Positions 1 through 64,000 of a stretch of 64,000 bases of DNA are shown here, one piece after another. This DNA comes from an uncultured virus (IMG/VR IMGVR_UViG_3300042863_002514) (lineage: Duplodnaviria > Heunggongvirae > Uroviricota > Caudoviricetes). The first letter of the stretch is position 1, and the number at the start of each line of letters is the position of its first letter. The stretch spans positions 1-64,000 of the IMG/VR virus record IMGVR_UViG_3300042863_002514. One strand, given 5' to 3'. Made by a program: the position numbers and the translations under genes. The notes below the pieces were generated by a model. The model saw only the letters and a program-made list of their open reading frames with translations. It did not search any database and was not told the origin of the DNA.

Positions 1-271
1 CTCGGTTGGTGTTCCAACAAATACTTTTGTCTACATCTTGATAGTAGCCGTCAAACAATGCTCGCACAAGATTTTTTCTGCGACTCACTGGTACTTCTGT
101 TCGCATACCAGGACTGTCTACACTAGTTTCAATCACTCCTCGAACCATAGTGGCTAGTGGATCAGTAATACTGGCATGCATCACTGGATTCTGTCGCAAA
201 ATGCTGCTTAGCAAGGTGCTTCCGCTCCGTGGTAGCCCGCTTATCATGTGATAGTGTTTTTCAGTTGTCAT
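1..271 (-). CDS. Sulfotransferase (partial; runs off window start)
   Basis: Not in the ORF track; translated by hand as MTTEKHYHMISGLPRSGSTLLSSILRQNP... GLPRSGSTL is the 5'-PAPS-binding motif. ATG at 271 overlaps the end of the upstream ORF. Confidence 0.85.
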   Translation of the reverse strand, partial: MTTEKHYHMISGLPRSGSTLLSSILRQNPVMHASITDPLATMVRGVIETSVDSPGMRTEVPVSRRKNLVRALFDGYYQDVDKSICWNTNR

Positions 272-1616
272 TTTGTTGTTTTTCTCGTAGAGTTGTTTTA
301 ATAATTTCACCTGCTCTCTGCAATGGTGTAGACCAACACCCTGGAGTCTGTTGCTTCAGTACACGTAAGCTTTTTGAATACCATGGCGTGCTCTCGTCAG
401 TATGTGTGCTGGTCCAAACATAATATTCCAAAATAGGCACACACACAATCCCAGGCACTCCCATACTGGCGGCTGCATGTATTATACTAGTACAACTGCT
501 GAGCACAATATCCATTTGACTGAGATAGTCCAGTGTGTCGTCCCAGGAGTTGATCCTGGCTCGAAGATTATGGCATCTCTCGTGCGTGTGCTGTAGATCA
601 AAATTGTAGATTTCAACATCCGAGGGTATCACACTCAGCATCTGCTCCAAAGGAATACAGCGATAAATGTCCTGCTCAAAATAAGGGTTGCCTTGACATT
701 TTACCCCAACACGTAGTTTTTTTGACGCAGGCAGTTTGGTATGAGGTTGGCCAGACGCTGTGAGATAAGGCCCTTTCCAAAGGTCTTGTTCGCCAACACC
801 CAAATCAATAGGCAAGTTCATGAGATAAGTCCAGGGCTGATGAACATCAATCTCCTCCTCATTCACCAACACTTCAAATCCATGTCGGCGGAACACTTGG
901 GCTAATCCAGGGCGGTCTAATATGCTGAAAAGTTTTGGTTGCATACCCAAGTTTTTGAGATGGTTGAAGAACCTGATGTTGATGAGCTCGTCACCAGCTC
1001 CTCCGCAGGCATTCACATAGAGAGTTTGGCCTGGCACCTTCACTCCATTCCAAATTCTCATTCCTTTGATGTCAAAAACAGTTGTGCGATCTCTGTCCGT
1101 GTGTAGGAACCACCGAATTCCTTCAGCAGTTTGTCCAGCTCGGAGCAGTGGATGAGTGTCAGTTATGCGCAGATTCTCGCACTGGTCAGCTGTGACCCAA
1201 GGCTGACACTTCAAATCATTTATTACTCTTTCGCTCTCGCCACGCTCACCATTTAACTTCAAACTGGCAGCATAACTCACTATAGCGTCAAAGTCATTTG
1301 GGCGCATTTCCAAATTTATCTTATTGTAAAATAATGCTTTTTCTGGCTGATTTGCACGATAATAGGCTTTGCCTAAGTTCACTCTTGCTACATAAGATTC
1401 TTCAGGTGTAGTGCACATACCTGCAACAGTTTCAGCACACTTGACAGCCAAGTCTGTATGACCAATCTTTAGGCTCACTGTGCCCAAAGTTTCCAGCTCT
1501 AGCAGTGTTTGCGCTCTGGGCCAATAATGGTCCAAGAGTTGAAATGCCAGTGGATGATTTTCCTGTTTGGCCAACTCCAGTGCTGTGGTTTTCACATGCT
1601 CAAATGTTGAGCTCAT
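261..1616 (-). CDS. TPR-containing glycosyltransferase-like protein (GT-B/GT9-like C-terminus)
   Basis: N-terminal TPR-like helices (VNLGKAYYRANQPEKAL), then GAGDELINIRF and DIVLSSCTSIIHAAASMG motifs typical of TPR-GT9-like proteins. Confidence 0.7.
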   Translation of the reverse strand: MSSTFEHVKTTALELAKQENHPLAFQLLDHYWPRAQTLLELETLGTVSLKIGHTDLAVKCAETVAGMCTTPEESYVARVNLGKAYYRANQPEKALFYNKINLEMRPNDFDAIVSYAASLKLNGERGESERVINDLKCQPWVTADQCENLRITDTHPLLRAGQTAEGIRWFLHTDRDRTTVFDIKGMRIWNGVKVPGQTLYVNACGGAGDELINIRFFNHLKNLGMQPKLFSILDRPGLAQVFRRHGFEVLVNEEEIDVHQPWTYLMNLPIDLGVGEQDLWKGPYLTASGQPHTKLPASKKLRVGVKCQGNPYFEQDIYRCIPLEQMLSVIPSDVEIYNFDLQHTHERCHNLRARINSWDDTLDYLSQMDIVLSSCTSIIHAAASMGVPGIVCVPILEYYVWTSTHTDESTPWYSKSLRVLKQQTPGCWSTPLQRAGEIIKTTLREKQQNDN

Positions 1617-1619
1617 GGG

Positions 1620-2162
1620 TTACTTTACTACCACTAACTGAATGTAGACTTCGTCGATTATGTTACAGTGCTGTTCAAGATACTGCTCTACCTGTTCTTT
1701 AGGTTGCCCCACAAATTGATCTTTGTATTTTTCCATGGGTCGCAAGCTGTAGTCCACCACCTCAAAATCCACATTGTAGCGTTCGGCAAGCCTACTGGCA
1801 TGTGCACCTTGCTTGCGTGCCAATTGGTTGTATTTGCAGCCAAACAAGCGCAAGCCATCTACAGTGACTGGGCGTTTGTGCGTGGGGTCGCTGAAGAAGT
1901 CATCACTGCGGTGATGAGGTACATGAATATGTACTCTTGCCCCAGGTTTGCACACTCGATAAATTTCCTGCAGACAGTGAAAATACCCCTCGCCCAAGTG
2001 CTCTAACACATGAGTGGCTCTCAACACATCTACACTGTTGGTGGGAAATGGGAAAATGTCTTTTTCAAGGTCAAAACAAAAATCAGGATTGCAGTTGGGA
2101 TCGTAGTCACAGTGCACATATCCATCAATCCTGTCTTCACCTGCGCCAATATAGATTTTCAT
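1620..2162 (-). CDS. Class I SAM-dependent methyltransferase
   Basis: IGAG motif I, HVLEHL, EIYRVCKPG and DPTH motifs. Confidence 0.8.
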   Translation of the reverse strand: MKIYIGAGEDRIDGYVHCDYDPNCNPDFCFDLEKDIFPFPTNSVDVLRATHVLEHLGEGYFHCLQEIYRVCKPGARVHIHVPHHRSDDFFSDPTHKRPVTVDGLRLFGCKYNQLARKQGAHASRLAERYNVDFEVVDYSLRPMEKYKDQFVGQPKEQVEQYLEQHCNIIDEVYIQLVVVK

Positions 2163-3763
2163 TGTGATTTCTCCAAAAGCTGTCCATTCAACATCAGTGC
2201 GGCAACGCTGTCATTGGTTTCAAAAAATCTCAAACTCTGTTCAGGAGTTTCCATAATGGGCTCTCCAGCGCCATTCAAGCTGGTGTTGCACAGCACAGGA
2301 ACGCCTGTCAATTGATGGTAACAAGTGAGCAGTTGGTGCAACTGGGGATTTTGTTCAGCTGTAACAGTTTGCGGGCGTGCACTGTTGTCCACATGACACA
2401 CTGCTGGAATCAGTTGCGGCTTCAGCACTTGTGCAGTGTAAAGCATGTAGGGGCTCGAGGGTATTGGCAAGGAGAACCAATCGTGGGCGTGTTCCTGCAA
2501 CACCACAGGCGCAATAGGTCGAAACCATTCTCTGTTTTTCACTGCGAAATTTATTTTCTCACGCATGTGATAGCTTTGTGCATCAGCCAAAAGACTTCTG
2601 TGGCCCAGTGCTCGAGGCCCATATTCGCTTCTGCCCCAGTGCCAGGCCACTATAGCTCCTTGAGCCAGTAGCTCACAAACTCTAGTGTAGTCCACAATGG
2701 AGGTAGTGTTTTGAGAAGGTCCCAAATAACATAAATTCTGCGGTTGATAATTTTGCCTTGGTAAGTCAAACAAATGGTGCGCTACCCAAAGAGCGGCGCC
2801 CACCGCATTGCCGTCATCGCCACATGCAGGAAAGTGATGAATGCCCTCCCAAAGCTTGCTTTCAGCTATCCGGCTGTTCAAGATGCAGTTCAGCATGCTG
2901 CCACCACTGAGGCATAACTGTCGTTGCGGATAAATTTGGTGCAGTGTAGCTAGTGTTTCCAGAACACTCTTCTCCAGTAGCTCTTGAATAGTAGCAGCCA
3001 AATCACTGCTTTCCTTGTGTGTGAGCTCATGTGGGTGCTTGGCAATGAGTTTTTCCCACACATTGCTCCAGAACTTCCTGTATTCCAACTCAGCGTGTTC
3101 TTGAACACTGAACCATTGTTTTTTCAAAATCTCATCAAAAATAGGGCCAGTGAGTGATTTACCATAACTGCTGAGTCCCATGGTGGTGCCTGCCTTGCTG
3201 TAGGCTGGGGAGAAACCCAACAGCTCGGTGAAGATGGCATACCCAATACCTGAGATGAGTGTTGGGCACATTTGAGCTTGAAGCTTAGTGCCTTCACCAA
3301 AAAACACCATGTTGTTGTCGCCAAGTTCGCCAAAACTGCTGTCTAAGCTGAAACAAATGGCCTTATCAAAATTGCTAGTGTAGTAGGCACTGCTGGCATG
3401 CGCCAAATGATGTGGCAGCACATACACTGGTATTTTGTGGCTGCCGAGGAAAACACCTGTAAGCGTTCGCACGTCGTTGTTGTAGAGTGAGTAGGCAGTT
3501 CTCTCCACAGTGTTGCCATCACTGTCATATAGTGCCAAGACACCGTTGCTGTGGTTGGCCTTGTAGTCAGCCAATGCTATGCAACTGATGTCCTCAGGTT
3601 TAAGTGAAGCTTCCTGAAGTATAGCCTCAATTGTTTTGTTGGTTACACCAAAAGCCTTTTTTTCTCTAGTAACACGTTCTGTTCCCAAAGCTGCTGTTAA
3701 TCTGCCATTTTTCACAACTGCCACAGCACCGTCGTGAGAAAAATTCATTCCCAATATGTTCAT
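2159..3763 (-). CDS. O-carbamoyltransferase (NodU/CmcH/TobZ family)
   Basis: SHDG, HHLAHASSAY, LSGGSMLNC, GDDGNAVG, EYGPRALGHRS, KNREWFRPIAP, HVDNSARPQT and NTSLN motifs. Confidence 0.93.
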   Translation of the reverse strand: MNILGMNFSHDGAVAVVKNGRLTAALGTERVTREKKAFGVTNKTIEAILQEASLKPEDISCIALADYKANHSNGVLALYDSDGNTVERTAYSLYNNDVRTLTGVFLGSHKIPVYVLPHHLAHASSAYYTSNFDKAICFSLDSSFGELGDNNMVFFGEGTKLQAQMCPTLISGIGYAIFTELLGFSPAYSKAGTTMGLSSYGKSLTGPIFDEILKKQWFSVQEHAELEYRKFWSNVWEKLIAKHPHELTHKESSDLAATIQELLEKSVLETLATLHQIYPQRQLCLSGGSMLNCILNSRIAESKLWEGIHHFPACGDDGNAVGAALWVAHHLFDLPRQNYQPQNLCYLGPSQNTTSIVDYTRVCELLAQGAIVAWHWGRSEYGPRALGHRSLLADAQSYHMREKINFAVKNREWFRPIAPVVLQEHAHDWFSLPIPSSPYMLYTAQVLKPQLIPAVCHVDNSARPQTVTAEQNPQLHQLLTCYHQLTGVPVLCNTSLNGAGEPIMETPEQSLRFFETNDSVAALMLNGQLLEKSQ

Positions 3764-3766
3764 AAC

Positions 3767-4597
3767 TTAGTATAATAGCCATTTGTCCTGAGAAATCAAA
3801 TAATCACGTAAATGTAAATATCCCTTCATCATGGTGTGAAATTTCAATAATTGCCCTTGCATGGTGTTTTTGTTGTAGTCAATTTTTTCCAAATGTTCAA
3901 AGTAGAAGAGGCATTCTTGTTCGCTGAGATACAAAGGTGCGTTGTACCAACCATGAAATCCCAATGCTGAGGTGTAACCAGTGAGCACTTCTGCACAGAA
4001 TTTTAAGCTGATATGTGCTGGAGCGAATCGAATGTTGTAGGCAGTTTCAAGGTAATTCTGGTTGAGCAGTGTAATCACAGCATCCTCACTGATGAAGGGC
4101 GTGTTGTGATTGGGGGTGTAGTTCCGGGTTTTGATCTGGGGATCTTCAGCTAGGATTTTGAGGAGGCGACGGCTTCGCAAGCTTAATCCTCCGCCACAGG
4201 TGAACCAATCTGCGTTTTTAAATTCTTGGTAGTGGCCACTGGCTTGCAGGCTGCCTTTCATTGGCGGAAATTCAGGATGCGAGAGGCTGCCCACGTAATC
4301 ATATTCAAAATATTCATCAGTCCAGGCTTTGGGGTTTGTGGCTATGCCATCATAGTGTGCTATCAACACAAAATCAGTGTTGATGTAGCTGTGCATGCTC
4401 TTGAGGCAGAAATCACAGTATTCCAGCATGCCAAAGTTTTCTGGAATTGGATATTGTGTATGGGGTTGTGCAAGAGTTAATGGTTGATCTGACACCACAA
4501 TTGTGGTGGTGATCGGTGTAGAGGCAAGGGTTTTTTGAAGTGAGAAACTAGTGAGTTCGTGCTGGATGTTTGTGATGGTGAATAGAGTAAGGGTCAT
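3767..4597 (-). CDS. DUF5672-like protein (putative glycosyltransferase-like)
   Basis: HYDG...W..EY..YDYVG, GGGLSLRSRRLL, SED and FGFHG-like (LGFHG) motifs. Confidence 0.7.
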   Translation of the reverse strand: MTLTLFTITNIQHELTSFSLQKTLASTPITTTIVVSDQPLTLAQPHTQYPIPENFGMLEYCDFCLKSMHSYINTDFVLIAHYDGIATNPKAWTDEYFEYDYVGSLSHPEFPPMKGSLQASGHYQEFKNADWFTCGGGLSLRSRRLLKILAEDPQIKTRNYTPNHNTPFISEDAVITLLNQNYLETAYNIRFAPAHISLKFCAEVLTGYTSALGFHGWYNAPLYLSEQECLFYFEHLEKIDYNKNTMQGQLLKFHTMMKGYLHLRDYLISQDKWLLY

Positions 4598-4629
4598 CCA
4601 GTAAGCTTAGTTGGCGATTTGACTGTGTG

Positions 4630-5979
4630 CTAGTTATAGCACTGGAGAATTGCAGCCGTCATGGAACCGGCCGAAGTTTGACACCACGCGGTGCTGCTGC
4701 TTATTTCTCTCACCGGACTTGAGCGATTGGTAACAGTGTTATCTCCTAACACACCGCAATCGTTAAATCCCCAAGTCCAAAGTGTGCCATCTGTCTTTAT
4801 TGCAGTGTTGTGATTACTACCAGCTGAAGTTTGACACCAAGTGGTGGAATTGGTGATTTCTCTCCCTGGACTTGATAGTAGACCTGTGTTGTTGATTCCT
4901 AACTGCCCACACTGGTTAAATCCCCAACTCCAAAGTGTGCCATCTGTTTTTATTGCACTAGTCCAGGCGCTTGCCGAAGTTTGACACCAAGTGGTGCTGC
5001 TGCTTATTTCTCTCACCGGACTTGAGCGATTGGTAACAGTGTTATCTCCCAACTGCCCACACCTATTACACCCCCAACTCCAAAGTGTGCCATCTGTCTT
5101 TACTGCACTGATGGTAATACCTTTACCAGCTGATGTTTGACGCCAAGTGGTGGAACTGGTGATTTCCCTTACAGGACTTGAGCGATTGGTAACAGTGGTG
5201 TCTCCTAACATACCGCAATAGTTATTTCCCCAACTCCAAAGTGTACCATCTGTTTTTAATGCACTGGTGTGAAAACTACCACTTGATGTTTGACACCAAG
5301 TGGTTGAACTGGTGATTTCTCTCACTGGACTTGAGCGACTTGTAACAGTGTTATCTCCCAATCTGCCACACCCGTTATATCCCCAAGTCCAAAGTGTACC
5401 ATCTGTTTTTAATGCACTGTTGTGAGAATTACCAGCTGAAGTTTGACACCAAGTAGTTGAACTGGTGATTTCCCTTACAGGACTTGAGCGACTTGTAACA
5501 GTGTTGACTCCCAACTGACCCTGGACATTGTATCCCCAAGTCCACAGTGTGCTATCTGTTTTTATTGCACTAGTGAAGGCGCTGCCTGCCGAAGTTTGAC
5601 ACCAAGTGACAGAACTGGTGATTTCTCTCACTGGACTTGAGCGACTTGTAACAGTGTTGTCTCCTAACGGACCGCATATATTACGACCCCAAGTCCACAT
5701 CTGTCTAAGAGGCCAATCTCGACGTAAAACCCTACCATCCAATCCCACCCATGAAGTACAAGTGGATATTACAGGTACACAAATACTTTTGACAAAAACT
5801 GTTTGACCAAAACCTATGCACTTTGTAGCTAGGTCAGGTAAGTCTGATACTGTGTTAACAACAAAACTAATGCCAACTCCAGCAGCACTGGTTTGGGCTG
5901 CTAACAAAGGAAAACAAACACTGTCGCAAGCAGTTATTAATGAGTCAATACTAGTTTGGATTTCAGAGGGTGTTGGCAT
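4630..5979 (-). CDS. RCC1-repeat 7-bladed beta-propeller protein, N-terminal class C (copy 2)
   Basis: Seven ~51-aa repeats WxWGxNxxGxLGDNTVTxRSSPVREITSSTTWCQTSAG...KTDGTL; the N-terminus carries VPVIS...WVGLDGR. Confidence 0.9.
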   Translation of the reverse strand: MPTPSEIQTSIDSLITACDSVCFPLLAAQTSAAGVGISFVVNTVSDLPDLATKCIGFGQTVFVKSICVPVISTCTSWVGLDGRVLRRDWPLRQMWTWGRNICGPLGDNTVTSRSSPVREITSSVTWCQTSAGSAFTSAIKTDSTLWTWGYNVQGQLGVNTVTSRSSPVREITSSTTWCQTSAGNSHNSALKTDGTLWTWGYNGCGRLGDNTVTSRSSPVREITSSTTWCQTSSGSFHTSALKTDGTLWSWGNNYCGMLGDTTVTNRSSPVREITSSTTWRQTSAGKGITISAVKTDGTLWSWGCNRCGQLGDNTVTNRSSPVREISSSTTWCQTSASAWTSAIKTDGTLWSWGFNQCGQLGINNTGLLSSPGREITNSTTWCQTSAGSNHNTAIKTDGTLWTWGFNDCGVLGDNTVTNRSSPVREISSSTAWCQTSAGSMTAAILQCYN

Positions 5980-5992
5980 GTTCTGTCTCCAT

Positions 5993-7333
5993 TTACTTCA
6001 AGGCACTGGTGTGAAAACCACCAGCTGATGTTTGACGCCAAGTGGTGGAACTGGTGATTTCCCTTACAGGACTTGAGCGATTGGTAACAGTGGTGTCTCC
6101 CAACTGACCAGAGCCATTGCCGCCCCAAGTCCAAAGTGTGCCATATATTTTTAATGCACTGGTATGTATCCACCCGACAGAAGTTTGACACCAAGTGGTG
6201 GAACTGGTGATTTCCCTTACAGGACTTGAGCGATTGGTAACAGTGGTGTCTCCCAACTGACCAGAGCCATTGTATCCCCAAGTCCACAGGGAGCCATCTG
6301 TTTTTATTGCAGCGGTATGGATACCAGCTGAAGTTCGACACCAATTGGTGCTGTTGGTAATTTCTATGTTTGGATTTGAACTATTAGTGATGGTGTTGTT
6401 TCCCAGCTGGCCCGACCCGTTTTCTCCCCAAGTCCAAAGTGTGCCATTTGTTTTTATTGCAGCAGTATTCGTAGGGCCTGCTGAAGTTTGACACCAAGTG
6501 GTTGAACTGCTACTTTCTCTCACTGGACTTGACTTAGCCGTAACAGTGTTGTCTCCCAACTGACCCCAACCGTTCCAGCCCCAAGTCCAAAGTGTGCCAT
6601 CTGTTTTTAATGCACTGGTATGGCTGCCGCTGTTAAACCCGCCTGACGAAGTTTGACACCAAGTAGTTGAGCTGGTGATTTCTCTCACTGGGCTTGAGCG
6701 ACTAGTGACAGTGTTGTTTCCCAGCGTACCACAGGATGCATTTCCCCAACTCCAAAGTGTGCTATCTGTTTTCAATGCGCTTGTGTGGGCATTACCAGCT
6801 GAAGTTTGACACCAAGTGGTTGAGCTTGTGATTTCCCTTACAGGACTTGAGCGACTTGTAACAGTGTTATCTCCCAACTGACCAGAGACATTGTAGCCCC
6901 AAGTCCACAGTGTGCTATCTGTTTTTATTGCACTAGTCCTACCACCGTTGGCAGCGGCGGCTGAAGTTTGACACCAAGTGGTGGAACTGGTGATTTCTCT
7001 CACTGGACTTGAGCGACTAGTGACAGTGTTGTCTCCTAACCGACCACACCCGTTAAAGCCCCAACTCCAAATTTGGTTTAGGGGAGTAGTACCTATAACA
7101 CCCCATCCCGTAACTGTGGCCACATACAGTGAGGTATTCAACACAACATAATACAATTCACCCACATTTGCGGCGGCTGTTGGTAAATCAGTCACTGCGT
7201 TCACCACATACACCTTGCCGCTTCTCAACTGCTGCAATACCTTGCTGTAGTAAAACAAATCCTGCTCATTAGTAGTGCTGGATATTTTTTGCTGCATTGT
7301 GAACACTAGATTAGCTACATTGATGGTAGACAT
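5993..7333 (-). CDS. RCC1-repeat protein, N-terminal class B (copy 2)
   Basis: Seven RCC1 repeats. ATG at 7333 forms a TGATG overlap with the upstream stop. N-terminus QQKI...DLFYYSKVLQQLRSG. Confidence 0.9.
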   Translation of the reverse strand: MSTINVANLVFTMQQKISSTTNEQDLFYYSKVLQQLRSGKVYVVNAVTDLPTAAANVGELYYVVLNTSLYVATVTGWGVIGTTPLNQIWSWGFNGCGRLGDNTVTSRSSPVREITSSTTWCQTSAAAANGGRTSAIKTDSTLWTWGYNVSGQLGDNTVTSRSSPVREITSSTTWCQTSAGNAHTSALKTDSTLWSWGNASCGTLGNNTVTSRSSPVREITSSTTWCQTSSGGFNSGSHTSALKTDGTLWTWGWNGWGQLGDNTVTAKSSPVRESSSSTTWCQTSAGPTNTAAIKTNGTLWTWGENGSGQLGNNTITNSSNPNIEITNSTNWCRTSAGIHTAAIKTDGSLWTWGYNGSGQLGDTTVTNRSSPVREITSSTTWCQTSVGWIHTSALKIYGTLWTWGGNGSGQLGDTTVTNRSSPVREITSSTTWRQTSAGGFHTSALK

Positions 7334-8694
7334 CAAAGGAATCCTTTGCAGGTTAGGATTTTTAAGGCACTAATATGGGCAGATGCCGAAGTTTGAAACC
7401 AAGTAGTAAAACTGCTGATTTCTCTTACTGGACTTGAGCGACCAGTTGTTGTGTTGTCTCCCAACTGACCATACTGGTTCCGGCCCCAATTCCAAAGTGA
7501 ACCATCGGTTTTCAATGCACTGACTGTCTGATTTCTGGAAGTTGAGGTTCGACACCAATTATTGCTGCTGGTGATTTCTCGCCCTGGTACTCCAGTACAT
7601 GCGGTGGTGTTGTTTCCCAACACACCACAACTGCCGTACCCCCAGGTCCAAAGTGTGCCATCTGTTTTTACTGCGGTGCCGGCATTGGAACCTGAGGCAG
7701 TTTGACACCAAGAAGTACTAGAGAGGGCTTCTCTCACTGGACTTGATCTATTGGTTGAGGTTCCGTCTCCCAATGTACCGCAGAAATTGCGTCCCCAAAC
7801 CCACAATGTGGAGTCTGTTTTCACTGCACTGGATACTTGACTTCCAGGGGAAGTTTGGCACCAATTGGTGGAACTGGTGATTTCTCTCACTGGACTTGAC
7901 CGCGTATTGGTGGAGTTGTCTCCTAACTGACCCCAAATACCACATCCCCAAGTCCATAGTGAACCATCTGTTTTAACTGCACTAGCTATGCTCGCACCAA
8001 AGGCAATTTGGCACCAATTGCTGCTGCTGCTGATTTCTCTTACCGGACTTGAGCGACTTGTTGTTGTGTTATCGCCCAACTGCCCACAGAGATTGAGTCC
8101 CCACACCCAAAGTGTGCCATCAGTTTTTATTGCACTAGTGGGACTATTACTACCAGCCGCAGTTTGGCACCAATTACTGCTGCTGCTGATTTCTCTTACG
8201 GGACTTGAGCGACTTGTTGTTGTGTTGTCTCCTAACGAACCACCCGTGTTATAGCCCCAACTCCAAAGCGAGCCATCTGTTTTTATTGCACTGGTGTGAC
8301 CACCACCAGCCGAAGTTTGACACCAATTGCCGCTGTTGCTGATTTCTCTCACCGGACTTGACCGACAAGTAACAGTGTTGTCTCCCAACTGACCAAACCC
8401 ATTGGCTCCCCAAGAAAAAACGCTGGGTTCAACACGCTGCACGATGCTTCGAAAGTCTGTTGTCCAACAAATGCCATCACTGACGCGATACTGGCAAGTG
8501 TCTTGTAGATACACCATCCTTCCTTGATTCAAGGTCGCAGTGGGCAAAGCAGCGAGATTGGAAAAAGAAACCACTGCTTGAGTGTCGAGAATACATTGTG
8601 CACCCTGCAACTGACAACAGCTTAATGGAGTAAGCCCACCTGCTGCCAAACGTGAAGTAATTTGTGTTTGTAGTGTTTTTGCTGATGTGGTCAT
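7333..8694 (-). CDS. RCC1-repeat protein, N-terminal class A (copy 2)
   Basis: Seven RCC1 repeats. Likely ATG at 8694 (MTTSAK). N-terminus AALPTA..N.GR...YRVSDGICWTTDF. Confidence 0.9.
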   Translation of the reverse strand: MTTSAKTLQTQITSRLAAGGLTPLSCCQLQGAQCILDTQAVVSFSNLAALPTATLNQGRMVYLQDTCQYRVSDGICWTTDFRSIVQRVEPSVFSWGANGFGQLGDNTVTCRSSPVREISNSGNWCQTSAGGGHTSAIKTDGSLWSWGYNTGGSLGDNTTTSRSSPVREISSSSNWCQTAAGSNSPTSAIKTDGTLWVWGLNLCGQLGDNTTTSRSSPVREISSSSNWCQIAFGASIASAVKTDGSLWTWGCGIWGQLGDNSTNTRSSPVREITSSTNWCQTSPGSQVSSAVKTDSTLWVWGRNFCGTLGDGTSTNRSSPVREALSSTSWCQTASGSNAGTAVKTDGTLWTWGYGSCGVLGNNTTACTGVPGREITSSNNWCRTSTSRNQTVSALKTDGSLWNWGRNQYGQLGDNTTTGRSSPVREISSFTTWFQTSASAHISALKILTCKGFL

Positions 8695-8695
8695 G

Positions 8696-10069
8696 TTATT
8701 GCGGAACAACTAATATAGTTTTAATAGCACTAGTATCCACTTTACCAGCCGAAGTTTGACACCAAGTGGTGCTGCTGGTGATTTCTCTCACTGGACTTGA
8801 TCGATTGGTAATAGTGTTGTCTCCCAACTGACCACACAAATTGCCTCCCCAAGTCCAAAGTGTACCATCTGTTTTTAATGCACTGTTATTGACACAACCA
8901 GCCGAAGTTTGACACCAAGTGGTGCTGCTGGTGATTTCTCTCACTGGACTTGAGCGACCAGTTGTTGTGTTGTCTCCCAACTGACCACACCCGTTAGAGC
9001 CCCAACTCCAAAGAGCGCCATCTGTTTTTATTGCAGACGCGTGCCGATATCCAACTGATGTTTGACACCAAGTAGTGCTGCTGCTGGCTTCTCTCACTGG
9101 ACTTGACCGGTTTGTTGTTGTGTTGTCTCCCAACTGCAAACCTCCTCCCCAACTCCAAAGTGTGCCGTCTTTTTTTATAGCACTAGTGCTTATACCACCA
9201 GCTGAAGTTTGACACCAAGTGGTGCTGCTGGTGATTTCTCTTACAGGACTTGACTTACTTGTAGCAGTGTTGTCTCCCAATCGACCATAGCCGCCGGAGC
9301 CCCAACTCCAAAGTGTGCCATCTGTTTTTACTGCACTGGCAGTATAATTACTGGATGCTGTTTGACACCAAGTGGTGCTGCTGGTGATTTCTCTTACTGG
9401 GCTTGAGCGATTGGTAATAGTGTTGTCTCCCAACTGACCAGAGGCATTGCTGCCCCAACTCCAAAGTGAACCATCTGTTTTTATTGCATGTGTACTTCTG
9501 TTATCAGACGTAGTTTGACACCAAGTGGTGCTGCTGGTGATTTCTCTTACAGGACTTGACTTACTTGTAGCAGTGTTGTCTCCCAATCGACCGTAGTTGC
9601 CTCTGCCCCAACTCCAAAGTGTGCCATCTGTTTTTAATGCACTGGTATGATAAAAGCCAGCTGAAGTTTGACACCAAGTGGTGCTGCTGGTGATTTCTCT
9701 TACTGGGCTTGAGCGATTGGTAATAGTGTTGTCTCCCAATCGACCGTTGTTGTTGCCGCCCCAACTCCAAAGAGCTCCTCCCACTGTAGGAGTGAAATTC
9801 CTGCCATCAAAACCAATCCAACAGCCATTGAGGCTCACTACGGGCACAAGTGCATCGCACAAAAAAACAACATGCCCATTTGGTAACCCAGTTGAACAAC
9901 TGCAACCAAATAAGGTATCTATGCTGATGAAACTACTCCGATTACTGTCAACAGCGTCTTGTGATGCTGCTGCTAACACCACATCCATACTGCATGTGAG
10001 TGTGCCACTTGAGCATATTTCGCTCACCACAGAGTTGAGAAGTGTTGCACAGCAGAGGTTATTGGCCAT
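8696..10069 (-). CDS. RCC1-repeat protein, N-terminal class C (copy 1)
   Basis: Seven RCC1 repeats; Cys-rich N-terminus with VPVVSLNGCWIGFDGR. Confidence 0.9.
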   Translation of the reverse strand: MANNLCCATLLNSVVSEICSSGTLTCSMDVVLAAASQDAVDSNRSSFISIDTLFGCSCSTGLPNGHVVFLCDALVPVVSLNGCWIGFDGRNFTPTVGGALWSWGGNNNGRLGDNTITNRSSPVREITSSTTWCQTSAGFYHTSALKTDGTLWSWGRGNYGRLGDNTATSKSSPVREITSSTTWCQTTSDNRSTHAIKTDGSLWSWGSNASGQLGDNTITNRSSPVREITSSTTWCQTASSNYTASAVKTDGTLWSWGSGGYGRLGDNTATSKSSPVREITSSTTWCQTSAGGISTSAIKKDGTLWSWGGGLQLGDNTTTNRSSPVREASSSTTWCQTSVGYRHASAIKTDGALWSWGSNGCGQLGDNTTTGRSSPVREITSSTTWCQTSAGCVNNSALKTDGTLWTWGGNLCGQLGDNTITNRSSPVREITSSTTWCQTSAGKVDTSAIKTILVVPQ

Positions 10070-10080
10070 CTTGCGCTTCC

Positions 10081-10731
10081 TTAACCACCACTCACTAGAT
10101 TGGGCACGTTGCCTACCACTAACACTTCCAACTCCTCTATAGTGGTTGAGGCAGTGATTTCATCATCTTTGAGTTTTTCCCAGTCAAATGTGGCTTGAAT
10201 ATGCGCTGCACCAGCAGCGACGCATTGGCCTAATTCATCTTTTGTGAGAGTGAGCCAAGTTTCCGGAAACTTCCAATTCACTGTTTCATCAGTTGCCATA
10301 AGAGAGTATTTTTGCACAAAAATGTTCCTACCTTCTCTGCTAGTGTCAATAGTAACTTTTTTACCTTGTATCACAGTGTGTGTGCCACCCACTTCAGCAG
10401 TGTAGCGATTGGCTTGTGCCTCGTCTCGCAACTGAGCTTGTATCTCCCAAATTTGCTTGTATTTGATCTCAAATGTACCAACGGCAATTGCAGGATTAGT
10501 GAAATCCCAGAACGGACCATAATAGGTTTGTGTTCGAGAGTTATGATCGGGTATCACCAGCTGTGCTGTGGTCAAATAGGTGGCATCGTCTATCACAATA
10601 GGAACGGTTTCAGGGTCATTGCGCGGCAGCAATGCTGAAATCTTAAGGCGGTCCAGACCGCCTTCAAACATTGGCCTATTCCAACTCATTGGACCTACCA
10701 ACACTCTTTCGTTATGTACTAACACATACAT
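10081..10731 (-). CDS. DUF4376-domain protein (tail-fibre-associated/chaperone-like)
   Basis: C-terminal RYTAEVGG..IDTSREGR..VNWK..WLTLT..EL..HIQATFDWE pattern; SD (AAGGA) upstream. Confidence 0.7.
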   Translation of the reverse strand: MYVLVHNERVLVGPMSWNRPMFEGGLDRLKISALLPRNDPETVPIVIDDATYLTTAQLVIPDHNSRTQTYYGPFWDFTNPAIAVGTFEIKYKQIWEIQAQLRDEAQANRYTAEVGGTHTVIQGKKVTIDTSREGRNIFVQKYSLMATDETVNWKFPETWLTLTKDELGQCVAAGAAHIQATFDWEKLKDDEITASTTIEELEVLVVGNVPNLVSGG

Positions 10732-10748
10732 ATTTTATTCCTTTTATC

Positions 10749-12068
10749 TTAAATTGTTTGCCGGGCTACAGTAAACAGGCCCTGTCCTATGCTAACTTCA
10801 CTCCAGGAGCTTGAACTGGATATTTCACGTATAGGCAATAAACTTCTGATTGTAGAGTTGTTACCAAGTTGGCCACAATTGTTATTACCCCACATCCATA
10901 AAGTGCTTGCGGTTGTTAAAGCGCCACTTCTGCCAAAGCCGGCAGTGACTTGGCACCAATTGGTTGCACTTGTTGCTTCCTGAATTGGTGAGCTCCTGGA
11001 TACAGTAGAGTTGTCTCCTAAAGCACCACAAGCGTTGCAACCCCATGCCCATAGTGTGTTAGTTGTTTTTAAGGCAATAGAGTGAGCAAACCCAGCGGAA
11101 GTTTGACACCAAGTGGTGGAGCTACTTATCTCTTGAACGGGACTTGATACATTGCTAGTGCTATTATTGCCAAATTTGCCACACTCGTTTGACCCCCATC
11201 CCCATAAAGTACCACTTGTTTTGAGTGCTAGGGTACCGTAGAGGCCGGCAGAAACTTGACACCAATTGGTTGAACTGGAAATTTCTCGCACAGGACTAGA
11301 CCTATTAGACAGATTGCATGTGCCCAGTTGCCCAGTCCCATTATTTCCCCAACCCCAAAGGGTTCCATCTGTTTTTAGTGCAGCAGTATGCGAATATCCA
11401 GGTGAGGTTTGGCACCAAGTGGCACTGCTGCTGATTTCACGCACTGGGCTAGATTTGTTAACTATAGTGTTATCACCCACTTGGCCATATGTGTTCTTTC
11501 CCCATGCCCACAAACTGCCATCACTTTTAACACCAGACATTGTGTAAAAAGACGTACCTATTTGACACCAAGTTGTGCTGCTGGTGATTTCTCTTACAGG
11601 ACTTGACTTACTGGTAACAGTGTTGTCTCCCAACTGACCACATACGTTATTGCCCCAAAGCCATAAGGAACTATCCTGTTTTAACCCCATTGAATTTACC
11701 GAACCAGCTCTGAGTTGCAGCCAGTTGCAGGAGCTTGTAATCTCTCTGACAGGACTTGATTGATTGGTTGTATTACTTGTGCCCAATTGTCCACAACTGT
11801 TTGACCCCCACGCCCAACCTGTGTTAGACTGTGATACAATAGGAATCCAAAATACAGAATTACTGAAAACTACTCTTTGAGCGTCTTCAACCAAATACAA
11901 TTTACCATTGCTGGCTGATGCAGTAGGTAATAATTGAGAACAGGCTACAACAAACATAGCGCCTGTTCTCAGTTGTTGAATAGCCCGTGTATATGTGAGC
12001 AAATCTAGATTGTCGTTGCCTGCTGCGATTTTTTGGCTAAGGGCAAATTCAATTTGATTTAAGTTCAT
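10749..12068 (-). CDS. RCC1-repeat protein, N-terminal class B (copy 1)
   Basis: Seven more-diverged RCC1 repeats; N-terminus SQKI...DLLTYTRAIQQLRTG. Confidence 0.9.
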   Translation of the reverse strand: MNLNQIEFALSQKIAAGNDNLDLLTYTRAIQQLRTGAMFVVACSQLLPTASASNGKLYLVEDAQRVVFSNSVFWIPIVSQSNTGWAWGSNSCGQLGTSNTTNQSSPVREITSSCNWLQLRAGSVNSMGLKQDSSLWLWGNNVCGQLGDNTVTSKSSPVREITSSTTWCQIGTSFYTMSGVKSDGSLWAWGKNTYGQVGDNTIVNKSSPVREISSSATWCQTSPGYSHTAALKTDGTLWGWGNNGTGQLGTCNLSNRSSPVREISSSTNWCQVSAGLYGTLALKTSGTLWGWGSNECGKFGNNSTSNVSSPVQEISSSTTWCQTSAGFAHSIALKTTNTLWAWGCNACGALGDNSTVSRSSPIQEATSATNWCQVTAGFGRSGALTTASTLWMWGNNNCGQLGNNSTIRSLLPIREISSSSSWSEVSIGQGLFTVARQTI

Positions 12069-13414
12069 AGTGCTACAAATCCTGAAATTTTACCTTGAAT
12101 GGCCATTGTTTGCCTTGTACTGCTAGTTACACAACTCCACGACGTGGCTGATGTTATCTCTCTCACAGGACTGGAAACTGATGTAACTGTGTTGTTCCCC
12201 AACGCGCCACATGATGCATTTCCCCAGGTCCACAATGTGCCATCTGTTTTTAACGCCGCGGTATGCGCGCATCCACCAGATACTTGACACCAAGTTGTTG
12301 ATGATGAAATTTCTTGTATAGGACTGCTCCGGCTGGTTGCAGTATTATTTCCCAGCTCTCCACATGTATTTAAACCCCATGCCCACAGAGTGCCATCGGT
12401 TTTTATAGCATTTGAATGATACTTGCCAGGCCCAAATGTGCACCAATTTGTAGAGCTGGAAACTTCTCGAACTGGGCTGCTGGCATTTGAGGTAGAGTTG
12501 TTACCGAGAACGCCATATCCACCTGAGCCCCAGCTCCAAAGTGTATTGTCTTTTTTCAACGCAACTGCTAGGTTGTAACCGTTTTGTATTCTGCACCAGG
12601 AGGTTCCGCTTGTTATTTCTCGCACTGGTGAACTGAAGTTAGTTGTGTTGTTGGTTCCCAGTACTCCACATGTGTTGACTCCCCAGGTCCACAGACTGCC
12701 ATCAGACTTGACAGCAGCAGAGTGTCGCAGCCCTCCACTGCTGATTGAACACCAATTTGTACTTGATGATACCTCGCGGATTGGAGAACTGCGGGTTGTT
12801 TTGGTGCCATCGCCCAAATTACCGCAAAAGTTGTCGCCCCATGCCCACAGTGTGCTATCACATTTTAAAGCCAAAAGATGGAACGCAAATGACCCTACAC
12901 TTGTCCAGGTTGAAGAACTACTTATTTCACGAACTGGACTACTTTGGTTAGCTGTTGCATTATTGCCCAGTGCACCACAATTGTTGTAACCCCAAGTCCA
13001 TAGTGAAAGGTCTGATTTTATTCCTGCTGATGTTGTATTGCTAGTGACAGTAACCCAATTGCAGCTTGAGCTTATTTCTCGAACAGGTGAACTCTGGGAA
13101 GTTGTTGTATTATTGCCCAAACCTCCACAGAGGTTCCAACCCCACCCAAACACACATGCGCCTGTCCAATTTGTATTGAAGTCATTGGTCCATTGGGTGC
13201 CATCACTGTAGCGATAGTCGCCAATGTCCGTTATCCAAATAAACCTGCCTGTATTGTCACATGCTGTTGGCAATGCTGCACAATTTGCTACACAATAGAT
13301 CCCATTCAAAGCCGCTTGAATACCTGCCAACTGAGCAGTTTGCAGAACATCTTGATTGGCCAAGACAATGCATGCGTTGGCTTGTGTGATGAGTTTGCCA
13401 GCAGCCACAGACAT
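12065..13414 (-). CDS. RCC1-repeat protein, N-terminal class A (copy 1)
   Basis: Seven RCC1 repeats; N-terminus AALPTACDNTGR...YRYSDGTQWTNDF. Confidence 0.9.
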   Translation of the reverse strand: MSVAAGKLITQANACIVLANQDVLQTAQLAGIQAALNGIYCVANCAALPTACDNTGRFIWITDIGDYRYSDGTQWTNDFNTNWTGACVFGWGWNLCGGLGNNTTTSQSSPVREISSSCNWVTVTSNTTSAGIKSDLSLWTWGYNNCGALGNNATANQSSPVREISSSSTWTSVGSFAFHLLALKCDSTLWAWGDNFCGNLGDGTKTTRSSPIREVSSSTNWCSISSGGLRHSAAVKSDGSLWTWGVNTCGVLGTNNTTNFSSPVREITSGTSWCRIQNGYNLAVALKKDNTLWSWGSGGYGVLGNNSTSNASSPVREVSSSTNWCTFGPGKYHSNAIKTDGTLWAWGLNTCGELGNNTATSRSSPIQEISSSTTWCQVSGGCAHTAALKTDGTLWTWGNASCGALGNNTVTSVSSPVREITSATSWSCVTSSTRQTMAIQGKISGFVAL

Positions 13415-13418
13415 GTGA

Positions 13419-13676
13419 TTAAGTCAGTGCCAACAAAGCTAGTGTTCGAGCAGTGTTGTCTTGGCCACCAAAACTGCCCCAAACTGTGCCGTCGTAGCCT
13501 TCAAAACTGGCTTGCGTAGTATTGTAACGGATTTGTCCTGTTGCTGCTGTTGGTCTTTCACCATCTGTGCCCACAGGCAATTTTAGTGCAGATGTGCCGC
13601 TGAAATTGGCATACCCAGTAATAGTCAAATTTTGGTTATCGGCGATGACTGTAACGCCTGATATTTTTATGGCCAT
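13419..13676 (-). CDS. Small virion fibre/adaptor protein
   Basis: The LPVGT..ERP...GQIRYNT....FEGYDG..W motif recurs in the N-terminus of the 36989 protein. SD AAAGGAG upstream. Confidence 0.7.
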   Translation of the reverse strand: MAIKISGVTVIADNQNLTITGYANFSGTSALKLPVGTDGERPTAATGQIRYNTTQASFEGYDGTVWGSFGGQDNTARTLALLALT

Positions 13677-13709
13677 CTTCGCGCTCCTTTTAGAGTACTC
13701 GGTTGCACT

Positions 13710-13717
13710 TATTTATA
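13710..13717 (-). promoter_or_regulatory. T4-type late promoter TATAAATA upstream of the RCC1 gene array
   Basis: Exact TATAAATA, 33 nt upstream of ATG 13676. Confidence 0.7.
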
Positions 13718-13735
13718 GAGACGTGAGAACATTAC

Positions 13736-14668
13736 TTAACTTTGATTTAGTCCCAAGTGTTTTTTCAATACTTCAATACTTTCGGCCTGCTCTTGCAATG
13801 CCTTCAACAACAGCGGTATCAACTGAATATATGCCACAGTTTTCCCTGACGCGGTTGTACTCACAAGAGATGGTATAACTTGCTCTACTTCTTGAGCCAA
13901 TAAACCAAAACTGTGTTTGCTGGCATGCTTCCAGTCAAAACTAACGGGATTGAGTTCCTTGAGAATAGCCCAACTGTCGGTAATTGTTGAGATGTTTGTT
14001 TTGAACGCAGCATCACTGATGCTGTTGAAGTCAACAGCAGCCACTTCACCAGTGCCAGGATTATAGGTGAATGCTGTTGCAGTGCTGCGTATCCTAGGAG
14101 TAGTGCTAGAGCCAGCAGTGTCCACAAAAACCGGATAAAATGTTGAATTTGTTGTGGTATTTGTAGCAGTAATTGAGGTTGAGCTGCCGGCTGTTCCGCT
14201 CCATCCACTAGTGCCAGAAAATCCACTTGTGCCCGCACCGCTAAATCCGCTCCATCCACTTGTTCCGCTCCAGCTTTTGAATACACAGCTTATTCCTGCT
14301 CGGGGGTTGATTTCAAATGGTTGATTGAGAGCTCAAATTCAAAAATTTCTCTCTTGAGGCAGAAACACAACATCATTGTTGAGCAAAATTATGCGTTGAC
14401 CTTTGGCTAGCTTGATAGCTAGATTGTTGGCACCACTTTATCCCAAGGGTTGATCACTCCATACAATTTGACAGTGATCAGCCATGCCAACACTGACAAA
14501 TTGCTGTTGTAGATCTTGTAGATAGTCACATTTGTTGTCTGTGCAACCATTGGCGCTGACTATCAATTCAACGTCAGTCATTTTGTTATGAGAGCAAAGG
14601 CTTGTAGTGCAAGGTTCTAACAAGTCATTGCAGTGGTTGTAGGTTGGTATGATAATAGAGTATTTGAA
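13736..14668 (-). pseudogene. Decayed in-frame fusion: GT2 N-terminus joined to SG-repeat fibre C-terminus with peptidase-S74-type chaperone domain
   Basis: One frame reads KYSIIIPTYNHC...QPLG*SGANN...ERNF*I*ALNQPFEINPRAGISCVFKSWSGTSGWSG...[28 protein letters not shown]. Stops are at 14438-40, 14339-41 and 14333-35, and the Met is lost. The parts are paralogous to 49015 (N-term) and 44986 (C-term). Confidence 0.85.
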
Positions 14669-14729
14669 TTGTAGAGTCACAACAAAATTATACAAACTTT
14701 TTGATAGCACTACAATTTAGAGATTGAAA

Positions 14730-15233
14730 CTACACGTTCATCTCCGGAAGGAATCCCGGAGGATAAGGATTCACTGATTCCACAGGAACAATGTGTAAAC
14801 TAGGCCAAATAATATTGAAAGGATCTTGTTGTGTTTGAGGTATATCAGCTAGTTCTTGAATATAGCGTTCGAGAGTGAGGATATCATCAATTGGAGTGAG
14901 ACCCAATCTTAAGTATCGATTACAGCGTTCAACTCTCCATGCAACCGACTGAATAAGTATATCTCTCTGTTGTCGCACATCTTTCCATTTTGTCTGCTTC
15001 AGCATTTCAAGTTCTTCCAGGGTATATTCGGTCACTATCCACGCACCTGTGATATCATTCCACAACAATTTCTCATTGTCCTGTAGTTGAGGAGGATCAC
15101 TTACAGGCACATATCCAGCATCATCAATTTCTTCTGGAGTGAAAGTGCTAGGATCAGTTCGTGTTCTACCATCTAATAGTCTTATCCTGAATGGCAACGA
15201 CTGAGGCCATTGGTTTTTATAGGAATACAGCAT
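14730..15233 (-). CDS. Phage tail (fibre) assembly chaperone-like protein
   Basis: Start reassigned to ATG 15233 (SD AAGGAG). C-terminal W..VRQQRD.LI....W...YIQELADIPQ....PFNIIWP motif. Confidence 0.75.
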   Translation of the reverse strand: MLYSYKNQWPQSLPFRIRLLDGRTRTDPSTFTPEEIDDAGYVPVSDPPQLQDNEKLLWNDITGAWIVTEYTLEELEMLKQTKWKDVRQQRDILIQSVAWRVERCNRYLRLGLTPIDDILTLERYIQELADIPQTQQDPFNIIWPSLHIVPVESVNPYPPGFLPEMNV

Positions 15234-15413
15234 ATTATGTCTCCTTAAGTTCCTGAGAATCTTGGCATAGTAGTATTGATGAGACCTCCGAGATAGAGTT
15301 TTTGTTGTTGTTATCAAGTGAGATACTATAAGCACTATTTTGCAATAGTGAATGATTGCAATAGTAATTGACTGCGACAGTAGTGATTGTCTTGACAAAT
15401 ATCATCTTGTAAT

Positions 15414-15587
15414 CTACCACTTGCCCAATGGGCATTTGGCGAAATGGAACTTCCATTTCGCTAGCATGATGCATCCGCATTCCTGGCAAGTCTTCATTAT
15501 AGTAAATCTCGAACATGATTGGCATGAATCCTTCCGTTCATGGTATTTTGAAGGGTCATCCAGCAGCTTGAGGTTTGTCAACAACAT
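15414..15587 (-). CDS. Small Cys-rich protein, 57 aa (DUF6171-like, CxxC...CxxCGC...CPxGKW)
   Basis: Below the ORF-track cutoff: MLLTNLKLLDDPSKYHERKDSCQSCSRFTIMKTCQECGCIMLAKWKFHFAKCPLGKW. The ATG lies 1 nt after the upstream stop. Confidence 0.75.
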   Translation of the reverse strand: MLLTNLKLLDDPSKYHERKDSCQSCSRFTIMKTCQECGCIMLAKWKFHFAKCPLGKW

Positions 15588-15588
15588 C

Positions 15589-16464
15589 TTATAGATTCCC
15601 AGTCTGGGTTGTCGGGAACAGTCTAGTGGTTCCTGGCCATATTATGCGAACGGCCCCATTCCCGCCACTAACGCTACCGCCGCCGTCACTCTGAAGCCCA
15701 CCGCCGCCATACAATGCACCCACACCTGTACCTGTGTAACCCTTGCCATTTTCGCCACCACTGCCGCCGCCGCCGCCTGCACTGCTACTCGCTCCCCCAT
15801 TACCCCCTGCTGTTCCATTTGCTCCTTGTCCCAGTATTCCTACGCCGCCCCCAGCTGTTGCATAATAAGAGCTACCTCCACCGCCGCCACCGCCGGAACC
15901 AGCGTTGCCAGGTCCTGATGCGCCACTTGTAACGCCCGCAGCACCACCATTACCTGTGTAGCCACCTGCGCCACCACCACCAGAATACGCGCCAGTATTT
16001 GAAGCACCACCATTACCTCCGCCGTCTCCAACATAAGTTCCACCTGCACCTGCATAAGTTCCACCTCCACCTTGTACGGTTAAAGCGGATATGAAATAGC
16101 TAGCAGCACCATTTGCACCAGCACCGCCACCTGCACCAACAACCACAGTATATAATGTGCCTGGCGTAACACTGATGTTATTTTTATAACCCAAACCACC
16201 GCCACCGCCACCTAGATATGTGGTCGCTGTGGCACCTTTTCCGCCCCCTCCCCCAACGCATACTACACTCACGCTATTTACTCCCGCAGGGCATGTCCAT
16301 GTGTATGTACCGGGAGTGGTATATGCCTGTTGTCCAAGGGAAAGAATTACGGGTGGCCAACGATTATGCTTTACTGCCAAAAAATTTTCTCTCAAAGACC
16401 ATACTCCTGAAGCTACTGAAGTAGTTGGATCATTTGGTTTGCCTATGATATTGCCTTTGCCCAT
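15589..16464 (-). CDS. Glycine-rich-domain virion protein
   Basis: YTTPGTYTWTCPAGVNSVSVVCVGGGGG start motif, poly-Gly tracts and a closing GGNGAVRIIW. Confidence 0.75.
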   Translation of the reverse strand: MGKGNIIGKPNDPTTSVASGVWSLRENFLAVKHNRWPPVILSLGQQAYTTPGTYTWTCPAGVNSVSVVCVGGGGGKGATATTYLGGGGGGLGYKNNISVTPGTLYTVVVGAGGGAGANGAASYFISALTVQGGGGTYAGAGGTYVGDGGGNGGASNTGAYSGGGGAGGYTGNGGAAGVTSGASGPGNAGSGGGGGGGSSYYATAGGGVGILGQGANGTAGGNGGASSSAGGGGGSGGENGKGYTGTGVGALYGGGGLQSDGGGSVSGGNGAVRIIWPGTTRLFPTTQTGNL

Positions 16465-16483
16465 TTATACGGTCTTTTATCTG

Positions 16484-17515
16484 CTAGAGTTTTTCAATGA
16501 GTACGCTGCCATTTCCGGTGGTGTTTACCCCGGCTGTGTTGGATTGGTTGCTGCCGTTGTTGATGCTGCCACCGCCACCTCCTGGTCCCAAGGCAGGACA
16601 GGTACACGCCCCCACACCGCCAGCACCGCCGCCACTGTAGCCACCACCACCACCACCTAGGTAGCTGCTGGCACCGCCTCCACCGCCAAACCCGCCGTTA
16701 GCCGCCGTGCCACCGTATTGCACACCTCCGGTCCCCCCCGTGCCGCCATTGAGAAAACTGTTACCGCCGCTTGAAGCGCCTTCACCGCCGCCGCCAGCTG
16801 CGCCGTTGCCGCTATAGCCACCACCGCCACCACCAACTGAAACACATCCATTGGTGGCACCACCGCCAGAACCAAGTGTGCCTCCACCTCCTCCGGTATC
16901 TCCCCCGGCATTGCCAGAGGTGAGTATGCTGGCATCCTTGTTGGCCCATGTGCCTGCCGAACCTCCGCCGCCTCCGCCAGCTATGATCAGTATGGTGTTG
17001 TCCTGTTTAGTCACGAAGCTGCTGCCGCCGCCGCCGCCCTTGCTACCACCGCACGCATTATTACCGGTGACACCCTGTTGTCCTACCAATATCTTGAGTT
17101 TTTCGCCCTGGGTAAGGGAGAAGGTGCCTATCATGCGTGCACCGGCACCAACACCGGTAGCACCGCTGCCTCCCCTAGCACCTATTGCTGTTATCCGGTA
17201 TGACGCTGTCAAAGGAACCGTCCATAGCTGTATCCCGGATGTTACGCTGAAATATGCTGTGTTGGTGTTCCATCCTGACGGTGTAGGCGTGCCGGTCATC
17301 CCACCCTGTGCCTGTGCCAGTGTTGGTCCTGAACTGCCGCTAGCAGTGCCAGGTGTAAATGTAGCTGACGTAAATCCGTAGAGTGCTTGCCCAGGCCAGG
17401 TATTCCCGTATTTTGCATCAGCTTGTGCTTCTGAGCTCCAGACTCCTTTGGCCGTAGTTGATGTAGGATTATTTTCAATCCCAATAACACCGCCGTTATC
17501 AAAGTTAGTATTCAC
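16484..17515 (-). CDS. Glycine-rich protein with ALK/LTK-type glycine-rich domain
   Basis: GIQLWTVP.T..YRI.A.GA.GG...G.F.L..GE.L.ILVGQQG...GGGGSSFV...GGFGGGG...GGGGYSGG...GNGSV.I. It shares an N-terminal GxxIG..N.PT...A.GVWS motif with 15589. Confidence 0.75.
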   Translation of the reverse strand: MNTNFDNGGVIGIENNPTSTTAKGVWSSEAQADAKYGNTWPGQALYGFTSATFTPGTASGSSGPTLAQAQGGMTGTPTPSGWNTNTAYFSVTSGIQLWTVPLTASYRITAIGARGGSGATGVGAGARMIGTFSLTQGEKLKILVGQQGVTGNNACGGSKGGGGGSSFVTKQDNTILIIAGGGGGGSAGTWANKDASILTSGNAGGDTGGGGGTLGSGGGATNGCVSVGGGGGGYSGNGAAGGGGEGASSGGNSFLNGGTGGTGGVQYGGTAANGGFGGGGGASSYLGGGGGGYSGGGAGGVGACTCPALGPGGGGGSINNGSNQSNTAGVNTTGNGSVLIEKL

Positions 17516-17874
17516 TAACTGATTTCCTCATAGCTACACACAGCTTCCAGATCACTTACAGCACTAGCAGTCAAACGTATGCTGTCGCCTTCTTCAAGAT
17601 AAATTGAAGTATCTTTGCTGATAACAACTAGCGATGCGTCTGCTGGTACGGAAATGGTATTCGCTAGTCTATACGCTACAGAACTTCTGAACAAATCCAC
17701 AGTAATGTCTGCATTGTTGGTCCCGTCAACATTTGAAATTACTAGACTGTTGATTTTAAAGACTTTGTTACTTGCTGCTGAATTGGTAACTATTGCTGTA
17801 GCACTTGTACCAACTGCTTGTACCGCAGTTTTACCAATAATTGTTGTGACATTTACTATATTAGGGGCTGACAT
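17515..17874 (-). CDS. Small beta-sandwich virion protein (paralog family with 44545 and 51949)
   Basis: I.SLVISNVDG...VPADASLVV....IYLEEGDSI pattern shared with 44545 and 51949. Confidence 0.65.
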   Translation of the reverse strand: MSAPNIVNVTTIIGKTAVQAVGTSATAIVTNSAASNKVFKINSLVISNVDGTNNADITVDLFRSSVAYRLANTISVPADASLVVISKDTSIYLEEGDSIRLTASAVSDLEAVCSYEEIS

Positions 17875-17888
17875 AACTTTTTAAATCC

Positions 17889-19901
17889 TTATCCAAAAAC
17901 AATTGCCATCGCAATAGCTTTGCCTGTAGTAACACCTGCTCCGCCACTGAATCCACTAGTTCCGCTAAAGCCGCTGACACCACTACAGCCGCTTGCTCCG
18001 CTGAAGCCGCTTGTGCCACTAGTTCCGCTGACACCACTAAAGCCGCTTGTTCCACTGAATCCACTTGTGCCACTGAATCCACTTGTGCCACTGAATCCAC
18101 TGAACCCAGAGGTGCCACTCCAGCCACTTGTGCCACTCCATCCACTTACGCCACTAGTTCCGCTAGCGCCTGTAGGTCCTGTTACTCCATCAGCGCCATA
18201 TGCAATTAAATGTGCTGAAAGCCAAGTTCCTGGACCGTCAGCAGTGCCATATTGCACTGTAACATTACTTCCGGTACCGTTAAAGGCAGTAACTTGAGCA
18301 GAGTCAGTAGATCCATTGAAGTAAACAACTTTGCTGCCACCAAGTGAAATTCCCGTAGACGTTACAGTTTGAACTTGGGCAATTAATATAGTTCCAGAGT
18401 TTTTAAGTATCTGGCCGTTATATTGATTAGTTGCCACAGACGCTGCACTGACCCAAACACCGAAACTTAAATTATAATAACCTGCAACAGTTGGTTTGAA
18501 TGTATATGTGCTGGCGTTCCACCAGTTTTGTGGATCATAATAATCAGCTAAGGGTAAAACTAACGTACTTGCGCTAGCAACTGTTTGATCACTTGTTAAG
18601 ATAGCAGTTAAAATGTAAGAACTAGCTGCTAATGTAGACGCAGGACCAACAGGACCTGTTGGTCCTGTTACACCTGTTACACCTGGGGTGCCAGTTGCAC
18701 CAGTTGCGCCACTACCAGTAGGTCCTATTAAGCCAGTTGCTCCACTGAATCCGCTGACACCACTAAAGCCGCTTGCTCCGCTGACACCACTAAAGCCGCT
18801 TGCTCCGCTAGTTCCGCTGAACCCACTAGTTCCGCTGACACCACTAAAGCCGCTTGTTCCGCTCCATCCACTAGTTCCACTTGTGCCACTCCAGCCGCTT
18901 GTGCCACTTGTTCCACTAGTTCCACTTGTGCCGCTCCATCCACTGGTTCCACTTGTGCCGCTCCATCCACTAGTTCCACTTGTGCCGCTCCATCCACTAG
19001 TTCCACTTGTGCCGCTCCATCCACTTACACCACTAGTTCCACTAGTTCCGCTGCCTCCAGAATATCCGCTCTCTCCTGAATAGCCAGACTCACCTGATGC
19101 CCCTGAATAACCACTCTCTCCAGAGTATCCTGAATAGGCAGAATATCCAGAGACACCTGACTCTCCAGAATAGCCTGACTCACCTGATATCCCAGAATAA
19201 CCACTCTCTCCAGAATAACCTGAATAACCACTCTCTCCAGAATAACCTGAATAACCAGAGTAACCTGAATAACCAGAGTAACCTGAATAACCTGAATAAC
19301 CACTCTCTCCAGAGTACCCACTCTCTCCAGAGTACCCACTCTCTCCAGAGTACCCACTCTCTCCAGAGTAGCCTGATACTCCACTGCCAGAATAACCACT
19401 TTCACCAGAGTAACCTGACCGGCCAGACTCACTTGAATACCCACTGGCACCAGAATACCCACTGGCACCAGAATACCCACTGGCACCAGAATACCCAGAT
19501 TCTCCAGATTTTCCTGAAGTTCCTGAATAACCACCTTGACCAGAGTAGCCTGATACTCCGCTGCCAGAGTAGCCGCTTGTTCCAGACTCGCCTGAGTAAC
19601 CTGATATCCCAGAATAACCACTAGCACTGTTGGGCCCAGTTGGTCCAGTTGAGCCAAGGGTGCTTACCCCAGAATAACCACTAATGCCTCTTGCCCCTGT
19701 TGGCCCAGTGGGTCCTTGTGCGCCAGTTGTGCCAGTACCCCCTCCACCGCCAGGGGTAAATGGTAACCCACCAGGAGTTACGCCGTCAGAAAAACGTAAC
19801 TCAACTTCCCCGCTTGCGTAGAATATCTCCCCATCGCGACCAACATACTCATTTATATCATTTGTGAACTTGCTGGTCCAAATTTTACGAATTTGAGTCA
19901 C
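17889..19901 (-). CDS. Gly-X-Ser collagen-like fibre protein with C1q-like domain
   Basis: N-terminal GEIFY...DGVTPGG fibre motif; long SGY/SGE/SGT/SGW/SGF triplet tracts; central DPQNWWNASTYTFKPTVAGYY C1q-like block; C-terminal GKAIAMAIVFG. Confidence 0.8.
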   Translation of the reverse strand: MTQIRKIWTSKFTNDINEYVGRDGEIFYASGEVELRFSDGVTPGGLPFTPGGGGGTGTTGAQGPTGPTGARGISGYSGVSTLGSTGPTGPNSASGYSGISGYSGESGTSGYSGSGVSGYSGQGGYSGTSGKSGESGYSGASGYSGASGYSGASGYSSESGRSGYSGESGYSGSGVSGYSGESGYSGESGYSGESGYSGESGYSGYSGYSGYSGYSGYSGYSGESGYSGYSGESGYSGISGESGYSGESGVSGYSAYSGYSGESGYSGASGESGYSGESGYSGGSGTSGTSGVSGWSGTSGTSGWSGTSGTSGWSGTSGTSGWSGTSGTSGTSGTSGWSGTSGTSGWSGTSGFSGVSGTSGFSGTSGASGFSGVSGASGFSGVSGFSGATGLIGPTGSGATGATGTPGVTGVTGPTGPVGPASTLAASSYILTAILTSDQTVASASTLVLPLADYYDPQNWWNASTYTFKPTVAGYYNLSFGVWVSAASVATNQYNGQILKNSGTILIAQVQTVTSTGISLGGSKVVYFNGSTDSAQVTAFNGTGSNVTVQYGTADGPGTWLSAHLIAYGADGVTGPTGASGTSGVSGWSGTSGWSGTSGFSGFSGTSGFSGTSGFSGTSGFSGVSGTSGTSGFSGASGCSGVSGFSGTSGFSGGAGVTTGKAIAMAIVFG
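18922..19497. repeat. Coding tandem repeats (27-nt and 18-nt units) within the SG-collagen gene
   Basis: ccacttgtgccgctccatccactagtt-type units at about 18922-19025; ccactctctccagagtac x4 at about 19300-19370; gaatacccactggcacca x3 at about 19435-19490. Confidence 0.85.
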
Positions 19902-19908
19902 AAGAGCT

Positions 19909-20238
19909 TCAACCCAAAATAGAGGGTTTGATACTTACAGTTGGTATGAAATCTTTTTTTGCTGTAATTTTTGAGATATTGGACTGTTGAGGTGTATGAA
20001 AATCATCCTCTGGGTTTATCACAGTGGGATCTTCAGTTGTGGGCCCCACGCTGTCTTTTACAGTGTCAAGGTGTTGTTGGAGTGGTGGACTCCACTTGGC
20101 ATCGCCCTCTTCACCATAACGCACTCCAGGATTTATCACATCACTGTCAGCTTGCGCTTTCAACACATCGCCCAAGGGGATGTTGATTGTAACAGGCACA
20201 TTTACAGTAAATTCTCGAATAAATTCTTTAGCTCTCAT
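19909..20238 (-). CDS. Hypothetical protein; N-terminus MRAKEFIRE resembles T4 capsid-targeting leaders
   Basis: ORF with ATG start in operon context. Confidence 0.65.
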   Translation of the reverse strand: MRAKEFIREFTVNVPVTINIPLGDVLKAQADSDVINPGVRYGEEGDAKWSPPLQQHLDTVKDSVGPTTEDPTVINPEDDFHTPQQSNISKITAKKDFIPTVSIKPSILG

Positions 20239-20259
20239 ATTTTACACCACATATGTTTG

Positions 20260-20967
20260 TCATTTAGACACCAAAACATACCAAACTCCAGAAATAGGCA
20301 CTTGCCCAGATAAATTCAATTGGCAAGTCATCTCATCAATTAAGGTTATTGTTGTGGGATTTACCAGTTGGTAGTTGGTGTCATATACTTGAACAAACAC
20401 AAGTCTCTGTGCAAGGCCATGAACAACGGTCAACACATCGGTCACAATATTTTGAGATGAAAACGGCATTTGGAAGCTGGTGACTGGGGCAGACCCAGGA
20501 GGGCCAGCAGGACCGGTGGGACCTTGTATGGGGCCTTTGGGGATAAATCCAGGACTCAGGGCACCAAAGTTCAAAAGTATTTCAGAAACACTGCCAACCG
20601 TGCTGTCGTCAATAGGTGCTGGAGTCAAATAATCTCTGCTTACAACAGCTCTTACCCAAACATAATTGCCTACAAATGTATATGCAAAGCTGCCGGTGTC
20701 CCCACCAAATAGGCCACTGGGATTGAACAAATCTCTAGGGAATTGTACATAAGGCAGGTCTGACTGTAGATAAACAGGAAACCAGTCTTGTTCAACTGGA
20801 TTATCTGCCAACGAGGCTTGAATTAAAATCCGGCCTGTAAAATTTGTTAACGTTAGGGCTACTGTATGACTACCGCCAAGAAAATTGGTGTAGCCTGCGC
20901 CTTTTTGCTTTTCGCCAGTTACATTGACCTTACCGCTAGTAGTTGGTAATAAGACAAGACTTTCCAT
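20260..20967 (-). CDS. Virion structural protein with short collagen linker; C-terminal domain shared with 55123
   Basis: GPTGPAGPPG linker; V.H.L.Q..V.VQV......V.P..ITL.....C...L....P..G.W..V domain. CATAAATA box at 20993-21000. Confidence 0.7.
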   Translation of the reverse strand: MESLVLLPTTSGKVNVTGEKQKGAGYTNFLGGSHTVALTLTNFTGRILIQASLADNPVEQDWFPVYLQSDLPYVQFPRDLFNPSGLFGGDTGSFAYTFVGNYVWVRAVVSRDYLTPAPIDDSTVGSVSEILLNFGALSPGFIPKGPIQGPTGPAGPPGSAPVTSFQMPFSSQNIVTDVLTVVHGLAQRLVFVQVYDTNYQLVNPTTITLIDEMTCQLNLSGQVPISGVWYVLVSK

Positions 20968-21006
20968 AATTTCTCAACAATTGATTTGTCGATATTTATG
21001 GAAAGG

Positions 21007-21183
21007 TCAAATAGAGACTTCAATAACCAGTTTACTGTCTTCAAGTAGCTGCTCTACAACACTGGGCAAGCTTTCAAACAATGCCAAAAGCTGCTCAGAA
21101 GAGAGCACACTAGCCAGTTGTTCATCATCCTTGATAAGTTTGCTGATGGAAATTGAAATAGTTTGACAGGCTATTTGTGCCAT
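21007..21183 (-). CDS. Small hypothetical protein, 58 aa
   Basis: Below the ORF cutoff: MAQIACQTISISISKLIKDDEQLASVLSSEQLLALFESLPSVVEQLLEDSKLVIEVSI. It has SD AAGGA and a GATAAATA box at 21205-21212 and fills the gap exactly. Confidence 0.75.
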   Translation of the reverse strand: MAQIACQTISISISKLIKDDEQLASVLSSEQLLALFESLPSVVEQLLEDSKLVIEVSI

Positions 21184-21207
21184 TTATAAGGTCCTTGATT
21201 AGAGTAT

Positions 21208-21525
21208 TTATCCTCTGTTTTTTGGCCTTCTGCCACGCTTTTTTCCACGATTGATTTGTAGGCCATTGGCGTCAAGATCTGCATGTTGCAGATAGCGATC
21301 TAGCCCCATGCCATCCACTTCCACAATCTTGTTGATATCCAAGTCAAGACTGCTGTTGTTTTGTGTATGCACTCCTGTAATTTTTACACAGGGCGCAAGT
21401 ATAGCATGTGCAACTACAAATCTATGATAGACTCTAGAGGATGCTGACTCAGCAACCCCTATGACTGTGCCTTTGCTTATCAATCCTTTTTGGCACAAGC
21501 TTTGAATAGCTGATGTTTTGTTCAT
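21208..21525 (-). CDS. Hypothetical protein with basic AT-hook-like C-terminus (KKRGRRPK)
   Basis: ATGA overlap with the clpA stop. Confidence 0.7.
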   Translation of the reverse strand: MNKTSAIQSLCQKGLISKGTVIGVAESASSRVYHRFVVAHAILAPCVKITGVHTQNNSSLDLDINKIVEVDGMGLDRYLQHADLDANGLQINRGKKRGRRPKNRG

Positions 21526-23828
21526 TGCGCAGACACCTCTGAGTTGTTTTCATTAAAGGCCTCATTTGGGCCTGTGGGGAGACTACATACTGTGCCTAAA
21601 AATTCCAATTTCAGCTTATGTGCTGCTGCATCAAGTGTAACTAACACTCTTCCTCCTGACTTCAACTTTCCAAATAACATCTGGCGGCTCATGGGCTTTT
21701 TGATATGGTTGTCAATTACCCGACTCAAAGGCCTAGCTCCCATCGAAGGGTCAAAACCATTCTTCACCAACCATTCTTGCGCATCAGGATCAACTACTAC
21801 ACACACATTTTTGCTTTGTGAAGCTTGATTCAGTTGTTGAATGAATTTGATAACAACTTTCTGCATGGTTTCTTTGTTCAACGCACCAAATGGCACTACT
21901 GCATCCAATCGATTCCTGAACTCTGGACGGAAAAATTGTTTTACAGCTTCTTTGTCTGCATCACTGTTTTTGGTAGCACCAAAGCCAATACTATGCTTTT
22001 CCATTTCCACAGCACCAAGATTACTGGTAAAAATCAAGATTGCATTTTTCAAACTCACTGTTTTTTGATTTTGGCTTGTGATGCTGCCTTGATCCATAGC
22101 TTGCAGAAAAACATTCAATACATCAGGATGAGCTTTTTCCACTTCGTCACACAGCAGCACACAACTGGGTGTTTGCTCTAGTGCGTTGATAAGAGCACCA
22201 CTGCCAGCACTGCCGTCGCTGTAACCCACATATCCAGGGGGACTGCCAATAAATCTAGCAACAGAATGTTTTTCTTGAAACTCGCTCATGTCAAAGCGAA
22301 CAAAACTATAACCCAGTTTGTCTGCTAACATCTTGGCCAGTTCAGTCTTGCCCACACCACTTGGCCCTGTGAACAAGAAGCTTCCCAGTGTTTTGTTTTG
22401 TTCTCGTAGTCCACTATAAGCCAAATACACTGCATCAACAAGAGTGTCTACTGCTGTGTCTTGGCCGTAAATTACTTTTTTGAGATCATTATCTAGAGTA
22501 GATAATTTATTACTCTCAGATGTTTCCAAGTTTTCAAGGCTGACTTTGGCAATCCTACAAACTTGTTGTTCAATATTCTCTACTTGAACAACCTTTTTGG
22601 TTTTTCCTTTGATTTTCACTGTTGCACCAGCTGCATCAATCAAATCAATTGCCTTATCTGGCAGATACTTGTTGAAAATATATTTTACACTGAGATCAAC
22701 TGCTGCCTCTGCACATCCTGGTGCATAAGTTACATTGTGAAACTTTTCAAAAGTTTTGATCAATCCTTGAATTACTTTTTTAGCATCACTTACACTGGGC
22801 TCAACTACATCTTGTTTCTCAAAACGCCGAAGTAGTGCTCGATCCTTTTCAAAATACTTCCGATATTCGTCATATGTTGTGGAACCAATAGTGCGAATTT
22901 CTCCCCGACCCAACGCTGGCTTGAGAATATTGGCTGCATCCATTGCATTGCTGCTGTTGCCGCCAGCACCCATAATCATATGAATTTCATCAATGAAAAT
23001 AATAACATTGGGCAAACTTTTTAACGCCGTAATAATGTTTTTCATTCTGTCTTCAAAGTCGCCACGATATTTGGTCCCAGCAACAATGCTATTGATATCC
23101 AAGCTCCAGATTTCTTGATTCAAAAGAACTTTTGGCACGGTTTGTTCCACTATTCTCTTGGCAAGTCCTTCCACAAGTTGTGTTTTGCCTACCCCTGGAT
23201 GGCCCACAAGTATAACATTGTTCTTGAGTTTTCGGGCCAGCGTTTCAACTAGTTGATCAACATCAGTGTCTCTACCAATAAGTGCAGTGATCTTGCCCTG
23301 TTTGGCACGTTGATTTAAATTGGTGGCAAATTGAAACAACACCATTCTTGCATCGTCTTCACTCATGCCCATCTCATCCGTTTCTTGACTATTTTGTGTA
23401 AGATACGAGGTGATATTGCTTTTGTTGATGTTGTGTTTTTGTAAAAAATACACAGCCCAACTTTGTTCTGCATTGTAAAGTGCCAGCAACATGTCCACAC
23501 TGTTCATAACAGTTTTGCCCATGAACAAGCTTTGCGCTTTGGCTTGCTTGATTACACTCATCAGTGTGGAGGTGTATTTGGGTTGATACACTCCGTCAGG
23601 CACAATACTATGATATTTGGAATCTTTGAGATAACTGACTACATCAGCTTTGAGCTTTTTTGGAGAACAACCCAAGGCTGTTAACATGGTGTCAATGTCT
23701 TGAAATTCCAATAGTGCTATCAGCACATGCTCTACCACCACATATTCGTGATGATGTTTTATTGCAATAGAGTAACTTCGATTTATTACTTGCTCAAAAT
23801 CATTTTTTGAATTAAAGGGCTCTTTCAT
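21522..23828 (-). CDS. clpA: ClpA-type AAA+ chaperone/unfoldase
   Basis: Clp N-domain; Walker A GHPGVGKT and GPSGVGKT; AGTKYRGDFE, FIDEIH, RFDMSEF, GSPPGYVG, DEVEKAHPDV and RPEFRNRLD motifs; no ClpB middle domain. Start taken at ATG 23828. Confidence 0.92.
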   Translation of the reverse strand: MKEPFNSKNDFEQVINRSYSIAIKHHHEYVVVEHVLIALLEFQDIDTMLTALGCSPKKLKADVVSYLKDSKYHSIVPDGVYQPKYTSTLMSVIKQAKAQSLFMGKTVMNSVDMLLALYNAEQSWAVYFLQKHNINKSNITSYLTQNSQETDEMGMSEDDARMVLFQFATNLNQRAKQGKITALIGRDTDVDQLVETLARKLKNNVILVGHPGVGKTQLVEGLAKRIVEQTVPKVLLNQEIWSLDINSIVAGTKYRGDFEDRMKNIITALKSLPNVIIFIDEIHMIMGAGGNSSNAMDAANILKPALGRGEIRTIGSTTYDEYRKYFEKDRALLRRFEKQDVVEPSVSDAKKVIQGLIKTFEKFHNVTYAPGCAEAAVDLSVKYIFNKYLPDKAIDLIDAAGATVKIKGKTKKVVQVENIEQQVCRIAKVSLENLETSESNKLSTLDNDLKKVIYGQDTAVDTLVDAVYLAYSGLREQNKTLGSFLFTGPSGVGKTELAKMLADKLGYSFVRFDMSEFQEKHSVARFIGSPPGYVGYSDGSAGSGALINALEQTPSCVLLCDEVEKAHPDVLNVFLQAMDQGSITSQNQKTVSLKNAILIFTSNLGAVEMEKHSIGFGATKNSDADKEAVKQFFRPEFRNRLDAVVPFGALNKETMQKVVIKFIQQLNQASQSKNVCVVVDPDAQEWLVKNGFDPSMGARPLSRVIDNHIKKPMSRQMLFGKLKSGGRVLVTLDAAAHKLKLEFLGTVCSLPTGPNEAFNENNSEVSAQ

Positions 23829-23850
23829 ATGTGCTGTCCTGGTGAAAGAT

Positions 23851-24708
23851 TTAAGATGTTTGGGGGTGTGCCCATTTTGAAATGGCATCAAGCTGATCTT
23901 GATCCAGCTTTTGTGGCAGCTCTACATGGAGTCTGACCATGAGGTCACCACGTGAAGAACTATTACTACTGAGCGGCATGCCCTTGCCTTTGACGTTAAG
24001 TAGAGTTTGATCTTTGGACAAAGGCGGGACTTTCATGGAAACTGCACCGCCTTCAATCACACTAACAAGCTTGTCAACCCCCACTAATGTTTCCCAAATG
24101 TTGGCCTTCAGTGTAGTCAACAAATGAGGCCCACTCCTCTCGAACACAGAGTGCGGCGTAACAAACACAGTAATATACAAATCTCCAGGTGCTAAATTGG
24201 CATGTGTTCGGCTACCGTTGCCAGCATATCGTAACCTATACCCACTATCAATACCTGCAGGTATGTTCACAACTAAATTGATGTTTTGGCCAGCACTATC
24301 AGTAAATTGAATTGGTACACTTTTTCCTGTGAACGCTTCTTCCAAGGTTATATTCAACTGAACTTGCGTGTCAGGATTACGACTTGGTCGTTGGCTAAAG
24401 TGGTCAAATCCTTGACCTCGGAAGATTTGTTCAAAAATATCACCAAAGGGTGATCCTCCTCCACGGAATTCAAAATGGAATCCACCTGGCTGACTTCCAC
24501 CAAACTTGCGTTGCTGATCGTAAGCTTGACGCTTGTCTTCGTTACCTAGAGTATCATAAGCCTCATTGATCTCTTTGAATTTACTCTCAGATTCACTGCT
24601 TTTGTTACGGTCTGGATGATACTGCATTGCAAGTGTGCGATAAGCCTTTTTCAACTCATCTTGAGTTGCATTTTCTTGCACGGCAAGGATACTATAATAA
24701 TCTTTCAT
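23851..24708 (-). CDS. dnaJ: DnaJ/CbpA-type J-domain co-chaperone (no Zn finger)
   Basis: DYYSIL...YHPDRN...FKEINEAY J domain, G/F region and C-terminal GDL motifs. Confidence 0.92.
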   Translation of the reverse strand: MKDYYSILAVQENATQDELKKAYRTLAMQYHPDRNKSSESESKFKEINEAYDTLGNEDKRQAYDQQRKFGGSQPGGFHFEFRGGGSPFGDIFEQIFRGQGFDHFSQRPSRNPDTQVQLNITLEEAFTGKSVPIQFTDSAGQNINLVVNIPAGIDSGYRLRYAGNGSRTHANLAPGDLYITVFVTPHSVFERSGPHLLTTLKANIWETLVGVDKLVSVIEGGAVSMKVPPLSKDQTLLNVKGKGMPLSSNSSSRGDLMVRLHVELPQKLDQDQLDAISKWAHPQTS

Positions 24709-24782
24709 ATGTATATTATATTTTTATATTGCTGCCTTGTCAATGCAGGAAAAACTAGCAACTTATTGAACACACAAAACTT

Positions 24783-24790
24783 TGTAAATA
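24783..24790 (+). promoter_or_regulatory. Late-promoter-like box TGTAAATA
   Basis: 18 nt upstream of ATG 24809 in a divergent intergenic region. Confidence 0.5.
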
Positions 24791-24808
24791 TGTTGATGGG
24801 AAAATTAC

Positions 24809-25480
24809 ATGTCTGATATTGCTCGCGTCCTAATATCATATTTTCGAACGGTTCATCCCTTGAAGATGCTGTGGCATTTGTTTGTGATTTTCTGCCTGCT
24901 GTGCATGATAAGCACCAGCTACATTGTTGCTTTTCATTTTCAACCTGTGATTGATCTTTGGCAACGCAGTAACAGCATGAACAACTTTGCAAGAGAATTA
25001 CAAGTCAGCGTTGCAGTGGATACAGCAGCCAATCAATCACTAAATCAAATACTTACAACTACCAATTCCAACCGTGCATATATTTTCCGATTTCACAATG
25101 GTATTCCTAGCCCCAATAATGTGCCATTTATTTTCCACACAAATACTCACGAAGTAATTAAACCTGGTACCAATAGGATCATGAACTTTGGGCAAAGGCT
25201 GCCCAGCAGTTTGATCACCAACATGAGTACTGAATTTCTCAAGAGAAAATGCGTGAGTTTGACCAATATCAATGCTCGACCAGATAGTGCACTCTATTGG
25301 TATTATGAATCCAGAGCAGCATTGCACATAACCCGTTGTGCATTTTTCTCAAATAATGGTGACCTTTTGGGCTTTGTTGGTGTTGACTATACAGAGCCCA
25401 CTCCTGCTGCTCAAGTACGTAATAACGAAGACATTGTGAAACAAACGGCAGATCAACTGGGCCGAATATTTGATAGATAG
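24809..25480 (+). CDS. Single-TM protein with GAF-like C-domain; candidate T4 gpT-like holin
   Basis: One hydrophobic segment at about aa 20-42, then a soluble domain ending RCAFF..NGDLLGFVGVDY...EDIVKQTADQLGR. Size and topology resemble T4 holin T. Confidence 0.55.
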   Translation: MSDIARVLISYFRTVHPLKMLWHLFVIFCLLCMISTSYIVAFHFQPVIDLWQRSNSMNNFARELQVSVAVDTAANQSLNQILTTTNSNRAYIFRFHNGIPSPNNVPFIFHTNTHEVIKPGTNRIMNFGQRLPSSLITNMSTEFLKRKCVSLTNINARPDSALYWYYESRAALHITRCAFFSNNGDLLGFVGVDYTEPTPAAQVRNNEDIVKQTADQLGRIFDR

Positions 25481-25521
25481 CTGACATCCACTACAATTTA
25501 TTTTGTAGATAAGGATCAGTC

Positions 25522-26622
25522 ATGAATATTCTCATACCAATGGCAGGGTTGGGCTCTAGATTTTCCAACATTGGGATACAAGAGCCTAAACCGCTTATTG
25601 AGGTTAACTCTCGCACACTGATTGAGCATAGCATCAAAAGCTTTGATGTTGATGGAAAATTTATTTTTGTAACACGCAAATATGAGAACCCAGCATATTC
25701 ACACCAGCTGAACAGTCTATTGAAGCAACTACGCCCTGAATGTGAGATAATTGAAATAGATCGTGTCACAAATGGTGCCAGCCAAACAGCATTGTGTGCT
25801 CGAGAGTTTATCAACAACAATGAGCCGCTAGTGATTTATAATTGCGATCAAATCATCAATTGGGATCCTCGAGAGTTTTTAAAATTTACAAGCGATACCG
25901 GAGTTGATGGGGCAGTTGTGCTTCACAAAGAAAGGGATCCCAAGAACAGCTTTGCTGAGATCAAAAACAGTCGAGTAGTACAGGTTGTGGAGAAAAATCC
26001 CATCTCAGATGATGCACTAATTGGTTTTCACTATTGGAAACGCGGCTGTGATTTTGTAGAAAGTGCAGAAAAACTCCTGTCAGAATTTACATTTCACGGC
26101 CGGCCTGAGTGTTACATAAGCGAAACTTACAACTATCTCATTCAACAAGGCTCAAGCATTTTCCCATATTTTGTTGCTCCAAACATTTATATTCCGTTGG
26201 GCACTCCAGAAGATGTGGCACGGTATTTGGGTAAGGTGAAGGAGTTTTACAGCAGCAAGCCCAAAACAATTTTTTGCGACATTGACGGCACCCTTATTCA
26301 ACATCAGCATTCCATAAGTGAGGCATTGCGAGTTGAGCCAAAAATACTACACGGTGTACGAGAAAAGTTCAACCAATGGGATAGCCAAGGGCACACTATT
26401 ATACTTGTTACAGCCAGAAAAGAAAGTACTAGAGCTGCCACAGTTGCACAGCTTGAGAGTATTGGTATAGCGTATGATCAACTGTTGATGGGTGTTACAA
26501 GTGGTACAAGAGTAATTGTAAATGACAAGCTTAGTGAAGCTGACAGTAATAGAGCACTGGCTGTAAATGTATTAACTGATCAAGGGTTTGGAATTGTGAA
26601 CTGGGAGTCATTTGGTCTATGA
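25522..26622 (+). CDS. Sugar-phosphate nucleotidyltransferase fused to a HAD-family domain
   Basis: ILIPMAGLGSRF, PKPLI, NCDQ, VEKNPIS and LGTPED; C-terminal FCDIDGTL...VTAR...NDK. Confidence 0.85.
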   Translation: MNILIPMAGLGSRFSNIGIQEPKPLIEVNSRTLIEHSIKSFDVDGKFIFVTRKYENPAYSHQLNSLLKQLRPECEIIEIDRVTNGASQTALCAREFINNNEPLVIYNCDQIINWDPREFLKFTSDTGVDGAVVLHKERDPKNSFAEIKNSRVVQVVEKNPISDDALIGFHYWKRGCDFVESAEKLLSEFTFHGRPECYISETYNYLIQQGSSIFPYFVAPNIYIPLGTPEDVARYLGKVKEFYSSKPKTIFCDIDGTLIQHQHSISEALRVEPKILHGVREKFNQWDSQGHTIILVTARKESTRAATVAQLESIGIAYDQLLMGVTSGTRVIVNDKLSEADSNRALAVNVLTDQGFGIVNWESFGL

Positions 26623-26948
26623 AGTTGTTGAAACACAACAATATGCTACGAGGATGGTTTGTGGGCGATTTTGAGCCCACTGCTTGGCCCACAAAAGACT
26701 TTGAAGTTGGTTTTCGCACACACAAATCCAGTGATCCTCCTGATCCGCACTTTCACACAAAAGTTACTGAGATCAATCTCATTACCAGCGGGAGAATGAG
26801 AATTCAAGACACTGAGCTCAGCTCTGGAGATATTTTTATTCTGTATCCTTGGGAAATCACCAATCCTGAGTTTCTTGAGGACACAAGTATTATTTGTGTC
26901 AAGGTTCCCAGTATGAATGACAAACAACTCTTGACCTTGGGTGACTAG
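26619..26948 (+). CDS. Cupin-fold protein
   Basis: GWFVGDFEP, H.H...TEINLITSG and GDIFIL.P.E motifs. Confidence 0.75.
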   Translation: MKLLKHNNMLRGWFVGDFEPTAWPTKDFEVGFRTHKSSDPPDPHFHTKVTEINLITSGRMRIQDTELSSGDIFILYPWEITNPEFLEDTSIICVKVPSMNDKQLLTLGD

Positions 26949-27617
26949 GTGCGTGTGGCACTTTGTTTTTCAGGTTTACCAAGATTTGTAAGGGAAACGC
27001 ATCGTTACTGGAAACGATGTCTATTAGACGTATATCAACCTGACGTATTCATTCACACTTGGCAAAATCTAGATTTTGACCCCAATAATTTTTGGAGCTT
27101 ATATCAACCCAAAATCCTGTCCTGGGAACAACCTAAAAAATATGATGTAAGCCTGTACACAGACCGCATTTGGGCATACCGTACTATACCACAAAATCAA
27201 CTTGCACAATATACTGGAATTCAAAAAGCCATTGGCTTGGCGCTTGACTATCAAACTAATTTTGGGTTTGAGTATGACGTGATTATCCGTGCAAGATTTG
27301 ATTGGTTCCTTCAAACTGTGGAGCTGGAATTGAACAACGCAGTAAATGTAGCCCATACACCGGGATTATCTGGGCATCGATTCCAGTTCTTGGACCAAGA
27401 GTATCTGGGCATAAGTGACCAATTTGCATATGGCAGCAGTACAACTATGAAAACTTACGCACAACTAGTGGATTGGCTTCCTACACTCTATCAAGACTAC
27501 AAGGTGGATTTTTGTGGCGAGTTGTTTTTGAAAAGCCATCTTTTGTTACACAACATACCAGTCAAAGAACACAACTGGCATAACGGAATAGTAAGACCAA
27601 CAGGAATTATACCATGA
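26949..27617 (+). CDS. Putative glycosyltransferase-like protein
   Basis: RVALCFSGLPR, DVFIHTW, YDVIIRARFD and ISDQFAYG motifs; paralog of 28791. Confidence 0.6.
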   Translation: MRVALCFSGLPRFVRETHRYWKRCLLDVYQPDVFIHTWQNLDFDPNNFWSLYQPKILSWEQPKKYDVSLYTDRIWAYRTIPQNQLAQYTGIQKAIGLALDYQTNFGFEYDVIIRARFDWFLQTVELELNNAVNVAHTPGLSGHRFQFLDQEYLGISDQFAYGSSTTMKTYAQLVDWLPTLYQDYKVDFCGELFLKSHLLLHNIPVKEHNWHNGIVRPTGIIP

Positions 27618-28087
27618 GATTGATTGCACATCGAGGACTTTTGTATGGTCCTGATCCCAAAGCTGAAAACACTCCCCAATCAATCCACACTTGTTTGGAG
27701 TTGGGAATTGACGTGGAAATTGATGTTTGGTACACAGACGGCTGGATGTTGGGGCATGATGCTCCATCAATTAGAGTAACAACTGATTTCCTAACACAGC
27801 AAAACTTATGGATTCACGCTAAGAATGCAAAAGCTTGCCAAGAGTTGAGCCAGTTACACCACTTGCACCCAATGTTGAACTATTTTTGGCATGAAAATGA
27901 TGAGCGTGTATTAACAAGCCAAAATTACTGGTGGACATCACCAAACAAACCATTGTTCTCAAATAGTATAGCAGTAATGCCTGAATGGCACACCCCACTT
28001 GATAAATTAGCTGAATGCTTGAGCTGGGATGCGTTTGGAATATGCTCTGACTGGATAAGCCTGTTGCATCCTGTAGGTGCACAATGA
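27614..28087 (+). CDS. Glycerophosphodiester-phosphodiesterase-like (short GDPD/PI-PLC fold) protein
   Basis: LIAHRG, ENT, DVEIDVW, LGHD, LWIHAKN and GICSD motifs. Confidence 0.75.
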   Translation: MRLIAHRGLLYGPDPKAENTPQSIHTCLELGIDVEIDVWYTDGWMLGHDAPSIRVTTDFLTQQNLWIHAKNAKACQELSQLHHLHPMLNYFWHENDERVLTSQNYWWTSPNKPLFSNSIAVMPEWHTPLDKLAECLSWDAFGICSDWISLLHPVGAQ

Positions 28088-28791
28088 AAGAAGTAATAGT
28101 AGCACACCAACTGGGATTGGGTGATTATTTCATTTGTAATGGCTTAGTCAACTATTTCTCAGAAATATACGATCAGGTATTTGTGCCTGTGAAACCTCAC
28201 AACTGGCCCACAGTTTCCTGTTTATATCAAGACAATCCCAAAGTAAAACTACTAAAAATAGACGGTATTAGTGAGACTGTTGAAAACAGCTTAGATTGTT
28301 TTGGCATACCTATAATCGAAGCTGATGTGTATATGCATCGACCCACAAGTGCACGGTGGTACAGGTGGTACTATGAGCAATTTGGCTTACCTTATGAATA
28401 CCGATTCTCCCAATTCAAATTACCACAATGTATTCCTGATGTTGACGCAGTGTATGATATGGTTGTGGGAGACTCTACCCCGTATAGATTAGTCCATGAC
28501 GAGCCCAGCATTGGTGGAAGGGTGCCTTTGAAATGGGTAGATGAAAGTGCTCACGATGTACGTATTGTAAAAGTCTCACATAATGTTACATCAAATCTTC
28601 TTTCCTGGATACGTGTAATTGAAAATGCACAAGAGATACACCTCATTGATAGCAGTGTTTTCAACTTCATTCACAGCGTTGGCGAACTGCTAACTCATAA
28701 AAAAATCTACTATCACACTACTCGAAACAGTCAGTTCACTTATGAGCAACATGATATTCAAAAATACACTCCTTGGATCAAGGTAGTATAA
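28084..28791 (+). CDS. Putative glycosyltransferase-like protein (GT-B-like)
   Basis: HQLGLGD..ICNG N-terminus and IENAQEIHLIDSS motif. Confidence 0.55.
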   Translation: MKEVIVAHQLGLGDYFICNGLVNYFSEIYDQVFVPVKPHNWPTVSCLYQDNPKVKLLKIDGISETVENSLDCFGIPIIEADVYMHRPTSARWYRWYYEQFGLPYEYRFSQFKLPQCIPDVDAVYDMVVGDSTPYRLVHDEPSIGGRVPLKWVDESAHDVRIVKVSHNVTSNLLSWIRVIENAQEIHLIDSSVFNFIHSVGELLTHKKIYYHTTRNSQFTYEQHDIQKYTPWIKVV

Positions 28792-29534
28792 TGAAACTAG
28801 CACTGTGCCTGTATGGCCCTTATCGACATTTCAACAATGTTGCAGCTAGCTTGCGAACTCATTTGTTTAGCTGTTTGAACATAGACCTGTTTGCCTGTGT
28901 TTACGATGCATCGTCCTTGGGAATGTATCCTGCAGATTCAAACCATCCACGATACACACATAAAAATCCTGGTGGTTTTCCAACACACCAGGATTTTTCA
29001 ATGTTATCAAGCTTATGTCCTTTACAATCTGAGACATTTAGCTTGGATTCCCAGTGTTTTTCAAACTCACTTGCACAGTTGAAATCAAATATTGGCTCTG
29101 TTGAAGATTATCCTCTAGCAATGTGGGCCAATTTATGGGCACAAGAAAGAGTTGTTGAGATGGCAAGCTGTTTTTCTCAAAAATACGATTTTGTCATTGT
29201 AAGCCGAGCTGATGTCATCTATCAAAACTCCTTGCCTCAGTGGTGTTTTGATTACAACCAACTTCTGGTTCAACGTAAATTTGGGTGTGGCAGTCCTTGC
29301 GATTTTTGGTTTATAGGCAACAGCAGCACAGCAAATCAAGCAGGCAAAAGATTTTCCTGCTTCTCAGACAAAGACTTTCATCCTCACAAAGCGTTTGATA
29401 CCCATTTAAAACACCATAATATTGAAGTCTGTTTTGCAGATTTGCCGTTAAATGTGGTACAACGTAGATATACAGGATGGTGGTATACTCCATATATTTC
29501 TGATCCTGATTCTTTGCCAAAGGTGATTACATGA
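28791..29534 (+). CDS. Putative glycosyltransferase-like protein (paralog of 26949)
   Basis: ATG 28791 in a TAATG overlap; KLALCLYGPYR, YDFVIVSRAD and CDFWFIG motifs. Confidence 0.55.
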   Translation: MKLALCLYGPYRHFNNVAASLRTHLFSCLNIDLFACVYDASSLGMYPADSNHPRYTHKNPGGFPTHQDFSMLSSLCPLQSETFSLDSQCFSNSLAQLKSNIGSVEDYPLAMWANLWAQERVVEMASCFSQKYDFVIVSRADVIYQNSLPQWCFDYNQLLVQRKFGCGSPCDFWFIGNSSTANQAGKRFSCFSDKDFHPHKAFDTHLKHHNIEVCFADLPLNVVQRRYTGWWYTPYISDPDSLPKVIT

Positions 29535-30595
29535 AACTAGCTGTATATACTATCTCCCTTAACGAAAGACATTTTGTAGAGCGTTGGTGTGACAGTGTCA
29601 AAGAAGCTGACTATCTAGTCGTAGCTGACACTGGCAGCACAGATGGCACTGTGGAGGCATTGCGAGAACGTGGTGTACAAGTAAGTGTTATTAAAATCAA
29701 ACCTTGGAGGTTTGATGATGCACGCAACATGGCACTAGCATTGGTTCCAGAAGATGTTGATGTCTGTATCTCTATGGACATGGATGAGATGATGGCCCCC
29801 GGTTGGCGAGAAGAGCTGGAAAAACATTGGTTACCTGGCACAACAAGACTGCGCTATCATTATGTTCACAACTTTGATGCCAATGACCAACCACTTAGTC
29901 AATTCCTTGCAGACAAGCTGCATAGTAGATTTGGTTATCGATGGAAGCGTGCAGTGCATGAAACTATTTTTCCCATTGGTGATGAAAAAACCGTCGTAGC
30001 CCCCAGTGTTGTTATGTGGCACAAACAAGATCCTAGCAAAAGTCGTGGCCAATATCTACCCTTGCTGGAAACAAGCTACAAAGAGATGCCACGTGACAGT
30101 CAATTGTGCTATTGGTTGGCAAGAGAGTATGCTTGGTATAATCAGCCTGAAAATGCTGCTGAACATTTCCAAAAGTATCTTGCCATGCCTGAAAGTGGTT
30201 GGGCTGATGAACGGAGCGAGGCTATGAAGTGGTTAGCCAAATGTCTACCCCATGAAGAATTGAAGTGGCTGAGACTAAGTTCTGTTGAAAGTCCCACACG
30301 ACGAGAAGTTTGGTTAAATCTAGCCGAATATTACTACAACAATGCTGATTGGCCCAATCTCTATGCGGCTGCTAAAGAAGGTTTGAAATGTGCTCACAAG
30401 AGCAACAGCTATCTTGATTATTCGCACGCTTGGGGAGGAAGAATGTATGATCTATGCGGATTAGGTGCTTGGAACCTCGGCCTAAAGGACGAAAGCCTCA
30501 GAATGTTTGAAGAAGCTGCACGTCTTGAGCCAGAAGATGGCCGCATCAAATCCAATTATGAGTTTGTGAAATCTGTCCTGGAGAACAAAGGATGA
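29531..30595 (+). CDS. GT2 glycosyltransferase with C-terminal TPRs
   Basis: VADTGSTDGT, WRFDDARN, DMDE (DxD), W...VHE and YWLAREY motifs, plus TPR-like helices. Confidence 0.88.
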   Translation: MKLAVYTISLNERHFVERWCDSVKEADYLVVADTGSTDGTVEALRERGVQVSVIKIKPWRFDDARNMALALVPEDVDVCISMDMDEMMAPGWREELEKHWLPGTTRLRYHYVHNFDANDQPLSQFLADKLHSRFGYRWKRAVHETIFPIGDEKTVVAPSVVMWHKQDPSKSRGQYLPLLETSYKEMPRDSQLCYWLAREYAWYNQPENAAEHFQKYLAMPESGWADERSEAMKWLAKCLPHEELKWLRLSSVESPTRREVWLNLAEYYYNNADWPNLYAAAKEGLKCAHKSNSYLDYSHAWGGRMYDLCGLGAWNLGLKDESLRMFEEAARLEPEDGRIKSNYEFVKSVLENKG

Positions 30596-31770
30596 CAAAA
30601 TTGAAAATAGGCGTCTATGCTCCGGCATTGAACGAGAACAAAAATGCTGCTGCTTGGGCCCTGTCATGTGCAGATGCTGATTACCGAGTAGTAATAGATA
30701 CAGGCAGCACAGATGATACAAAACAAATTTTACAAGAGAATAAAGTTTCTGTATATGATACATTGATCAGTCCTTGGCGTTTTGATGATGCATATAATAT
30801 CGCAATGAGTTTGTTACCAGCTGATTGTGATGTATGCATTTGTCTTCATATGGATGAACGTCTTGATAACGGCTGGCGAGAACTGTTGGAAAAGTCATGG
30901 ACACCAGAAACCACTAGACTTAGATATACATATATTTGGAATTGGTTGTCACCTGGTGTGCCTGGCCGCATCTGGAATGGAGATCGCATCCATGCGCGAC
31001 GAGGTTTTCGATGGGTAGGTGCGACTCACGAAGGGTTATGCAGCCGTGTGCCTGAAGTTCAAACCAGTTGCCCCGAGCTGCGTATCCTCCACTACCCTGA
31101 ATTCAAAAACAAAAACGGCGATCTACCATTGCTTCAGGAAGCAGTGAGAGAATATCCTCACGATGCACGCATGCGAGCTTATCTGGGCAGAGAATATATG
31201 TATCGAGGTATGAAGGAAGATTGCATCAAAACTTACAAAGAGTTCTTGACAATGCCTTGCTGGAATGTAGAGCGAGGATTTGCAATGCAAAACTTGGCAT
31301 CAGTGGATGATGAAAACAAAGAGTTCTGGTTGAAGATGGCTACTATGGAAACTCCAAATCATAGAGAGCCATTGGTTGAGCTAGCTCGATATTATTATAC
31401 AAAAGCCAATTGGGGTGAATGCTACAAACATGCTGTAAAAGCCCTAGAGATCACTCAACATCCAATGGACTACACTTGTAACGAAGACTCATGGAGTTGG
31501 TTACCACATGATCTTGCCAGCATAAGTGCTTGGAATTTGGGGTTAAGAACAGAAAGCTTAGATTACGCTTCCAAGGCGGTTGAACACAATTCAAATGATG
31601 GCAGACTAAAAAACAACCTTAAGATTATCCAAGATTGGTTTGACAGCAATGTGGAAAAATCAACAGAAACTGTTGTCTTAGTGCCCAACCTTCAAAATAC
31701 AGACAATGATGTGGCAGTAGTCCTGAACGATAATGAGGCTACACTGGACTCAACTGAGGTCAATGAGTAG
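30592..31770 (+). CDS. GT2 glycosyltransferase with C-terminal TPRs (tandem paralog)
   Basis: [21 protein letters not shown] (variant DxD), W.GATHE and YLGREY motifs. Confidence 0.88.
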
Positions 31771-32008
31771 CGTTGGAATTCCGAGGAGGGCGCTTTTGTC
31801 GGTAGACAATGCGTCCTTTCGTCAAATCATATGCGCTTAGCTCTACGGTCACATGATCAAGATGATGGACATTGATGTTGTTGATTCTCAATTTGCCAGC
31901 CAAGTGAGCTAGTATTGTAAGTCCGTTTTCCAATTGTACTCTGAACAGACTGTTGGGACAAACTTCAATAACTGTGCCGTTGACTGTGATGTAATCTTCT
32001 TTGCTCAT
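31760..32008 (-). CDS. infA: Translation initiation factor IF-1
   Basis: MSKED.I...[23 protein letters not shown].....[17 protein letters not shown]. Confidence 0.95.
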
Positions 32009-32014
32009 ATAAGG

Positions 32015-32022
32015 TATTTAGG
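32015..32022 (-). promoter_or_regulatory. Late-promoter-like box CCTAAATA only 6 nt before the infA ATG
   Basis: CCTAAATA-CCTTAT-ATG with no SD in between. Confidence 0.5.
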
Positions 32023-32162
32023 CAAGTCGTTATGTACCATCCTGATAGCCTTTTTCCTCAACACCATTAAGTGTAATATGAAAGCATTGACAGTTATTTT
32101 TGCATAGCTCCAGGGAGTCCAGTAGACTCATCTCAGAAGATGATTTAAGGCTTCAACCTATT

Positions 32163-32549
32163 ATGAACAGCATCCACTACATAAGTTGGCGAACATGGCA
32201 AGAAGAGGAAGTTACTACTCCTTGGGTCTGGTATCCCTTACAACAGGGCCACATGTATAAAAAAAGAACATCCTGCAAGAGCTCATTGACTGTAACTGAG
32301 GAATTGGTAGCTGATGCGTTTCAAACCAAGAACCAATCACTGCTAGATGAAATCAACCAAAATTATATTCAAGATGTGGAGTTGGCTTCGTTTATTGTTG
32401 CCGAGTCAGAAAATCAAGCTGTGACTGAAATCTTGCAGTATTTTCCTGATGCGGAAATCACCCGTTGCCAGCAAATTGAACCTCAAACAAAACAACAGAT
32501 ACTAGAGCTGTTTGATCAAGCCATCAGAAAAAAAGAGCTGGGAAAATAA
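32163..32549 (+). CDS. Hypothetical protein
   Basis: ORF; ATG 32163 preferred over TTG 32100; ends in a terminator hairpin. Confidence 0.6.
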   Translation: MNSIHYISWRTWQEEEVTTPWVWYPLQQGHMYKKRTSCKSSLTVTEELVADAFQTKNQSLLDEINQNYIQDVELASFIVAESENQAVTEILQYFPDAEITRCQQIEPQTKQQILELFDQAIRKKELGK

Positions 32550-32559
32550 TTCCCAGCTC
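32528..32559 (-). terminator. Intrinsic terminator between convergent genes
   Basis: gagctgggaa/ttcccagctc 10-bp stem (32535-44/32550-59) with an A7 tract at 32528-34, which is a U-tract on the minus strand. Confidence 0.75.
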
Positions 32560-32589
32560 AGGTAGTATCCAAGTTTTTTGTTTTTGAGG

Positions 32590-32784
32590 TTAAATCTTAA
32601 CCTGTTTGGTGGCGCGGATAGCAGCCTCCTTGGTATGAGTAACAGCTACAGCCACCCACTGCTGGGGTACTGCAAGTCCGTTCTTCAGGTACCAATCACG
32701 GTCTGCTTCGGGGTGATCAATTTCTGCCCAGACAACAAAACGGTTATCAAAAGCACGCTGAGCGATATCAAAATTACGAGCCAT
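32590..32784 (-). CDS. Hypothetical protein
   Basis: ATG with SD AGGAG upstream. Confidence 0.7.
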   Translation of the reverse strand: MARNFDIAQRAFDNRFVVWAEIDHPEADRDWYLKNGLAVPQQWVAVAVTHTKEAAIRATKQVKI

Positions 32785-32893
32785 TTTAGTCTTCTCCTAT
32801 GCCGCAGCATTTTTTGGAGTTAACTTGTGAAAACCACTTTCACAAGATCGAGCACAACGCTCAATTCATTTATAGCGAAATATCTTCGCTACG

Positions 32894-33523
32894 TCAATAC
32901 CATTTAAGTGCGCTAACCATCTGACCGCACACAACAGCAAAAGCCATGCTTACATTATGGCTTCGGATGACGCCGGTTTGAGGAATGCTCACAGCTTGGT
33001 CTACCATGTCAACATCCTTGAGAATGCTTTGTGGAATGCCGCTGTTCTCAGTGCCCATGATCAAGCACATGGTTCGACCAAGGCTGTTGGCATCTAGTAG
33101 GCTCTCATTCCAATCAAACTCATAAACATTGGTGCCTCCCTGCTCAACAAAAACAGGATAGAGCCTCTCCTGGTCCACATAACGCCAAAAGGCATCAGGA
33201 TCGATAGTAACCCCATCCTCTAGGAGTCCTTGTACCCGGTCCACTTGGGTGTAATTTTGAGCTCCCACTAGGCCTCTGTTGTCAGTGCGTCGGCGACCAA
33301 ACACATGCACCTTACGAGCCCCAAAAAGGTGACTGCTTCTGATAATGGTGCTAATGTTCAAGTCGCCCAGCACGTTGAGGCACAGAACTTCAAAATTTTT
33401 GAGGCTAGCTTGGGTTACATTCTTGAGCTCTTCAACTGTGAGAGTTTTTAGCTCATCATGCACGTTGAAGCCGTTGTTGCTCTCTGCAATAGCAGCATCA
33501 CGCAGCAGTCGAACGTCAACCAT
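32894..33523 (-). CDS. SpoU/TrmH-family (SPOUT) RNA methyltransferase
   Basis: N.STIIRS...FG, MGTENSGI and SIPQTGVIRSHNVSMA motifs. Confidence 0.88.
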   Translation of the reverse strand: MVDVRLLRDAAIAESNNGFNVHDELKTLTVEELKNVTQASLKNFEVLCLNVLGDLNISTIIRSSHLFGARKVHVFGRRRTDNRGLVGAQNYTQVDRVQGLLEDGVTIDPDAFWRYVDQERLYPVFVEQGGTNVYEFDWNESLLDANSLGRTMCLIMGTENSGIPQSILKDVDMVDQAVSIPQTGVIRSHNVSMAFAVVCGQMVSALKWY

Positions 33524-33689
33524 CGTTTGTGCTCCATATCAAGGCAAAATGGGTAGCAGTTTCTTGACTGTCAAACCAAAAATGAGTGACATAACATCGC
33601 CAGGTATAGCGTGGCAGATTCTGCTGGCACCACTCTATTTGAGCATCCAACTGTTGTCGGTTACTCTGCACAGTGACAGGCTGGGGCAA
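33516..33689 (-). CDS. Small hypothetical phage protein (about 57 aa)
   Basis: Below the cutoff: (TTG)PQPVTVQSNRQQLDAQIEWCQQNLPRYTWRCYVTHFWFDSQETATHFALIWSTNDG. It fills the gap and overlaps the next start; its own start is uncertain. Confidence 0.6.
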   Translation of the reverse strand: MPQPVTVQSNRQQLDAQIEWCQQNLPRYTWRCYVTHFWFDSQETATHFALIWSTNDG

Positions 33690-33702
33690 CAGCAGCTTTC
33701 TC

Positions 33703-34062
33703 TCACTTCACAAGTTCCACAAGGTCACTGTAGGCGCTGGCAATCTGACTGAAGCCCGCGTAGTGACCACGCTCATAGCTCTTCCAGTAGAGCAGCTCTG
33801 CTTTGGGATGACCCTTCATGCCATAATACTCTTCGAGATCATCTTGGAAAGGTGCAGCCAACTCGGCACATTGAGCTATGTATAGCTTATAAGCCACCTC
33901 GTGTTCGGGTAGAGCTACCTTCTCATAATGCGTGAGCGCATCAGCATATGCCTGAGCCTCTCCTGCACTGGGATTGGGACCCAGAGTAGGGCGTAGCGGG
34001 TGAACAGGACACGGGTCCTGATTATCATAAGCCCTAGCGGCAATTTTGTCCCACACTGTCAT
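33703..34062 (-). CDS. Hypothetical protein
   Basis: ATG ORF in operon context. Confidence 0.7.
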   Translation of the reverse strand: MTVWDKIAARAYDNQDPCPVHPLRPTLGPNPSAGEAQAYADALTHYEKVALPEHEVAYKLYIAQCAELAAPFQDDLEEYYGMKGHPKAELLYWKSYERGHYAGFSQIASAYSDLVELVK

Positions 34063-34064
34063 CT

Positions 34065-34220
34065 TCAGTTCCCATCTGCGAGAACGGCACCGATAACGAT
34101 CAGTGCCACTAGAGCGGCAATTCCAAGCCCAATGAATAGGAAAAAGTAGCCTATGATATTAGCTACCATTCCTAGGCCATACACTGCGGCTATCACAGCC
34201 ATAAGCAGAATAAACCACAT
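34065..34220 (-). CDS. Small two-TM membrane protein
   Basis: MWFILLMAVIAAVYGLG...LIVIGAVLADGN; SD AAGGA upstream of ATG 34220. Confidence 0.65.
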   Translation of the reverse strand: MWFILLMAVIAAVYGLGMVANIIGYFFLFIGLGIAALVALIVIGAVLADGN

Positions 34221-34297
34221 TTTTTGCCGATCCTTTTTATCTGAGATCAACATAGCATCTGATATTTTATGATGCAATAGAAGATTTTCATATATTC

Positions 34298-34591
34298 ATG
34301 TTCTGGGTGGTGTTGGAAGAGATCATACTCTCCCCAACGGCTAATTGGGGAGGTAAATTGTCTCAAGTGCCTGGTATGGCGCCGTATAGAGAGCATGATT
34401 TGGATGAATGTTTGGGAAAACCAAAAACTGGCGGTTGCTCGGTACCAGTATGCATTCACTACCTCGAACACAGGGTTCAGCAGCGGCAAACACAACCAAG
34501 GGCATCAGCTACCTTGAATTGCGTCCTGATCGATGAGAATGACCACCTCAGAGCGATCCTTTTTATGCGATGCATCACATCGCAAAGATAA
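34298..34591 (+). CDS. Possible hypothetical protein
   Basis: 97-aa ATG ORF in an otherwise empty interval; no recognisable motif or SD. Confidence 0.3.
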   Translation: MFWVVLEEIILSPTANWGGKLSQVPGMAPYREHDLDECLGKPKTGGCSVPVCIHYLEHRVQQRQTQPRASATLNCVLIDENDHLRAILFMRCITSQR

Positions 34592-34798
34592 TTTTTCAAC
34601 CTACTTTGTCACTTGGTTGTGTATTCCGGGTTCGCACTGGAGAGCATGTGTCAAGACAAACAGCGGTGCTTCCCGGTCCGGCGTATAGGGGCGCCGAGTT
34701 GTTTGCGTTCCTGATGGGTCACCATCCCTTCCGCCCGTGGACACATTACCACGATATCAAAACCTATAATAGTTCGTAGATTATAGGGGAGGTGACGC
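34566..34798 (+). ncRNA. Candidate structured non-coding RNA (multi-hairpin, G-U rich)
   Basis: Six consecutive stem-loops; G-U pairs work only on the + strand; locally GC-rich; no convincing ORF. Confidence 0.5.
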
Positions 34799-34810
34799 TA
34801 GTAACAACAC

Positions 34811-35524
34811 TTAGAGGGGTGTTAACACTAAAAATTTTTGGAGGTTCCAATTTTCCACAACCAACTGCTCTCCCAGCTTGTGGACGCTGTAGGGCCCCGC
34901 TAATGCTTTTTCTAGAACTCTGCATTCGCTACTGCCTGATTCACTCAAATCCACCGGGCCTTGGGGCACAACATTTGTCAAGGTGTCTACCTGAAACGTT
35001 TTTCTGTATGCACGTTCAGAGAGAGTTAGTTGCCCATCTGCCCACGATACTTCTTTCAAGCTGCTATGTTTGAAGAACCTTTTGACATTTTGTTCGTCAG
35101 TGTTTTTGGTTTCACGTACATTGCAGTTTACAGTTTTTTTCAAATTTTTCTCAGTCAAGGGCACAATTTTGTCCTTGGGTAAGTTCACAGTAGTAAATTG
35201 CCAATCATCAATATTACATAGTTTTGTTATATCATTTAACAAGGAAATCAAAGCGTTAGGAAAGTCCAGTGTGCGATTGAGTTCAGCAAAGCATACGTAG
35301 TAACCGTCCTTTGTTGGGGCTGGACTTACATCAGTATCCAACACCATGTAAGGCGCTCTCTCAATAAAATTACTTAAATCGTGCGCAGCATCCGCTTCCA
35401 ATGCATAAAATCCCACAACAACAGCTTCATCATCGCCAATTTTGGACTCATATTCATCCACAGTAACAAGCGGAAGTATCAACCCGTCCAAGTCACCTTT
35501 GCGCAGTCCTTCCTTCAGGTTCAT
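34811..35524 (-). CDS. Hypothetical phage protein
   Basis: 237-aa ORF with ATGA overlap to the upstream gene. Confidence 0.75.
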   Translation of the reverse strand: MNLKEGLRKGDLDGLILPLVTVDEYESKIGDDEAVVVGFYALEADAAHDLSNFIERAPYMVLDTDVSPAPTKDGYYVCFAELNRTLDFPNALISLLNDITKLCNIDDWQFTTVNLPKDKIVPLTEKNLKKTVNCNVRETKNTDEQNVKRFFKHSSLKEVSWADGQLTLSERAYRKTFQVDTLTNVVPQGPVDLSESGSSECRVLEKALAGPYSVHKLGEQLVVENWNLQKFLVLTPL

Positions 35525-36048
35525 GTATTCATCTCCAACCCAGGTGCCTGACCTTGCGCCATCTGGTCTTCAGCATTGTCCATGTCGGTGTCCTCTACCT
35601 CTTCATCGTAAATGTCTAGCATTTCAGGATCAAGAGTTTCAACAAAGCGGCGTGGTATTTTCATGTGAATAAGCCAAACCTTTTCTTTTTTCATTCGCGG
35701 CTTCTTGGTACCAGGTTCATAGTCATCAGGACTATGGATAGGCACAGGCACCGTTTGAAAAGTTTTTTCATATTGTATTTTGGTGCCATGTTGAGTAAGT
35801 CTCAACCCACCTTCAGGATCAGGCATGTGATGGTATGGGTATTTGAAGGTCACTTCAATCCAGTATTTTTTTACCAATGGGCCATTTACAAGCTCACCTT
35901 TGAACCAATTGTCAAATACATAGAGATTGTTGTTATCAAAGTAATCCTCAATATCCAGCATAACATCCAATAAGTCTTGTTTGGCTGTAAGCTTTTTGAT
36001 TACTTCTTCAGCTTGATCTGAAAAATTTTCGAGAATTTTGTGAACCAT
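35521..36048 (-). CDS. Hypothetical phage protein with acidic tail
   Basis: ATG 36048 lies 26 nt below CATAAATA (36075-82); NW..GELV.GP...YW...MPDP.GG.RL pattern. Confidence 0.75.
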   Translation of the reverse strand: MVHKILENFSDQAEEVIKKLTAKQDLLDVMLDIEDYFDNNNLYVFDNWFKGELVNGPLVKKYWIEVTFKYPYHHMPDPEGGLRLTQHGTKIQYEKTFQTVPVPIHSPDDYEPGTKKPRMKKEKVWLIHMKIPRRFVETLDPEMLDIYDEEVEDTDMDNAEDQMAQGQAPGLEMNT

Positions 36049-36098
36049 AATACTAGAAGTGCCCAATTTTCCAGTATTTATGGTTCACAAAAGGTTGT

Positions 36099-36854
36099 TT
36101 AGTTTTCTCCGTACCAGTCCAGTATGGTATTGATTACTGGGTGGCGTTCAACATCTTGTTGTTGAAATTCAACAACAGCCACTCGTTTGTTTGGTTTGTA
36201 TCGTTGTAAGAAATCTGTGAGACCATTTGATGTTCCCCTATCACTTTGTTTCGTATCTCCAGTCACAATCATCTTGCTGTTCTCACCAATTCGGGTCAGC
36301 GCAGAAACCATACTGAGTTTTGTAGTGTTCTGTGCTTCATCGAGGAGAATAATGCTGTTTTTCAATGTTCTGCCTCTTATGAAAGCCATAGGAAGCAGCT
36401 CTATCACATTGTTTTCCAGCATTGTAGCAATTTGTTTGGTTGAATAAAACTCTTCAAAAATCTCCAAGATTGGCCTAGTCCAAGGAGCCATTTTGGCAAA
36501 AATGTCACCAGGCAAAAAGCCAATGTCTTTGTCATCTAAACTGATATTTGGTCGGGTAATCACAATCTTGCTAACACTGCCATTTTTCAAGCATTGGATG
36601 GCATATAGTGTGCCAAGATATGATTTACCAGTACCTGCTGGACCAATGGCAAACACAATGTTTATGTTTGGGTCTTCCAGCTTTTCAATATAAGTTTCTT
36701 GACTGAGGTTTTTGGGAATCAACTCAACTTTTTGTTTGAGATGTTTAGTAAATTGCTCAAGTTCGATGATGTTGTTTCGAACATTTTTGTTGTCAAAAAT
36801 GTTGCGATCTTCTCGAGGATTGGCTCTGTTAGAGCGTTTCAATCTTCTTTGCAA
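36099..36854 (-). CDS. phoH: PhoH-family ATPase
   Basis: GPAGTGKS, ITRP, GFLPGD, RGRT, DEAQN, TGD..QSD and DVERHP motifs. Start likely TTG 36854 (SD GGAGG) downstream of CTTAAATA at 36891-98. Confidence 0.95.
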   Translation of the reverse strand: MQRRLKRSNRANPREDRNIFDNKNVRNNIIELEQFTKHLKQKVELIPKNLSQETYIEKLEDPNINIVFAIGPAGTGKSYLGTLYAIQCLKNGSVSKIVITRPNISLDDKDIGFLPGDIFAKMAPWTRPILEIFEEFYSTKQIATMLENNVIELLPMAFIRGRTLKNSIILLDEAQNTTKLSMVSALTRIGENSKMIVTGDTKQSDRGTSNGLTDFLQRYKPNKRVAVVEFQQQDVERHPVINTILDWYGEN

Positions 36855-36952
36855 GTGGCGTTCCTCCAGTAGAGAGTTGGGCACCATGAGTATTTAAGCG
36901 TGACGCTTGATGACTGTTAAATCATGGATCAAAAACACAAATTGTGCCAACC

Positions 36953-36960
36953 CATAAATA
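36953..36960 (+). promoter_or_regulatory. Late-promoter-like box CATAAATA
   Basis: 28 nt upstream of ATG 36989; divergent partner CTTAAATA at 36891-98 on the minus strand. Confidence 0.6.
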
Positions 36961-36988
36961 TGAAAAAACGCGATTAGTGTGGATATCC

Positions 36989-39900
36989 ATGACCAGCAAC
37001 ATTAGACCAGACAGTATCAACACCAACTATCCTGTGGCCGGTTCTGACAATGAAAGTCAGGGTTTCAGAGACAATTTTGAGGCAATGAGAGTTCAACTTG
37101 CTGTTGCGGCTGCTGAAATCTCCAACCTACAAAATACCACAGTGAGGTTATCTGGACCTGTTCAAAGCAACAAGGTTGTTTTAACAAGCGATCCCAACGG
37201 CACCTTGGTTGTAACAAGATTCCAAAACAGCGATTTAGAAAACAGCATCCAATTCCCTGGGACTGGAGCTATCAGGGTTCCAGTGGGCTTGACGGCGCAA
37301 CGGCCAGCAAGTAACCCACTTGCTCCCTCTACAGGTATGATCAGATTCAATACTGATTATAACAAGTTGGAATATTACAACGGCACAGCTTGGTACCTCT
37401 TGTCAGATGGTAGCCCTGGTCAAATTACACAAAATCAAGGTTTATTGAACGCAGTTGCCTTGGTTATCTACAATTTGCCATTTATTCGGGCGCAAGTTAA
37501 TTCTTGGGTACAAGGCAATTATCCCCTGGGTTATTCTTTAACCCCCTCTCAACTGGAAAAATGCAGCAGAGACTTGACTACTATCCTGTTTGCTGTAATG
37601 AATGACACATTGCTGGGCTCTACTTATAACAGTGTTGCAGCTGGCAACGCTTACTGGAACGGTGTTACAAGTGTTTTAATTTATAATACACCTGCGCAGA
37701 AACAATTGACTGTTGATGCGTTAACTTATGCATTGAGTTTGGTTCAAAAAATCGTTGCTAATATCGCTATTGTACCAGATTATCCAGCTGTTGTACCACC
37801 CAGTCAAGTAATTATACCCAGCTTCAGTGGCGGCGTAGTAGCCTATGCTCCTATTGCCAGCAATATTGCGATTATCAATAATATTATCCTAACTGGACCC
37901 AGCACTGAATATGCCAACTTTGTTCCCACCTCGTTGGGAAATTTCAGCGCACAAACACTGGTATATTTGAACCTTGAATTCTTGAGTCAAGAAGTAGTTG
38001 GCTGGATCAACAACCAATTTCCAGCCCCTTACTTTTACGATCAAAACAAATGTGCTCGTGATGTGCAACTGATTGCCGCGTGTGTTATGAGCGATGTTTT
38101 GAGTGGCATCAATCTCAATAGCTACCTAGCTGGCAACAAATATTATGAGTCTGGGAAAACAGTAATACCTGGACAGGTAGAGGTTACTGTTGCGGCCTTG
38201 AACCATCTAAAAACCCTGATGAACGATGTGGTTACAAACACCTCAGTTGCACCTGTTTACAGTTTGGTGCCCCAAGTATTTGACATCGCCTACACTGATG
38301 GTGGACTTTGGACAAATGACATTGTTGCACGTATTGATCTTATCATCAACATTTTGGAGACAGGTCCACAACCCATTCCTGCACCGTCAGGCGGCCCTGC
38401 TGGTCCTGTTGGTGCAACCGGCCCAACCGGCCCCTTAGGAGGTCCCACCGGCCCAGCCGGACCAGGGGGCACACCTGGTGGACCCACACAAGCTGTTCAA
38501 TTCAATAATGGGGGAACATTTGCTGGATCAGCAGATCTCAAATGGGACGGATCTAAACTCAACGCCAGTAAGCTGGCTGTAGACCAAGTTTTAATTGATA
38601 ATGATGTAATCACCAACAGCTTGGCTACAGGTATTTTGAATTTGAATGCCAAAGGGCAAGTTACTAGCTTGAATATCAACAATCCTGGAAGCGGATACAC
38701 ACTTGTTCCAGCTATTACAATTGATCCACCACCACCTGGTGGCGTGCAAGCTGTTGCAGAAGCTGTTATGGGCGCTGTACCTATCGTTGTGCCCTGGGAT
38801 CGTGGCGCTGGATATACGCCAGGCGACGCCTTGACAGTTCAAGGCGGAGTATTCTCTGCACCCACTTTGTTACAAGTGGAAACAGCTAGAATCAAGAGCA
38901 TACTTGTTGATGCCAACAATGAAGGACGTGGGTATAAGCCCAATGATATTCTCACTGTCAGTGGTGGTGATGGACCAGCATCAGCTACTATTATTATCAC
39001 TAGAGTCAAATTGATTGAACCACAAATAATTGCACAAGGTGTGGGATACATCACAGGTGAGGAAATCACTGTTTTTGGTGGTTCAGGCACACCTGCCACA
39101 TCTATTATCTCAGCTGACCCCATTCAAATATCGGGGAAATATGATACAAACAATTTTGTTACAAATCCAGCAATCAAAACCTATACAGTTCCATTCACTA
39201 TTGATCCATTGGATTATAGTGGCGTTACTGTTACGTTAAATGGCACGATTATCCTAGGGGCTGTATACAGCTTTGCGCCCAACGGCCTGCAAACAGATAT
39301 CACATTCTTGCCAGCCTTTTCTCTGCAAGCTGGCGATGTAATTGGTGTATTTTACAATAGTTTCTCAGGTGACGGGGTTGAAACAAACTTTGATCTCAGC
39401 CGTGCAATTATACCAGCTGACTATTTTGATTTGTATGTGACTCTTGACAACGTGAAACAAACACTGGGTACAAACTACACAGTAAGTCAGCCCGCTAGTG
39501 TGACCAGGCTTACCTTTGTGAACCCTCCTAGTAATGGCTCAGTTATTTCTGTTATTTTGGGCGGACGTGTAACAGACATAACAATCAACAACTCAGGGTC
39601 TTATAGAGAACTGCCCAATATTGTGGCTAACCCCGCTGTTGGTGGCAGTGGCCGTGGCCTACTTACTGAATATCAAACAGCAGCCAAATACAGTGTTACT
39701 GAGAGCACTTGCCAACTCCAAAATCAAGGACCTTACTACACCCTGCCACCTTTGACCAATAACAAAGCCACTGGCGGCAGCGGTTACGGCGTTCAATTCA
39801 ATATGGTGAGTGAGATCAACACTCTTATTATTACTGATCCTGGATACTATAGTTTCCTACCCACATTGCTGAACAACCCTGTAGTTGGTGGAACAGGAAC

Positions 39901-42900
39901 TGGCGCTAGGGTAAATCTCAGCTACGGTCTGATTGCTGCCATAGTCAACAGCAGTGGTAGTGGATACACAAATACACCCAAAGCAATTGTGCAACCAAGC
40001 CCGTCTGGTAATACGGCTCGTGTAACACCTGTAATGACAGGCGCCAGAGTAAGTGTTGGTGATTTGGTAGTAACTGGCGTTAGCAAAGGTACTGCACCTG
40101 CTGTTACTAACGTAATTTGGGTAACAAAAGATGGTGATGACAACAATGATGGTTTGGCTGAAGACCGGGCAAAAAGAACCGTCAAAGCTGCTGCTGCAAT
40201 CGCAAAACCATTTACAACAATTTTTGTCCGAAGCGGCAACTATTACGAAAACAACCCCATCTATTTGCCTGAGCGAGTGTCAGTTATTGGCGATAACTTG
40301 CGTAGAGTAAATCTCTTTTACAATAATCCTACAAAAGACTTCTTTTGGGTCAACAATGCCTGTTACATTGCAGGCGTGAGTTTCAGAGGTGGTAAGGCGC
40401 CAGGATTTGCTATCACCTATCCTCCTTTGGCAGGCGATCCCGATCTTCCTCCTGGTGTGCCTGGGGGAGCAGGAGTAATCAGCACAAGTCCTTATGTTCA
40501 AAACTGCACATGTTTTAACGAAACTGGCGGTGGGATGAAAGTGGATGGAAACCTTGCCAAAGGTTTGAAGAGTATGGTTTTGGATGGCTTCACTCAATAT
40601 AACCAAGGCGGTCCTGGCATCTACATTACAAACCAAGGTTACGCACAGTTGGTGTCAATCTTCACTATCTGTACTACAATTGGCACATGGGTAGAAAATG
40701 GTGCAACATGCAGCATAAGCAACAGCAATACCAGCTTCGGAGATATTGGTATTTTGGCTGATGGCATAAGTCCCTATCTCTATGGCGGCAGAATCAAAGC
40801 TGGCACGGGACGATTCCGTGTTGATACTATTGACATCAAGAATATTATCCAACGTCCATTTGTGGGCCTTGTGGCTACTGTTGGTCCTGAGTTCAGCTAT
40901 GTGAGCGAAATACAAGTAATTGATCAAGGACAGGGATATACTAGTACACCCCTAGTGCTGTTGGATCCACCAATTGGTTACGCAAGACAGCGTGCTGAAT
41001 TTCAAGCAGTAGTAACAAGTGGAGCTATTACCGCGTTGAATAATATAGAAAAAGGATCTGGTTATACAGGCGGCGCATACGCAACAATTTACGATCCCAG
41101 TGGTACTGGAGCAATTATTGGTGCGGTGATTTACAGTTGCAGAAGCGATATAGCTAGCGGAGTGGCTATTTTGAATGGTGGTCGCGGTTATGCACTTAAC
41201 GACACCATAACAATTAGTGGAGGAACTTTCCCAAATCTGCAAGTGAATACGCCAGTGTTGCTTCAAGTAGCTGCTGTAGGTTTGGGAGGTGCAGTAACAT
41301 CAGTTTTTGTGATTGATGAAGGCGAATACACAGACCTCCCTATAGTTTCTGGTGCGGCTACCACTAGCAGCGGCATAGGAACTGGATTCAGTTGCAGTAT
41401 CAATTTTGGCGTAAACAGTATAAATCTCGCCAGCAGTGGCACAGGTTACACAAGCCCCACTGTTACTATAAGTGGTGGCGGTGGCATCACAGCCAAAGGT
41501 CGTGCAGAGTATGACAACACAACTGGCACAATTCGTGAAGTCACACTCATAAGTCAGGGCGGTGGTTATATAGCTCAACCCATTGTCACTATTGAGGGTG
41601 GTGGAGGATCAGGTAATGGCGACACTGGTGCAACAGCTATTACTGAGGTAACAGCTGGTGTTGTCACAAATATACGGATTACAAATCCAGGATCAAACTT
41701 TGTAATTGACCCCACTGTGCGCTTCTCAGGAGGCGGGGGCGCTGGTGCCAAAGCTGGCCAAATTTGGTATCAAGCTGTTGGTGCTAGCGTAAACAGTGTC
41801 TTTACAACCTCAAACAACACCTATTTCAATGGTGGGCAAGGCTATCAAATAAATGACCTGCTCGAGGTGGTTGGAGGAGAAGGCACGGCGAGAACTCGTG
41901 TCCGAGTAGTTGCTGTCGCATCAAATGGATTTACGTCTGGTATTGTAACAAGAGTTGTTATTGACACAGCTGGCAAATATTCAAAGATGCCTACACTAAA
42001 TGGCGTTGAAACTCAGTATGTTCTCAGTGGAAGTGGCACAGGATGCTTACTTGATCTCAGTATGGGCCTTGCAGCTATTGATCTAGCAAGCGGCGGTAAC
42101 AGTTACAGTGCTGGTCCTCGAGTAAGATTCCAAGGTGGTGATGCTGAAAGCTTCAGCTTTTTGACTGCTAAGGCAGCAGTCAGTCCTATTGACACAGCAA
42201 ATACATTGCTAGCTATCACATATGCTAGAGACTGGGCATATAATCTGATTGATAACAACCCAACCCCACCTGCCGGATATGTTGGCAGTCCTTATCAAGC
42301 TACTGAGCTGCCTGTTGTTGATCCAGCTTTGCCCAACGGATTGGATGCCACAACTGGGGTGACTGCGTTCTTTACAAATACAAGTCAAATAATAAATTAC
42401 GGGACAAGCCTGAGTCCTTACGACAATGCCAGTAGCTTGCTGCTCCTGAACAAAGCCTTCTTACAAGCAGAGGTATTGGCTTATGTGAATTGGCAGTATC
42501 CAGGATTCTTCAACGCATTAGCTGGTGGTAATCCCACAGAGGCAGCTAGACTACAAGCACTATGCAGCAGAGATGTTGGATACATTGTTGATGCTCTCTC
42601 AATTGACTGTTCAACTGGCGGCTTTGTAAGAAGTATACGAGCAGGACAATCTTACTGGAATGGGATAGTCAGTAAGCTTCCAGGACAAGCTGCGGAAACT
42701 ATTGATGCGATCAATTATATCTTGGCATGGGGGTTGAATCTTATCAACAATATATCAACTCCACCAGGTGCGTACCCAGGTGCACCTTTCCAAACAGCAG
42801 TGACCGCAAGTGTCAATCCAGTGCTTACAAATGGAGTGTATGCTGCCTCTAACTTAACAGCAGCAGTGAATGTTATCACCAACTTGATCTCCAACGGCCT

Positions 42901-44482
42901 GCCATTTACAGGATATAATAGTGCAAGTGCTCTTTTGAAAGCCAATTATGCATTCTTACAAGCTGAAGTAACAGCATATGCAAATACTTTGGTGTCTATG
43001 ACTACAGATGAGAAAGCTAATTTTGCCAAACTCATTGGCCAAGTTATTGACAGCGTCAGTGGTGATATCATTGGGGCTGGGGGTACTCCTGCTATTGCTG
43101 AGGCTAAATTGTATCCAAAATACTACACTATAAGTAGTGCCACGCCGTTGGTAATAAATGGGGGCCCTGTAATACCAGCACCATTGGCAGCAAGCCTTAG
43201 TTTCAGAAGTGGCCAACGCTATTGGGATGGTGTAACCAGTTTGATACCTGGTCAATCAACACAAACTATTCAGGCCATAAATTTCGCCAAGAGTCTAAGT
43301 CAAAACATAGTTCAAAACACTGCTGTTGTTCCGCTGCAAGTTTCTGTAGCACAAGTTACAAATGGAAGTTTGAGTGGTGGAGCAGCTACTTTGAATGGCG
43401 TAACAGCATTTTTCGACCATATAACCACATTTATTAACGATGGCTTAAGTGTAGCCAATATAAGATATACCCATGCAGGACTGCTCCTACAGGCCAACAG
43501 AGCATTCCTCCAAGCTGAAATTGGTGCATGGGTAAGTATTACCTATCCTGGATTTTTATCACCCGCACAACTGACACTGTGTGAACGAGATGTGGGATTG
43601 ATTGTAGATGGCATGACACTTGATGCAACAAAAGGTGGAGTAATTGAGGCCTTGCGTAGTGGTAGAAATTACTGGAACGGTGTAACCAGCTTGATTGGTG
43701 GGCAAGAAAGTCAAACCATCGCTGCTTTGACCCAACTACGCACGTTGGTTATGGACGTTATCACCAATAGTGCAATTATACCTATCCAGGGGGTTGTGCC
43801 ACAAGTAGTCAACCCAGCATTAAATTATGGCAGTTATAGCTCACAAAACTTGGAAGCCTCTTTTGATGTATTGATCAGCACAATAAACCCCCTCTATGGT
43901 CCCAAAAATCTACGCTGGAATAATTCCAGTCAATTGTTACGATTGAACAAGCAATTTATTCAAGCAGAAGTAACGCAATATGTGTTGAATACTTTTGGTC
44001 CAGGGTTCTTAACAGCTGATCAACTGAGCTTGTGTACACGTGACACTGGATTTATTGTGGATGCAGTAGCAGCTGATTTAGTAGGAGCCGGTGGGTCACT
44101 GCTCAGCGATACTGTGGAAAACGAAACAACTGTCACACTTGAAGAAGTTACAGACTATGCACCTTTGGATGATGAAACTGTAAACTTTTATCAAGTAAGT
44201 GTTGCATCTGCATCCAGTCACACTTTTGAATATGTGGGCGCAGGAACAGATATCAACACCTGCTTGCCTCAGTTAGGTGGTGTACCTATACAGGAAAACG
44301 AAGTTGTAATGAGACGCGGTGGGAGAATTTACTACACTAGCACCGATCACAAAGGTGACTTCCGTATTGGCGAAGGATTAGTTATCAATCAGAATACTGG
44401 CACACTTAGTGGACGTGTGTTTGCCAAAAGCTTGTTTGGCCTTGTAACACCATTTATTTTGAGTATTGAGTCTAGTGGTTAA
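36989..44482 (+). CDS. Giant (about 2500 aa) multidomain virion structural/fibre protein
   Basis: N-terminal [15 protein letters not shown] anchor; five helical C.RD.G.I.DA repeats; many G.GY beta repeats; a beta-helix-like block (DGDDNNDG..AKRTV..GNYYENNPI..VIGDNLR); short collagen linker. Confidence 0.85.
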   Translation: MTSNIRPDSINTNYPVAGSDNESQGFRDNFEAMRVQLAVAAAEISNLQNTTVRLSGPVQSNKVVLTSDPNGTLVVTRFQNSDLENSIQFPGTGAIRVPVGLTAQRPASNPLAPSTGMIRFNTDYNKLEYYNGTAWYLLSDGSPGQITQNQGLLNAVALVIYNLPFIRAQVNSWVQGNYPLGYSLTPSQLEKCSRDLTTILFAVMNDTLLGSTYNSVAAGNAYWNGVTSVLIYNTPAQKQLTVDALTYALSLVQKIVANIAIVPDYPAVVPPSQVIIPSFSGGVVAYAPIASNIAIINNIILTGPSTEYANFVPTSLGNFSAQTLVYLNLEFLSQEVVGWINNQFPAPYFYDQNKCARDVQLIAACVMSDVLSGINLNSYLAGNKYYESGKTVIPGQVEVTVAALNHLKTLMNDVVTNTSVAPVYSLVPQVFDIAYTDGGLWTNDIVARIDLIINILETGPQPIPAPSGGPAGPVGATGPTGPLGGPTGPAGPGGTPGGPTQAVQFNNGGTFAGSADLKWDGSKLNASKLAVDQVLIDNDVITNSLATGILNLNAKGQVTSLNINNPGSGYTLVPAITIDPPPPGGVQAVAEAVMGAVPIVVPWDRGAGYTPGDALTVQGGVFSAPTLLQVETARIKSILVDANNEGRGYKPNDILTVSGGDGPASATIIITRVKLIEPQIIAQGVGYITGEEITVFGGSGTPATSIISADPIQISGKYDTNNFVTNPAIKTYTVPFTIDPLDYSGVTVTLNGTIILGAVYSFAPNGLQTDITFLPAFSLQAGDVIGVFYNSFSGDGVETNFDLSRAIIPADYFDLYVTLDNVKQTLGTNYTVSQPASVTRLTFVNPPSNGSVISVILGGRVTDITINNSGSYRELPNIVANPAVGGSGRGLLTEYQTAAKYSVTESTCQLQNQGPYYTLPPLTNNKATGGSGYGVQFNMVSEINTLIITDPGYYSFLPTLLNNPVVGGTGTGARVNLSYGLIAAIVNSSGSGYTNTPKAIVQPSPSGNTARVTPVMTGARVSVGDLVVTGVSKGTAPAVTNVIWVTKDGDDNNDGLAEDRAKRTVKAAAAIAKPFTTIFVRSGNYYENNPIYLPERVSVIGDNLRRVNLFYNNPTKDFFWVNNACYIAGVSFRGGKAPGFAITYPPLAGDPDLPPGVPGGAGVISTSPYVQNCTCFNETGGGMKVDGNLAKGLKSMVLDGFTQYNQGGPGIYITNQGYAQLVSIFTICTTIGTWVENGATCSISNSNTSFGDIGILADGISPYLYGGRIKAGTGRFRVDTIDIKNIIQRPFVGLVATVGPEFSYVSEIQVIDQGQGYTSTPLVLLDPPIGYARQRAEFQAVVTSGAITALNNIEKGSGYTGGAYATIYDPSGTGAIIGAVIYSCRSDIASGVAILNGGRGYALNDTITISGGTFPNLQVNTPVLLQVAAVGLGGAVTSVFVIDEGEYTDLPIVSGAATTSSGIGTGFSCSINFGVNSINLASSGTGYTSPTVTISGGGGITAKGRAEYDNTTGTIREVTLISQGGGYIAQPIVTIEGGGGSGNGDTGATAITEVTAGVVTNIRITNPGSNFVIDPTVRFSGGGGAGAKAGQIWYQAVGASVNSVFTTSNNTYFNGGQGYQINDLLEVVGGEGTARTRVRVVAVASNGFTSGIVTRVVIDTAGKYSKMPTLNGVETQYVLSGSGTGCLLDLSMGLAAIDLASGGNSYSAGPRVRFQGGDAESFSFLTAKAAVSPIDTANTLLAITYARDWAYNLIDNNPTPPAGYVGSPYQATELPVVDPALPNGLDATTGVTAFFTNTSQIINYGTSLSPYDNASSLLLLNKAFLQAEVLAYVNWQYPGFFNALAGGNPTEAARLQALCSRDVGYIVDALSIDCSTGGFVRSIRAGQSYWNGIVSKLPGQAAETIDAINYILAWGLNLINNISTPPGAYPGAPFQTAVTASVNPVLTNGVYAASNLTAAVNVITNLISNGLPFTGYNSASALLKANYAFLQAEVTAYANTLVSMTTDEKANFAKLIGQVIDSVSGDIIGAGGTPAIAEAKLYPKYYTISSATPLVINGGPVIPAPLAASLSFRSGQRYWDGVTSLIPGQSTQTIQAINFAKSLSQNIVQNTAVVPLQVSVAQVTNGSLSGGAATLNGVTAFFDHITTFINDGLSVANIRYTHAGLLLQANRAFLQAEIGAWVSITYPGFLSPAQLTLCERDVGLIVDGMTLDATKGGVIEALRSGRNYWNGVTSLIGGQESQTIAALTQLRTLVMDVITNSAIIPIQGVVPQVVNPALNYGSYSSQNLEASFDVLISTINPLYGPKNLRWNNSSQLLRLNKQFIQAEVTQYVLNTFGPGFLTADQLSLCTRDTGFIVDAVAADLVGAGGSLLSDTVENETTVTLEEVTDYAPLDDETVNFYQVSVASASSHTFEYVGAGTDINTCLPQLGGVPIQENEVVMRRGGRIYYTSTDHKGDFRIGEGLVINQNTGTLSGRVFAKSLFGLVTPFILSIESSG

Positions 44483-44502
44483 GACAAGGTAGTTGACATA
44501 CC

Positions 44503-44510
44503 TATAAATA
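44503..44510 (+). promoter_or_regulatory. T4-type late promoter TATAAATA
   Basis: Exact match, 34 nt upstream of ATG 44545 (SD GGAGG). Confidence 0.7.
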
Positions 44511-44544
44511 CCCAGTCGTATAGCGTTATTTTGTGGAGGTTCCT

Positions 44545-44898
44545 ATGGCTGTTTTGCCGCTGAATACTTTTAGAACTATTACAAGAAGAATCACAGCCGT
44601 AGGTCCTGCTTCTTTTGAGGAAATCTATACATGTCCTGTAGGTGTAACAGCAATTGTTCTTTTGGCCCAAATTTCCAATGTGGGTAATGTTACTGCAAAA
44701 GTAAGTTTTGCTCATGTGAAAGATATTACAGTTACTTTCTTGGTCCGTAATGCCAAAATTCCCATTGAGGACGCTTTGAGTGTTTTGACTGGCCGCCTCG
44801 TGCTTGAAGAAGGACACAGAGTGAGAGTTTTCACAGATGCTGCTGGGGCCAATAATTTAGATGTAGTCCTAAGTATTGTGGAAAGCGCCAACACATAA
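44545..44898 (+). CDS. Small beta-sandwich virion protein (paralog of 17515 and 51949)
   Basis: IYTCPVG..AIVLLAQISNV...IP.EDALSVLTGRLVLEEG. Confidence 0.7.
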   Translation: MAVLPLNTFRTITRRITAVGPASFEEIYTCPVGVTAIVLLAQISNVGNVTAKVSFAHVKDITVTFLVRNAKIPIEDALSVLTGRLVLEEGHRVRVFTDAAGANNLDVVLSIVESANT

Positions 44899-44982
44899 TG
44901 AATTTTTCCAGGACTAGATACCAAAAGTCAAAATACCATCTTGCACCTAAATATCCCACTATTGGCACGGTTGTAGAGATAA

Positions 44983-48978
<3,996 letters not shown>

Positions 48979-49014
48979 TATTGACCTTCTGAATGAAAAC
49001 AACTATCTCATTAT

Positions 49015-50481
49015 ATGAGATATAGTATTGTTATACCCACTTATAATCACTGTGAAGACCTACTCAAGCCCTGTTTAGAGTCAATTTTTAGATATTCGCA
49101 CATGCGAGATATAGAATTGATCATTTCAGCCAATGGCTGTGTTGATAATACTAAAACCTATCTAACCAACTTACAAAAACAATTTCAAGTGCTGGGAATG
49201 GAGGATCATTTCAAAATTGTTTGGAATGACGCCCCATTGGGATTTTCCAAAGCCACTAATGTAGGCATAAGAGAAGCCTCTTGTGATCTAGTTGTATTAC
49301 TAAGTAATGATGTAACTTTGCTGGGTCAAGAAAAAGGCACTTGGTTGTCTAGGCTGGTCTTGCCCTTTGAAACAAATGTGCGATGCGGTATTTCGTGCAC
49401 AAACAAAATGTATAGTGAACATGCAGGCCGTGATTTTGCTATTTTCTTTTGTGTGATGATTCACAAAAAAGTTTTTGAAAAAATAGGCTTGTTGAATGAA
49501 GACTATGGTGTTGGTAGCGGAGAAGATATTGAATTTTCCATTGAGGCTGAAAACGCAGGATTTGAAGTAATTGAAGTGGCGCAAAACACCATGGACTATA
49601 ATTTAAAAATGTGGTTAAGTGATTTTCCTTTATACCACAAAGGTGAAGGCACAGTTCATGATCCATCACTTGTGCCGGATTGGGATAATATTTTCACTGG
49701 GAACATGATCAAGGTTGCGCAAAAATATAATCCCGCTTGGGTGGAAGCCAACGCTGCCCAATTCTCTTGGCAACTGCTTCAAGAAACATTGCCTAAATTT
49801 CATAAACCAATTAGCCTGCTCAAAAAGTTGAATAATGTGTTATTTGATGAAATATTCAAAATAAATTGTTATCATGTTCTGCCAAATGAGTTTGAAGGCA
49901 ATATTGTTGTAGATATTGGTGCTCATATTGGCACATTTAGCATATTCAGTCTCATTCATGGTGCCACAAAAGTCTTGGCTATAGAGGCTAACCCCAAAGT
50001 CTACTCCACACATTTAGCAGATGTAGTAAGCTCTTTGCCTCAAATACAGATAGATAATCTTGCTGTTACAGATCAAGAAGACATATTGGTATCAATCAAA
50101 GATGATGATGTCAACAGCCAGCTCCAACCCTATGATCCAAAAAATCTGTCTGTGAAAACCATAACCTTACTTTCTCTGTTAAAAAAACACAATATTGAGG
50201 GAACTGAATTGGTTTTGAAACTGGATATTGAAGGGCATGAATTCAATGTATTACTGAATACACCAATTGAAGTTTTGAGCCGCTTCAAAACCATTTTTGT
50301 GGAAGTTCACAATGACATGAATCCCAACTCCAATTTCAGGGATATCAAAAGAATTGCAGAACATCTTGAAAACAATGGTTTCAAGAAAACATTTGAAATA
50401 CCCTTGTTGTGGTTTGGCATAGATGGCACAGTAACGCAAACTGGTGTATGGAATGAGAAGTACGAAAGAGTGAAAATATGA
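49015..50481 (+). CDS. GT2 glycosyltransferase fused to FkbM-type methyltransferase
   Basis: YSIVIPTYN, LLSND and GSGEDIEF (GT2); VVDIGAHIG, IEANP, LKLDIEGHE and VEVH (FkbM). Confidence 0.88.
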   Translation: MRYSIVIPTYNHCEDLLKPCLESIFRYSHMRDIELIISANGCVDNTKTYLTNLQKQFQVLGMEDHFKIVWNDAPLGFSKATNVGIREASCDLVVLLSNDVTLLGQEKGTWLSRLVLPFETNVRCGISCTNKMYSEHAGRDFAIFFCVMIHKKVFEKIGLLNEDYGVGSGEDIEFSIEAENAGFEVIEVAQNTMDYNLKMWLSDFPLYHKGEGTVHDPSLVPDWDNIFTGNMIKVAQKYNPAWVEANAAQFSWQLLQETLPKFHKPISLLKKLNNVLFDEIFKINCYHVLPNEFEGNIVVDIGAHIGTFSIFSLIHGATKVLAIEANPKVYSTHLADVVSSLPQIQIDNLAVTDQEDILVSIKDDDVNSQLQPYDPKNLSVKTITLLSLLKKHNIEGTELVLKLDIEGHEFNVLLNTPIEVLSRFKTIFVEVHNDMNPNSNFRDIKRIAEHLENNGFKKTFEIPLLWFGIDGTVTQTGVWNEKYERVKI

Positions 50482-51449
50482 AAAAAGGAGTCTTGTGCAG
50501 CATTACTACTCGAGGCAGATACCACAGCACACTGGCCATGAGCATCATGAGTGTGGCAACTCAAACAGAACTACCTGACCACTTGGTCATATTTGATGAC
50601 AATGACCCTACTGAGGATATTAGAGAGATACCTACTCTACGCCATGTTCTGTGCATCTTGGAAGAGAAAAAACTGTCTTGGGAAGTAATTTTTGGGCGGA
50701 AACAGGGTCCGCATCATAACCATCAGATTGCCAATCGTATGGGGTTTGAATGGGTGTGGCGTCTAGATGACGACGCTGTGGCTGAACCCAATGCATTGAA
50801 AATCTTTAAAAGTCATCTAAATGCCAACACTGGTGCGGTAGGAGGTAGTATACTCACACCACCATTTTTGAAAAATACCAACGCCACTGGTTCCATTGAT
50901 AAAGTTGAAGAACAAAGCATTCAATGGGATTACATTGCTGAGAAAAAAGCTGTTGATCATTTGCATTGTAGTTTCGTGTATCGAGCAGGCATACATGACT
51001 ACAATTTGGGCTTAAGTCCAGTGGGGTTCCGAGAAGAAACCCTGTTCACATGGGGTTTGAAACAAAAGGGCTTTGATATCTTCATTGTACCTGGTGTAAT
51101 AACATGGCATTTGAAAAATCCTGTTGGTGGAATAAGACAACAAGATGAATTGATGTATTCCAAAGATGATGCTATTTTCCGCAATCATTTACATTATAGA
51201 GACCATACTATGGTAGTGCTTGACTGCGGTATGGGTGATCATGTTGTGTTCCAGAAAGTTCTTCCTTTGTTAAAAAATCCAGTTGTGTTTTCCTGTTATC
51301 CAGAAATCGTAGCAGGACGCAGTATTGGTGAGGCAGTGCATTTGTTTGGTGACATAAGTTACTTAAACGTATACCAAAAAATGGAACAGTGGAATTGGAC
51401 TGAAAGCTTGGAAAAGGCCTATCGCAAACTGTATGGAGTTGACAATTGA
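50478..51449 (+). CDS. GT2-like glycosyltransferase with C-terminal GT9-like N-half
   Basis: IFDD, WRLDDD, AVGG and FREET motifs; C-terminal VVLDCGMGDHVVF. Confidence 0.75.
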   Translation: MKKGVLCSITTRGRYHSTLAMSIMSVATQTELPDHLVIFDDNDPTEDIREIPTLRHVLCILEEKKLSWEVIFGRKQGPHHNHQIANRMGFEWVWRLDDDAVAEPNALKIFKSHLNANTGAVGGSILTPPFLKNTNATGSIDKVEEQSIQWDYIAEKKAVDHLHCSFVYRAGIHDYNLGLSPVGFREETLFTWGLKQKGFDIFIVPGVITWHLKNPVGGIRQQDELMYSKDDAIFRNHLHYRDHTMVVLDCGMGDHVVFQKVLPLLKNPVVFSCYPEIVAGRSIGEAVHLFGDISYLNVYQKMEQWNWTESLEKAYRKLYGVDN

Positions 51450-51913
51450 TTCTGATCGCGCCCTGGAGTAAACCATTACGTAATGGCCAAACCAATCCCA
51501 AAAACTATCCCTACTGGGGTGACCTAGTGAAATTATTACCACCACCAGTGGTGCAAGTGGGGGTGGATGGCGAACTTCAATTGGTTGAAGATTTCCGCAA
51601 AAATTTAAATCTGAAAGATTTGGCTCAACTGATTCTGGCATGCAATACATGGATCTCTGTGGACACATTTTTTCAACACTATGCATGGAGTTTAGGCAAA
51701 AAAGGTGTAGTAGTGTGGGGACAAAGTGATCCCAACATCTATGGTCATGCCGAAAATGAGAATCTACTCCTGAACCGTAGTTTTTTAACAAGTAATCAAT
51801 TTTTGATGTGGGAAATGATCCCCTATCGCAATGATTGCTGGGTAGACCCAAAAACAGTATTGGAAAGTGTTCAAAAGTCTCAAGGGATGGGTGGCTTCGA
51901 GAACATGGGATAA
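51446..51913 (+). CDS. GT9/heptosyltransferase-like C-terminal half
   Basis: NPKNYPYW, VQVG, WISVDTFFQH and VVWGQSDP..YGH motifs; TTG start overlaps the upstream TGA. Confidence 0.7.
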   Translation: MILIAPWSKPLRNGQTNPKNYPYWGDLVKLLPPPVVQVGVDGELQLVEDFRKNLNLKDLAQLILACNTWISVDTFFQHYAWSLGKKGVVVWGQSDPNIYGHAENENLLLNRSFLTSNQFLMWEMIPYRNDCWVDPKTVLESVQKSQGMGGFENMG

Positions 51914-51948
51914 ATATTGCAGACGGTTCATACTAGGAATATCACTCA

Positions 51949-52281
51949 ATGGCTAACACTACTCCTAAAATATTTAACCAGCTGCGCCCTTTGAATACTG
52001 CTGTTCCCAGTCAGTTGTATAGCGTGCCCTTGCAAAGACAAGCCCAAATAACACTGTTTGTGGCAAATCAAGGAAATACCAGCGAGTTTTTCCGAATAGC
52101 ATTAGTACCAGACGGACAAAGCTTGACTACTGCCCGGTATATTGCATTTGATACACCCTTGATAGGCAACGGAGTATTTGCTGTGACAGGCATTGGTTTG
52201 GATTCAGGTGATAGTATATTTGTCAAGAGTGCAATAGGCAACTTAAGCTTTACTGCCACCGGAATTGAATTTAGCCCTTAA
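51949..52281 (+). CDS. Small beta-sandwich virion protein (paralog of 17515 and 44545)
   Basis: LYSVP....ITLFVANQG...YIAFD......GIGL.SGDSIFV; GATAAATA box at 51909-16. Confidence 0.7.
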   Translation: MANTTPKIFNQLRPLNTAVPSQLYSVPLQRQAQITLFVANQGNTSEFFRIALVPDGQSLTTARYIAFDTPLIGNGVFAVTGIGLDSGDSIFVKSAIGNLSFTATGIEFSP

Positions 52282-52324
52282 AATACAACACAGCACATAT
52301 TGGTAAACCTACAGATGCTGTCTA

Positions 52325-52588
52325 ATGTGTGAGATTATTCCATTCCCAAATAAGCGTGCTGCAAAAGTCAATAACCATTTTTCTGTGGAACAAGTTGAGC
52401 CCACTGGCTATATACCAGTCAAAAAAATTGACTTTACATGTCCTTCCTGCCAAACTCAAACAAGCTTTTCATTTAATAATATCATTTTTCGTACTCTGCA
52501 ATTTTATTGCAGTAAATGTGGTGCAGGATGGAAGGTAACAAACAAACTATTCGCTGGTTTAATTGAAAAAGAAAACAAACCACCATGA
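52325..52588 (+). CDS. Zn-ribbon protein
   Basis: CPSC...CSKC. Confidence 0.65.
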   Translation: MCEIIPFPNKRAAKVNNHFSVEQVEPTGYIPVKKIDFTCPSCQTQTSFSFNNIIFRTLQFYCSKCGAGWKVTNKLFAGLIEKENKPP

Positions 52589-52887
52589 CACACCCCCTAA
52601 TAAATGATTTGACTGCTGTCTCTTTTGAAGAGTTGGAAAAAAGAAAAAATGATATTTTAAGCAGGATGCAAAGGCTAAGAATCTGGGGGCAAGGCAGTAG
52701 TGAAATATGGGACCAGTTTCAAAGTATCCTAGGCAGTTTGGATTTAGAGATGGAACAAAGACTGTCAGCTCAGGACACTGCAAAAAATCCTTCCAAAAAT
52801 GTTATTGTAAATACTGACCCCTTGGAAGAAGAGTTAGAAGACCTTTCCAAACAAAAGCGTGGTCCAAAACAGTATACTATACTATAA
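52585..52887 (+). CDS. Hypothetical protein
   Basis: ATGA overlap; helical/coiled-coil character. Confidence 0.7.
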   Translation: MTHPLINDLTAVSFEELEKRKNDILSRMQRLRIWGQGSSEIWDQFQSILGSLDLEMEQRLSAQDTAKNPSKNVIVNTDPLEEELEDLSKQKRGPKQYTIL

Positions 52888-52889
52888 TT

Positions 52890-53396
52890 ATGAATAACGA
52901 CCTTGTAGTTTTTGACAATGAAGGAACTCCTTTTGTGAGTGGTCAAGGAATTATTGAATTGGCGTATCAAAACAAGCTGGATAATATTTTTGAGTGGCAA
53001 GATTCACCAGCAAAAAGTGCATTCTTGCAGCAATGTGAAAAACTAGATTATTGGCCTATCCCCAGTCATGCATCTGATCCAAAAAAGCGTGACTGGTTTA
53101 CGCCTGAGGAATACACATGCATTGATTTGAAACAGTATTGTCTAACAAGATGTGTTAACAAAGAACAAACGCAACGAGCACTTCTGGAACTGGGACTCAT
53201 ATCTTCACTAAATGCTGAACCCATCTTCCATCATTTGATCTATCTTGTAGATACTTGGAGGAGTCACGGGTTAGTGTGGGGAGTAGGCAGAGGGAGTAGC
53301 GTAAGCTGTTTTGTGCTATATCTTATTGGCGTTAACAAAATCAATCCCTTAGACTATGATCTTGACTACCAGGAATTTTTCAAAATTAAATACTAA
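52890..53396 (+). CDS. dnaE: DNA polymerase III alpha (DnaE)-like fragment ending before the catalytic DxD motif
   Basis: R...EL..I......IF..LIYLVD......VWGVGRGSSVSCFVLYLIG...INPL.YDL.Y.EFF, then a stop codon. Confidence 0.8.
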   Translation: MNNDLVVFDNEGTPFVSGQGIIELAYQNKLDNIFEWQDSPAKSAFLQQCEKLDYWPIPSHASDPKKRDWFTPEEYTCIDLKQYCLTRCVNKEQTQRALLELGLISSLNAEPIFHHLIYLVDTWRSHGLVWGVGRGSSVSCFVLYLIGVNKINPLDYDLDYQEFFKIKY

Positions 53397-53420
53397 TTTT
53401 ACAGTGAGCAAGGAACCATA

Positions 53421-53804
53421 ATGGCCGGACATTTTAGACGTCAACACAGAAGTATGCGGGGAGAAATTATAGATTTTTCAGCCTTGAGCTTACAAAATCA
53501 GCAACAAGTTGCATTAGGAAATGCACGCATGAATGCAAAGGGTGACATTCTTGGCGAGGGGGGTATCATTTTGAAAACACAAGAACAGGTTGAAGCTGAA
53601 TGGGCTGCGGCTAGAGCCATGTCACAAACTTTTACTGCTGATATCAAAAGCGAACAACCTCTCTCACAAGCAGCACCTCCTCCTATGCCTACCCCAAGAG
53701 CAGCTACTTTGCCTGATGTTGAGTTTCCCACAATTCAAGAACTAGTGGGATCTGGAGTTATTACACCAACACCAAAACGGAAAATTGCAGAAAAAGATGA
53801 CTAA
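53421..53804 (+). CDS. Hypothetical phage protein
   Basis: SD AAGGA; ATTAAATA box at 53385-92; ALGN..MNAKGD.LG.GG.I motif. Confidence 0.75.
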   Translation: MAGHFRRQHRSMRGEIIDFSALSLQNQQQVALGNARMNAKGDILGEGGIILKTQEQVEAEWAAARAMSQTFTADIKSEQPLSQAAPPPMPTPRAATLPDVEFPTIQELVGSGVITPTPKRKIAEKDD

Positions 53805-54129
53805 TTTTGAACCTTTTGATTGGCACACAGAGGGTGAGATTCGCCCATTGCCTAATCGAGTCCTAGTGCATAACATGGAACATGGTGAGCGTCGAACCAA
53901 AAGTGGTCTCATAATTGGTGACGACGATGGGAAAGAGCGTGGCGTACGTCCACGCTGGGCTACAGTTTATTCAGTAGGCAAGGACGTAGATGATGTCAAA
54001 AAGGGAGATCGTGTGCTGATCTCTCACGGTCGCTGGAGCCGTGGAGTGTCTGTGGCTGCTCCTGATGGCGAAATCACAGTTGTGAGAATGGTAGAGCCAG
54101 AAAGCATTCTCCTTGTAGAGGACTGTTGA
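53797..54129 (+). CDS. groES: GroES/gp31-like co-chaperonin
   Basis: IRPLPNRVLV...TKSGLII...V.SVG.....VKKGDRVL...ESIL. Confidence 0.88.
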   Translation: MTNFEPFDWHTEGEIRPLPNRVLVHNMEHGERRTKSGLIIGDDDGKERGVRPRWATVYSVGKDVDDVKKGDRVLISHGRWSRGVSVAAPDGEITVVRMVEPESILLVEDC

Positions 54130-54184
54130 CACAGTTTTCTCTACACTACAAACTCATGTGTATATGAAATTGCATGAGGGCAAG

Positions 54185-55126
54185 ATGAGCAAAAAGCTTT
54201 GGGTACAACAATATCGACCAAGCCAACTTAGTGAGTATGTTTGGAGTAACAGTGCTCAGAAAGCCCAAGTGGAAACTTGGGTAGCTGAGCGCCATCTGCC
54301 TAATCTATTGCTAATTGGGCATCCAGGAATTGGTAAGACTGCACTAGCTATGATGCTGATGAGAGAGCTGGATGTAGATAATTCAGATATCAAGTTTGTA
54401 AATGGATCTACAACAAATGGTATCGACTTTGTACGTGATCTTGAAAACTTTGTGTCTACTATGCCCATGGGCGAGTTTCGTTATGTGATTATCGACGAAG
54501 CTGACGGTCTAACTGTCGCAGCGCAATCAGGATTGCGCAACATGGTTGAGACCTACAGTGATGGGGCACGTTTCATTCTCACTGCTAATTATGGTCACAA
54601 AATCATTCCAGCACTCAAGAGCAGGTGCCAAACATTTGAAATCCAAAGCCTTGAACGCGATCAGTTTGTAGAGCGCATTGCTACAGTTCTTATGAGCGAA
54701 GGCATTGATCTCACTGAACATAATTTTGAGATTCTGGATGATTACGTATCAGCATGCTATCCTGATCTACGCAAGTGTATCAACATGCTGCAACAAAACT
54801 GCATCAACAAAACACTACAACGACCAGGTGAAGGCACTGCTAGCGCCACAAGCGACTACATCGTGCAAGCTGTTGGACTGTTCCGCGAAGGCAAGATTCA
54901 AGAAGCCAGAAAGCTGTTGGCACCCAAGCTGCAAGGTGCTGAATTTGAAGAAGCTTATCGACTTTTGTATCAAAATCTCAACTGGTGGGGTCCAAGTGAT
55001 AAACAACAGAATGCAGCGATTGTTATCATTGCTAACCGGCTGAGAGACCATGCCATGTGTGCTGATCCTGAGATCAATTTTTCAGCATGTTTGATTGAAC
55101 TCAGCAGTGTGGCAAATGAGGGCTAA
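54185..55126 (+). CDS. Clamp loader ATPase (RFC small subunit / T4 gp44-like)
   Basis: LW...YRP, GHPGIGKT, IIDEADGL, AQ..LR, FILTANY, ALKSRC and DLRKCIN.LQ motifs. Confidence 0.92.
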   Translation: MSKKLWVQQYRPSQLSEYVWSNSAQKAQVETWVAERHLPNLLLIGHPGIGKTALAMMLMRELDVDNSDIKFVNGSTTNGIDFVRDLENFVSTMPMGEFRYVIIDEADGLTVAAQSGLRNMVETYSDGARFILTANYGHKIIPALKSRCQTFEIQSLERDQFVERIATVLMSEGIDLTEHNFEILDDYVSACYPDLRKCINMLQQNCINKTLQRPGEGTASATSDYIVQAVGLFREGKIQEARKLLAPKLQGAEFEEAYRLLYQNLNWWGPSDKQQNAAIVIIANRLRDHAMCADPEINFSACLIELSSVANEG

Positions 55127-55133
55127 GCCCTCA
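55117..55133. terminator. Hairpin at a convergent gene junction with overlapping stop codons
   Basis: tgagggc-taa-gccctca; + TAA at 55124-26 and - TAG at 55123-25. Confidence 0.45.
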
Positions 55134-55547
55134 CTATCAAGTTCCAATTACCCACAAGTGGCAGAAAACTTGTTAAATCAATTGAACATGCGCTGGTACT
55201 TGTGAGCGTAATGCTATCAGGTGTTATTACTTGGCTCAAATTGTTGCTTACCTGCACCAAAACTATTTTCTGTCCCAGGTTATGAGCTACTGGGAGCACA
55301 CCTCCCACTAAGTCCGCAGCTACAAAACTTTGACGAAACACCAAACCCACTGTGGAGATAATTACTGGACTTGTGCCTGAATCAATAAGCACTGGTCCAG
55401 ATACTACATCGCCAGTAATCAAGATTGTTTTGCCTTGAAGATTTTCAATCTCTGTTTTGATAGTGGAGAAATTGTCTCGAAAGCCTTTTGAGCTTTGATC
55501 AATACCAGGAACTGGAAAATTGGGATTTACTCTGCTGATTACTGCCA

Positions 55548-55548
<1 letters not shown>
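55123..55548 (-). CDS. Small virion protein with GFRDNF anchor and a domain shared with 20260
   Basis: NFPVPGIDQSSKGFRDNF; AHNLGQKIVLVQV...PDSITL...W. Confidence 0.75.
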
Positions 55549-57791
<2,243 letters not shown>

Positions 57792-57823
57792 TCACAAAAA
57801 TATCTGCGCTATTTAACGGATCA

Positions 57824-60800
57824 TTATTGCCAAGGTTTCCCAAAATTCAAAACCCATGTCCTAGAGAACCTGCTTGCTGTCACTGAGGCCCTTTGATTGA
57901 ACACAGTGCTATAATAATCAAAAATAGTCTTGTTTTCATCAAATATTACCTGGCTAAAGGGAATATTAGTGTTGTTCACAAAGTCAAACTCAGTTGTAAA
58001 CTCGTCAAAATAAGTTGTATTGTTATCAAACACTGTCTCGCTAGCGGGTTCATACTCTACCAAGGCTGTTTGGCCAACATCCCAAGTCATAGTATCCTCA
58101 TCAAAAGTTGTAGATCCAGTCCAAACAATGCCTTGAACAGTCAACTCCACTTGTTTGACTTCAATCAAGTTACCATCGTAAGGATTTACAGGAAAAGGAT
58201 TGTTTTTAAACCACTCTGCTCCAGAATCTGAGACTTCCGCCAACGGAACTGATAATACAAAATTGTCTGCCCAAACTTCTTGCCAAGAAGGCAGTAATTC
58301 TGTTCCTGAAAAATCAATAAATGCTCCTGACTGATATCCTTGCCCAGGGCTCAATATAGAGACTGTTGATACCCCTAAATCAAATAATACTGCAAAGTTT
58401 TTTGTACCATTGAAAAATGTAATGTTCCCTTTGGGAAAATGCGAAAAAAGTCCAGGAACTGTTACTTGAATACTGGTTACTACACCTATGTTGTTTACGC
58501 TGACTATTTTTATTTTGCCAAATTGTTGATTTACTGCTGAGCCGACTTTCACTTCAAACTCTTGGTCAGCTAAGAATCCAGGTGTTGAGCTTTCAATAGT
58601 ACCGCTCTGCAAACCTAGATATCCCACTACTTGTGCGCCCGAGCCTTGTCCAATAACAGAGATTTTGGGTTGACTATAATATCCTGTTCCAGAGGAATTT
58701 ACTGCTATGTTTGTCAATGCACCACTGCTCAAGTTCACTGATGCAGTTGCTTGTGCCCCAGAGCCTTTGGCGTTGGAAAACCCAAACAATCTTTCTGTTG
58801 TTTGCCGGATATTATAGACACTGGCTGGAAAAGCTTGATTAGGACCTTGTTTGTTTTGTTTGAGCCAAACAACTTGATTATCTATTATGGGAATGGCTGT
58901 TCCTGAAGGTCCTAGCCCACCTGCTGACCAACCAGTGGTTTGTGCAGTCAAAAGTAGGTCTTGATTTACAATTGTTTGTTGTGTTTGATATCTGTGCTGG
59001 GGATACCAAGGCAATGGTAACAAACGGCTAGTAGCGATGTTAGGGAAGGCAACCAGCTGCCAAACTACTGATCCATCAGCACCAGGTGTGGTGGGTTCAG
59101 GAAAATCTCCACTCTTTCCACTAACACTAGCTACAAGTTGCAGTCCGGTGCTAGTGCTTACTCTTTCATTACTATGATAAAATGAAAAGGGAGTCCAAGT
59201 CCTATTACTGTTCGCATCTTTTACAGCAACAAATAATGTTTGATACGGCAGTTGATTGCCTTCACTTACATAAACGTTGCCATAACCCAGCTTAAACTCT
59301 GTCAAATAATTGCTAATAGCATCTCTAACAGTTGAAACATTTTGATAATTTAAACCATTTATAATAGAGACTGCTGGACTGTCATTTCGACTCCAATTTT
59401 TATCAGCCTCTCTAAACAGATATTCAGGTGGCATTAGGCTGGTGCTGTTATTGATAATAAAGTCCAGTTTGTTTGTGCCTGTTATGGGAATCTGTATGCT
59501 CATATAATGTTCAAGATTCTGACTTTGGACTGTTAGACGGAACCATTGAATAGCTACATCTACACCGTCTCCAGCACTTACTTCAAAATAATATGTTTTG
59601 GAAACAGCATGATACTCCACAAAACCACTTAGCATGCCGGTTTCACTCACTACTATAGTGTAGGGAGGTATATTGCCACCCCTGAGACCGTATTGTATGC
59701 TAGCTCCAGGCCTAGTTGTAATGGCTTGAAATTGTATGCTACTGAATTCACCGTCATTTACGGAGCCCAAATCATTTGGTGTTATCCAAGTGATTTGTTT
59801 GGCATCTTGTGCCACTGTAACAAAAAAGTTTTGCGGTATTGCATTTGTACCATCACTTGCAATCACTGTAAACGAATACACAGTGGTAATAGAGACATTA
59901 GGCGCCTGCCCCCAGAGCTCTCCAAGAATGCTGAGATTTAACCAAGGAGGCAGGTTTACGCTAGAGAAAGCTACGCTCTGCAAGTCTGGTTCAAATACTA
60001 TCAAAGGAAAATTAAAATTAGTGCCAGGCGCAATAGTGCCTAAGCTTCCTGAGGGAGTAATCCAAATAGGCGCATGTGGGGGACTTATCAACCCTACTGA
60101 AAACACCTGAGAAATGGTTTTAGTGTTGGTTGATGCAATAATTGTGAAATCAAGCGAGTCAATTGTGCCAGGTGTTACTTGGTCCCACACAGCAGCTTGG
60201 GCAATGTATTGCCAGGCAGTAGGGTATCCGTCAGGAATATATCCTCCTGTGCCTGTGGGACCACCAGCAGGTGCACTGAACCCACTTGCCAAACACACGT
60301 AGAGTTTTCCAGTGTCATTTGACACAATTTGGTTTATTACATAATAAGTATTGGGCTGCCAAGGCGGGTCAATGCTGTCTACTATATTCAGTCCAGAAAC
60401 ATAAGGACCATTGGCTATCCCGCTCTTTCCAGGCACTGTACACTTATACAAATAGCCATTGTTAAAAACATAATCAATTATTGAATACAACGAAGTGGGT
60501 TTCCAAGACAGGTCAACAGTGACCAAGCCTGTTTGCGCTTCAATAGAAACTCCTTGGCTCCAGGTAATAACAGGAGGAAAGCTGTAGGTAATGGATTTCA
60601 AAGGTGTATTTTGGGCAGCCACTACGAATTCTTGTGGTTCAGATTGATAATAGTAGCCCAAAACACTTGTATTGGTGGTCTGCCATTCCAGAATGTCAAC
60701 ACTATTTGTAGCAGTTATGTAAAATGTGCGATCAGTTGAAAATGTGCCGTTGTTTAGTCGGAGTGTAAAACTAAAAGTTTGTGTGCCCACAACTCCTGAA

Positions 60801-61006
60801 ATCTGTCCTAAAATCTCAATTTGACTGTTGATAAATTCCAAACGTGTGCCAGGAGGCAAACTTCCATTTATTGGAGGAATGCTTACATTGCAGGGAAGAT
60901 CTAGAGTTTCTCCATAAGACAGTATTTCTGGGTTACTGCTGTAGCTATAGCCCTCACTTCTGCTTGGTAGCAGACCTTCTGTAACCCAAAAAGGATAAGA
61001 CGTCAT
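57824..61006 (-). CDS. Large virion structural protein (Ig-like repeats, W.P.T.Y modules, TxFD C-terminal repeats)
   Basis: GSLPPG.../W.TP..LG Ig-like units; WKPTSLY/WQPNTYY/WTPFSFY/WYPQHRY CBM5/12-like modules; ATG 61006 below CTTAAATA at 61034-41. Confidence 0.8.
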   Translation of the reverse strand: MTSYPFWVTEGLLPSRSEGYSYSSNPEILSYGETLDLPCNVSIPPINGSLPPGTRLEFINSQIEILGQISGVVGTQTFSFTLRLNNGTFSTDRTFYITATNSVDILEWQTTNTSVLGYYYQSEPQEFVVAAQNTPLKSITYSFPPVITWSQGVSIEAQTGLVTVDLSWKPTSLYSIIDYVFNNGYLYKCTVPGKSGIANGPYVSGLNIVDSIDPPWQPNTYYVINQIVSNDTGKLYVCLASGFSAPAGGPTGTGGYIPDGYPTAWQYIAQAAVWDQVTPGTIDSLDFTIIASTNTKTISQVFSVGLISPPHAPIWITPSGSLGTIAPGTNFNFPLIVFEPDLQSVAFSSVNLPPWLNLSILGELWGQAPNVSITTVYSFTVIASDGTNAIPQNFFVTVAQDAKQITWITPNDLGSVNDGEFSSIQFQAITTRPGASIQYGLRGGNIPPYTIVVSETGMLSGFVEYHAVSKTYYFEVSAGDGVDVAIQWFRLTVQSQNLEHYMSIQIPITGTNKLDFIINNSTSLMPPEYLFREADKNWSRNDSPAVSIINGLNYQNVSTVRDAISNYLTEFKLGYGNVYVSEGNQLPYQTLFVAVKDANSNRTWTPFSFYHSNERVSTSTGLQLVASVSGKSGDFPEPTTPGADGSVVWQLVAFPNIATSRLLPLPWYPQHRYQTQQTIVNQDLLLTAQTTGWSAGGLGPSGTAIPIIDNQVVWLKQNKQGPNQAFPASVYNIRQTTERLFGFSNAKGSGAQATASVNLSSGALTNIAVNSSGTGYYSQPKISVIGQGSGAQVVGYLGLQSGTIESSTPGFLADQEFEVKVGSAVNQQFGKIKIVSVNNIGVVTSIQVTVPGLFSHFPKGNITFFNGTKNFAVLFDLGVSTVSILSPGQGYQSGAFIDFSGTELLPSWQEVWADNFVLSVPLAEVSDSGAEWFKNNPFPVNPYDGNLIEVKQVELTVQGIVWTGSTTFDEDTMTWDVGQTALVEYEPASETVFDNNTTYFDEFTTEFDFVNNTNIPFSQVIFDENKTIFDYYSTVFNQRASVTASRFSRTWVLNFGKPWQ

Positions 61007-61059
61007 TGGTAATCCATTATTTTTGATTACCAATATTTAAGGCTATTGTGAAAACAGGT

Positions 61060-61665
61060 TTAGGGCAGTAACTCTACAGATTTGATGTAATCAATGCGTT
61101 CCTGCCACATGAGTTTCAAACTCATGAGGTGAGTGTCATCAGTCAAATAAATTCGGGGCCAAACTGGGTATGAGGTTATATCATTAGAGCTAGGCACAAG
61201 CTTGTAATCAGTTTCATCTTGGAAAAAGTTTTTGAGCCAGTCCCAAGTTTCATGAGTTGGGTCATATTTGAAGTAGACACTATATTTGTATTTGTTGAAC
61301 AGGAGATTTTTTCTGACTACCACAAGATTTCTTACATCGAGAGATTTTTCGTGATCCAAGTTCAACGGTTGTGTTATTTCAAGTATCCTGGTTCCAAATT
61401 CCAAAATTAATTTGTTTTTGTCCACAAGGCTAGACGTATAAACCATTTGATGATATTGAAGATCATTGGTGGTCTTGATGAAATGATCTTTTATTAGATA
61501 GCTTTCTTCAAAGTTATCTTTGCACCAGTCGTGTATAACAAAAACCTCAGGTGGTTTTGGATATCCATAATTATATCTTTTTTTGCTGGGTACAACAGTT
61601 GACACCGTAATTTTGGTGCTATACTTTCCAAAAAACAGTTTACTGGAATAGTTTGTTTTGATCAT
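61060..61665 (-). CDS. Hypothetical phage protein
   Basis: 201-aa ORF with an internally repeated LF..KY.Y motif. Confidence 0.7.
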   Translation of the reverse strand: MIKTNYSSKLFFGKYSTKITVSTVVPSKKRYNYGYPKPPEVFVIHDWCKDNFEESYLIKDHFIKTTNDLQYHQMVYTSSLVDKNKLILEFGTRILEITQPLNLDHEKSLDVRNLVVVRKNLLFNKYKYSVYFKYDPTHETWDWLKNFFQDETDYKLVPSSNDITSYPVWPRIYLTDDTHLMSLKLMWQERIDYIKSVELLP

Positions 61666-61670
61666 CTAAG

Positions 61671-62003
61671 TTAAAAACTCACACTTTTGCCACAGCCACA
61701 GGTGTTAGATACATGAGGATTGGTCCAAACAAACTTTTTGCCAAATAAATCGCTTTCCAAGCCCAATGTGCTGCCCAATAATTTCATTACACTATCAGCT
61801 TTGATGGCAATAGTGCCATTTGTAATTTCAATAGTTTCATCAAATTTAGATAGTTGATCATTATTACACAGTTCATAAACGTAACTATGTCCGGAACAGC
61901 CTTTGTTGTCAAGGCCTATTACGAACACTGTTTGGACTGCCTCAGACAATATGAGATCTATGTGCTGCTCAGCTGATGGTGTTAAGTTTATTACAGATTT
62001 CAT
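61671..62003 (-). CDS. iscA: HesB/IscA-family Fe-S cluster carrier
   Basis: I.LT.SA, GCSG.SY and NP....CGCGKS motifs; ATG 62003 overlaps the sod stop. Confidence 0.9.
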   Translation of the reverse strand: MKSVINLTPSAEQHIDLILSEAVQTVFVIGLDNKGCSGHSYVYELCNNDQLSKFDETIEITNGTIAIKADSVMKLLGSTLGLESDLFGKKFVWTNPHVSNTCGCGKSVSF

Positions 62004-62545
62004 TTGATTTTGAGTTCCAAGTGATCCCAGTTCACTACATTCCAAAACTCCGTGAAAAACTTTTCCCGATTGAAATCGTAATCAACTGTAGTGTGTTCCC
62101 AAAGGTCTATTGCCATGGCAATTCCAGGTTTCAAAACATGGTTCTGGATGGTTTGTATTTGTAAATCTTCCATTATCAATACCCAACCATTGCCTTGGAT
62201 AGTCAACGCTGCATCTACCACAGCTTTCTTGAACGCATCTAAGGTTCCGTGCGTTGATGAGATCTTTTTTTCCAATGCATTACCGGGTTGGTTGTTTTTT
62301 GAATAAGGTTGCATTAGTGGCCAAAAGAAGTCATTGTGTAATAGGGCACCTGCTTTTTGAAACAAGTCACCAGTGGCTTTGTACTTCTTGAAGTAGTTTT
62401 TTGTTAAAATATTGTAATGCACATCTACGCTGTGCTCACTCATTGCTGGTTCAAGATCTTTCAATCCATAAGGCAGCTTAGTGATCTTGATAGGCTCTAT
62501 GAGAGATGCAGCCTCTACTAAACAAATATGATTTCGTAAGCTCAT
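62000..62545 (-). CDS. sod: Fe/Mn superoxide dismutase-like protein (divergent)
   Basis: LPY...LEP.MS....HY, HN.FFW, QGNGW and DLWEH motifs; ATG 62545 with SD AAGGA and a TTTAAATA box. Confidence 0.85.
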   Translation of the reverse strand: MSLRNHICLVEAASLIEPIKITKLPYGLKDLEPAMSEHSVDVHYNILTKNYFKKYKATGDLFQKAGALLHNDFFWPLMQPYSKNNQPGNALEKKISSTHGTLDAFKKAVVDAALTIQGNGWVLIMEDLQIQTIQNHVLKPGIAMAIDLWEHTTVDYDFNREKFFTEFWNVVNWDHLELKIK

Positions 62546-62565
62546 GGGGTATCCTTTTCTTGTAT

Positions 62566-62877
62566 TTAAATTGCAGAGCTCAGCAATTTGTGCCAAGTGA
62601 ATCTTTCCAACATCATAGTGGGAAATTCAGGCCAGTCTTTGACAACTTCCTGGTAGTCAATTGTTTTGTAACCTTTTTTCAACTTAGTGTTTTTGGATCG
62701 CTGTGAGCCAATCATACCTTCCCAGCCAACACCATGTGTTTTGAAACTGCTGCTGCCTTTCCAGGCACACCAGAATACATGCCAAGTATCATCGTCAAGT
62801 TGAAAACGACCCCACAGTTTGTCACTTCGTTCCTCTCTGAACTGCAATACTTCCAAAAACGTTATTGATTCAAACAT
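62566..62877 (-). CDS. WGR-domain-like hypothetical protein
   Basis: DKLWG...VFW...K....K.KKGY pattern. Confidence 0.5.
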   Translation of the reverse strand: MFESITFLEVLQFREERSDKLWGRFQLDDDTWHVFWCAWKGSSSFKTHGVGWEGMIGSQRSKNTKLKKGYKTIDYQEVVKDWPEFPTMMLERFTWHKLLSSAI

Positions 62878-62879
62878 AA

Positions 62880-63293
62880 TTATGTATGAGGACAAAACTG
62901 CTTTATGTCAACAGGCAGTTTATTTGGCTTCACAATGCCCCGCAATTCCATCTTGATTGAAGAATATGCTGGCTTGAACCATTTCTGTAGTATAGGTACT
63001 GCCTGATGCGGATCACAATTGCCGCACACAAAAATATCCAAGCTAACGAATTTTGATTCAGGCCAGGTATGGATGGATTCATGGGATTCAGCTAATATCA
63101 CAGCACCACTTACCCCTCCTCCATCAAAGGGGTGCAGATATGAAAACAGCACAGTTGCGCCTGTAGCCTTACAACTGTCTTCCATAACTTCTTGAATTTC
63201 GTTAAGGGTACCATGCTGTTGACAGTCATACAAGTCAATCAAAAGATGCTGTCCTGCATATGAAATACCATTGTTTGTTACAAACCCTACCAT
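62880..63293 (-). CDS. speD: S-adenosylmethionine decarboxylase proenzyme
   Basis: G.HLLIDLY.C, GVSG..ILAESH.SIHTWPE and DIFVCG; ES self-cleavage site. CTTAAATA box at 63328-35. Confidence 0.93.
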   Translation of the reverse strand: MVGFVTNNGISYAGQHLLIDLYDCQQHGTLNEIQEVMEDSCKATGATVLFSYLHPFDGGGVSGAVILAESHESIHTWPESKFVSLDIFVCGNCDPHQAVPILQKWFKPAYSSIKMELRGIVKPNKLPVDIKQFCPHT

Positions 63294-63339
63294 AATGCCT
63301 GCTTTCCCTAGGATAATTTACAGTTATTATTTAAGTAGA

Positions 63340-63831
63340 TTATTTGTTCAAAATGCTCAAGGCTTTTGCTAAGCTGGCTTTGTCAAAACCATGATCAGGA
63401 TGTGTTCTCACATAATTGGTTTTCAAATACAAGATGGCTGGGTTGTCATCTATTGCTACCCAAGTGTCAATCTCAGGATGATCAGCAATCCAGTTCAAAA
63501 CTTCTTGACCCCGATTTGACCCTTGCTGTCTAGGAGTCATGTAATTGCCTTCACTGGGATCATCGTATTCAAATATACAGGAAGGATCAATACCATTGCG
63601 CATGAGACAATTGCTGACTTCACTAACACTGTGTCCCTCAGCCCAACTTGTGCTGAGAACTATTTCAGCATGAGTTGCCTTGAGCAAGGCATTCAAATTT
63701 TTCACACAACTGGGATTGAATACAACTTTAGAGAGATAGTTATTGGTAGTCAGTCCCTGCTCTGCTTGCTCTCTAGCATCAGGATCAGGTAATAACACGC
63801 CGTCAAAGTCTAAAAACACTATCTTGGTCAT
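63340..63831 (-). CDS. HAD-superfamily protein (HAD_SAK_2-like)
   Basis: FLDFDGVL, IVLSTSW, RGQEV..W and WVAIDD motifs; CTTAAATA box at 63857-64. Confidence 0.85.
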   Translation of the reverse strand: MTKIVFLDFDGVLLPDPDAREQAEQGLTTNNYLSKVVFNPSCVKNLNALLKATHAEIVLSTSWAEGHSVSEVSNCLMRNGIDPSCIFEYDDPSEGNYMTPRQQGSNRGQEVLNWIADHPEIDTWVAIDDNPAILYLKTNYVRTHPDHGFDKASLAKALSILNK

Positions 63832-63896
63832 CTCAAAGGGCCTTGCACTAGGGACGTATTTAAGTTAAGCTCATATGATATAGGGATATTTGCGTT

Positions 63897-64000
63897 ATGT
63901 CACATAAATGGAATCAAAGATGGTTAAGGTTGGCACATGAGGTAGCCAGCTGGAGCAAAGATGAGATCAAAGTTGGCGCTGTAATTTTTGACAAGAATCG
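63897..64000 (+). CDS. dCMP deaminase (partial; N-terminus only)
   Basis: Translated by hand: MSHKWNQRWLRLAHEVASWSKDEIKVGAVIFDKN matches the KW..R...LA..VA.WSKD...KVGAVI N-terminus of dCMP deaminases. Confidence 0.75.
   Translation, partial: MSHKWNQRWLRLAHEVASWSKDEIKVGAVIFDKN

Follow-up and report, generated by a model that had tools for sequence, protein, structure and literature searches.

Six RCC1 propeller genes lie beside tail-fibre genes

The window, by which we mean the whole 64,000-nucleotide stretch analysed (positions 1 to 64,000 of IMG/VR record IMGVR_UViG_3300042863_002514), belongs to a cyanophage-like giant virus and carries, on its minus strand and beside tail-fibre genes, an array of six RCC1 propeller genes within positions 4630-13414 (Table 1). 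In the direction of transcription the array reads A-B-DUF4376-C-A-B-C, where A, B and C denote the class of N-terminal domain and each class occurs twice. The start of B1 and the stop of A1 share a 4-nt overlap, and 14 of 15 A-to-B junctions fall between -4 and +3 nt, seven of them being 4-nt overlaps. In A2 and B2 the first in-frame start codons are TTGs further upstream, and we regard the ATGs at 8694 and 7333, respectively, as the likelier true starts.

Table 1. Features of the RCC1 array and its flanks (window coordinates)
Feature	Position	Strand	Remarks
TPR protein and methyltransferase	261..2162	-	TPR protein 261-1616, methyltransferase 1620-2162; pair after last C gene in relatives
RCC1 gene C2, 449 aa	4630..5979	-	class C N-terminal domain 5701-5979
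RCC1 gene B2, 446 aa from ATG 7333	5993..7333	-	class B N-terminal domain 7073-7333
RCC1 gene A2, 453 aa from ATG 8694	7333..8694	-	class A N-terminal domain 8422-8694
RCC1 gene C1, 457 aa	8696..10069	-	class C N-terminal domain 9773-10069
DUF4376 protein, 216 aa	10081..10731	-	Pfam DUF4376 and phrog_10508 matches
RCC1 gene B1, 439 aa	10749..12068	-	class B N-terminal domain 11820-12068
RCC1 gene A1, 449 aa	12065..13414	-	class A N-terminal domain 13154-13414, then 7-blade propeller
Leader protein, 85 aa	13419..13676	-	N-terminus MAIKISGVTVI..., fibre beta motif LP..G..RYN....EGYDG..W, conserved C-terminal tail ...DNTARTLALLALT
Leader C-terminal tail ARTLALLALT	13422..13451	-	proposed joint to RCC1 N-termini
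T4-type late-promoter consensus match TATAAATA	13710..13717	-	36 nt upstream of leader ATG
Fibre-gene C-terminal remnant with S74 intramolecular chaperone domain	13736..14125	-	Pfam Peptidase_S74 E 1.3e-14

We defined an RCC1-like domain (Pfam PF00415 / PF25390) as seven tandem repeats of about 50 amino acids above the curated cut-offs, and all six proteins exceed these cut-offs, with 140-169 bits against 21.7 for RCC1 and 196-295 bits against 150 for WD40_RLD. Across the full 119,063-bp record there are 42 RCC1 repeat matches, 40 of them above the cut-off and all within 4648-13153, and counting the SSPVRE-type blade anchor gives exactly seven blades in each protein and 42 altogether, as initially annotated. 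An AF2 model of A1 (pLDDT 85.2 overall and above 90 in the propeller) has UVR8, HERC2 and RCC1 as its top Foldseek matches (E 5e-34 to 1e-26, target-length TM 0.79-0.90), with RPGR also among the matches. Together, the profile matches and the predicted structure show the six proteins to be of the seven-bladed RCC1 propeller fold.

The region is highly repetitive, with a 77-nt unit present 33 times and a 300-nt unit 23 times, which lends some weight to the concern that repeated blades were mis-assembled and that the six-gene order is false. We consider such an artefact extremely improbable: seven other IMG/VR contigs, from other assemblies, carry the same array with 1 mismatch in 21,347 bases (13,302 bases for the shorter contig L004), and diverged relatives (about 40-67% identity) retain both the gene order and the flanks.

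The genes around the propellers place the array in a fibre context. The small fibre-motif protein and the DUF4376 gene that the initial annotation had reported at the head of and within the array, respectively, are both borne out: the leader matches virion and fibre PHROG families, including virion structural phrog_6005 at E 1.8e-15, and in relatives its homologues are encoded directly ahead of the first A, while the DUF4376 protein matches PF14301 over residues 96-200 (45.3 bits against a cut-off of 25, E 1.3e-11) and phrog_10508, labelled 'tail fiber protein', at E 8.2e-13. The late promoter proposed to lead the array fares less well. The two TATAAATA sites in the window are both intergenic and upstream of same-strand genes; however, 1.4 sites are expected and 37 of 100 shuffles also reach at least two, so that the motif is a consensus match without statistical support rather than a demonstrated promoter. 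On its upstream side the leader adjoins the S74 remnant, whose read-through is fibre-like and contains no start codon before 14125, with a 90-aa GT2 fragment upstream. Also nearby are collagen-like fibres, a giant fibre gene and, besides the S74 chaperone domain, one for tail assembly chaperones. At the other end of the array, DUF5672 and carbamoyltransferase genes separate the last C gene from the methyltransferase/TPR pair in the window.

Three N-terminal classes recur across phages whereas propellers group by genome

To compare the N-termini (about 85 aa), pairs were scored as Smith-Waterman z-scores against 300 shuffles. Same-class pairs score 21.1 (A1-A2), 19.7 (B1-B2) and 6.4 (C1-C2), and the 12 cross-class pairs range from -0.8 to 6.3, with the highest of these, B2-C2, nearly equalling the C1-C2 value. 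The motifs initially quoted for each class are all present, namely YRYSDGTQWTNDF and YRVSDGICWTTDF in class A, QKI...DL..Y....QQLR.G in class B and G..VF...VPV.S...W.G.DGR in class C. A maximum-likelihood tree built from 55 N-termini across phages recovers A and C as clades with support of 99/98 and 97/100, respectively, and leaves B as the unresolved remainder; the three class labels require two changes on this tree, which is the minimum and was reached by 0 of 200 shuffles. Furthermore, the terminal C gene (C2 in the window) is orthologous across lineages, with a terminal-C clade supported at 99/96. Judged by these sequence comparisons, the three classes, each represented twice here as first described, are real and old, and predate the divergence of these phages.

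Unlike the N-termini, which group by class across phages, the propellers are homogenised within each genome, with DNA similarity of 77-82% over 0.7-1 kb. Each blade has two loops in which the variability between blades sits, WG.N..G.LG and AG..H..A. Since the heads are homogenised within a genome and do not track the classes, the earlier idea that each class displays its own, different propeller head is wrong as a conserved feature.

The N-terminal domain also heads collagen-like fibre proteins

In the N-terminal domain a pair of helices precedes a beta motif, LP-x(5-7)-G-x(3)-V-x(5-7)-Y-x-S-x-G-x(2)-W. A profile built from the 55 N-termini matches 801 representative proteins at E<=1e-3, and full-length matches occur at the N-termini of collagen-like or other fibre-like proteins with E of about 1e-13 to 5e-21. 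In P0090, P0009, P0012, P0024, P0027, P0040-42, P0086 and P0149, for example, the complete domain stands ahead of collagen GXY repeats or another fibre-like body, and in some long proteins among the matches the beta motif is repeated 4-15 times in tandem. A structure search with the N-terminal domain returned no significant match (best Foldseek E 0.9, best VIA Z 4.0); the sub-threshold likenesses of the model (E >= 0.9, Z <= 4.0) are to collagen XV/XVIII trimerisation domains and phage spike parts.

The C-terminal tail of the leader, expressed as the pattern AR[TS][LI][AS].L[AG], has a single match when the whole window is translated in six frames. Of 28 related loci examined, 21 have this tail (consensus ARTLAxLAL) at the end of the gene before the first A by pattern search, and variant tails were recognised by eye in three more; in the L073 lineage no leader gene precedes the array. 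Ahead of this tail, the smallest leader bodies are minis of 80 aa, and others are fibre-like or collagen-like and span 145 to more than 500 aa.

Classes A, B and C occur in equal numbers in related arrays

Having defined array lineages at >=90% identity of the first A protein, we found equal counts of A, B and C in all 12 arrays that could be followed end to end, which hold three, six or nine RCC1 genes in five gene orders. Writing the DUF4376 gene as a slash, these are AB/CABC (four arrays: the window, L019, L088 and L177), ABB/CAC (five arrays: L009, L026, L050, L090 and L164), AB/CABCABC (L035), AB/ABCCABC (L073) and AB/C (L072/L074). Each of the 12 has a single DUF4376 gene, placed in every case after the first B or BB. 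Among partial arrays, L120 has the order of L035 with its first gene cut by the contig end, and two lie outside the five orders: L044 reads A, A' (816-834 aa) and B before the contig ends, and in L151 the B gene stops after about two blades and runs into unrelated sequence, so that this contig may be chimeric. RCC1 arrays of related phages thus come in ABC multiples, as anticipated. By the same token, the occurrence of ABB/CAC and AB/ABCCABC means that the term 'duplicated triplet', applied to the window from the outset, holds as a description of composition and not of conserved order.

Taken at face value, these counts suggest an equal need for A, B and C, and the three classes may work jointly on the virus particle. 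A 1:1:1 rule could also arise without selection, through duplication of a triplet unit followed by rearrangements that keep its composition, and the 12 arrays perhaps go back to 4-5 independent events.

A proposed role as propeller-headed fibre subunits

On balance we lean, by a little, towards reading the array as encoding fibre subunits that attach to the virion of a jumbo cyanophage-like myovirus, carry propeller heads and fall into three co-required anchor classes. Each protein would combine a fibre-type N-terminal domain of about 85 aa, serving in anchoring and oligomerisation, with a 7-blade RCC1 propeller acting as the binding head, and anchors A, B and C would be required equally, as one, two or three sets. 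These sets would be expressed behind the leader, whose conserved tail ARTLAxLAL would form the joint to the anchors, with the single DUF4376 protein of each array acting as an assembly factor or adaptor; the methyltransferase and TPR genes after the array are candidates for modifying the RCC1 proteins. The propellers would evolve in concert through gene conversion, with variation gathering in the two loops of each blade. We infer the virion location of these proteins, the binding function of their heads and the joint at the leader tail from the features described above.

A virion or fibre role, also put forward in the initial annotation, fits the neighbouring genes, the anchor found on collagen-like fibres, the conserved leader and the virion RCC1 proteins of other phages. 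The RCC1 proteins might instead be non-virion proteins that work inside the host cell during infection or are released from it, for instance in host takeover or DNA condensation, with the N-terminal classes as localisation or partner tags. Pointing that way are the PHROG label 'regulator of chromosome condensation' (category DNA metabolism), the position of the three RCC1 genes of coliphage W70, which are surrounded by small early-type genes and remote from the structural module, and the suggestion, repeated by the W70 authors, of help in DNA packing (PMC11370258). The label, however, comes from the name of a eukaryotic family and not from a test; the genes here have fibre genes on either side and follow a fibre-motif leader, their N-terminal domain is common to collagen-like fibre proteins, and RCC1 proteins were detected in purified virions of W70 (gp237-239, three tandem proteins identified by ESI-MS/MS; PMC11370258) and by mass spectrometry as a virion protein of Cronobacter phage GAP32 (GAP_001; PMC5259590). 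We therefore regard a non-virion role as highly unlikely.

Within the favoured reading of virion-attached fibre subunits, the way in which the classes assemble is a separate matter. Equal class numbers and tight A-B gene junctions are consistent with co-assembly of A, B and C as a heterotrimer, which we put forward tentatively. In a version that we hold just as loosely, one A, one B and one C subunit would cap the tail of a trimeric leader stalk, such that the fibre end shows three different propellers; phages would hold one, two or three cognate ABC sets, and gene conversion would reshuffle the heads as the anchors stay fixed. The predicted A+B+C N-terminal complex was weak and, because the three classes are homologous, computation of this kind does not separate hetero- from homo-oligomers here.

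It is also possible, at similarly modest odds, that the array encodes three kinds of homotrimer with self-trimerising N-termini, in which A, B and C are addresses for different baseplate or fibre sockets and the equal numbers are a by-product of triplet duplication. Known phage fibres and spikes are homotrimers as a rule, and a B-like domain is found at the N-terminus of collagen-like proteins, whose obligate trimers are presumably homotrimeric. Moreover, the L035 and L073 copies cluster by genome in the N-terminal tree, as block duplication predicts, and S-SRM01-type relatives tolerate unequal class numbers. Against homotrimers, the 1:1:1 ratio is kept across all five gene orders; the similarity among propeller genes permits out-of-register recombination, which would generate unequal sets, and none were seen; and a single leader, rather than three, precedes each array. 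No receptor-binding phage fibre is known to us to be heterotrimeric, and the A-B-C heterotrimer, if true, would be the first.

Comparison with known systems

The propellers resemble eukaryotic RCC1-like domains (RCC1, UVR8, HERC2 RLD) in their 7-blade fold, with UVR8 (4dnw) matched at E 4.8e-34 and a target-length TM of 0.87. Identity is nevertheless 19-24% (19-20% to RCC1 chains), so that the fold alone is common with RCC1, and the phage proteins differ in their fibre-type N-terminal domain and unusually uniform blade sequence. A bacterial phage has no Ran, and there is no reason to expect Ran GEF activity of the phage RCC1 proteins.

A second comparison is with modular tail fibres and receptor-binding proteins linked end to end, for instance collagen-like cyanophage fibres and the T4 long tail fibre (gp34-gp37). 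The array shares with these an N-terminal anchor and an exchangeable distal part, an N-terminal domain that also occurs on collagen-like and other fibre bodies, a leader ending in a conserved tail just before the gene of the next subunit, and nearby S74 chaperone and tail assembly chaperone domains. It differs in that a monomeric 7-blade propeller takes the place of a trimeric shaft or tip at the distal end, and in having three paralogous anchor classes in fixed proportion.

The nearest named phage is Synechococcus phage S-SRM01 (Kyanoviridae; gp335, gp337 and gp344), with 43.6% identity over the propeller; the paper describing it contains no occurrence of RCC1, chromosome condensation or propeller. 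Phages of this type share the synteny of a fibre with an S74 domain, RCC1, a DUF4376-like gene, RCC1 and a TPR protein, and have three recurring N-terminal types (X, Y and Z, assigned by eye), usually one each. By contrast with the window, their N-termini are short, at about 30-45 aa, and give no match to the profiles of A, B or C, their DUF4376 gene follows the first gene and not the second, and class numbers are unequal in some (X/Y..ZZ, XX/Y..Z and XXY?/YZ). One lineage (L086, L127, L162) carries both an X/YZ triplet and an ABC array.

Tandem RCC1-like arrays or virion RCC1 proteins are already in print for W70, GAP32, 121Q and PBECO4 (PMC11370258, PMC5259590), which share with the window several tandem paralogous propeller genes encoding proteins of about 40-45 kDa. 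The W70 family phrog_4219 is the best or second-best PHROG for all six proteins here; the sequence similarity of these phages to the proteins of the window lies below what tblastn picks up at E 1e-5. The three W70 proteins have one N-terminal motif (MLEMLNLG) rather than three classes, and their genes lie outside the structural module. In the relevant passages, the W70 and GAP32 papers mention no class rule, leader protein or DUF4376 partner (PMC11370258, PMC5259590). The initial view that the architecture was undescribed is thus to be divided: RCC1 gene arrays in phages are known, whereas we found no description of the three-class rule, which, together with the leader tail and the domain-limited homogenisation, looks new.

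A single array of six RCC1 genes in a jumbo phage

The source record, whose first 64 kb make up the window, is 119,063 bp long and 34% complete by CheckV, and contigs with the same DNA reach 328,603 bases (rated 77% complete), indicating a jumbo phage. Among named phages the closest is S-SRM01, a freshwater myovirus of Synechococcus (Kyanoviridae) that shares 43.6% identity over the propeller; megablast searches with positions 4000-14300 and 20000-40000 matched no named phage. Around the array, the window encodes PhoH, a clamp loader and glycosyltransferases as well as a 2512-aa fibre protein and several collagen-like tail fibres. Each of the six RCC1 proteins scores above the Pfam cut-offs for RCC1-like domains, and a blade-anchor motif finds exactly seven blades (RCC1 repeats) per protein; the 42 RCC1 repeat matches of the whole 119,063-bp record all lie within the array, in agreement with the six seven-bladed proteins and 42 blades of the initial annotation. 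Because the array recurs with a single mismatch on seven further contigs, an assembly artefact is excluded, and its identity across all eight assemblies likewise rules out a diversity-generating or hypervariable cassette system.

Coordinates of the array and associated features (window numbering unless stated)
Feature	Coordinates	Strand	Remarks
RCC1 array	13676 to 4630	minus	leader (85 aa), A1, B1, DUF4376 gene, C1, A2, B2, C2
N-terminal domain of A1	13154-13414	minus	
N-terminal domain of C1	9773-10069	minus	
N-terminal domain of A2	8422-8694	minus	
N-terminal domain of C2	5701-5979	minus	
Fibre gene remnant	13736-14710	minus	upstream of leader
Methyltransferase and TPR pair	261-2162	minus	TPR protein of ~450 aa
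Glycine-rich protein	15589-16464		
TATAAATA	44503-44510	plus	intergenic spacer
Second A gene of L090	15875-17017		L090 numbering; 381 aa

The late promoter thought to head the array comes down to a single TATAAATA upstream of the leader (the gene directly before the first A), a match that lacks statistical support. The second and only other TATAAATA of the window sits between the 2512-aa fibre gene and a 1325-aa collagen-like fibre gene and lies on the strand of these two genes. Upstream of the leader, only a remnant of a fibre gene is left: ~190 fibre-like codons with an S74 intramolecular chaperone domain and no start codon before 14125. Directly in front of it is an N-terminal fragment, 90 aa long, of a family-2 glycosyltransferase, an arrangement also present in the phage's other seven assemblies.

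The N-terminal domains fall into three classes

Each protein joins an N-terminal domain of ~85 aa (the anchor) to a seven-bladed propeller (the head). Smith-Waterman comparisons pair the anchors of A1 with A2 (z-score 21.1), B1 with B2 (19.7) and C1 with C2 (6.4), and the motifs quoted for each class were found, which bears out the proposal of three classes each represented twice. Cross-class pairs score from -0.8 to 6.3, values that are not all zero because these N-termini, in the window and in relatives alike, belong to a single domain family and can be aligned collinearly, with near-invariant positions at L48, P49, G56 and W75 (A1 numbering). The clustering by class was recovered in a maximum-likelihood tree of 55 N-termini, independent of the class profiles, in which class A (99/98) and class C (97/100) are clades and class B is the unresolved remainder; the three labels require only 2 changes on this tree, the lowest possible number, a value reached by 0 of 200 shuffles.

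Mean cysteine content per 85 aa of N-terminus is 3.4 in class A, 2.2 in class C and 0.33 in class B, and the A and C domains are likewise Cys-rich in relatives from most lineages. The A and C counts covary, non-significantly, among lineages that are not phylogenetically independent (Spearman 0.63, p 0.09, n=8), being zero in both classes in the related loci L035 and L074 and high in both elsewhere, a hint that disulfides could link A to C.

Related arrays contain the three classes in equal numbers

Related arrays were gathered by a protein-alignment scan of IMG/VR, which gave >745 RCC1 stretches, by searching IMG/VR and metagenome contigs with the class A motif as a degenerate DNA pattern, and by extension of two contigs. 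The DNA pattern matched 38 stretches in viral records and 70 in metagenomes, a large share of them by chance and without RCC1 genes; a protein search with the A1 N-terminus alone was limited by its word index to 4 close relatives. Every RCC1 gene was assigned by class profiles, and arrays sharing at least 90% identity of the first A protein were treated as one lineage. End-to-end arrays were bounded upstream by the leader or other non-RCC1 DNA and downstream by a methyltransferase gene with a TPR gene; in the window's lineage, DUF5672 and carbamoyltransferase genes come first, inserted between the array and that pair. A, B and C genes are equal in number in 12 of 12 end-to-end lineages, so that arrays do come in ABC multiples as anticipated; the fixed A-B-C order also proposed gave way to five gene orders, ABB-D-CAC and AB-D-ABCCABC among them.

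Gene orders of end-to-end arrays (D, DUF4376 gene; L numbers, related viral or metagenome loci)
Order	Lineages	Remarks
AB-D-CABC	window, L019, L088, L177	
ABB-D-CAC	L009, L026, L050, L090, L164	
AB-D-CABCABC	L035	63 RCC1 repeats, all that the contig holds
AB-D-ABCCABC	L073	
AB-D-C	L072/L074	

In a 13th array (L120, AB-D-CABCABC) the first gene is cut by the contig end. Other loci are fragments consistent with the five orders, except L044, with A, A' (a double-length protein) and B before the contig ends, and L151, perhaps a chimeric contig, whose B gene passes into unrelated sequence after about two blades. Genes are closely packed, with 14 of 15 A-to-B junctions spanning -4 to +3 nt.

Some relatives depart from this plan in individual genes. 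The second A gene of L090 is shorter than the 458 aa seen in sister contigs of its ABB-D-CAC lineage, which may reflect a frameshift or an assembly error. Three metagenome contigs (L159, L162, L185) of a lineage with AB-D-ABCCABC carry one class B gene of 750-769 aa, whose product matches the window's glycine-rich protein and represents the B type plus an extra fibre-like domain. Giant multi-propeller proteins occur in viral contigs L016, L018, L053 and L031: one of 2445 aa with 27 blade motifs, one of 1430 aa with 24, and three of 727-729 aa with 14 each. Phages of the S-SRM01 type have RCC1 proteins with three short N-terminal types, X, Y and Z, and in one lineage (viral and metagenome contigs L086, L127, L146 and L162) an X-D-YZ triplet with its own DUF4376 gene is followed directly by a leader and an ABC array that has another DUF4376 gene, so that a single phage can carry both RCC1 systems.

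All lineages seen have the methyltransferase and TPR pair behind the array, where it follows the last C gene of L009, L019, L026, L050, L073, L074, L089, L092, L164 and L177, a linkage from which the pair may be suspected of modifying the RCC1 proteins. A Ser/Thr-rich motif (SSPVREITSSTTW) recurs in the blades with unusual uniformity. No family matched the TPR protein in its C-terminal half, PDB sequences matched its TPR repeats only, and NCBIfam returned no match for the TPR, DUF5672, DUF4376, leader and tail-chaperone-domain proteins.

Anchors and heads have separate histories

When the window and L009 proteins are compared in trees, N-termini group by class and propellers by phage (100/100), and class labels fit the propeller tree no better than shuffled ones. 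A second propeller comparison covered four phages sharing the order AB-D-CABC: window propellers 1 and 2 each group with the orthologue at the same position in L088/L089 (100/100 and 96/93), window propellers 3-6 form one clade of their own (97/98), and all six propellers of L177 cluster together (99/97). Since propeller clades follow the genome, heads are, by these trees, homogenised within it, in the window only downstream of the DUF4376 gene. Anchors remain class-specific and in some cases position-specific, the terminal C forming one clade across six phages (support 99/96). Blade variation is concentrated in two loops, and the six window heads, which had been taken for three conserved class-specific types, differ (51-73% identity) but not along class lines.

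The anchor resembles a fibre module and may be joined to the leader

AF2 predicts for the anchor two helices (residues 5-17 and 23-37) and, after them, short strands in the region of LP...G...V...Y...W, with a mean pLDDT of 80.6 for the anchor modelled alone and 45-78 for that region in the full-length model. A profile of the 55 N-termini matched 801 representative proteins among 1.84 billion at E<=1e-3, a number that includes generic fibre-repeat proteins and so exceeds the true family. The matches comprise many RCC1 proteins of ~450 aa; long proteins that repeat the beta-motif 4-15 times in tandem and have sub-threshold Pfam matches to DUF2793, a collagen trimerisation domain and the T7 fibre N-terminal domain; and proteins in which a complete B-like anchor precedes collagen GXY repeats or other fibre-like bodies. 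On this sequence evidence, its occurrence on collagen-like and fibre-like bodies makes the anchor a general N-terminal module of fibre proteins, compatible with trimers; in the 328-kb contig, it is found in the six RCC1 genes only. Fold searches with the anchor model gave nothing significant, the best rows being leads only: collagen XVIII and XV trimerisation domains (Foldseek E 0.9), and CBA120 TSP3 (VIA Z 4.0) and phage spike parts.

The leader ends in a tail, [DE]-x-[TYFL]-A-R-T-[LI]-A-x-L-[AG]-L, with the stop codon directly after. A regular expression finds this tail in 21 of 28 loci and variants were recognised by eye in L085, L184 and L044; the L073 lineage is without it and upstream DNA is too short in two loci. 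In a six-frame translation of the whole 64 kb the motif is unique. The leader body is variable, being an 80-120-aa mini-protein with one fibre motif in the window's form and a fibre-like or collagen-like body of 145 to >500 aa in others. The leader would be a stalk, with its tail serving as the joint for RCC1 anchors.

Receptor-binding proteins determine which hosts a phage can infect, and almost all known ones are homotrimeric, each fibre bearing a single type of head. We lean towards a reading in which the array encodes fibre subunits that attach to the virion, carry propeller heads and require all three anchor classes together, the virion location being suggested by gene context, the shared anchor domain and mass-spectrometric data published for RCC1 proteins that are distantly related. 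Equal class numbers through five gene orders, tight A-B junctions and the single leader count towards co-assembly, and an A-B-C heterotrimer can be put forward tentatively. Complex prediction with A1(1-92), B1(1-88) and C1(1-104) was rated as weak support, with a median score of 0.43 (0.64, 0.43, 0.28) against 0.11 for the best control, and is given no weight here, because with homologous classes even a high score does not distinguish hetero- from homotrimers; partner pLDDT was at least 41 and contact agreement between runs at least 21%. In calibration, 116 of 157 solved complexes attained the mark, as did 2 of 215 mismatched pairs, with scores of 0.60 or below in only 18 of the 157 and in both mismatches. 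With about equal probability, the same subunits may form three kinds of homotrimer at three sockets, an arrangement that follows the near-universal rule for phage fibres and fits both the B-like domain heading collagen-like proteins and the unequal class numbers tolerated in the X/Y/Z family. Should the three classes of propeller-headed subunit instead co-assemble, one fibre tip would show three binding surfaces simultaneously, and two or three sets would give their phage a built-in repertoire.

Comparison with known systems

The RCC1 family is common in aquatic viral metagenomes, and understanding it would aid the reading of host-recognition genes in many uncultured cyanophage-like viruses. 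Fibre joints in new genomes could be located through the conserved leader tail and anchor domain. The S-SRM01 paper makes no mention of its RCC1 genes, no publication was found that links RCC1 propellers with phage receptor-binding proteins or virions under those terms, and the matches listed for RCC1 with cyanophage are mostly strain numbers of a culture collection. Published accounts describe tandem RCC1 gene arrays or virion RCC1 proteins for phages W70, GAP32, 121Q and PBECO4, with mass spectrometry placing RCC1 proteins in W70 and GAP32 virions (PMC11370258, PMC5259590); the latter are only distantly related to those of the window. RCC1 arrays and virion RCC1 proteins are thus already known in phages. 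A search of the accessible literature gave no description of anchors divided into three classes in fixed proportion, of the leader tail or of homogenisation restricted to heads, and these features appear to be new. Whereas X, Y and Z may be unequal in number in S-SRM01-type phages, A, B and C are equal in end-to-end ABC arrays, and this three-part conserved anchor system in strict proportion, carrying heads copied and edited among themselves inside the genome, points to a design that differs from the usual homotrimers.

Follow-up and report, generated by a model that had tools for sequence, protein, structure and literature searches.

How can six neighbouring genes of one phage hold so much repeat scaffold in common and still differ, blade by blade, in their loops? 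The question arises from the window, a 64-kb stretch of viral DNA in which six seven-bladed RCC1 propeller genes lie amid the tail-fibre genes of a T4-like jumbo (lake) phage. The original prediction was a repeat-shuffled binder library, in which recombination reshuffles surface loops in the manner of antibodies or variable lymphocyte receptors (VLR). The explanation that we consider probable as a whole is a different one, with concerted copying of the scaffold, loop change in place, and a single variable face.

The locus and its propeller genes

Each of the six proteins contains seven RCC1 repeats above the Pfam cut-off and so belongs among the RCC1-like domain proteins. RCC1 families alone were matched at the locus propellers, with no NACHT plus WD40 combination, which places the genes outside the HNWD gene family proper. 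By N-terminal class the order is C-B-DUF4376-A-C-B-A, i.e., two sets of the three classes A, B, and C, and these classes are ancient. A Pfam search with the N-termini of all six proteins gave no match, and the atlas matches of the g2 N-terminus, all below 0.9, are leads only (Mtd_N 0.86, in 43% of members; PTL_trimer 0.85). The DUF4376 protein has relatives in other phages with RCC1 genes on their flanks. The sequence TATAAATA, which we take to be the T4-type late promoter consensus, occurs twice in the window against 1.41 times by chance; the count is thus at chance level, and it is the position ahead of the operon (Table 1) that is suggestive of a late promoter. The phage also encodes a RecA/UvsX-like protein, and record G001 has matches to RecA (E 2e-16) and to the gp23 capsid protein (E 7e-96).

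Table 1. Features of the propeller locus, exact tracts, and dense allelic patches (window coordinates)
Feature	Position	Strand	Basis
g1, RCC1 seven-blade propeller, N-terminal class A, 449 aa	4630..5979	-	PF00415/PF25390 above cut-off
g2, RCC1 propeller, class B, 446 aa from ATG	5993..7333	-	Pfam; AlphaFold model
g3, RCC1 propeller, class C, 453 aa from ATG	7333..8694	-	Pfam; N-terminal class
g4, RCC1 propeller, class A, 457 aa; most homogenised gene	8696..10069	-	Pfam; exact repeats; silent-site sharing
DUF4376 protein, conserved array neighbour	10081..10731	-	PF14301; PHROG 10508 'tail fiber protein'
g5, RCC1 propeller, class B, 439 aa, weakly homogenised	10749..12068	-	Pfam; silent-site sharing
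g6, RCC1 propeller, class C, 449 aa, silent sites not homogenised	12065..13414	-	Pfam; silent-site sharing
85-aa fibre-type protein at operon head	13419..13676	-	PHROG 6005 virion structural protein, E 2e-15
TATAAATA, candidate late promoter site, 34 bases ahead of the 85-aa gene	13710..13717	-	
S74 chaperone domain, tail assembly chaperone, two glycine-rich proteins (tail-fibre-type neighbours)	13736..17515	-	
81-nt tract, g1 blade 4 and g2 blade 7 (blade columns 13-39)	5125..5205 = 6020-6100		81/81
82-nt tract, g2 blades 7 and 6	6038..6119 = 6191-6272		Exact repeat, absent from the original prediction
81-nt maximal tract, g4 blades 4 and 2 (columns 10-36)	9206..9286 = 9512-9592		Exact
74-nt tract, g4 blades 3 and 1 (columns 12-36)	9360..9433 = 9666-9739		74/74
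Dense allelic patch, 9 bases in 21, window 3 of g2 blade 4	6533..6553		Runs X16, X22
Dense allelic patch, 8 bases in 18, window 3 of g2 blade 3	6701..6718		Decoded allelic places
Allelic patch over g5 blade 1 with both silent and replacement changes	11781..11824		Runs X15, X16, X22

The AlphaFold model of g2 (pLDDT 93.2) consists of a helical hairpin, a small beta domain, and seven blades, and its top Foldseek matches are UVR8 and HERC2 (E 1e-33, target TM 0.87-0.90). The seven-blade fold is common to the phage propellers and to UVR8, HERC2 RLD2, RCC1, and BLIP-II. Unlike in those domains, the phage blades are near-identical to one another and are joined to the additional N-terminal hairpin and beta domain.

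Homogenised scaffold and three variable windows per blade

The three identical tracts of the original prediction are exact: 81/81 positions between g1 and g2, 80/80 for 9207-9286 = 9513-9592 (which extends to 81 nt), and 74/74 for the second pair in g4. Between positions 4500 and 13500, 44 of the 46 exact repeats of at least 30 nt lie among the four downstream genes. At sites with the same residue, the same codon is used at a frequency of 0.61-0.77 among g1-g4, about twice the 0.345 expected from genome codon usage. These four genes do have one scaffold, as claimed, except that identity holds in patches rather than along the whole length and that g3 (7333-8694) is involved in just 2 of these repeats. 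The greater divergence claimed for the two upstream genes is borne out by their low codon sharing (0.36-0.46 for g5, 0.31-0.36 for g6), which sets both apart and leaves the silent sites of g6 unhomogenised. A Sawyer-type permutation was not significant for silent sites alone (p 0.18); for all sites it was significant but inflated by the clustered loops.

Trees were built from 17 of the 18 genes of three phages, with one L039 gene omitted because of its uncertain start. The N-terminal tree groups by class across the three phages and the propeller tree by genome, each with 2 label changes, which is the minimum and was reached in 0 of 200 shuffles. The repeats thus follow the genome and the flanking domain follows orthology (17 genes of three phages; 26 loci), the pattern known from HNWD genes, and exchange occurs both within and between genes, as it does there. 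Judged from these sequences, the six propeller genes evidently evolve in concert.

All loop sequences quoted in the original prediction were found among the 42 blades of the six genes, and loops do vary around a shared scaffold. Both of the windows named per blade are variable, but a third was missed, so that each blade has three: the two named loops and window 3 (blade columns 14-20, the GDNTVTSR stretch), which had been counted as scaffold. The named loops map to the A-B turn and the C-D loop of each blade in the g2 model, where all three windows are placed on one propeller face, in agreement with the single face that had been predicted. Moreover, variable columns align with D96, D107, and R286 of UVR8, which form its dimer interface according to the available part of the source (PMC5091643).

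Change between alleles and competing explanations

Alleles of the propeller genes (40 of 167 allelic places listed, with contigs from 4 of 24 runs) differ mainly in these windows. Allele P0095 differs from g1 by 5 residues, with 0 in the two named loops, P0121 from g2 by 31, P0002 from g4 by 21, and P0127 and P0128 from g5 by 10 and 82, respectively. All 19 of the 19 replacements decoded in g1, g2, g4, and g5 (runs X15/X16/X22) match P0095, P0121, P0002, and P0127, and 9 of 20 replacement codons have 2-3 bases changed together. Inside the three windows lie 50 of 57 allelic propeller changes (loop 1 10/111, window 3 27/196, and loop 2 13/175 vs. 6/919 in the scaffold); window 3 was defined post hoc, and P0128 repeats the excess (20/49 vs. 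20/229). The tract between g1 and g2 is not common to the second allele set at the protein level, and neither g4 tract (9206-9286, 9360-9433) is common to the blades of P0002. The second set instead has a motif of its own, SVTD, in blades 1, 2, and 4 of g2, which is absent from the blades of the window. The broken tracts and the parallel motif indicate conversion since the alleles split, and with the grouping of the trees by genome they confirm the predicted recent recombination between blades and genes; as the comparison has no outgroup, the individual events are unpolarised. For the second-allele patch in window 3 of g2 blade 4, the array in the window offers no template at 4 or fewer mismatches; for that of blade 3, it offers one at 3 mismatches only.

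A library of the antibody or VLR type, with loop cassettes actively reshuffled by recombination so that the population stays hypervariable, appears improbable against these data. Some observations would fit it: copies of window 3 pass between blades (8 tracts cover it, and twins exist for 8 and 7 of its 13 changed versions), and runs X15, X16, and X22 differ from one another. In the blade tree, blades 1-3 of g1 and g2 form in-register pairs although the N-terminal classes of the two genes differ, which implies that loops travelled on long tracts in the past. Two database proteins lack blades and are joined inside repeats: P0142 equals g3 minus one blade and P0005 equals g4 minus two, with its joint inside the 81-nt tract; they are either true recombinants or misassemblies, and no such joint occurs among the listed 15 of 47. 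Against reshuffling, whole-loop movement was found for window 3 but not for the two named loops. None of 104 exact tracts (at least 24 nt) spans loop 1 or the core of loop 2, no first loop recurs among the 42, near-twin first loops number 11 against 11.5 by chance, and the named loops that changed between alleles have a twin in another blade in 0/7 and 0/8 cases, in either version. Blade order is the same in 4/4 allele pairs, the blade number is seven in the alleles seen, and six other assemblies (consensus contigs) are identical across 17,371 bases. A silent-cassette system was rejected, as all 42 of 42 RCC1 matches in G000, G001, and G002 (incomplete records) fall inside the six open frames. 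Diversity-generating retroelements likewise produce variable residues on a fixed binding scaffold in phage tail loci. Such an element was also rejected: there is no template/variable pair, the changes are of all kinds rather than adenine-specific (runs X16, X22), and, as the original prediction had it, no reverse transcriptase was found (no PF00078 match in G000-G003, the longest record being 77% complete). The shortened P0005 and P0142 show that either short-read assembly or real recombination can skip blades at this locus, which would fit identical tracts that are collapse artefacts, a reading with hardly any probability left that we rejected. All 15 of 15 listed X1 contig ends fall on 30-mers repeated in the array, which occupy 8.4% of positions, the pattern to be expected where the tract is present twice in the reads; moreover, the eight listed X1 pieces show 0 differences, the six other assemblies agree, and the tracts are allele-specific.

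Whether selection favours the diversity is a separate matter. The loops could be unconstrained RCC1 surface that, once diverged, blocks copying and merely looks hypervariable. Across all of the 25 other phage loci, variation falls in the same columns (Spearman 0.90), so the pattern is family-wide rather than special to the window, and distant orthologues have no position-specific loop conservation (0.14-0.18 either way), both as this reading would have it. It also accords with dN/dS below 1 across whole windows (0.41 and 0.47, about 0.4-0.6), and a neutral model with a mismatch barrier shifts in the observed direction. Nevertheless, we regard an absence of selection as unlikely, because replacement rates at columns 6, 8, 11, 40, 41, and 46 exceed the silent rate of the scaffold by a factor of about 5-45 and because this toy model, when tuned to the scaffold, gave too low a pN at the four most variable columns in 36/36 runs (0.25-0.56; observed 0.72). 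One untuned neutral run reached a loop pN of 0.69, near the observed value, but with a less homogenised scaffold. In a site test based on one tree, a poor model under conversion, only column 8 was positive (p 0.007, uncorrected for 47 columns; column 40, p 0.07). The predicted diversifying selection on the windows is suggested but not proven; it does not survive correction in the site test.

In the favoured explanation, concerted scaffold copying with loop change in place, ordinary homologous recombination copies patches of about 30-80 bases between blades and genes and sometimes takes several blades in register. Such copying maintains the genome-specific scaffold and, as the alleles demonstrate, is still active between co-occurring variants, with window 3 travelling inside the copied patches while the two named loops evidently escape and stay unique to each blade. 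In favour of this explanation, dS is 0.56 in the scaffold vs. 2.25 and 1.58 in the loops. Selection would keep the loops different, and new loop residues would come from mutation in place and exchange with other strains rather than from shuffling within the array. The variable face may bind a variable target.

Known systems and possible function

A precedent exists in the HNWD repeats of fungi, where concerted evolution likewise goes together with a diverging face, and concerted propeller evolution is a known route for repeat proteins that is common among related phages. In the Podospora HNWD genes (het-d, het-e), WD40 repeats are nearly identical within and between genes (Paoletti et al., 2007; available part of PMC1805685). 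As in the phage, beta-propeller repeats there group by genome rather than by orthology, and a few variable interaction-face codons are paired around a conserved one (7/9 and 25/27 in HNWD; 6/8 and 40/41 in the phage) (PMC1805685, in part). Unlike HNWD, the phage genes have RCC1 instead of WD40 repeats and lack a NACHT domain, their blade number stays at seven in the alleles seen, whole repeats were not seen redistributed together with loops, and positive selection is weakly shown.

A second likeness is with the T-even adhesin gp38, which also lies at a tail-fibre locus and, as described in the part available, alternates conserved motifs with hypervariable segments and exchanges in or near these motifs with a wider phage pool (Trojet et al., 2011; PMC3157838). 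Sequence and fold are unrelated, and gp38 is one gene with receptor binding shown (PMC3157838, in part), whereas the RCC1 array comprises six paralogues, putative binding proteins, that homogenise each other. Several RCC1 paralogues in a large myophage are found here, in jumbo coliphage phAPEC6 (eleven RCC1-like proteins; PMC7247149), and in the Synechococcus cyanophage S-SRM01 (three RCC1 proteins); repeat homogenisation is not treated in the available parts of either paper, and the term 'RCC1' does not occur in that on S-SRM01.

The propellers are encoded beside tail-fibre and chaperone genes, a context that argues for a role other than the Ran exchange or chromatin binding of eukaryotic RCC1. 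To our knowledge, no function is known for RCC1 genes in phages. By a small preference, we infer late, virion-borne proteins that bind the host surface and are held on the fibre by the N-terminal domain. The same mechanism could possibly serve another job, as tight-binding inhibitors in the host or periplasm (BLIP-II-like, anti-defence) or in ordering DNA in the head. BLIP-II and RCC1 have the fold in common, and DNA ordering is what the authors on phAPEC6 propose (PMC7247149, in part). Such roles fit less well with the conserved place between tail-fibre genes and DUF4376, here and in S-SRM01, with the tail-fibre annotation of some RCC1-fold matches in a viral library, and, weakly, with the late-promoter-like site upstream.

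Among 33 non-redundant loci, which were selected by likeness and truncated at 13-21 kb, 25 have exactly three RCC1 genes and 3 have six (28/33 with three or six), which hints at a heterotrimeric fibre-tip adhesin; this phage, L039, and L073 have two genes of each N-terminal class. Tentatively, then, three propellers of classes A, B, and C might cap a trimeric fibre, with DUF4376 as adaptor or chaperone. This would be an as yet undescribed type of adhesin, widespread among T4-like jumbo phages of fresh water, and the phage studied here might carry two such sets. A complex prediction for the N-terminal domains of g3, g2, and g1 scored 0.02 against a mark of 0.32, which says nothing either way. 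If the heterotrimer were real, concerted evolution would keep the set's 21 blades compatible and recombination-ready, and the three windows of every blade would together make up a broad binding face, adjusted through exchange with the pool of strains.

Literature searches, mostly outside subscription journals and without supplements, found no work joining RCC1, phage, tail fiber, and gene conversion, and none on RCC1 in huge freshwater phages. RCC1 genes abound in uncultured jumbo phages of fresh water, with at least 8000 relatives in the database, and their evolution can be watched between co-occurring alleles as the scaffold is copied and one face changes. Should they bind hosts, these proteins would have a large and so far overlooked part in determining host range and would offer a natural scaffold for binders. 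A metagenome scan with DUF4376 returned distant loci only (13/13 at 39-52%). The isolated cyanophage S-SRM01 (MW015081), with the layout fibre-RCC1-DUF4376-RCC1...RCC1, its own scaffold motif, and exact repeats of up to 46 nt, makes the host-binding idea testable.

Concerted evolution of the propeller genes

The feature spans four (g1–g4) of six consecutive minus-strand genes, which read from g6 to g1 and each encode an N-terminal domain of approximately 85–97 residues followed by seven RCC1 repeats (blades) of approximately 51 residues each; g5 and g4 are separated by a DUF4376 gene. The three identical tracts reported in the original prediction are all exact, a fourth exact tract of 82 nt had been missed, and 44 of the 46 exact repeats of at least 30 nt lie among g1–g4. 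Same-codon sharing is 0.61–0.77 among g1–g4 and 0.31–0.36 for g6, with 0.345 expected by genome codon usage. Assembly collapse is an unlikely source of the tracts because all 15 listed contig ends of metagenome run X1 sit on a repeated 30-mer (8.4% background) and its eight listed pieces have zero differences from the window. X1 is possibly the window's own sample, although its graph was made separately from reads.

Features of the window and of virus record G000, which holds the same stretch
Feature	Position	Remark
g1	4630..5979	class A
g2	5993..7333	class B
g3	7333..8694	class C
g4	8696..10069	class A
DUF4376 gene	10081..10731	
g5	10749..12068	class B
g6	12065..13414	class C
Identical tract	5125-5205 = 6020-6100	between genes
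Identical tract	9207-9286 = 9513-9592	within g4
Identical tract	9360-9433 = 9666-9739	within g4
Three differing bases	155-194	near contig end
Post-array genes	261-4597	
Paired one-base loss and gain	8890-8893, 9440-9446	g4 loops
Collagen-repeat fibre genes	17889-19901, 44986-48963, 55548-57785	
tRNA	G000:C1:70921-70994	anticodon CTA
Paralogues	G000:C1:79966-85870, 117500-118935	nine tandem, two further; outside window

The N-termini of g1–g6 fall into three homologous classes, ordered C-B-DUF4376-A-C-B-A; the order is the same in phage locus L039 and is C-B-B-DUF4376-A-C-A in locus L073. Trees of 17 of the 18 genes from these three phages group the N-termini by class and the propellers by genome, the same contrast between repeats and flanking domain as in the test applied to HNWD repeats (PMC1805685). 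Enough blades were present at 42 loci, of which 26 (the window and 25 more) satisfied a fixed-geometry filter. In nearly all 26, genes of one locus shared more codons with each other than with other loci (maximum 0.93), the mean variability profile of the loci resembled that of the window (Spearman 0.90), and the isolated phage S-SRM01 has the same pattern. The window is a typical, not an extreme, member among the compared loci. Some phages (L010, L020, L059, and L063) have 14–22 blades fused into a single gene, and L020, L059, and L063 still have three genes.

Alleles and the reach of gene conversion

Six IMG/VR assemblies match the window exactly across 17,371 bases and differ across 20,648 bases at three sites, all distant from the array; a seventh is identical across 10,619 bases, a span covering only g5 and g6. 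These identical assemblies, which are consensus sequences, probably represent one population. Near its contig end, the window has three bases unlike the six otherwise identical assemblies. A second allele set (proteins P0095, P0121, P0002, and P0127) differs from g1, g2, g4, and g5 by 5, 31, 21, and 10 residues, respectively, and we infer that it belongs to one strain. Contigs of runs X15, X16, and X22, which also differ among themselves, match this set at 19 of 19 decoded replacements in the four genes, drawn from 40 of 167 differing places.

The blade columns of highest entropy are 6, 8, and 9 (loop 1, after WxWG) and 40, 41, and 46 (loop 2, after WCQT), with lower peaks at 11, 17, and 19. 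Three variable windows hold 50 of the 57 allelic differences in the propellers: loop 1 (10/111), window 3 at columns 14–20 (27/196), and loop 2 (13/175), with 6/919 in the scaffold; g1 and P0095 have zero differences in loops 1 and 2. The changes cluster in dense patches mixing silent and multi-base changes, as imported tracts would give. Within g4 loops, a one-base loss and a one-base gain lie a few bases apart (as aligned), a local frame slip rewriting two codons. Cysteine is frequent at columns 9 (24/42) and 34 (34/42), and also in the N-termini.

The original prediction held that ongoing recombination reshuffles the loops. Of 104 exact tracts of at least 24 nt, eight span window 3 and none spans loop 1 or the core of loop 2; no loop-1 peptide occurs twice among the 42. 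For changed loops, a twin blade is absent from both allele sets (0/7 and 0/8), whereas changed window-3 versions often have one (8/13 and 7/13). In the second set, the three identical tracts are all broken and three g2 blades carry a motif of their own. These tract spans, twin counts, and broken tracts show that gene conversion remained active after the alleles split, homogenising blades and carrying window 3; loops 1 and 2 change in place. The recombination part of the prediction is thus retained and the reshuffling of loops 1 and 2 is not. Three observations speak against a strictly in-place reading: blades 1–3 of g1 and g2 pair in register, so long tracts have sometimes carried loops; near-twins among the second loops number three, more than chance predicts (p 0.03); and two putative blade-deleted proteins occur in the database.

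Ordinary recombination suffices to explain the pattern. As predicted, no reverse transcriptase (PF00078) was matched in four records, while the proposed antibody- or VLR-like system is disfavoured by the lack of RCC1 matches outside the six genes in the records searched. Allelic changes have no adenine bias.

Variable face and selection

The predicted g2 fold (146-row alignment, pLDDT 93) combines a propeller of seven blades with a helical hairpin and a small beta domain, and its closest structures are UVR8 and HERC2 RLD2. The secondary structure of the model places loop 1 and columns 14–20 in the loop that joins strand C to strand D, and puts loop 2 in the A-B turn. Because both elements point to the same side of a four-strand meander, all three windows would share one side of the propeller, consistent with the single variable face anticipated earlier. 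Columns 8, 19, and 41 align with D96, D107, and R286 of UVR8; of this numbering, the 11-residue spacing is given by the alignment itself. In UVR8, D96, D107, and R286 form dimer salt bridges (PMC5091643).

Silent divergence in the loops is 3–4 times that of the scaffold. dN/dS is 0.4–0.6 across the variable windows and 1.4–3.6 in g1–g4 at the four most variable columns, which were chosen after looking. A site test over 47 columns marked only column 8 (p 0.007, uncorrected), although at six columns replacements are 5–45 times as frequent as silent changes in the scaffold. When a toy neutral model included a mismatch barrier, 36 of 36 tuned runs ended below the observed values, and one untuned run came near them. 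Loop residues specific to a blade are not conserved in distant orthologues. Selection against loss of loop differences is likely but unproven.

Phage context and putative function

The 119-kb record containing the window has a CheckV completeness of 34%, and longer records with the same stretch (up to 329 kb, 77% complete) carry genes for a RecA-like protein as well as a T4 gp23-type capsid protein. All 24 listed runs containing the stretch come from lake metagenomes. Fibre-type, S74 chaperone, tail chaperone, glycine-rich, and collagen genes lie upstream of the array, and DUF5672, carbamoyltransferase, and methyltransferase genes downstream. This neighbourhood, a weak late-promoter-like site, and the variable face suggest that the propellers may be a virion host-binding protein, with a working mode likened to that of T-even gp38 (PMC3157838) and no relatedness to it. 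The phAPEC6 paper (PMC7247149) states that such RCC1-like proteins have no known prokaryotic function, and suggests a role in ordering DNA. Since 28 of 33 loci have three or six RCC1 genes and the N-terminal classes are balanced, the propellers may form a heterotrimer, a triplet lead that is testable. The feature is real and its mode of evolution already known; the family member is new, and the population evidence unusually clear.

In the window (261-4597), as in many phages (L073, L039, L011, L012, L081, and L101), the array is followed by TPR-like, methyltransferase, sulfotransferase-like, and glycosyltransferase-like genes, possibly a module modifying fibres or the host surface. Three of the window's fibre genes are long and have collagen repeats, and one of the three also has an S74 chaperone domain. 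The same phage has a second paralogue array, of 199–273-aa proteins that hardly differ at the C-terminal end and vary in how many units they contain, units that look leucine-rich-repeat-like by eye; Pfam gave no match of note for one member. One of its 18 tRNAs is amber-reading and labelled Pyl by ARAGORN.

What the first reader, a model, noticed from the sequence alone, without database searches (positions are those of the whole stretch)
34566..34798. Candidate novel structured ncRNA with mutually exclusive helices
Seen: consecutive stems lie in the largest interval lacking a confident gene. They are tgcgatg/catcgca (34566-84); a long bulged hairpin tttgtc..ttccgg[gttcgca]ctggag..gacaaa (34605-60); caaacagc-ggtgcttc/ggggcgcc-gttgtttg (34657-705); gatgg/ccatc (34713-26); cgtgg/ccacg (34736-53); and cctataat/attatagg (34763-87). 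gtcaccatccct (34718-29) can alternatively pair 11/12 with aggggaggtgac (34785-96), closing a multibranch junction. Numerous G-U pairs work only on the + strand, antisense to the flanking minus-strand genes, and the region is GC-rich. It matches no tRNA, tmRNA, SRP, 6S or small ribozyme consensus that I can recognise. Inference: a phage ncRNA or RNA switch; a replication origin is the alternative.
Basis: partly seen in the sequence, partly recalled or inferred. Interest (0 to 1): 0.72.

Follow-up and report, generated by a model that had tools for sequence, protein, structure and literature searches.

The report
New large folded jumbo-phage RNA
The gene-free gap holds the gene for a roughly 470-base, intricately folded non-coding RNA of a family found only in uncultured giant phages and listed in no RNA catalogue; it runs on the opposite strand to the one first proposed, and its job is unknown.

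Summary
The flagged stems are the 5' half of a larger element. Window ~34301-34773, minus strand, is a ~470-nt structured ncRNA gene. It is the best-conserved segment of its neighbourhood: 91.4% and 85.2% nt identity in relatives, against 60-88% for flanking CDS and 42-60% for the spacers. Indels break every frame and substitutions show no codon-position bias.

Motif scans found 20 distinct full-length members, 50-83% identical to ours. On their alignment 12 helices hold: 95.4% of 1276 cells pair, against 75% in shuffles and 35-42% in slid controls, and 49 of 65 pairs carry compensatory changes. G-U outnumbers A-C 142 to 10. A TTGnnn-N16-18-TAnnnT promoter sits at a fixed distance upstream in 14 of 19 members. 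Both results place the RNA on the minus strand.

A near-identical 328-kb record holds a second copy, 66% identical, antisense to its neighbours. Rfam 15 gives no match at E<=10. No match appeared in 185,579 prokaryote species genomes or in six cultured relatives.

Function is unknown. The nearest analogues are GOLLD and ROOL. The proposed plus strand and switch are not supported.

The parts
34301..34773 (-). Gene for the ~470-nt structured ncRNA. The conserved block is 34301-34765. The 5' end is inferred about 7 nt after the -10 element. The 3' end is undefined.
   Evidence: The block is 91.4% (L014) and 85.2% (L016) identical, while the spacers on both sides are 42-60%. 12 helices covary in 20 members. 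CM hits come from R1, R2 and R3.
34780..34807 (-). Sigma-70-type promoter: -35 TTGTTA (34807-34802), 16-nt spacer, -10 TATAAT (34785-34780).
   Evidence: It matches 10 of 12 consensus positions. A TTGnnn-N16-18-TAnnnT match has its -10 end 40-48 nt before the GGCGG anchor in 14 of 19 members. Mean score is 8.4, against 7.35 (sd 1.0) in shuffles and 7.2 in the antisense control.
34736..34753 (-). H1 hairpin (CGUGG / CCACG).
   Evidence: All cells are paired in 20 members and 4 of 5 pairs carry double changes. The closing pair is GU:11, CG:7, UA:2.
34713..34735 (-). Invariant GGCGGAAGGGA strand followed by H2 hairpin (GAUGG / CCAUC). UCAGGAACGCAA follows at ~34703-34714.
   Evidence: H2 is 100% paired and 3 of 5 pairs carry double changes. 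The two invariant purine-rich strands were the scan motif, so they are invariant by construction.
34678..34697 (-). H3 hairpin (UCGGCG / CGCCGG).
   Evidence: 5 of 6 pairs carry double changes and 95.4% of cells are paired.
34626..34676 (-). H4 (CCGGG / CCCGG) enclosing H4b (CGCUG / CAGUG, 34665-61 with 34639-35).
   Evidence: H4 is 99% paired with 4 of 5 pairs doubly changed. H4b is 98% paired with 4 of 5 doubly changed.
34597..34619 (-). H5 hairpin (CAACC / GGUUG). It is an optional arm, deleted in 3 of 20 members.
   Evidence: Read by eye from alignment A7: GAUUC/GAAUC, GACC/GGUC, UUGUC/GACAA, UGCCC/GGGCA and others. MAFFT columns are out of register there, so counts are poor.
34567..34583 (-). 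H6 hairpin (GCGAUGU / GCAUCGC) with a conserved loop.
   Evidence: 98.5% of cells are paired and 6 of 7 pairs carry double changes.
34528..34558 (-). P7 (GAUCG / CGAUC) with a short inner extension.
   Evidence: 100% paired and 3 of 5 pairs carry double changes.
34490..34524 (-). P8, a hypervariable long hairpin.
   Evidence: 11 of 11 pairs carry double changes and 82.7% of cells are paired. The complete stem swap in L016 is visible.
34380..34488 (-). Central multi-branch domain. It comprises closing helix UGCCG/CGGCG, P9 (UGAAC/GUUCG, 34479-65), helix UGAAUG/CAUUCA, P11 (CUGGU / GCCAG, 34448-28) with invariant loop ACCGAGCAACC, and hairpin UUUGG/CCAAA.
   Evidence: P9 is 100% paired with 5 of 5 pairs doubly changed. 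P11 is 93% paired. On the model-fitted alignment A9, 90.2% of cells pair and 26 of 34 pairs are doubly changed, with the caveat that the alignment was fitted to the model.
34326..34355 (-). P13, the 3' hairpin (UACCUCCCCAAU / GUUGGGGAGAGUA). It is followed by GAGUAUG and the tail ACACCACCCAGA (34311-34302).
   Evidence: A 9-13-bp hairpin is present in all 18 members folded, with different distal sequences. The 4 pairs counted vary on one side only (C-G to U-G), which is again consistent only with the minus strand.

Best explanation
Window ~34301-34773, minus strand, is the gene of a stable, trans-acting, structured non-coding RNA of about 470 nt. It belongs to a previously uncatalogued family carried by uncultured giant phages of the Rak2/121Q-like supergroup.

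Shown here:
- It is non-coding.
- It folds into at least 12-14 helices kept by compensatory substitutions.
- It is under stronger purifying selection than the neighbouring protein genes.
- It lies on the minus strand.
- It is preceded at a fixed distance by a sigma-70-type promoter.
- It occurs as two diverged paralogues in the most complete record of this phage. The second copy is antisense to its neighbours, so it is a transcription unit of its own and not a UTR.

Inferred:
- Host RNA polymerase transcribes it early in infection.
- It has no intrinsic terminator, so its 3' end is made by processing.
- The invariant purine-rich junction strands (GGCGGAAGGGA, UCAGGAACGCAA, CCGCU, ACCGAGCAACC) build a compact tertiary core.
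- That core acts as an RNA machine or scaffold (an RNA-only assembly, RNP or ribozyme), in the manner of the phage-borne large RNAs GOLLD and ROOL, rather than as a base-pairing regulator.
For: Conservation. The block is 91.4% and 85.2% identical in relatives whose flanking CDS are 60-88% identical and whose spacers are 42-60%.

Not coding. Frame-breaking indels are present. Substitutions at codon positions 1, 2 and 3 number 12/11/8, 11/12/9 and 15/19/13. 5 of 17 loci have no ORF of 70 aa or more over the RNA, and the others have ORFs on varying strands. The local ORFs have no Pfam or PHROG hit.

Structure. On 20 distinct sequences, 65 pairs in 12 helices give 95.4% of 1276 cells paired. Shuffles give 75.4% (0 of 500 reach the observed value) and slid controls 35-42%. 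49 of 65 pairs carry changes on both sides. The 5' domain alone gives 95.7% and 20 of 26. RNAalifold found compensatory changes in 53 of 74 predicted pairs.

Strand. G-U cells number 142 and A-C cells 10 in ten helices. In the four closest sequences, six one-sided changes keep G-U on the minus strand, and five of the same pairs become A-C on the plus strand.

Promoter. It sits at a fixed distance in 14 of 19 members.

Second copy. R2 scores 115.7 bits (E 1.6e-29) and R3 143 bits. The copy is 66% identical to copy 1, and the real neighbouring genes lie on the other strand.

Distribution. Each of 9 further fragmentary virus records searched holds one copy. Their CheckV completeness is 9-17% at 39-71 kb, which implies very large genomes.

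RNA libraries. Three metatranscriptome studies each hold one short contig (204-265 nt) that lies inside the block. This is weak evidence.
Against: The function is not shown by anything here.

Folding energy is only marginally better than shuffles: z is -1.5 to -1.6 on the minus strand.

No intrinsic terminator follows the RNA. Only 1 of 19 members has a terminator-like site, so the 3' end is undefined.

The RNA-library evidence rests on contigs. It carries no strand information and DNA carry-over is possible. One contig (run X3) runs 54 nt beyond the block through the predicted promoter, which suggests read-through or DNA.

The family was collected with a motif scan. The two scan motifs are therefore invariant by construction, and members with variant motifs were missed.

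The alignment of the 3' third is unreliable.

No cultured phage carries the RNA, so no experiment has been reported on it.

Unlike GOLLD and ROOL, it has no tRNA genes nearby: 0 of 17 loci within 6 kb. I also saw no palindromic loops that would suggest symmetric kissing contacts.
Confidence: 0.72

Rival explanations
1. It is an origin-priming or R-loop RNA, like ColE1 RNA II or the T4 oriF/oriG transcripts. The promoter-driven, terminator-less transcript would prime DNA replication, and the two copies would mark two origins.
For: It has its own promoter and no terminator. Two copies lie about 106 kb apart in the 328-kb record. The locus lies in the broad minimum of cumulative GC skew at 25-40 kb. 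Comparison with ColE1 and T4 origins is recalled knowledge, not from a call.
Against: About 14 helices, and invariant unpaired strands kept across sequences only 50-58% identical, go far beyond what a primer transcript needs. No AT-rich unwinding element or iterons were noticed next to it. GC skew in phages mostly follows transcription direction.
Confidence: 0.07
2. It is a cis-acting leader or riboswitch that controls the downstream minus-strand genes: the 70-aa membrane protein, the phrog_10980 protein and the SpoU methylase.
For: In 8 of 17 loci the RNA precedes same-strand genes, with no terminator in between.
Against: Copy 2 and its relative L119 have their real neighbouring genes on the opposite strand. 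Contexts differ among members. L014 and L015 show a separate TTGACA-N17 promoter-like site between the RNA and the next gene (read by eye). I found no expression platform overlapping an SD or a terminator. No riboswitch family matches.
Confidence: 0.05
3. It is a very divergent member of a known RNA class (group I intron, RNase P RNA, tmRNA, GOLLD, ROOL, HEARO/omega RNA, or phi29 pRNA) that the Rfam models miss.
For: Its size and complexity fall in the range of these classes. Some short strings recall RNase P motifs, such as GAACCCGG and GAGCAACCGCC. That comparison is from memory only.
Against: Rfam gave no hit at E<=10 in the block for the window, L014, L016 or 15 diverse members. ARAGORN found no tmRNA. 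The flanking genes are complete, so there is no interrupted host gene for an intron. Only 1 of 17 loci has a TnpB gene, and it lies 2 kb away. The RNase P-like strings are not collinear with RNase P.
Confidence: 0.05
4. It is a protein-coding gene or genes, for example the 97-aa plus-strand ORF 34298-34591.
For: Open frames of about 100-146 codons exist on the plus strand in the four close relatives.
Against: The N-terminal third is frameshifted in L016. Substitutions show no third-position excess. Long stretches are identical at all codon positions, while neighbouring genes are saturated. 5 of 17 loci have no ORF of 70 aa or more. No family hit was found.
Confidence: 0.01
5. It is a DNA-level element, such as a packaging site or a protein-binding array, and not an RNA.
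For: It lies next to virion structural genes in 8 of 17 loci.
Against: The G-U against A-C asymmetry (142 to 10) and the one-sided C-G to U-G changes make sense only for a single RNA strand. A promoter sits at a fixed distance. No repeats typical of binding arrays were seen.
Confidence: 0.03

Closest known systems
GOLLD RNA (RF01998) and ROOL RNA (RF03087)
   Same: These are large (over 450 nt), many-helix, orphan non-coding RNAs carried by phages and prophages. Their folds are supported by covariation and their biochemical function is unknown. GOLLD was first seen in lake metagenomes. PMC12286853 (abstract and the section 'Biological relevance of homo-multimers' read) shows that both form RNA-only multimeric nanocages.
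   Different: The Rfam models give no match at E<=10. This RNA is shorter, about 470 nt. No tRNA genes lie within 6 kb in any of 17 loci; the typical tRNA adjacency of GOLLD and ROOL is recalled, not taken from a call. It was found only in giant-phage contigs and in none of 185,579 prokaryote species genomes by motif plus model. No palindromic kissing loops were noticed.
phi29 pRNA (packaging RNA)
   Same: It is a phage-encoded, promoter-driven structured RNA that works as an RNA part of a phage machine. In 8 of 17 loci this RNA lies directly after two virion-structural-protein genes and a PhoH ATPase gene.
   Different: pRNA is about 170 nt (recalled). There is no Rfam match. Copy 2 and other members lie in unrelated contexts. 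No link to packaging has been shown.
Large ribozymes (group I introns, RNase P RNA)
   Same: The size is similar. The fold is a multi-domain one with invariant unpaired junction nucleotides and a possible long-range helix (GGCGG with CCGCU).
   Different: No model matches. There is no interrupted gene and no recognised catalytic-core motif. The long-range helix is invariant, so it is untested.
Other uncatalogued large RNAs of jumbo phages noted earlier in this scan (e1-5707246, e1-5754762, e1-6081114, e1-5707295, e1-5926527)
   Same: They are the same kind of object: 340-750-nt folded RNAs in gene-free gaps of giant phages, with GOLLD and ROOL named as nearest analogues. These are AI notes and are unchecked by me.
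   Different: The sequence look-up found no look-alike stretch in any earlier window. Their contexts differ (endolysin, UvsW, MoxR/VWA, replication genes). Two of those notes are marked 'part of it fell'.

Membership tests
GOLLD (RF01998) / ROOL (RF03087) | Match to the family covariance model. | tested here: not met
   cmscan of Rfam 15 gave 0 hits at gathering score on the window. At E<=10 it gave no hit in the block for the window, L014 or L016, and 0 hits of any kind in 15 diverse members.
GOLLD / ROOL | Frequent adjacency to tRNA genes in phage or prophage DNA (feature recalled). | tested here: not met
   ARAGORN found 0 tRNA genes in 17 loci of 6-12 kb around the RNA, and 0 in the 64-kb window.
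GOLLD / ROOL | Homo-oligomeric RNA-only cage (PMC12286853). | not testable with these tools
   This needs mass photometry or cryo-EM of the transcript.
Group I intron | Interrupts a host gene, with a P1-P9 core that matches the Rfam model. | tested here: not met
   The upstream 237-aa protein matches phrog_13138 over positions 6-226 of 227, so it is complete. The downstream ORF is separate. No Rfam hit was found.
RNase P RNA | Match to bacterial or archaeal RNase P models, with the P4 pseudoknot and CR-I to CR-V. | tested here: not met
   No Rfam hit at E<=10. The short look-alike strings are not collinear (comparison from memory).
tmRNA | tRNA-like domain with paired 5' and 3' ends, and a tag ORF. 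| tested here: not met
   ARAGORN found none. No Rfam hit was found.
HEARO / omega RNA / TnpB reRNA | Lies directly beside or overlaps an IscB/IsrB/TnpB gene. | tested here: not met
   Pfam scan of 133 neighbouring proteins found one TnpB-like protein (L109), 2 kb from the RNA, in 1 of 17 loci.
Riboswitch / cis-regulatory leader | Fixed position upstream of a regulated gene on the same strand, with an expression platform. | tested here: not met
   Copy 2 (L045/L099) and L119 are flanked by genes on the opposite strand. 1 of 19 members has a terminator-like site.
The new family itself (working definition) | A 430-480-nt RNA with helices H1-H4b, H6, P7-P9, P11 and P13, and with invariant strands GGCGGAAGGGA, UCAGGAACGCAA, CCGCU and ACCGAGCAACC-like. 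| tested here: met
   The window copy scores 175 bits with R2. The identical copy in G001 scores 150 bits with R3. All 12 helices are present.

The most novel reading that the evidence does not exclude
This is a new class of large catalytic or self-assembling RNA specific to giant phages. Host polymerase makes it early. Its invariant junction strands form an active site or inter-subunit contacts. Its two diverged paralogues per genome work together, for example as a hetero-oligomer, or one copy near virion genes and one near a 3'-5' exoribonuclease and RNA-repair genes. It would be an RNA component of a phage machine with no counterpart among known RNAs.
Probability: 0.25. Interest if true: 0.9.

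Novelty: new variant of a known kind. Interest (0 to 1): 0.74.

Why it matters
Bacterial and phage RNAs longer than about 400 nt with complex conserved folds are very rare. Nearly every one studied has turned out to be a ribozyme, an RNP core or, recently, an RNA-only nanocage.

A new family of this kind would give structural and phage biologists a fresh, well-defined target. It is held more tightly than the surrounding protein genes, duplicated within a genome, and restricted to giant phages. The 20-sequence alignment, the helices and the promoter are given here.

It also shows that gene-free gaps of jumbo phages hide RNA genes that annotation pipelines and Rfam miss.

Tried and rejected
- Folding z-scores were marginal on both strands and were not used as support.
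- BLAST of the gap and of 10 kb around it against 50,697 phage records gave no match.
- The seven near-identical IMG/VR contigs are 100% identical in the block and give no covariation. Exact 20-mer scans found only those seven.
- Distant relatives (30-42% aa identity, L009-L013) have a 97-171-aa ORF in the slot and no RNA. Their proteins do not match the gap. I rejected the idea that the gap is a decayed copy of that gene.
- Weak R1 hits in G005 (22 bits) and G002 (inside a 672-aa ORF) were not confirmed by R2 or R3.
- The two bacterial MAG hits of the motif scan failed model R2 and are taken as chance.
- Weak R3 hits in XbC2 (E 0.09, 76 nt) and PA5oct (E 0.3) are taken as chance.
- RNA-library contigs leave the flanking genes uncovered. 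This is no evidence, because the flanks are too diverged for the runs found.
- The four-sequence RNAalifold helices UGAU/AUCG, GAUCA/UGAUC and the tail pairing UCUGAGGUGGU/ACCACCCAGA were not upheld. The family supports P7 (GAUCG/CGAUC) instead, and the tail pairing holds only in the closest relatives.
- An apparent alternative pairing of GGGAG with a downstream YCCC stretch, and direct-repeat-like co-variation of two 3' segments, were seen by eye only and are left open.
- mafft-qinsi was not usable.
- The last motif scan used a gap minimum one base too large and found only one known member.
- Six literature searches found no description of this RNA. One more search failed on term format.
- No consistent protein partner was found among 133 neighbouring proteins.
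Full report
**Where the finding lies.** The window is the first 64 kb of a 119-kb IMG/VR virus record that CheckV rates 34% complete. Seven near-identical records of up to 328 kb exist.

The finding sits in a gap between two minus-strand genes. One is a 237-aa virion structural protein (34811-35524, phrog_13138, E 1.4e-40). The other is a 70-aa membrane-like ORF (34065-34277). Two more genes lie upstream on the same strand: a further structural protein and a PhoH ATPase. A SpoU-type RNA methylase and an IF-1 homologue lie downstream.

tblastn of the structural protein places the phage in the Rak2/121Q/Atu_ph07-like jumbo-phage supergroup, at 30-46% aa identity in 87 records.

**First checks.**
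- Rfam 15 gave no hit at gathering score in the whole window. At E<=10 it gave only three chance-level hits in 34100-35000.
- ARAGORN found nothing.
- Folding energy is barely better than dinucleotide shuffles on either strand: z -2.05 and -1.50 for 34566-34798, and -2.07 and -1.60 for the whole gap.

Taken alone, these results would have left the finding undecided.

**Conservation.** The seven near-identical contigs are 100% identical in the gap. Relatives at 30-42% aa identity carry a protein gene in this slot instead.

The single metagenome scan supplied intermediate relatives. L014 and L015 have 77% and 76% aa identity in the neighbouring gene, and L016 has 57%. L025 is identical to L014 in the block.

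In these relatives a block of about 465 nt (window 34301-34765) is 91.4% (L014) and 85.2% (L016) identical. The flanking CDS are 60-88% identical, apart from one poorly aligned PhoH segment in L016 at 41.8% with 139 gaps. The spacers on each side of the block are 42-60%. The finding's coordinates therefore cover about half of the real element.

**Not a protein gene.**
- One-base indels interrupt every frame among the four sequences.
- The best candidate is the 97-aa plus-strand ORF at 34298-34591. Its first third is frameshifted in L016.
- Substitutions at its codon positions 1, 2 and 3 number 12/11/8, 11/12/9 and 15/19/13, so there is no third-position excess.
- Across the wider family, 5 of 17 loci have no ORF of 70 aa or more over the element. 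The rest have ORFs on varying strands.

**A second copy and a family.** Partial covariance models were built from the four sequences: R1 for the central domain and R2 for the 5' domain.

They revealed a diverged full-length second copy in the 328-kb record G001, about 106 kb from the first. R2 scored 115.7 bits (E 1.6e-29), and the spacing of the R1 hit fits. The copy is 66% identical to copy 1. It is not in the window's own shorter record.

Its real neighbours are a paralogous family of 100-123-aa proteins and two membrane proteins. They lie on the opposite strand. The RNA therefore cannot be a UTR or leader of neighbouring genes.

Motifs shared by both copies were used for gapped pattern scans of IMG/VR. 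These returned 32 and 17 stretches, which reduce to 21 distinct sequences. 20 are full length, and they are 50-83% identical to the window copy.

With model R3, each of 9 further records searched holds one copy, and G001 holds two. Those 9 records are 39-71 kb at 9-17% CheckV completeness, so they are fragments of very large genomes.

The same motif scan of one genome for each of 185,579 prokaryote species gave two hits. Both failed model R2.

R3 found nothing in four distant jumbo UViGs or in Sinorhizobium phage Phosso. It found nothing significant in Atu_ph07, 121Q, RaK2, XbC2 or PA5oct.

**Structure.** Alignment A7 is a MAFFT alignment of 20 distinct sequences and was not fitted to any structure. 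On it I counted a hand-assembled structure of 65 pairs in 12 helices.

| Measure | Observed | Control |
|---|---|---|
| Cells forming standard pairs (of 1276) | 95.4% | 75.4% +/- 0.8 in shuffles (0 of 500 reach it); 35-42% with partners slid by 1-3 columns |
| Pairs with changes on both sides | 49 of 65 | not compared |
| Cells with changes on both sides | 255 | 73 in shuffles |

Other results agree:
- RNAalifold on A7 independently predicted 74 pairs, 53 of them with compensatory changes.
- The 5' domain alone gives 95.7% paired, with 20 of 26 pairs doubly changed.
- The central multi-branch domain, aligned to model R1, gives 90.2% paired and 26 of 34 pairs doubly changed. That alignment is fitted to the model, so it leans towards the structure.
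- A 3' hairpin of 9-13 bp with different distal sequences is present in all 18 members folded.
- Helix H5 is present with swapped sequences in most members and deleted in three (by eye).

The 3' third between the central domain and the last hairpin is not reliably aligned. Its pairings, including a possible pairing of the 3' tail, remain open.

**Strand.** Four observations agree.
- In the four close sequences, six one-sided changes keep G-U on the minus strand. Five of the same pairs become A-C on the plus strand.
- In ten covarying helices of A7 there are 142 G-U cells and 10 A-C cells. The helices were chosen with G-U counted as a pair, which biases this count somewhat.
- The closing pair of H1 is standard in 20 of 20 members on the minus strand and in 9 of 20 on the plus strand.
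- Pairs in the last hairpin vary only from C-G to U-G.

The RNA is on the minus strand, the same strand as the flanking genes in the window.

**Promoter and ends.** A sigma-70-type site lies just upstream on the minus strand: TTGTTA, 16 nt, TATAAT, at 34807 to 34780, matching 10 of 12 positions.

Across 19 members, the best TTGACA-N16-18-TATAAT-like match in the 90 nt upstream has its -10 element ending 40-48 nt before the GGCGG anchor in 14. In 15 of 19 the -35 element begins with TTG. The mean score is 8.4, against 7.35 (sd 1.0) for shuffles and 7.2 for an antisense control. This puts the 5' end near 34773.

Downstream, only 1 of 19 members has a terminator-like hairpin with a U run. The 3' end is therefore probably made by processing and cannot be placed more exactly than about 34300.

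**Expression.** Three metatranscriptome runs from three studies each hold one short contig that lies inside the block: 34340-34543, 34512-34717 and 34593-34763. Their likeness to the window falls in the 95-99%, under-90% and 90-95% bands respectively.

These are contigs without strand information, and DNA can be present in such libraries. The X3 contig continues 54 nt through the predicted promoter. I count this as a weak hint of expression. It also warns that read-through transcripts, or DNA, may contribute.

**Context.**
- In 8 of 17 loci the RNA follows the PhoH, structural protein, structural protein trio on the same strand.
- In 4 of 17 loci, covering two RNA subtypes, an Rv2179c-like 3'-5' exoribonuclease gene lies 0.2-1.7 kb away. 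In copy 2's locus an RlaP-type RNA-repair nucleotidyltransferase also lies nearby.
- Other members lie near Hsp70, DNA ligase, CTP synthase, and in one case a TnpB gene 2 kb away.
- No protein family accompanies the RNA throughout.
- No tRNA gene lies within 6 kb in any of 17 loci.

A FastTree of A7 groups copy 1 and copy 2 of this phage lineage together (support 0.989), apart from trio-context copies of more distant phages. This suggests lineage-specific duplication or gene conversion (midpoint-rooted, short alignment, so tentative).

Four of the listed stems are real helices of the RNA: 34566-84, the inner part of 34657-705, 34713-26 and 34736-53. Being hairpins, they read the same on both strands.

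The other proposals are not supported by the family:
- the long bulged hairpin at 34605-60;
- the outer arm of the third stem;
- the hairpin at 34763-87;
- the proposed alternative pairing with 34785-96.

The last two lie in the poorly conserved promoter region.

**What it most likely is and does.** Shown here: a non-coding, independently promoted, multi-helix RNA gene of a new family. It is under stronger constraint than the neighbouring protein genes, duplicated in the genome, and found only in giant-phage contigs.

Inferred: host RNA polymerase makes it early. It folds around its invariant unpaired strands into a compact tertiary core. It acts in trans as an RNA machine or scaffold. My rough split within this reading:

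| Reading | Odds |
|---|---|
| RNA-only or RNP architecture | about 0.45 |
| Ribozyme | 0.2 |
| Decoy for a host factor | 0.15 |
| Remainder | to the rivals listed |

The closest analogues by kind are GOLLD and ROOL. Both are large phage-borne RNAs that form RNA-only cages (PMC12286853; abstract and one section read). This RNA is not a member of either family, because their models do not match and the tRNA context is absent.

**Prior description.** Six full-text searches found no description of this RNA. The library lacks most subscription journals, so this is not proof of absence.

Earlier AI notes of this scan list other uncatalogued large RNAs in jumbo phages. None resembles this one by sequence.

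Noticed in passing
G001 (record of L007) about 117300-117740, minus strand; L045:1415-1876:-: A second, 66%-identical paralogue of the RNA lies about 106 kb from the first in the 328-kb near-identical record. It is antisense to its neighbours. It is absent from the window's own 119-kb record, which is a fragment.
   Followed up: yes
L099:4132-4707, L102:7373-7930, L104:2522-3100, L119:3715-4311; L099:7701-8585: An Rv2179c-like 3'-5' exoribonuclease gene lies 0.2-1.7 kb from the RNA in 4 of 17 loci. An RlaP-type RNA-repair nucleotidyltransferase lies near copy 2. The exoribonuclease may be the enzyme that makes the 3' end of the terminator-less RNA, but this is untested.
   Followed up: partly
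window 31760-32008 (-), 32894-33523 (-): The phage encodes an IF-1 translation initiation factor homologue (PF01176, E 1.4e-22, scored on the matching ORF of the near-identical record, L125:8728-8973). It also encodes a SpoU/TrmH-type RNA 2'-O-methyltransferase (E 3.8e-17). Both lie within 3 kb of the RNA. The same genes recur in relatives L100, L122 and L123.
   Followed up: partly
window 33516-33689 (-): This 57-aa ORF weakly resembles the C-terminal part of the 97-140-aa protein family that occupies the RNA's slot in more distant jumbo phages (L011_4764 tblastn E 0.29; shared W..N...F.F.d...A..F.L.W pattern seen by eye).
   Followed up: no
window 36944-44482 (+) and 44986-48963 (+): There is a 2512-aa ORF with collagen-like G-P-rich tracts and repeated blocks. 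A 1325-aa ORF fills the GC-rich (0.56-0.61), strongly AT-skewed stretch at 45-48 kb. They are presumably fibre or structural proteins and were not examined.
   Followed up: no
window 61666-61999: This is another 334-nt stretch without an ORF of 60 aa or more in a greedy ORF map. It was not examined for conservation or structure.
   Followed up: no
L045:502-1394 (+): Three or four tandem paralogous ORFs of 100-123 aa share a motif (FP[DE]L[WY][CT]W..LN...E.W) next to RNA copy 2. They have no Pfam hit.
   Followed up: no
3' part of the RNA, window about 34302-34400, and the same part of family members: The segment before the last hairpin and the segment after it look like direct repeats that change together among members, for example GUUCAUGG twice in L056 and UCUGAG twice in L052. 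The GGGAG arm could also pair with a downstream YCCC stretch. This might be a pseudoknot or an alternative fold. It was seen by eye only.
   Followed up: partly
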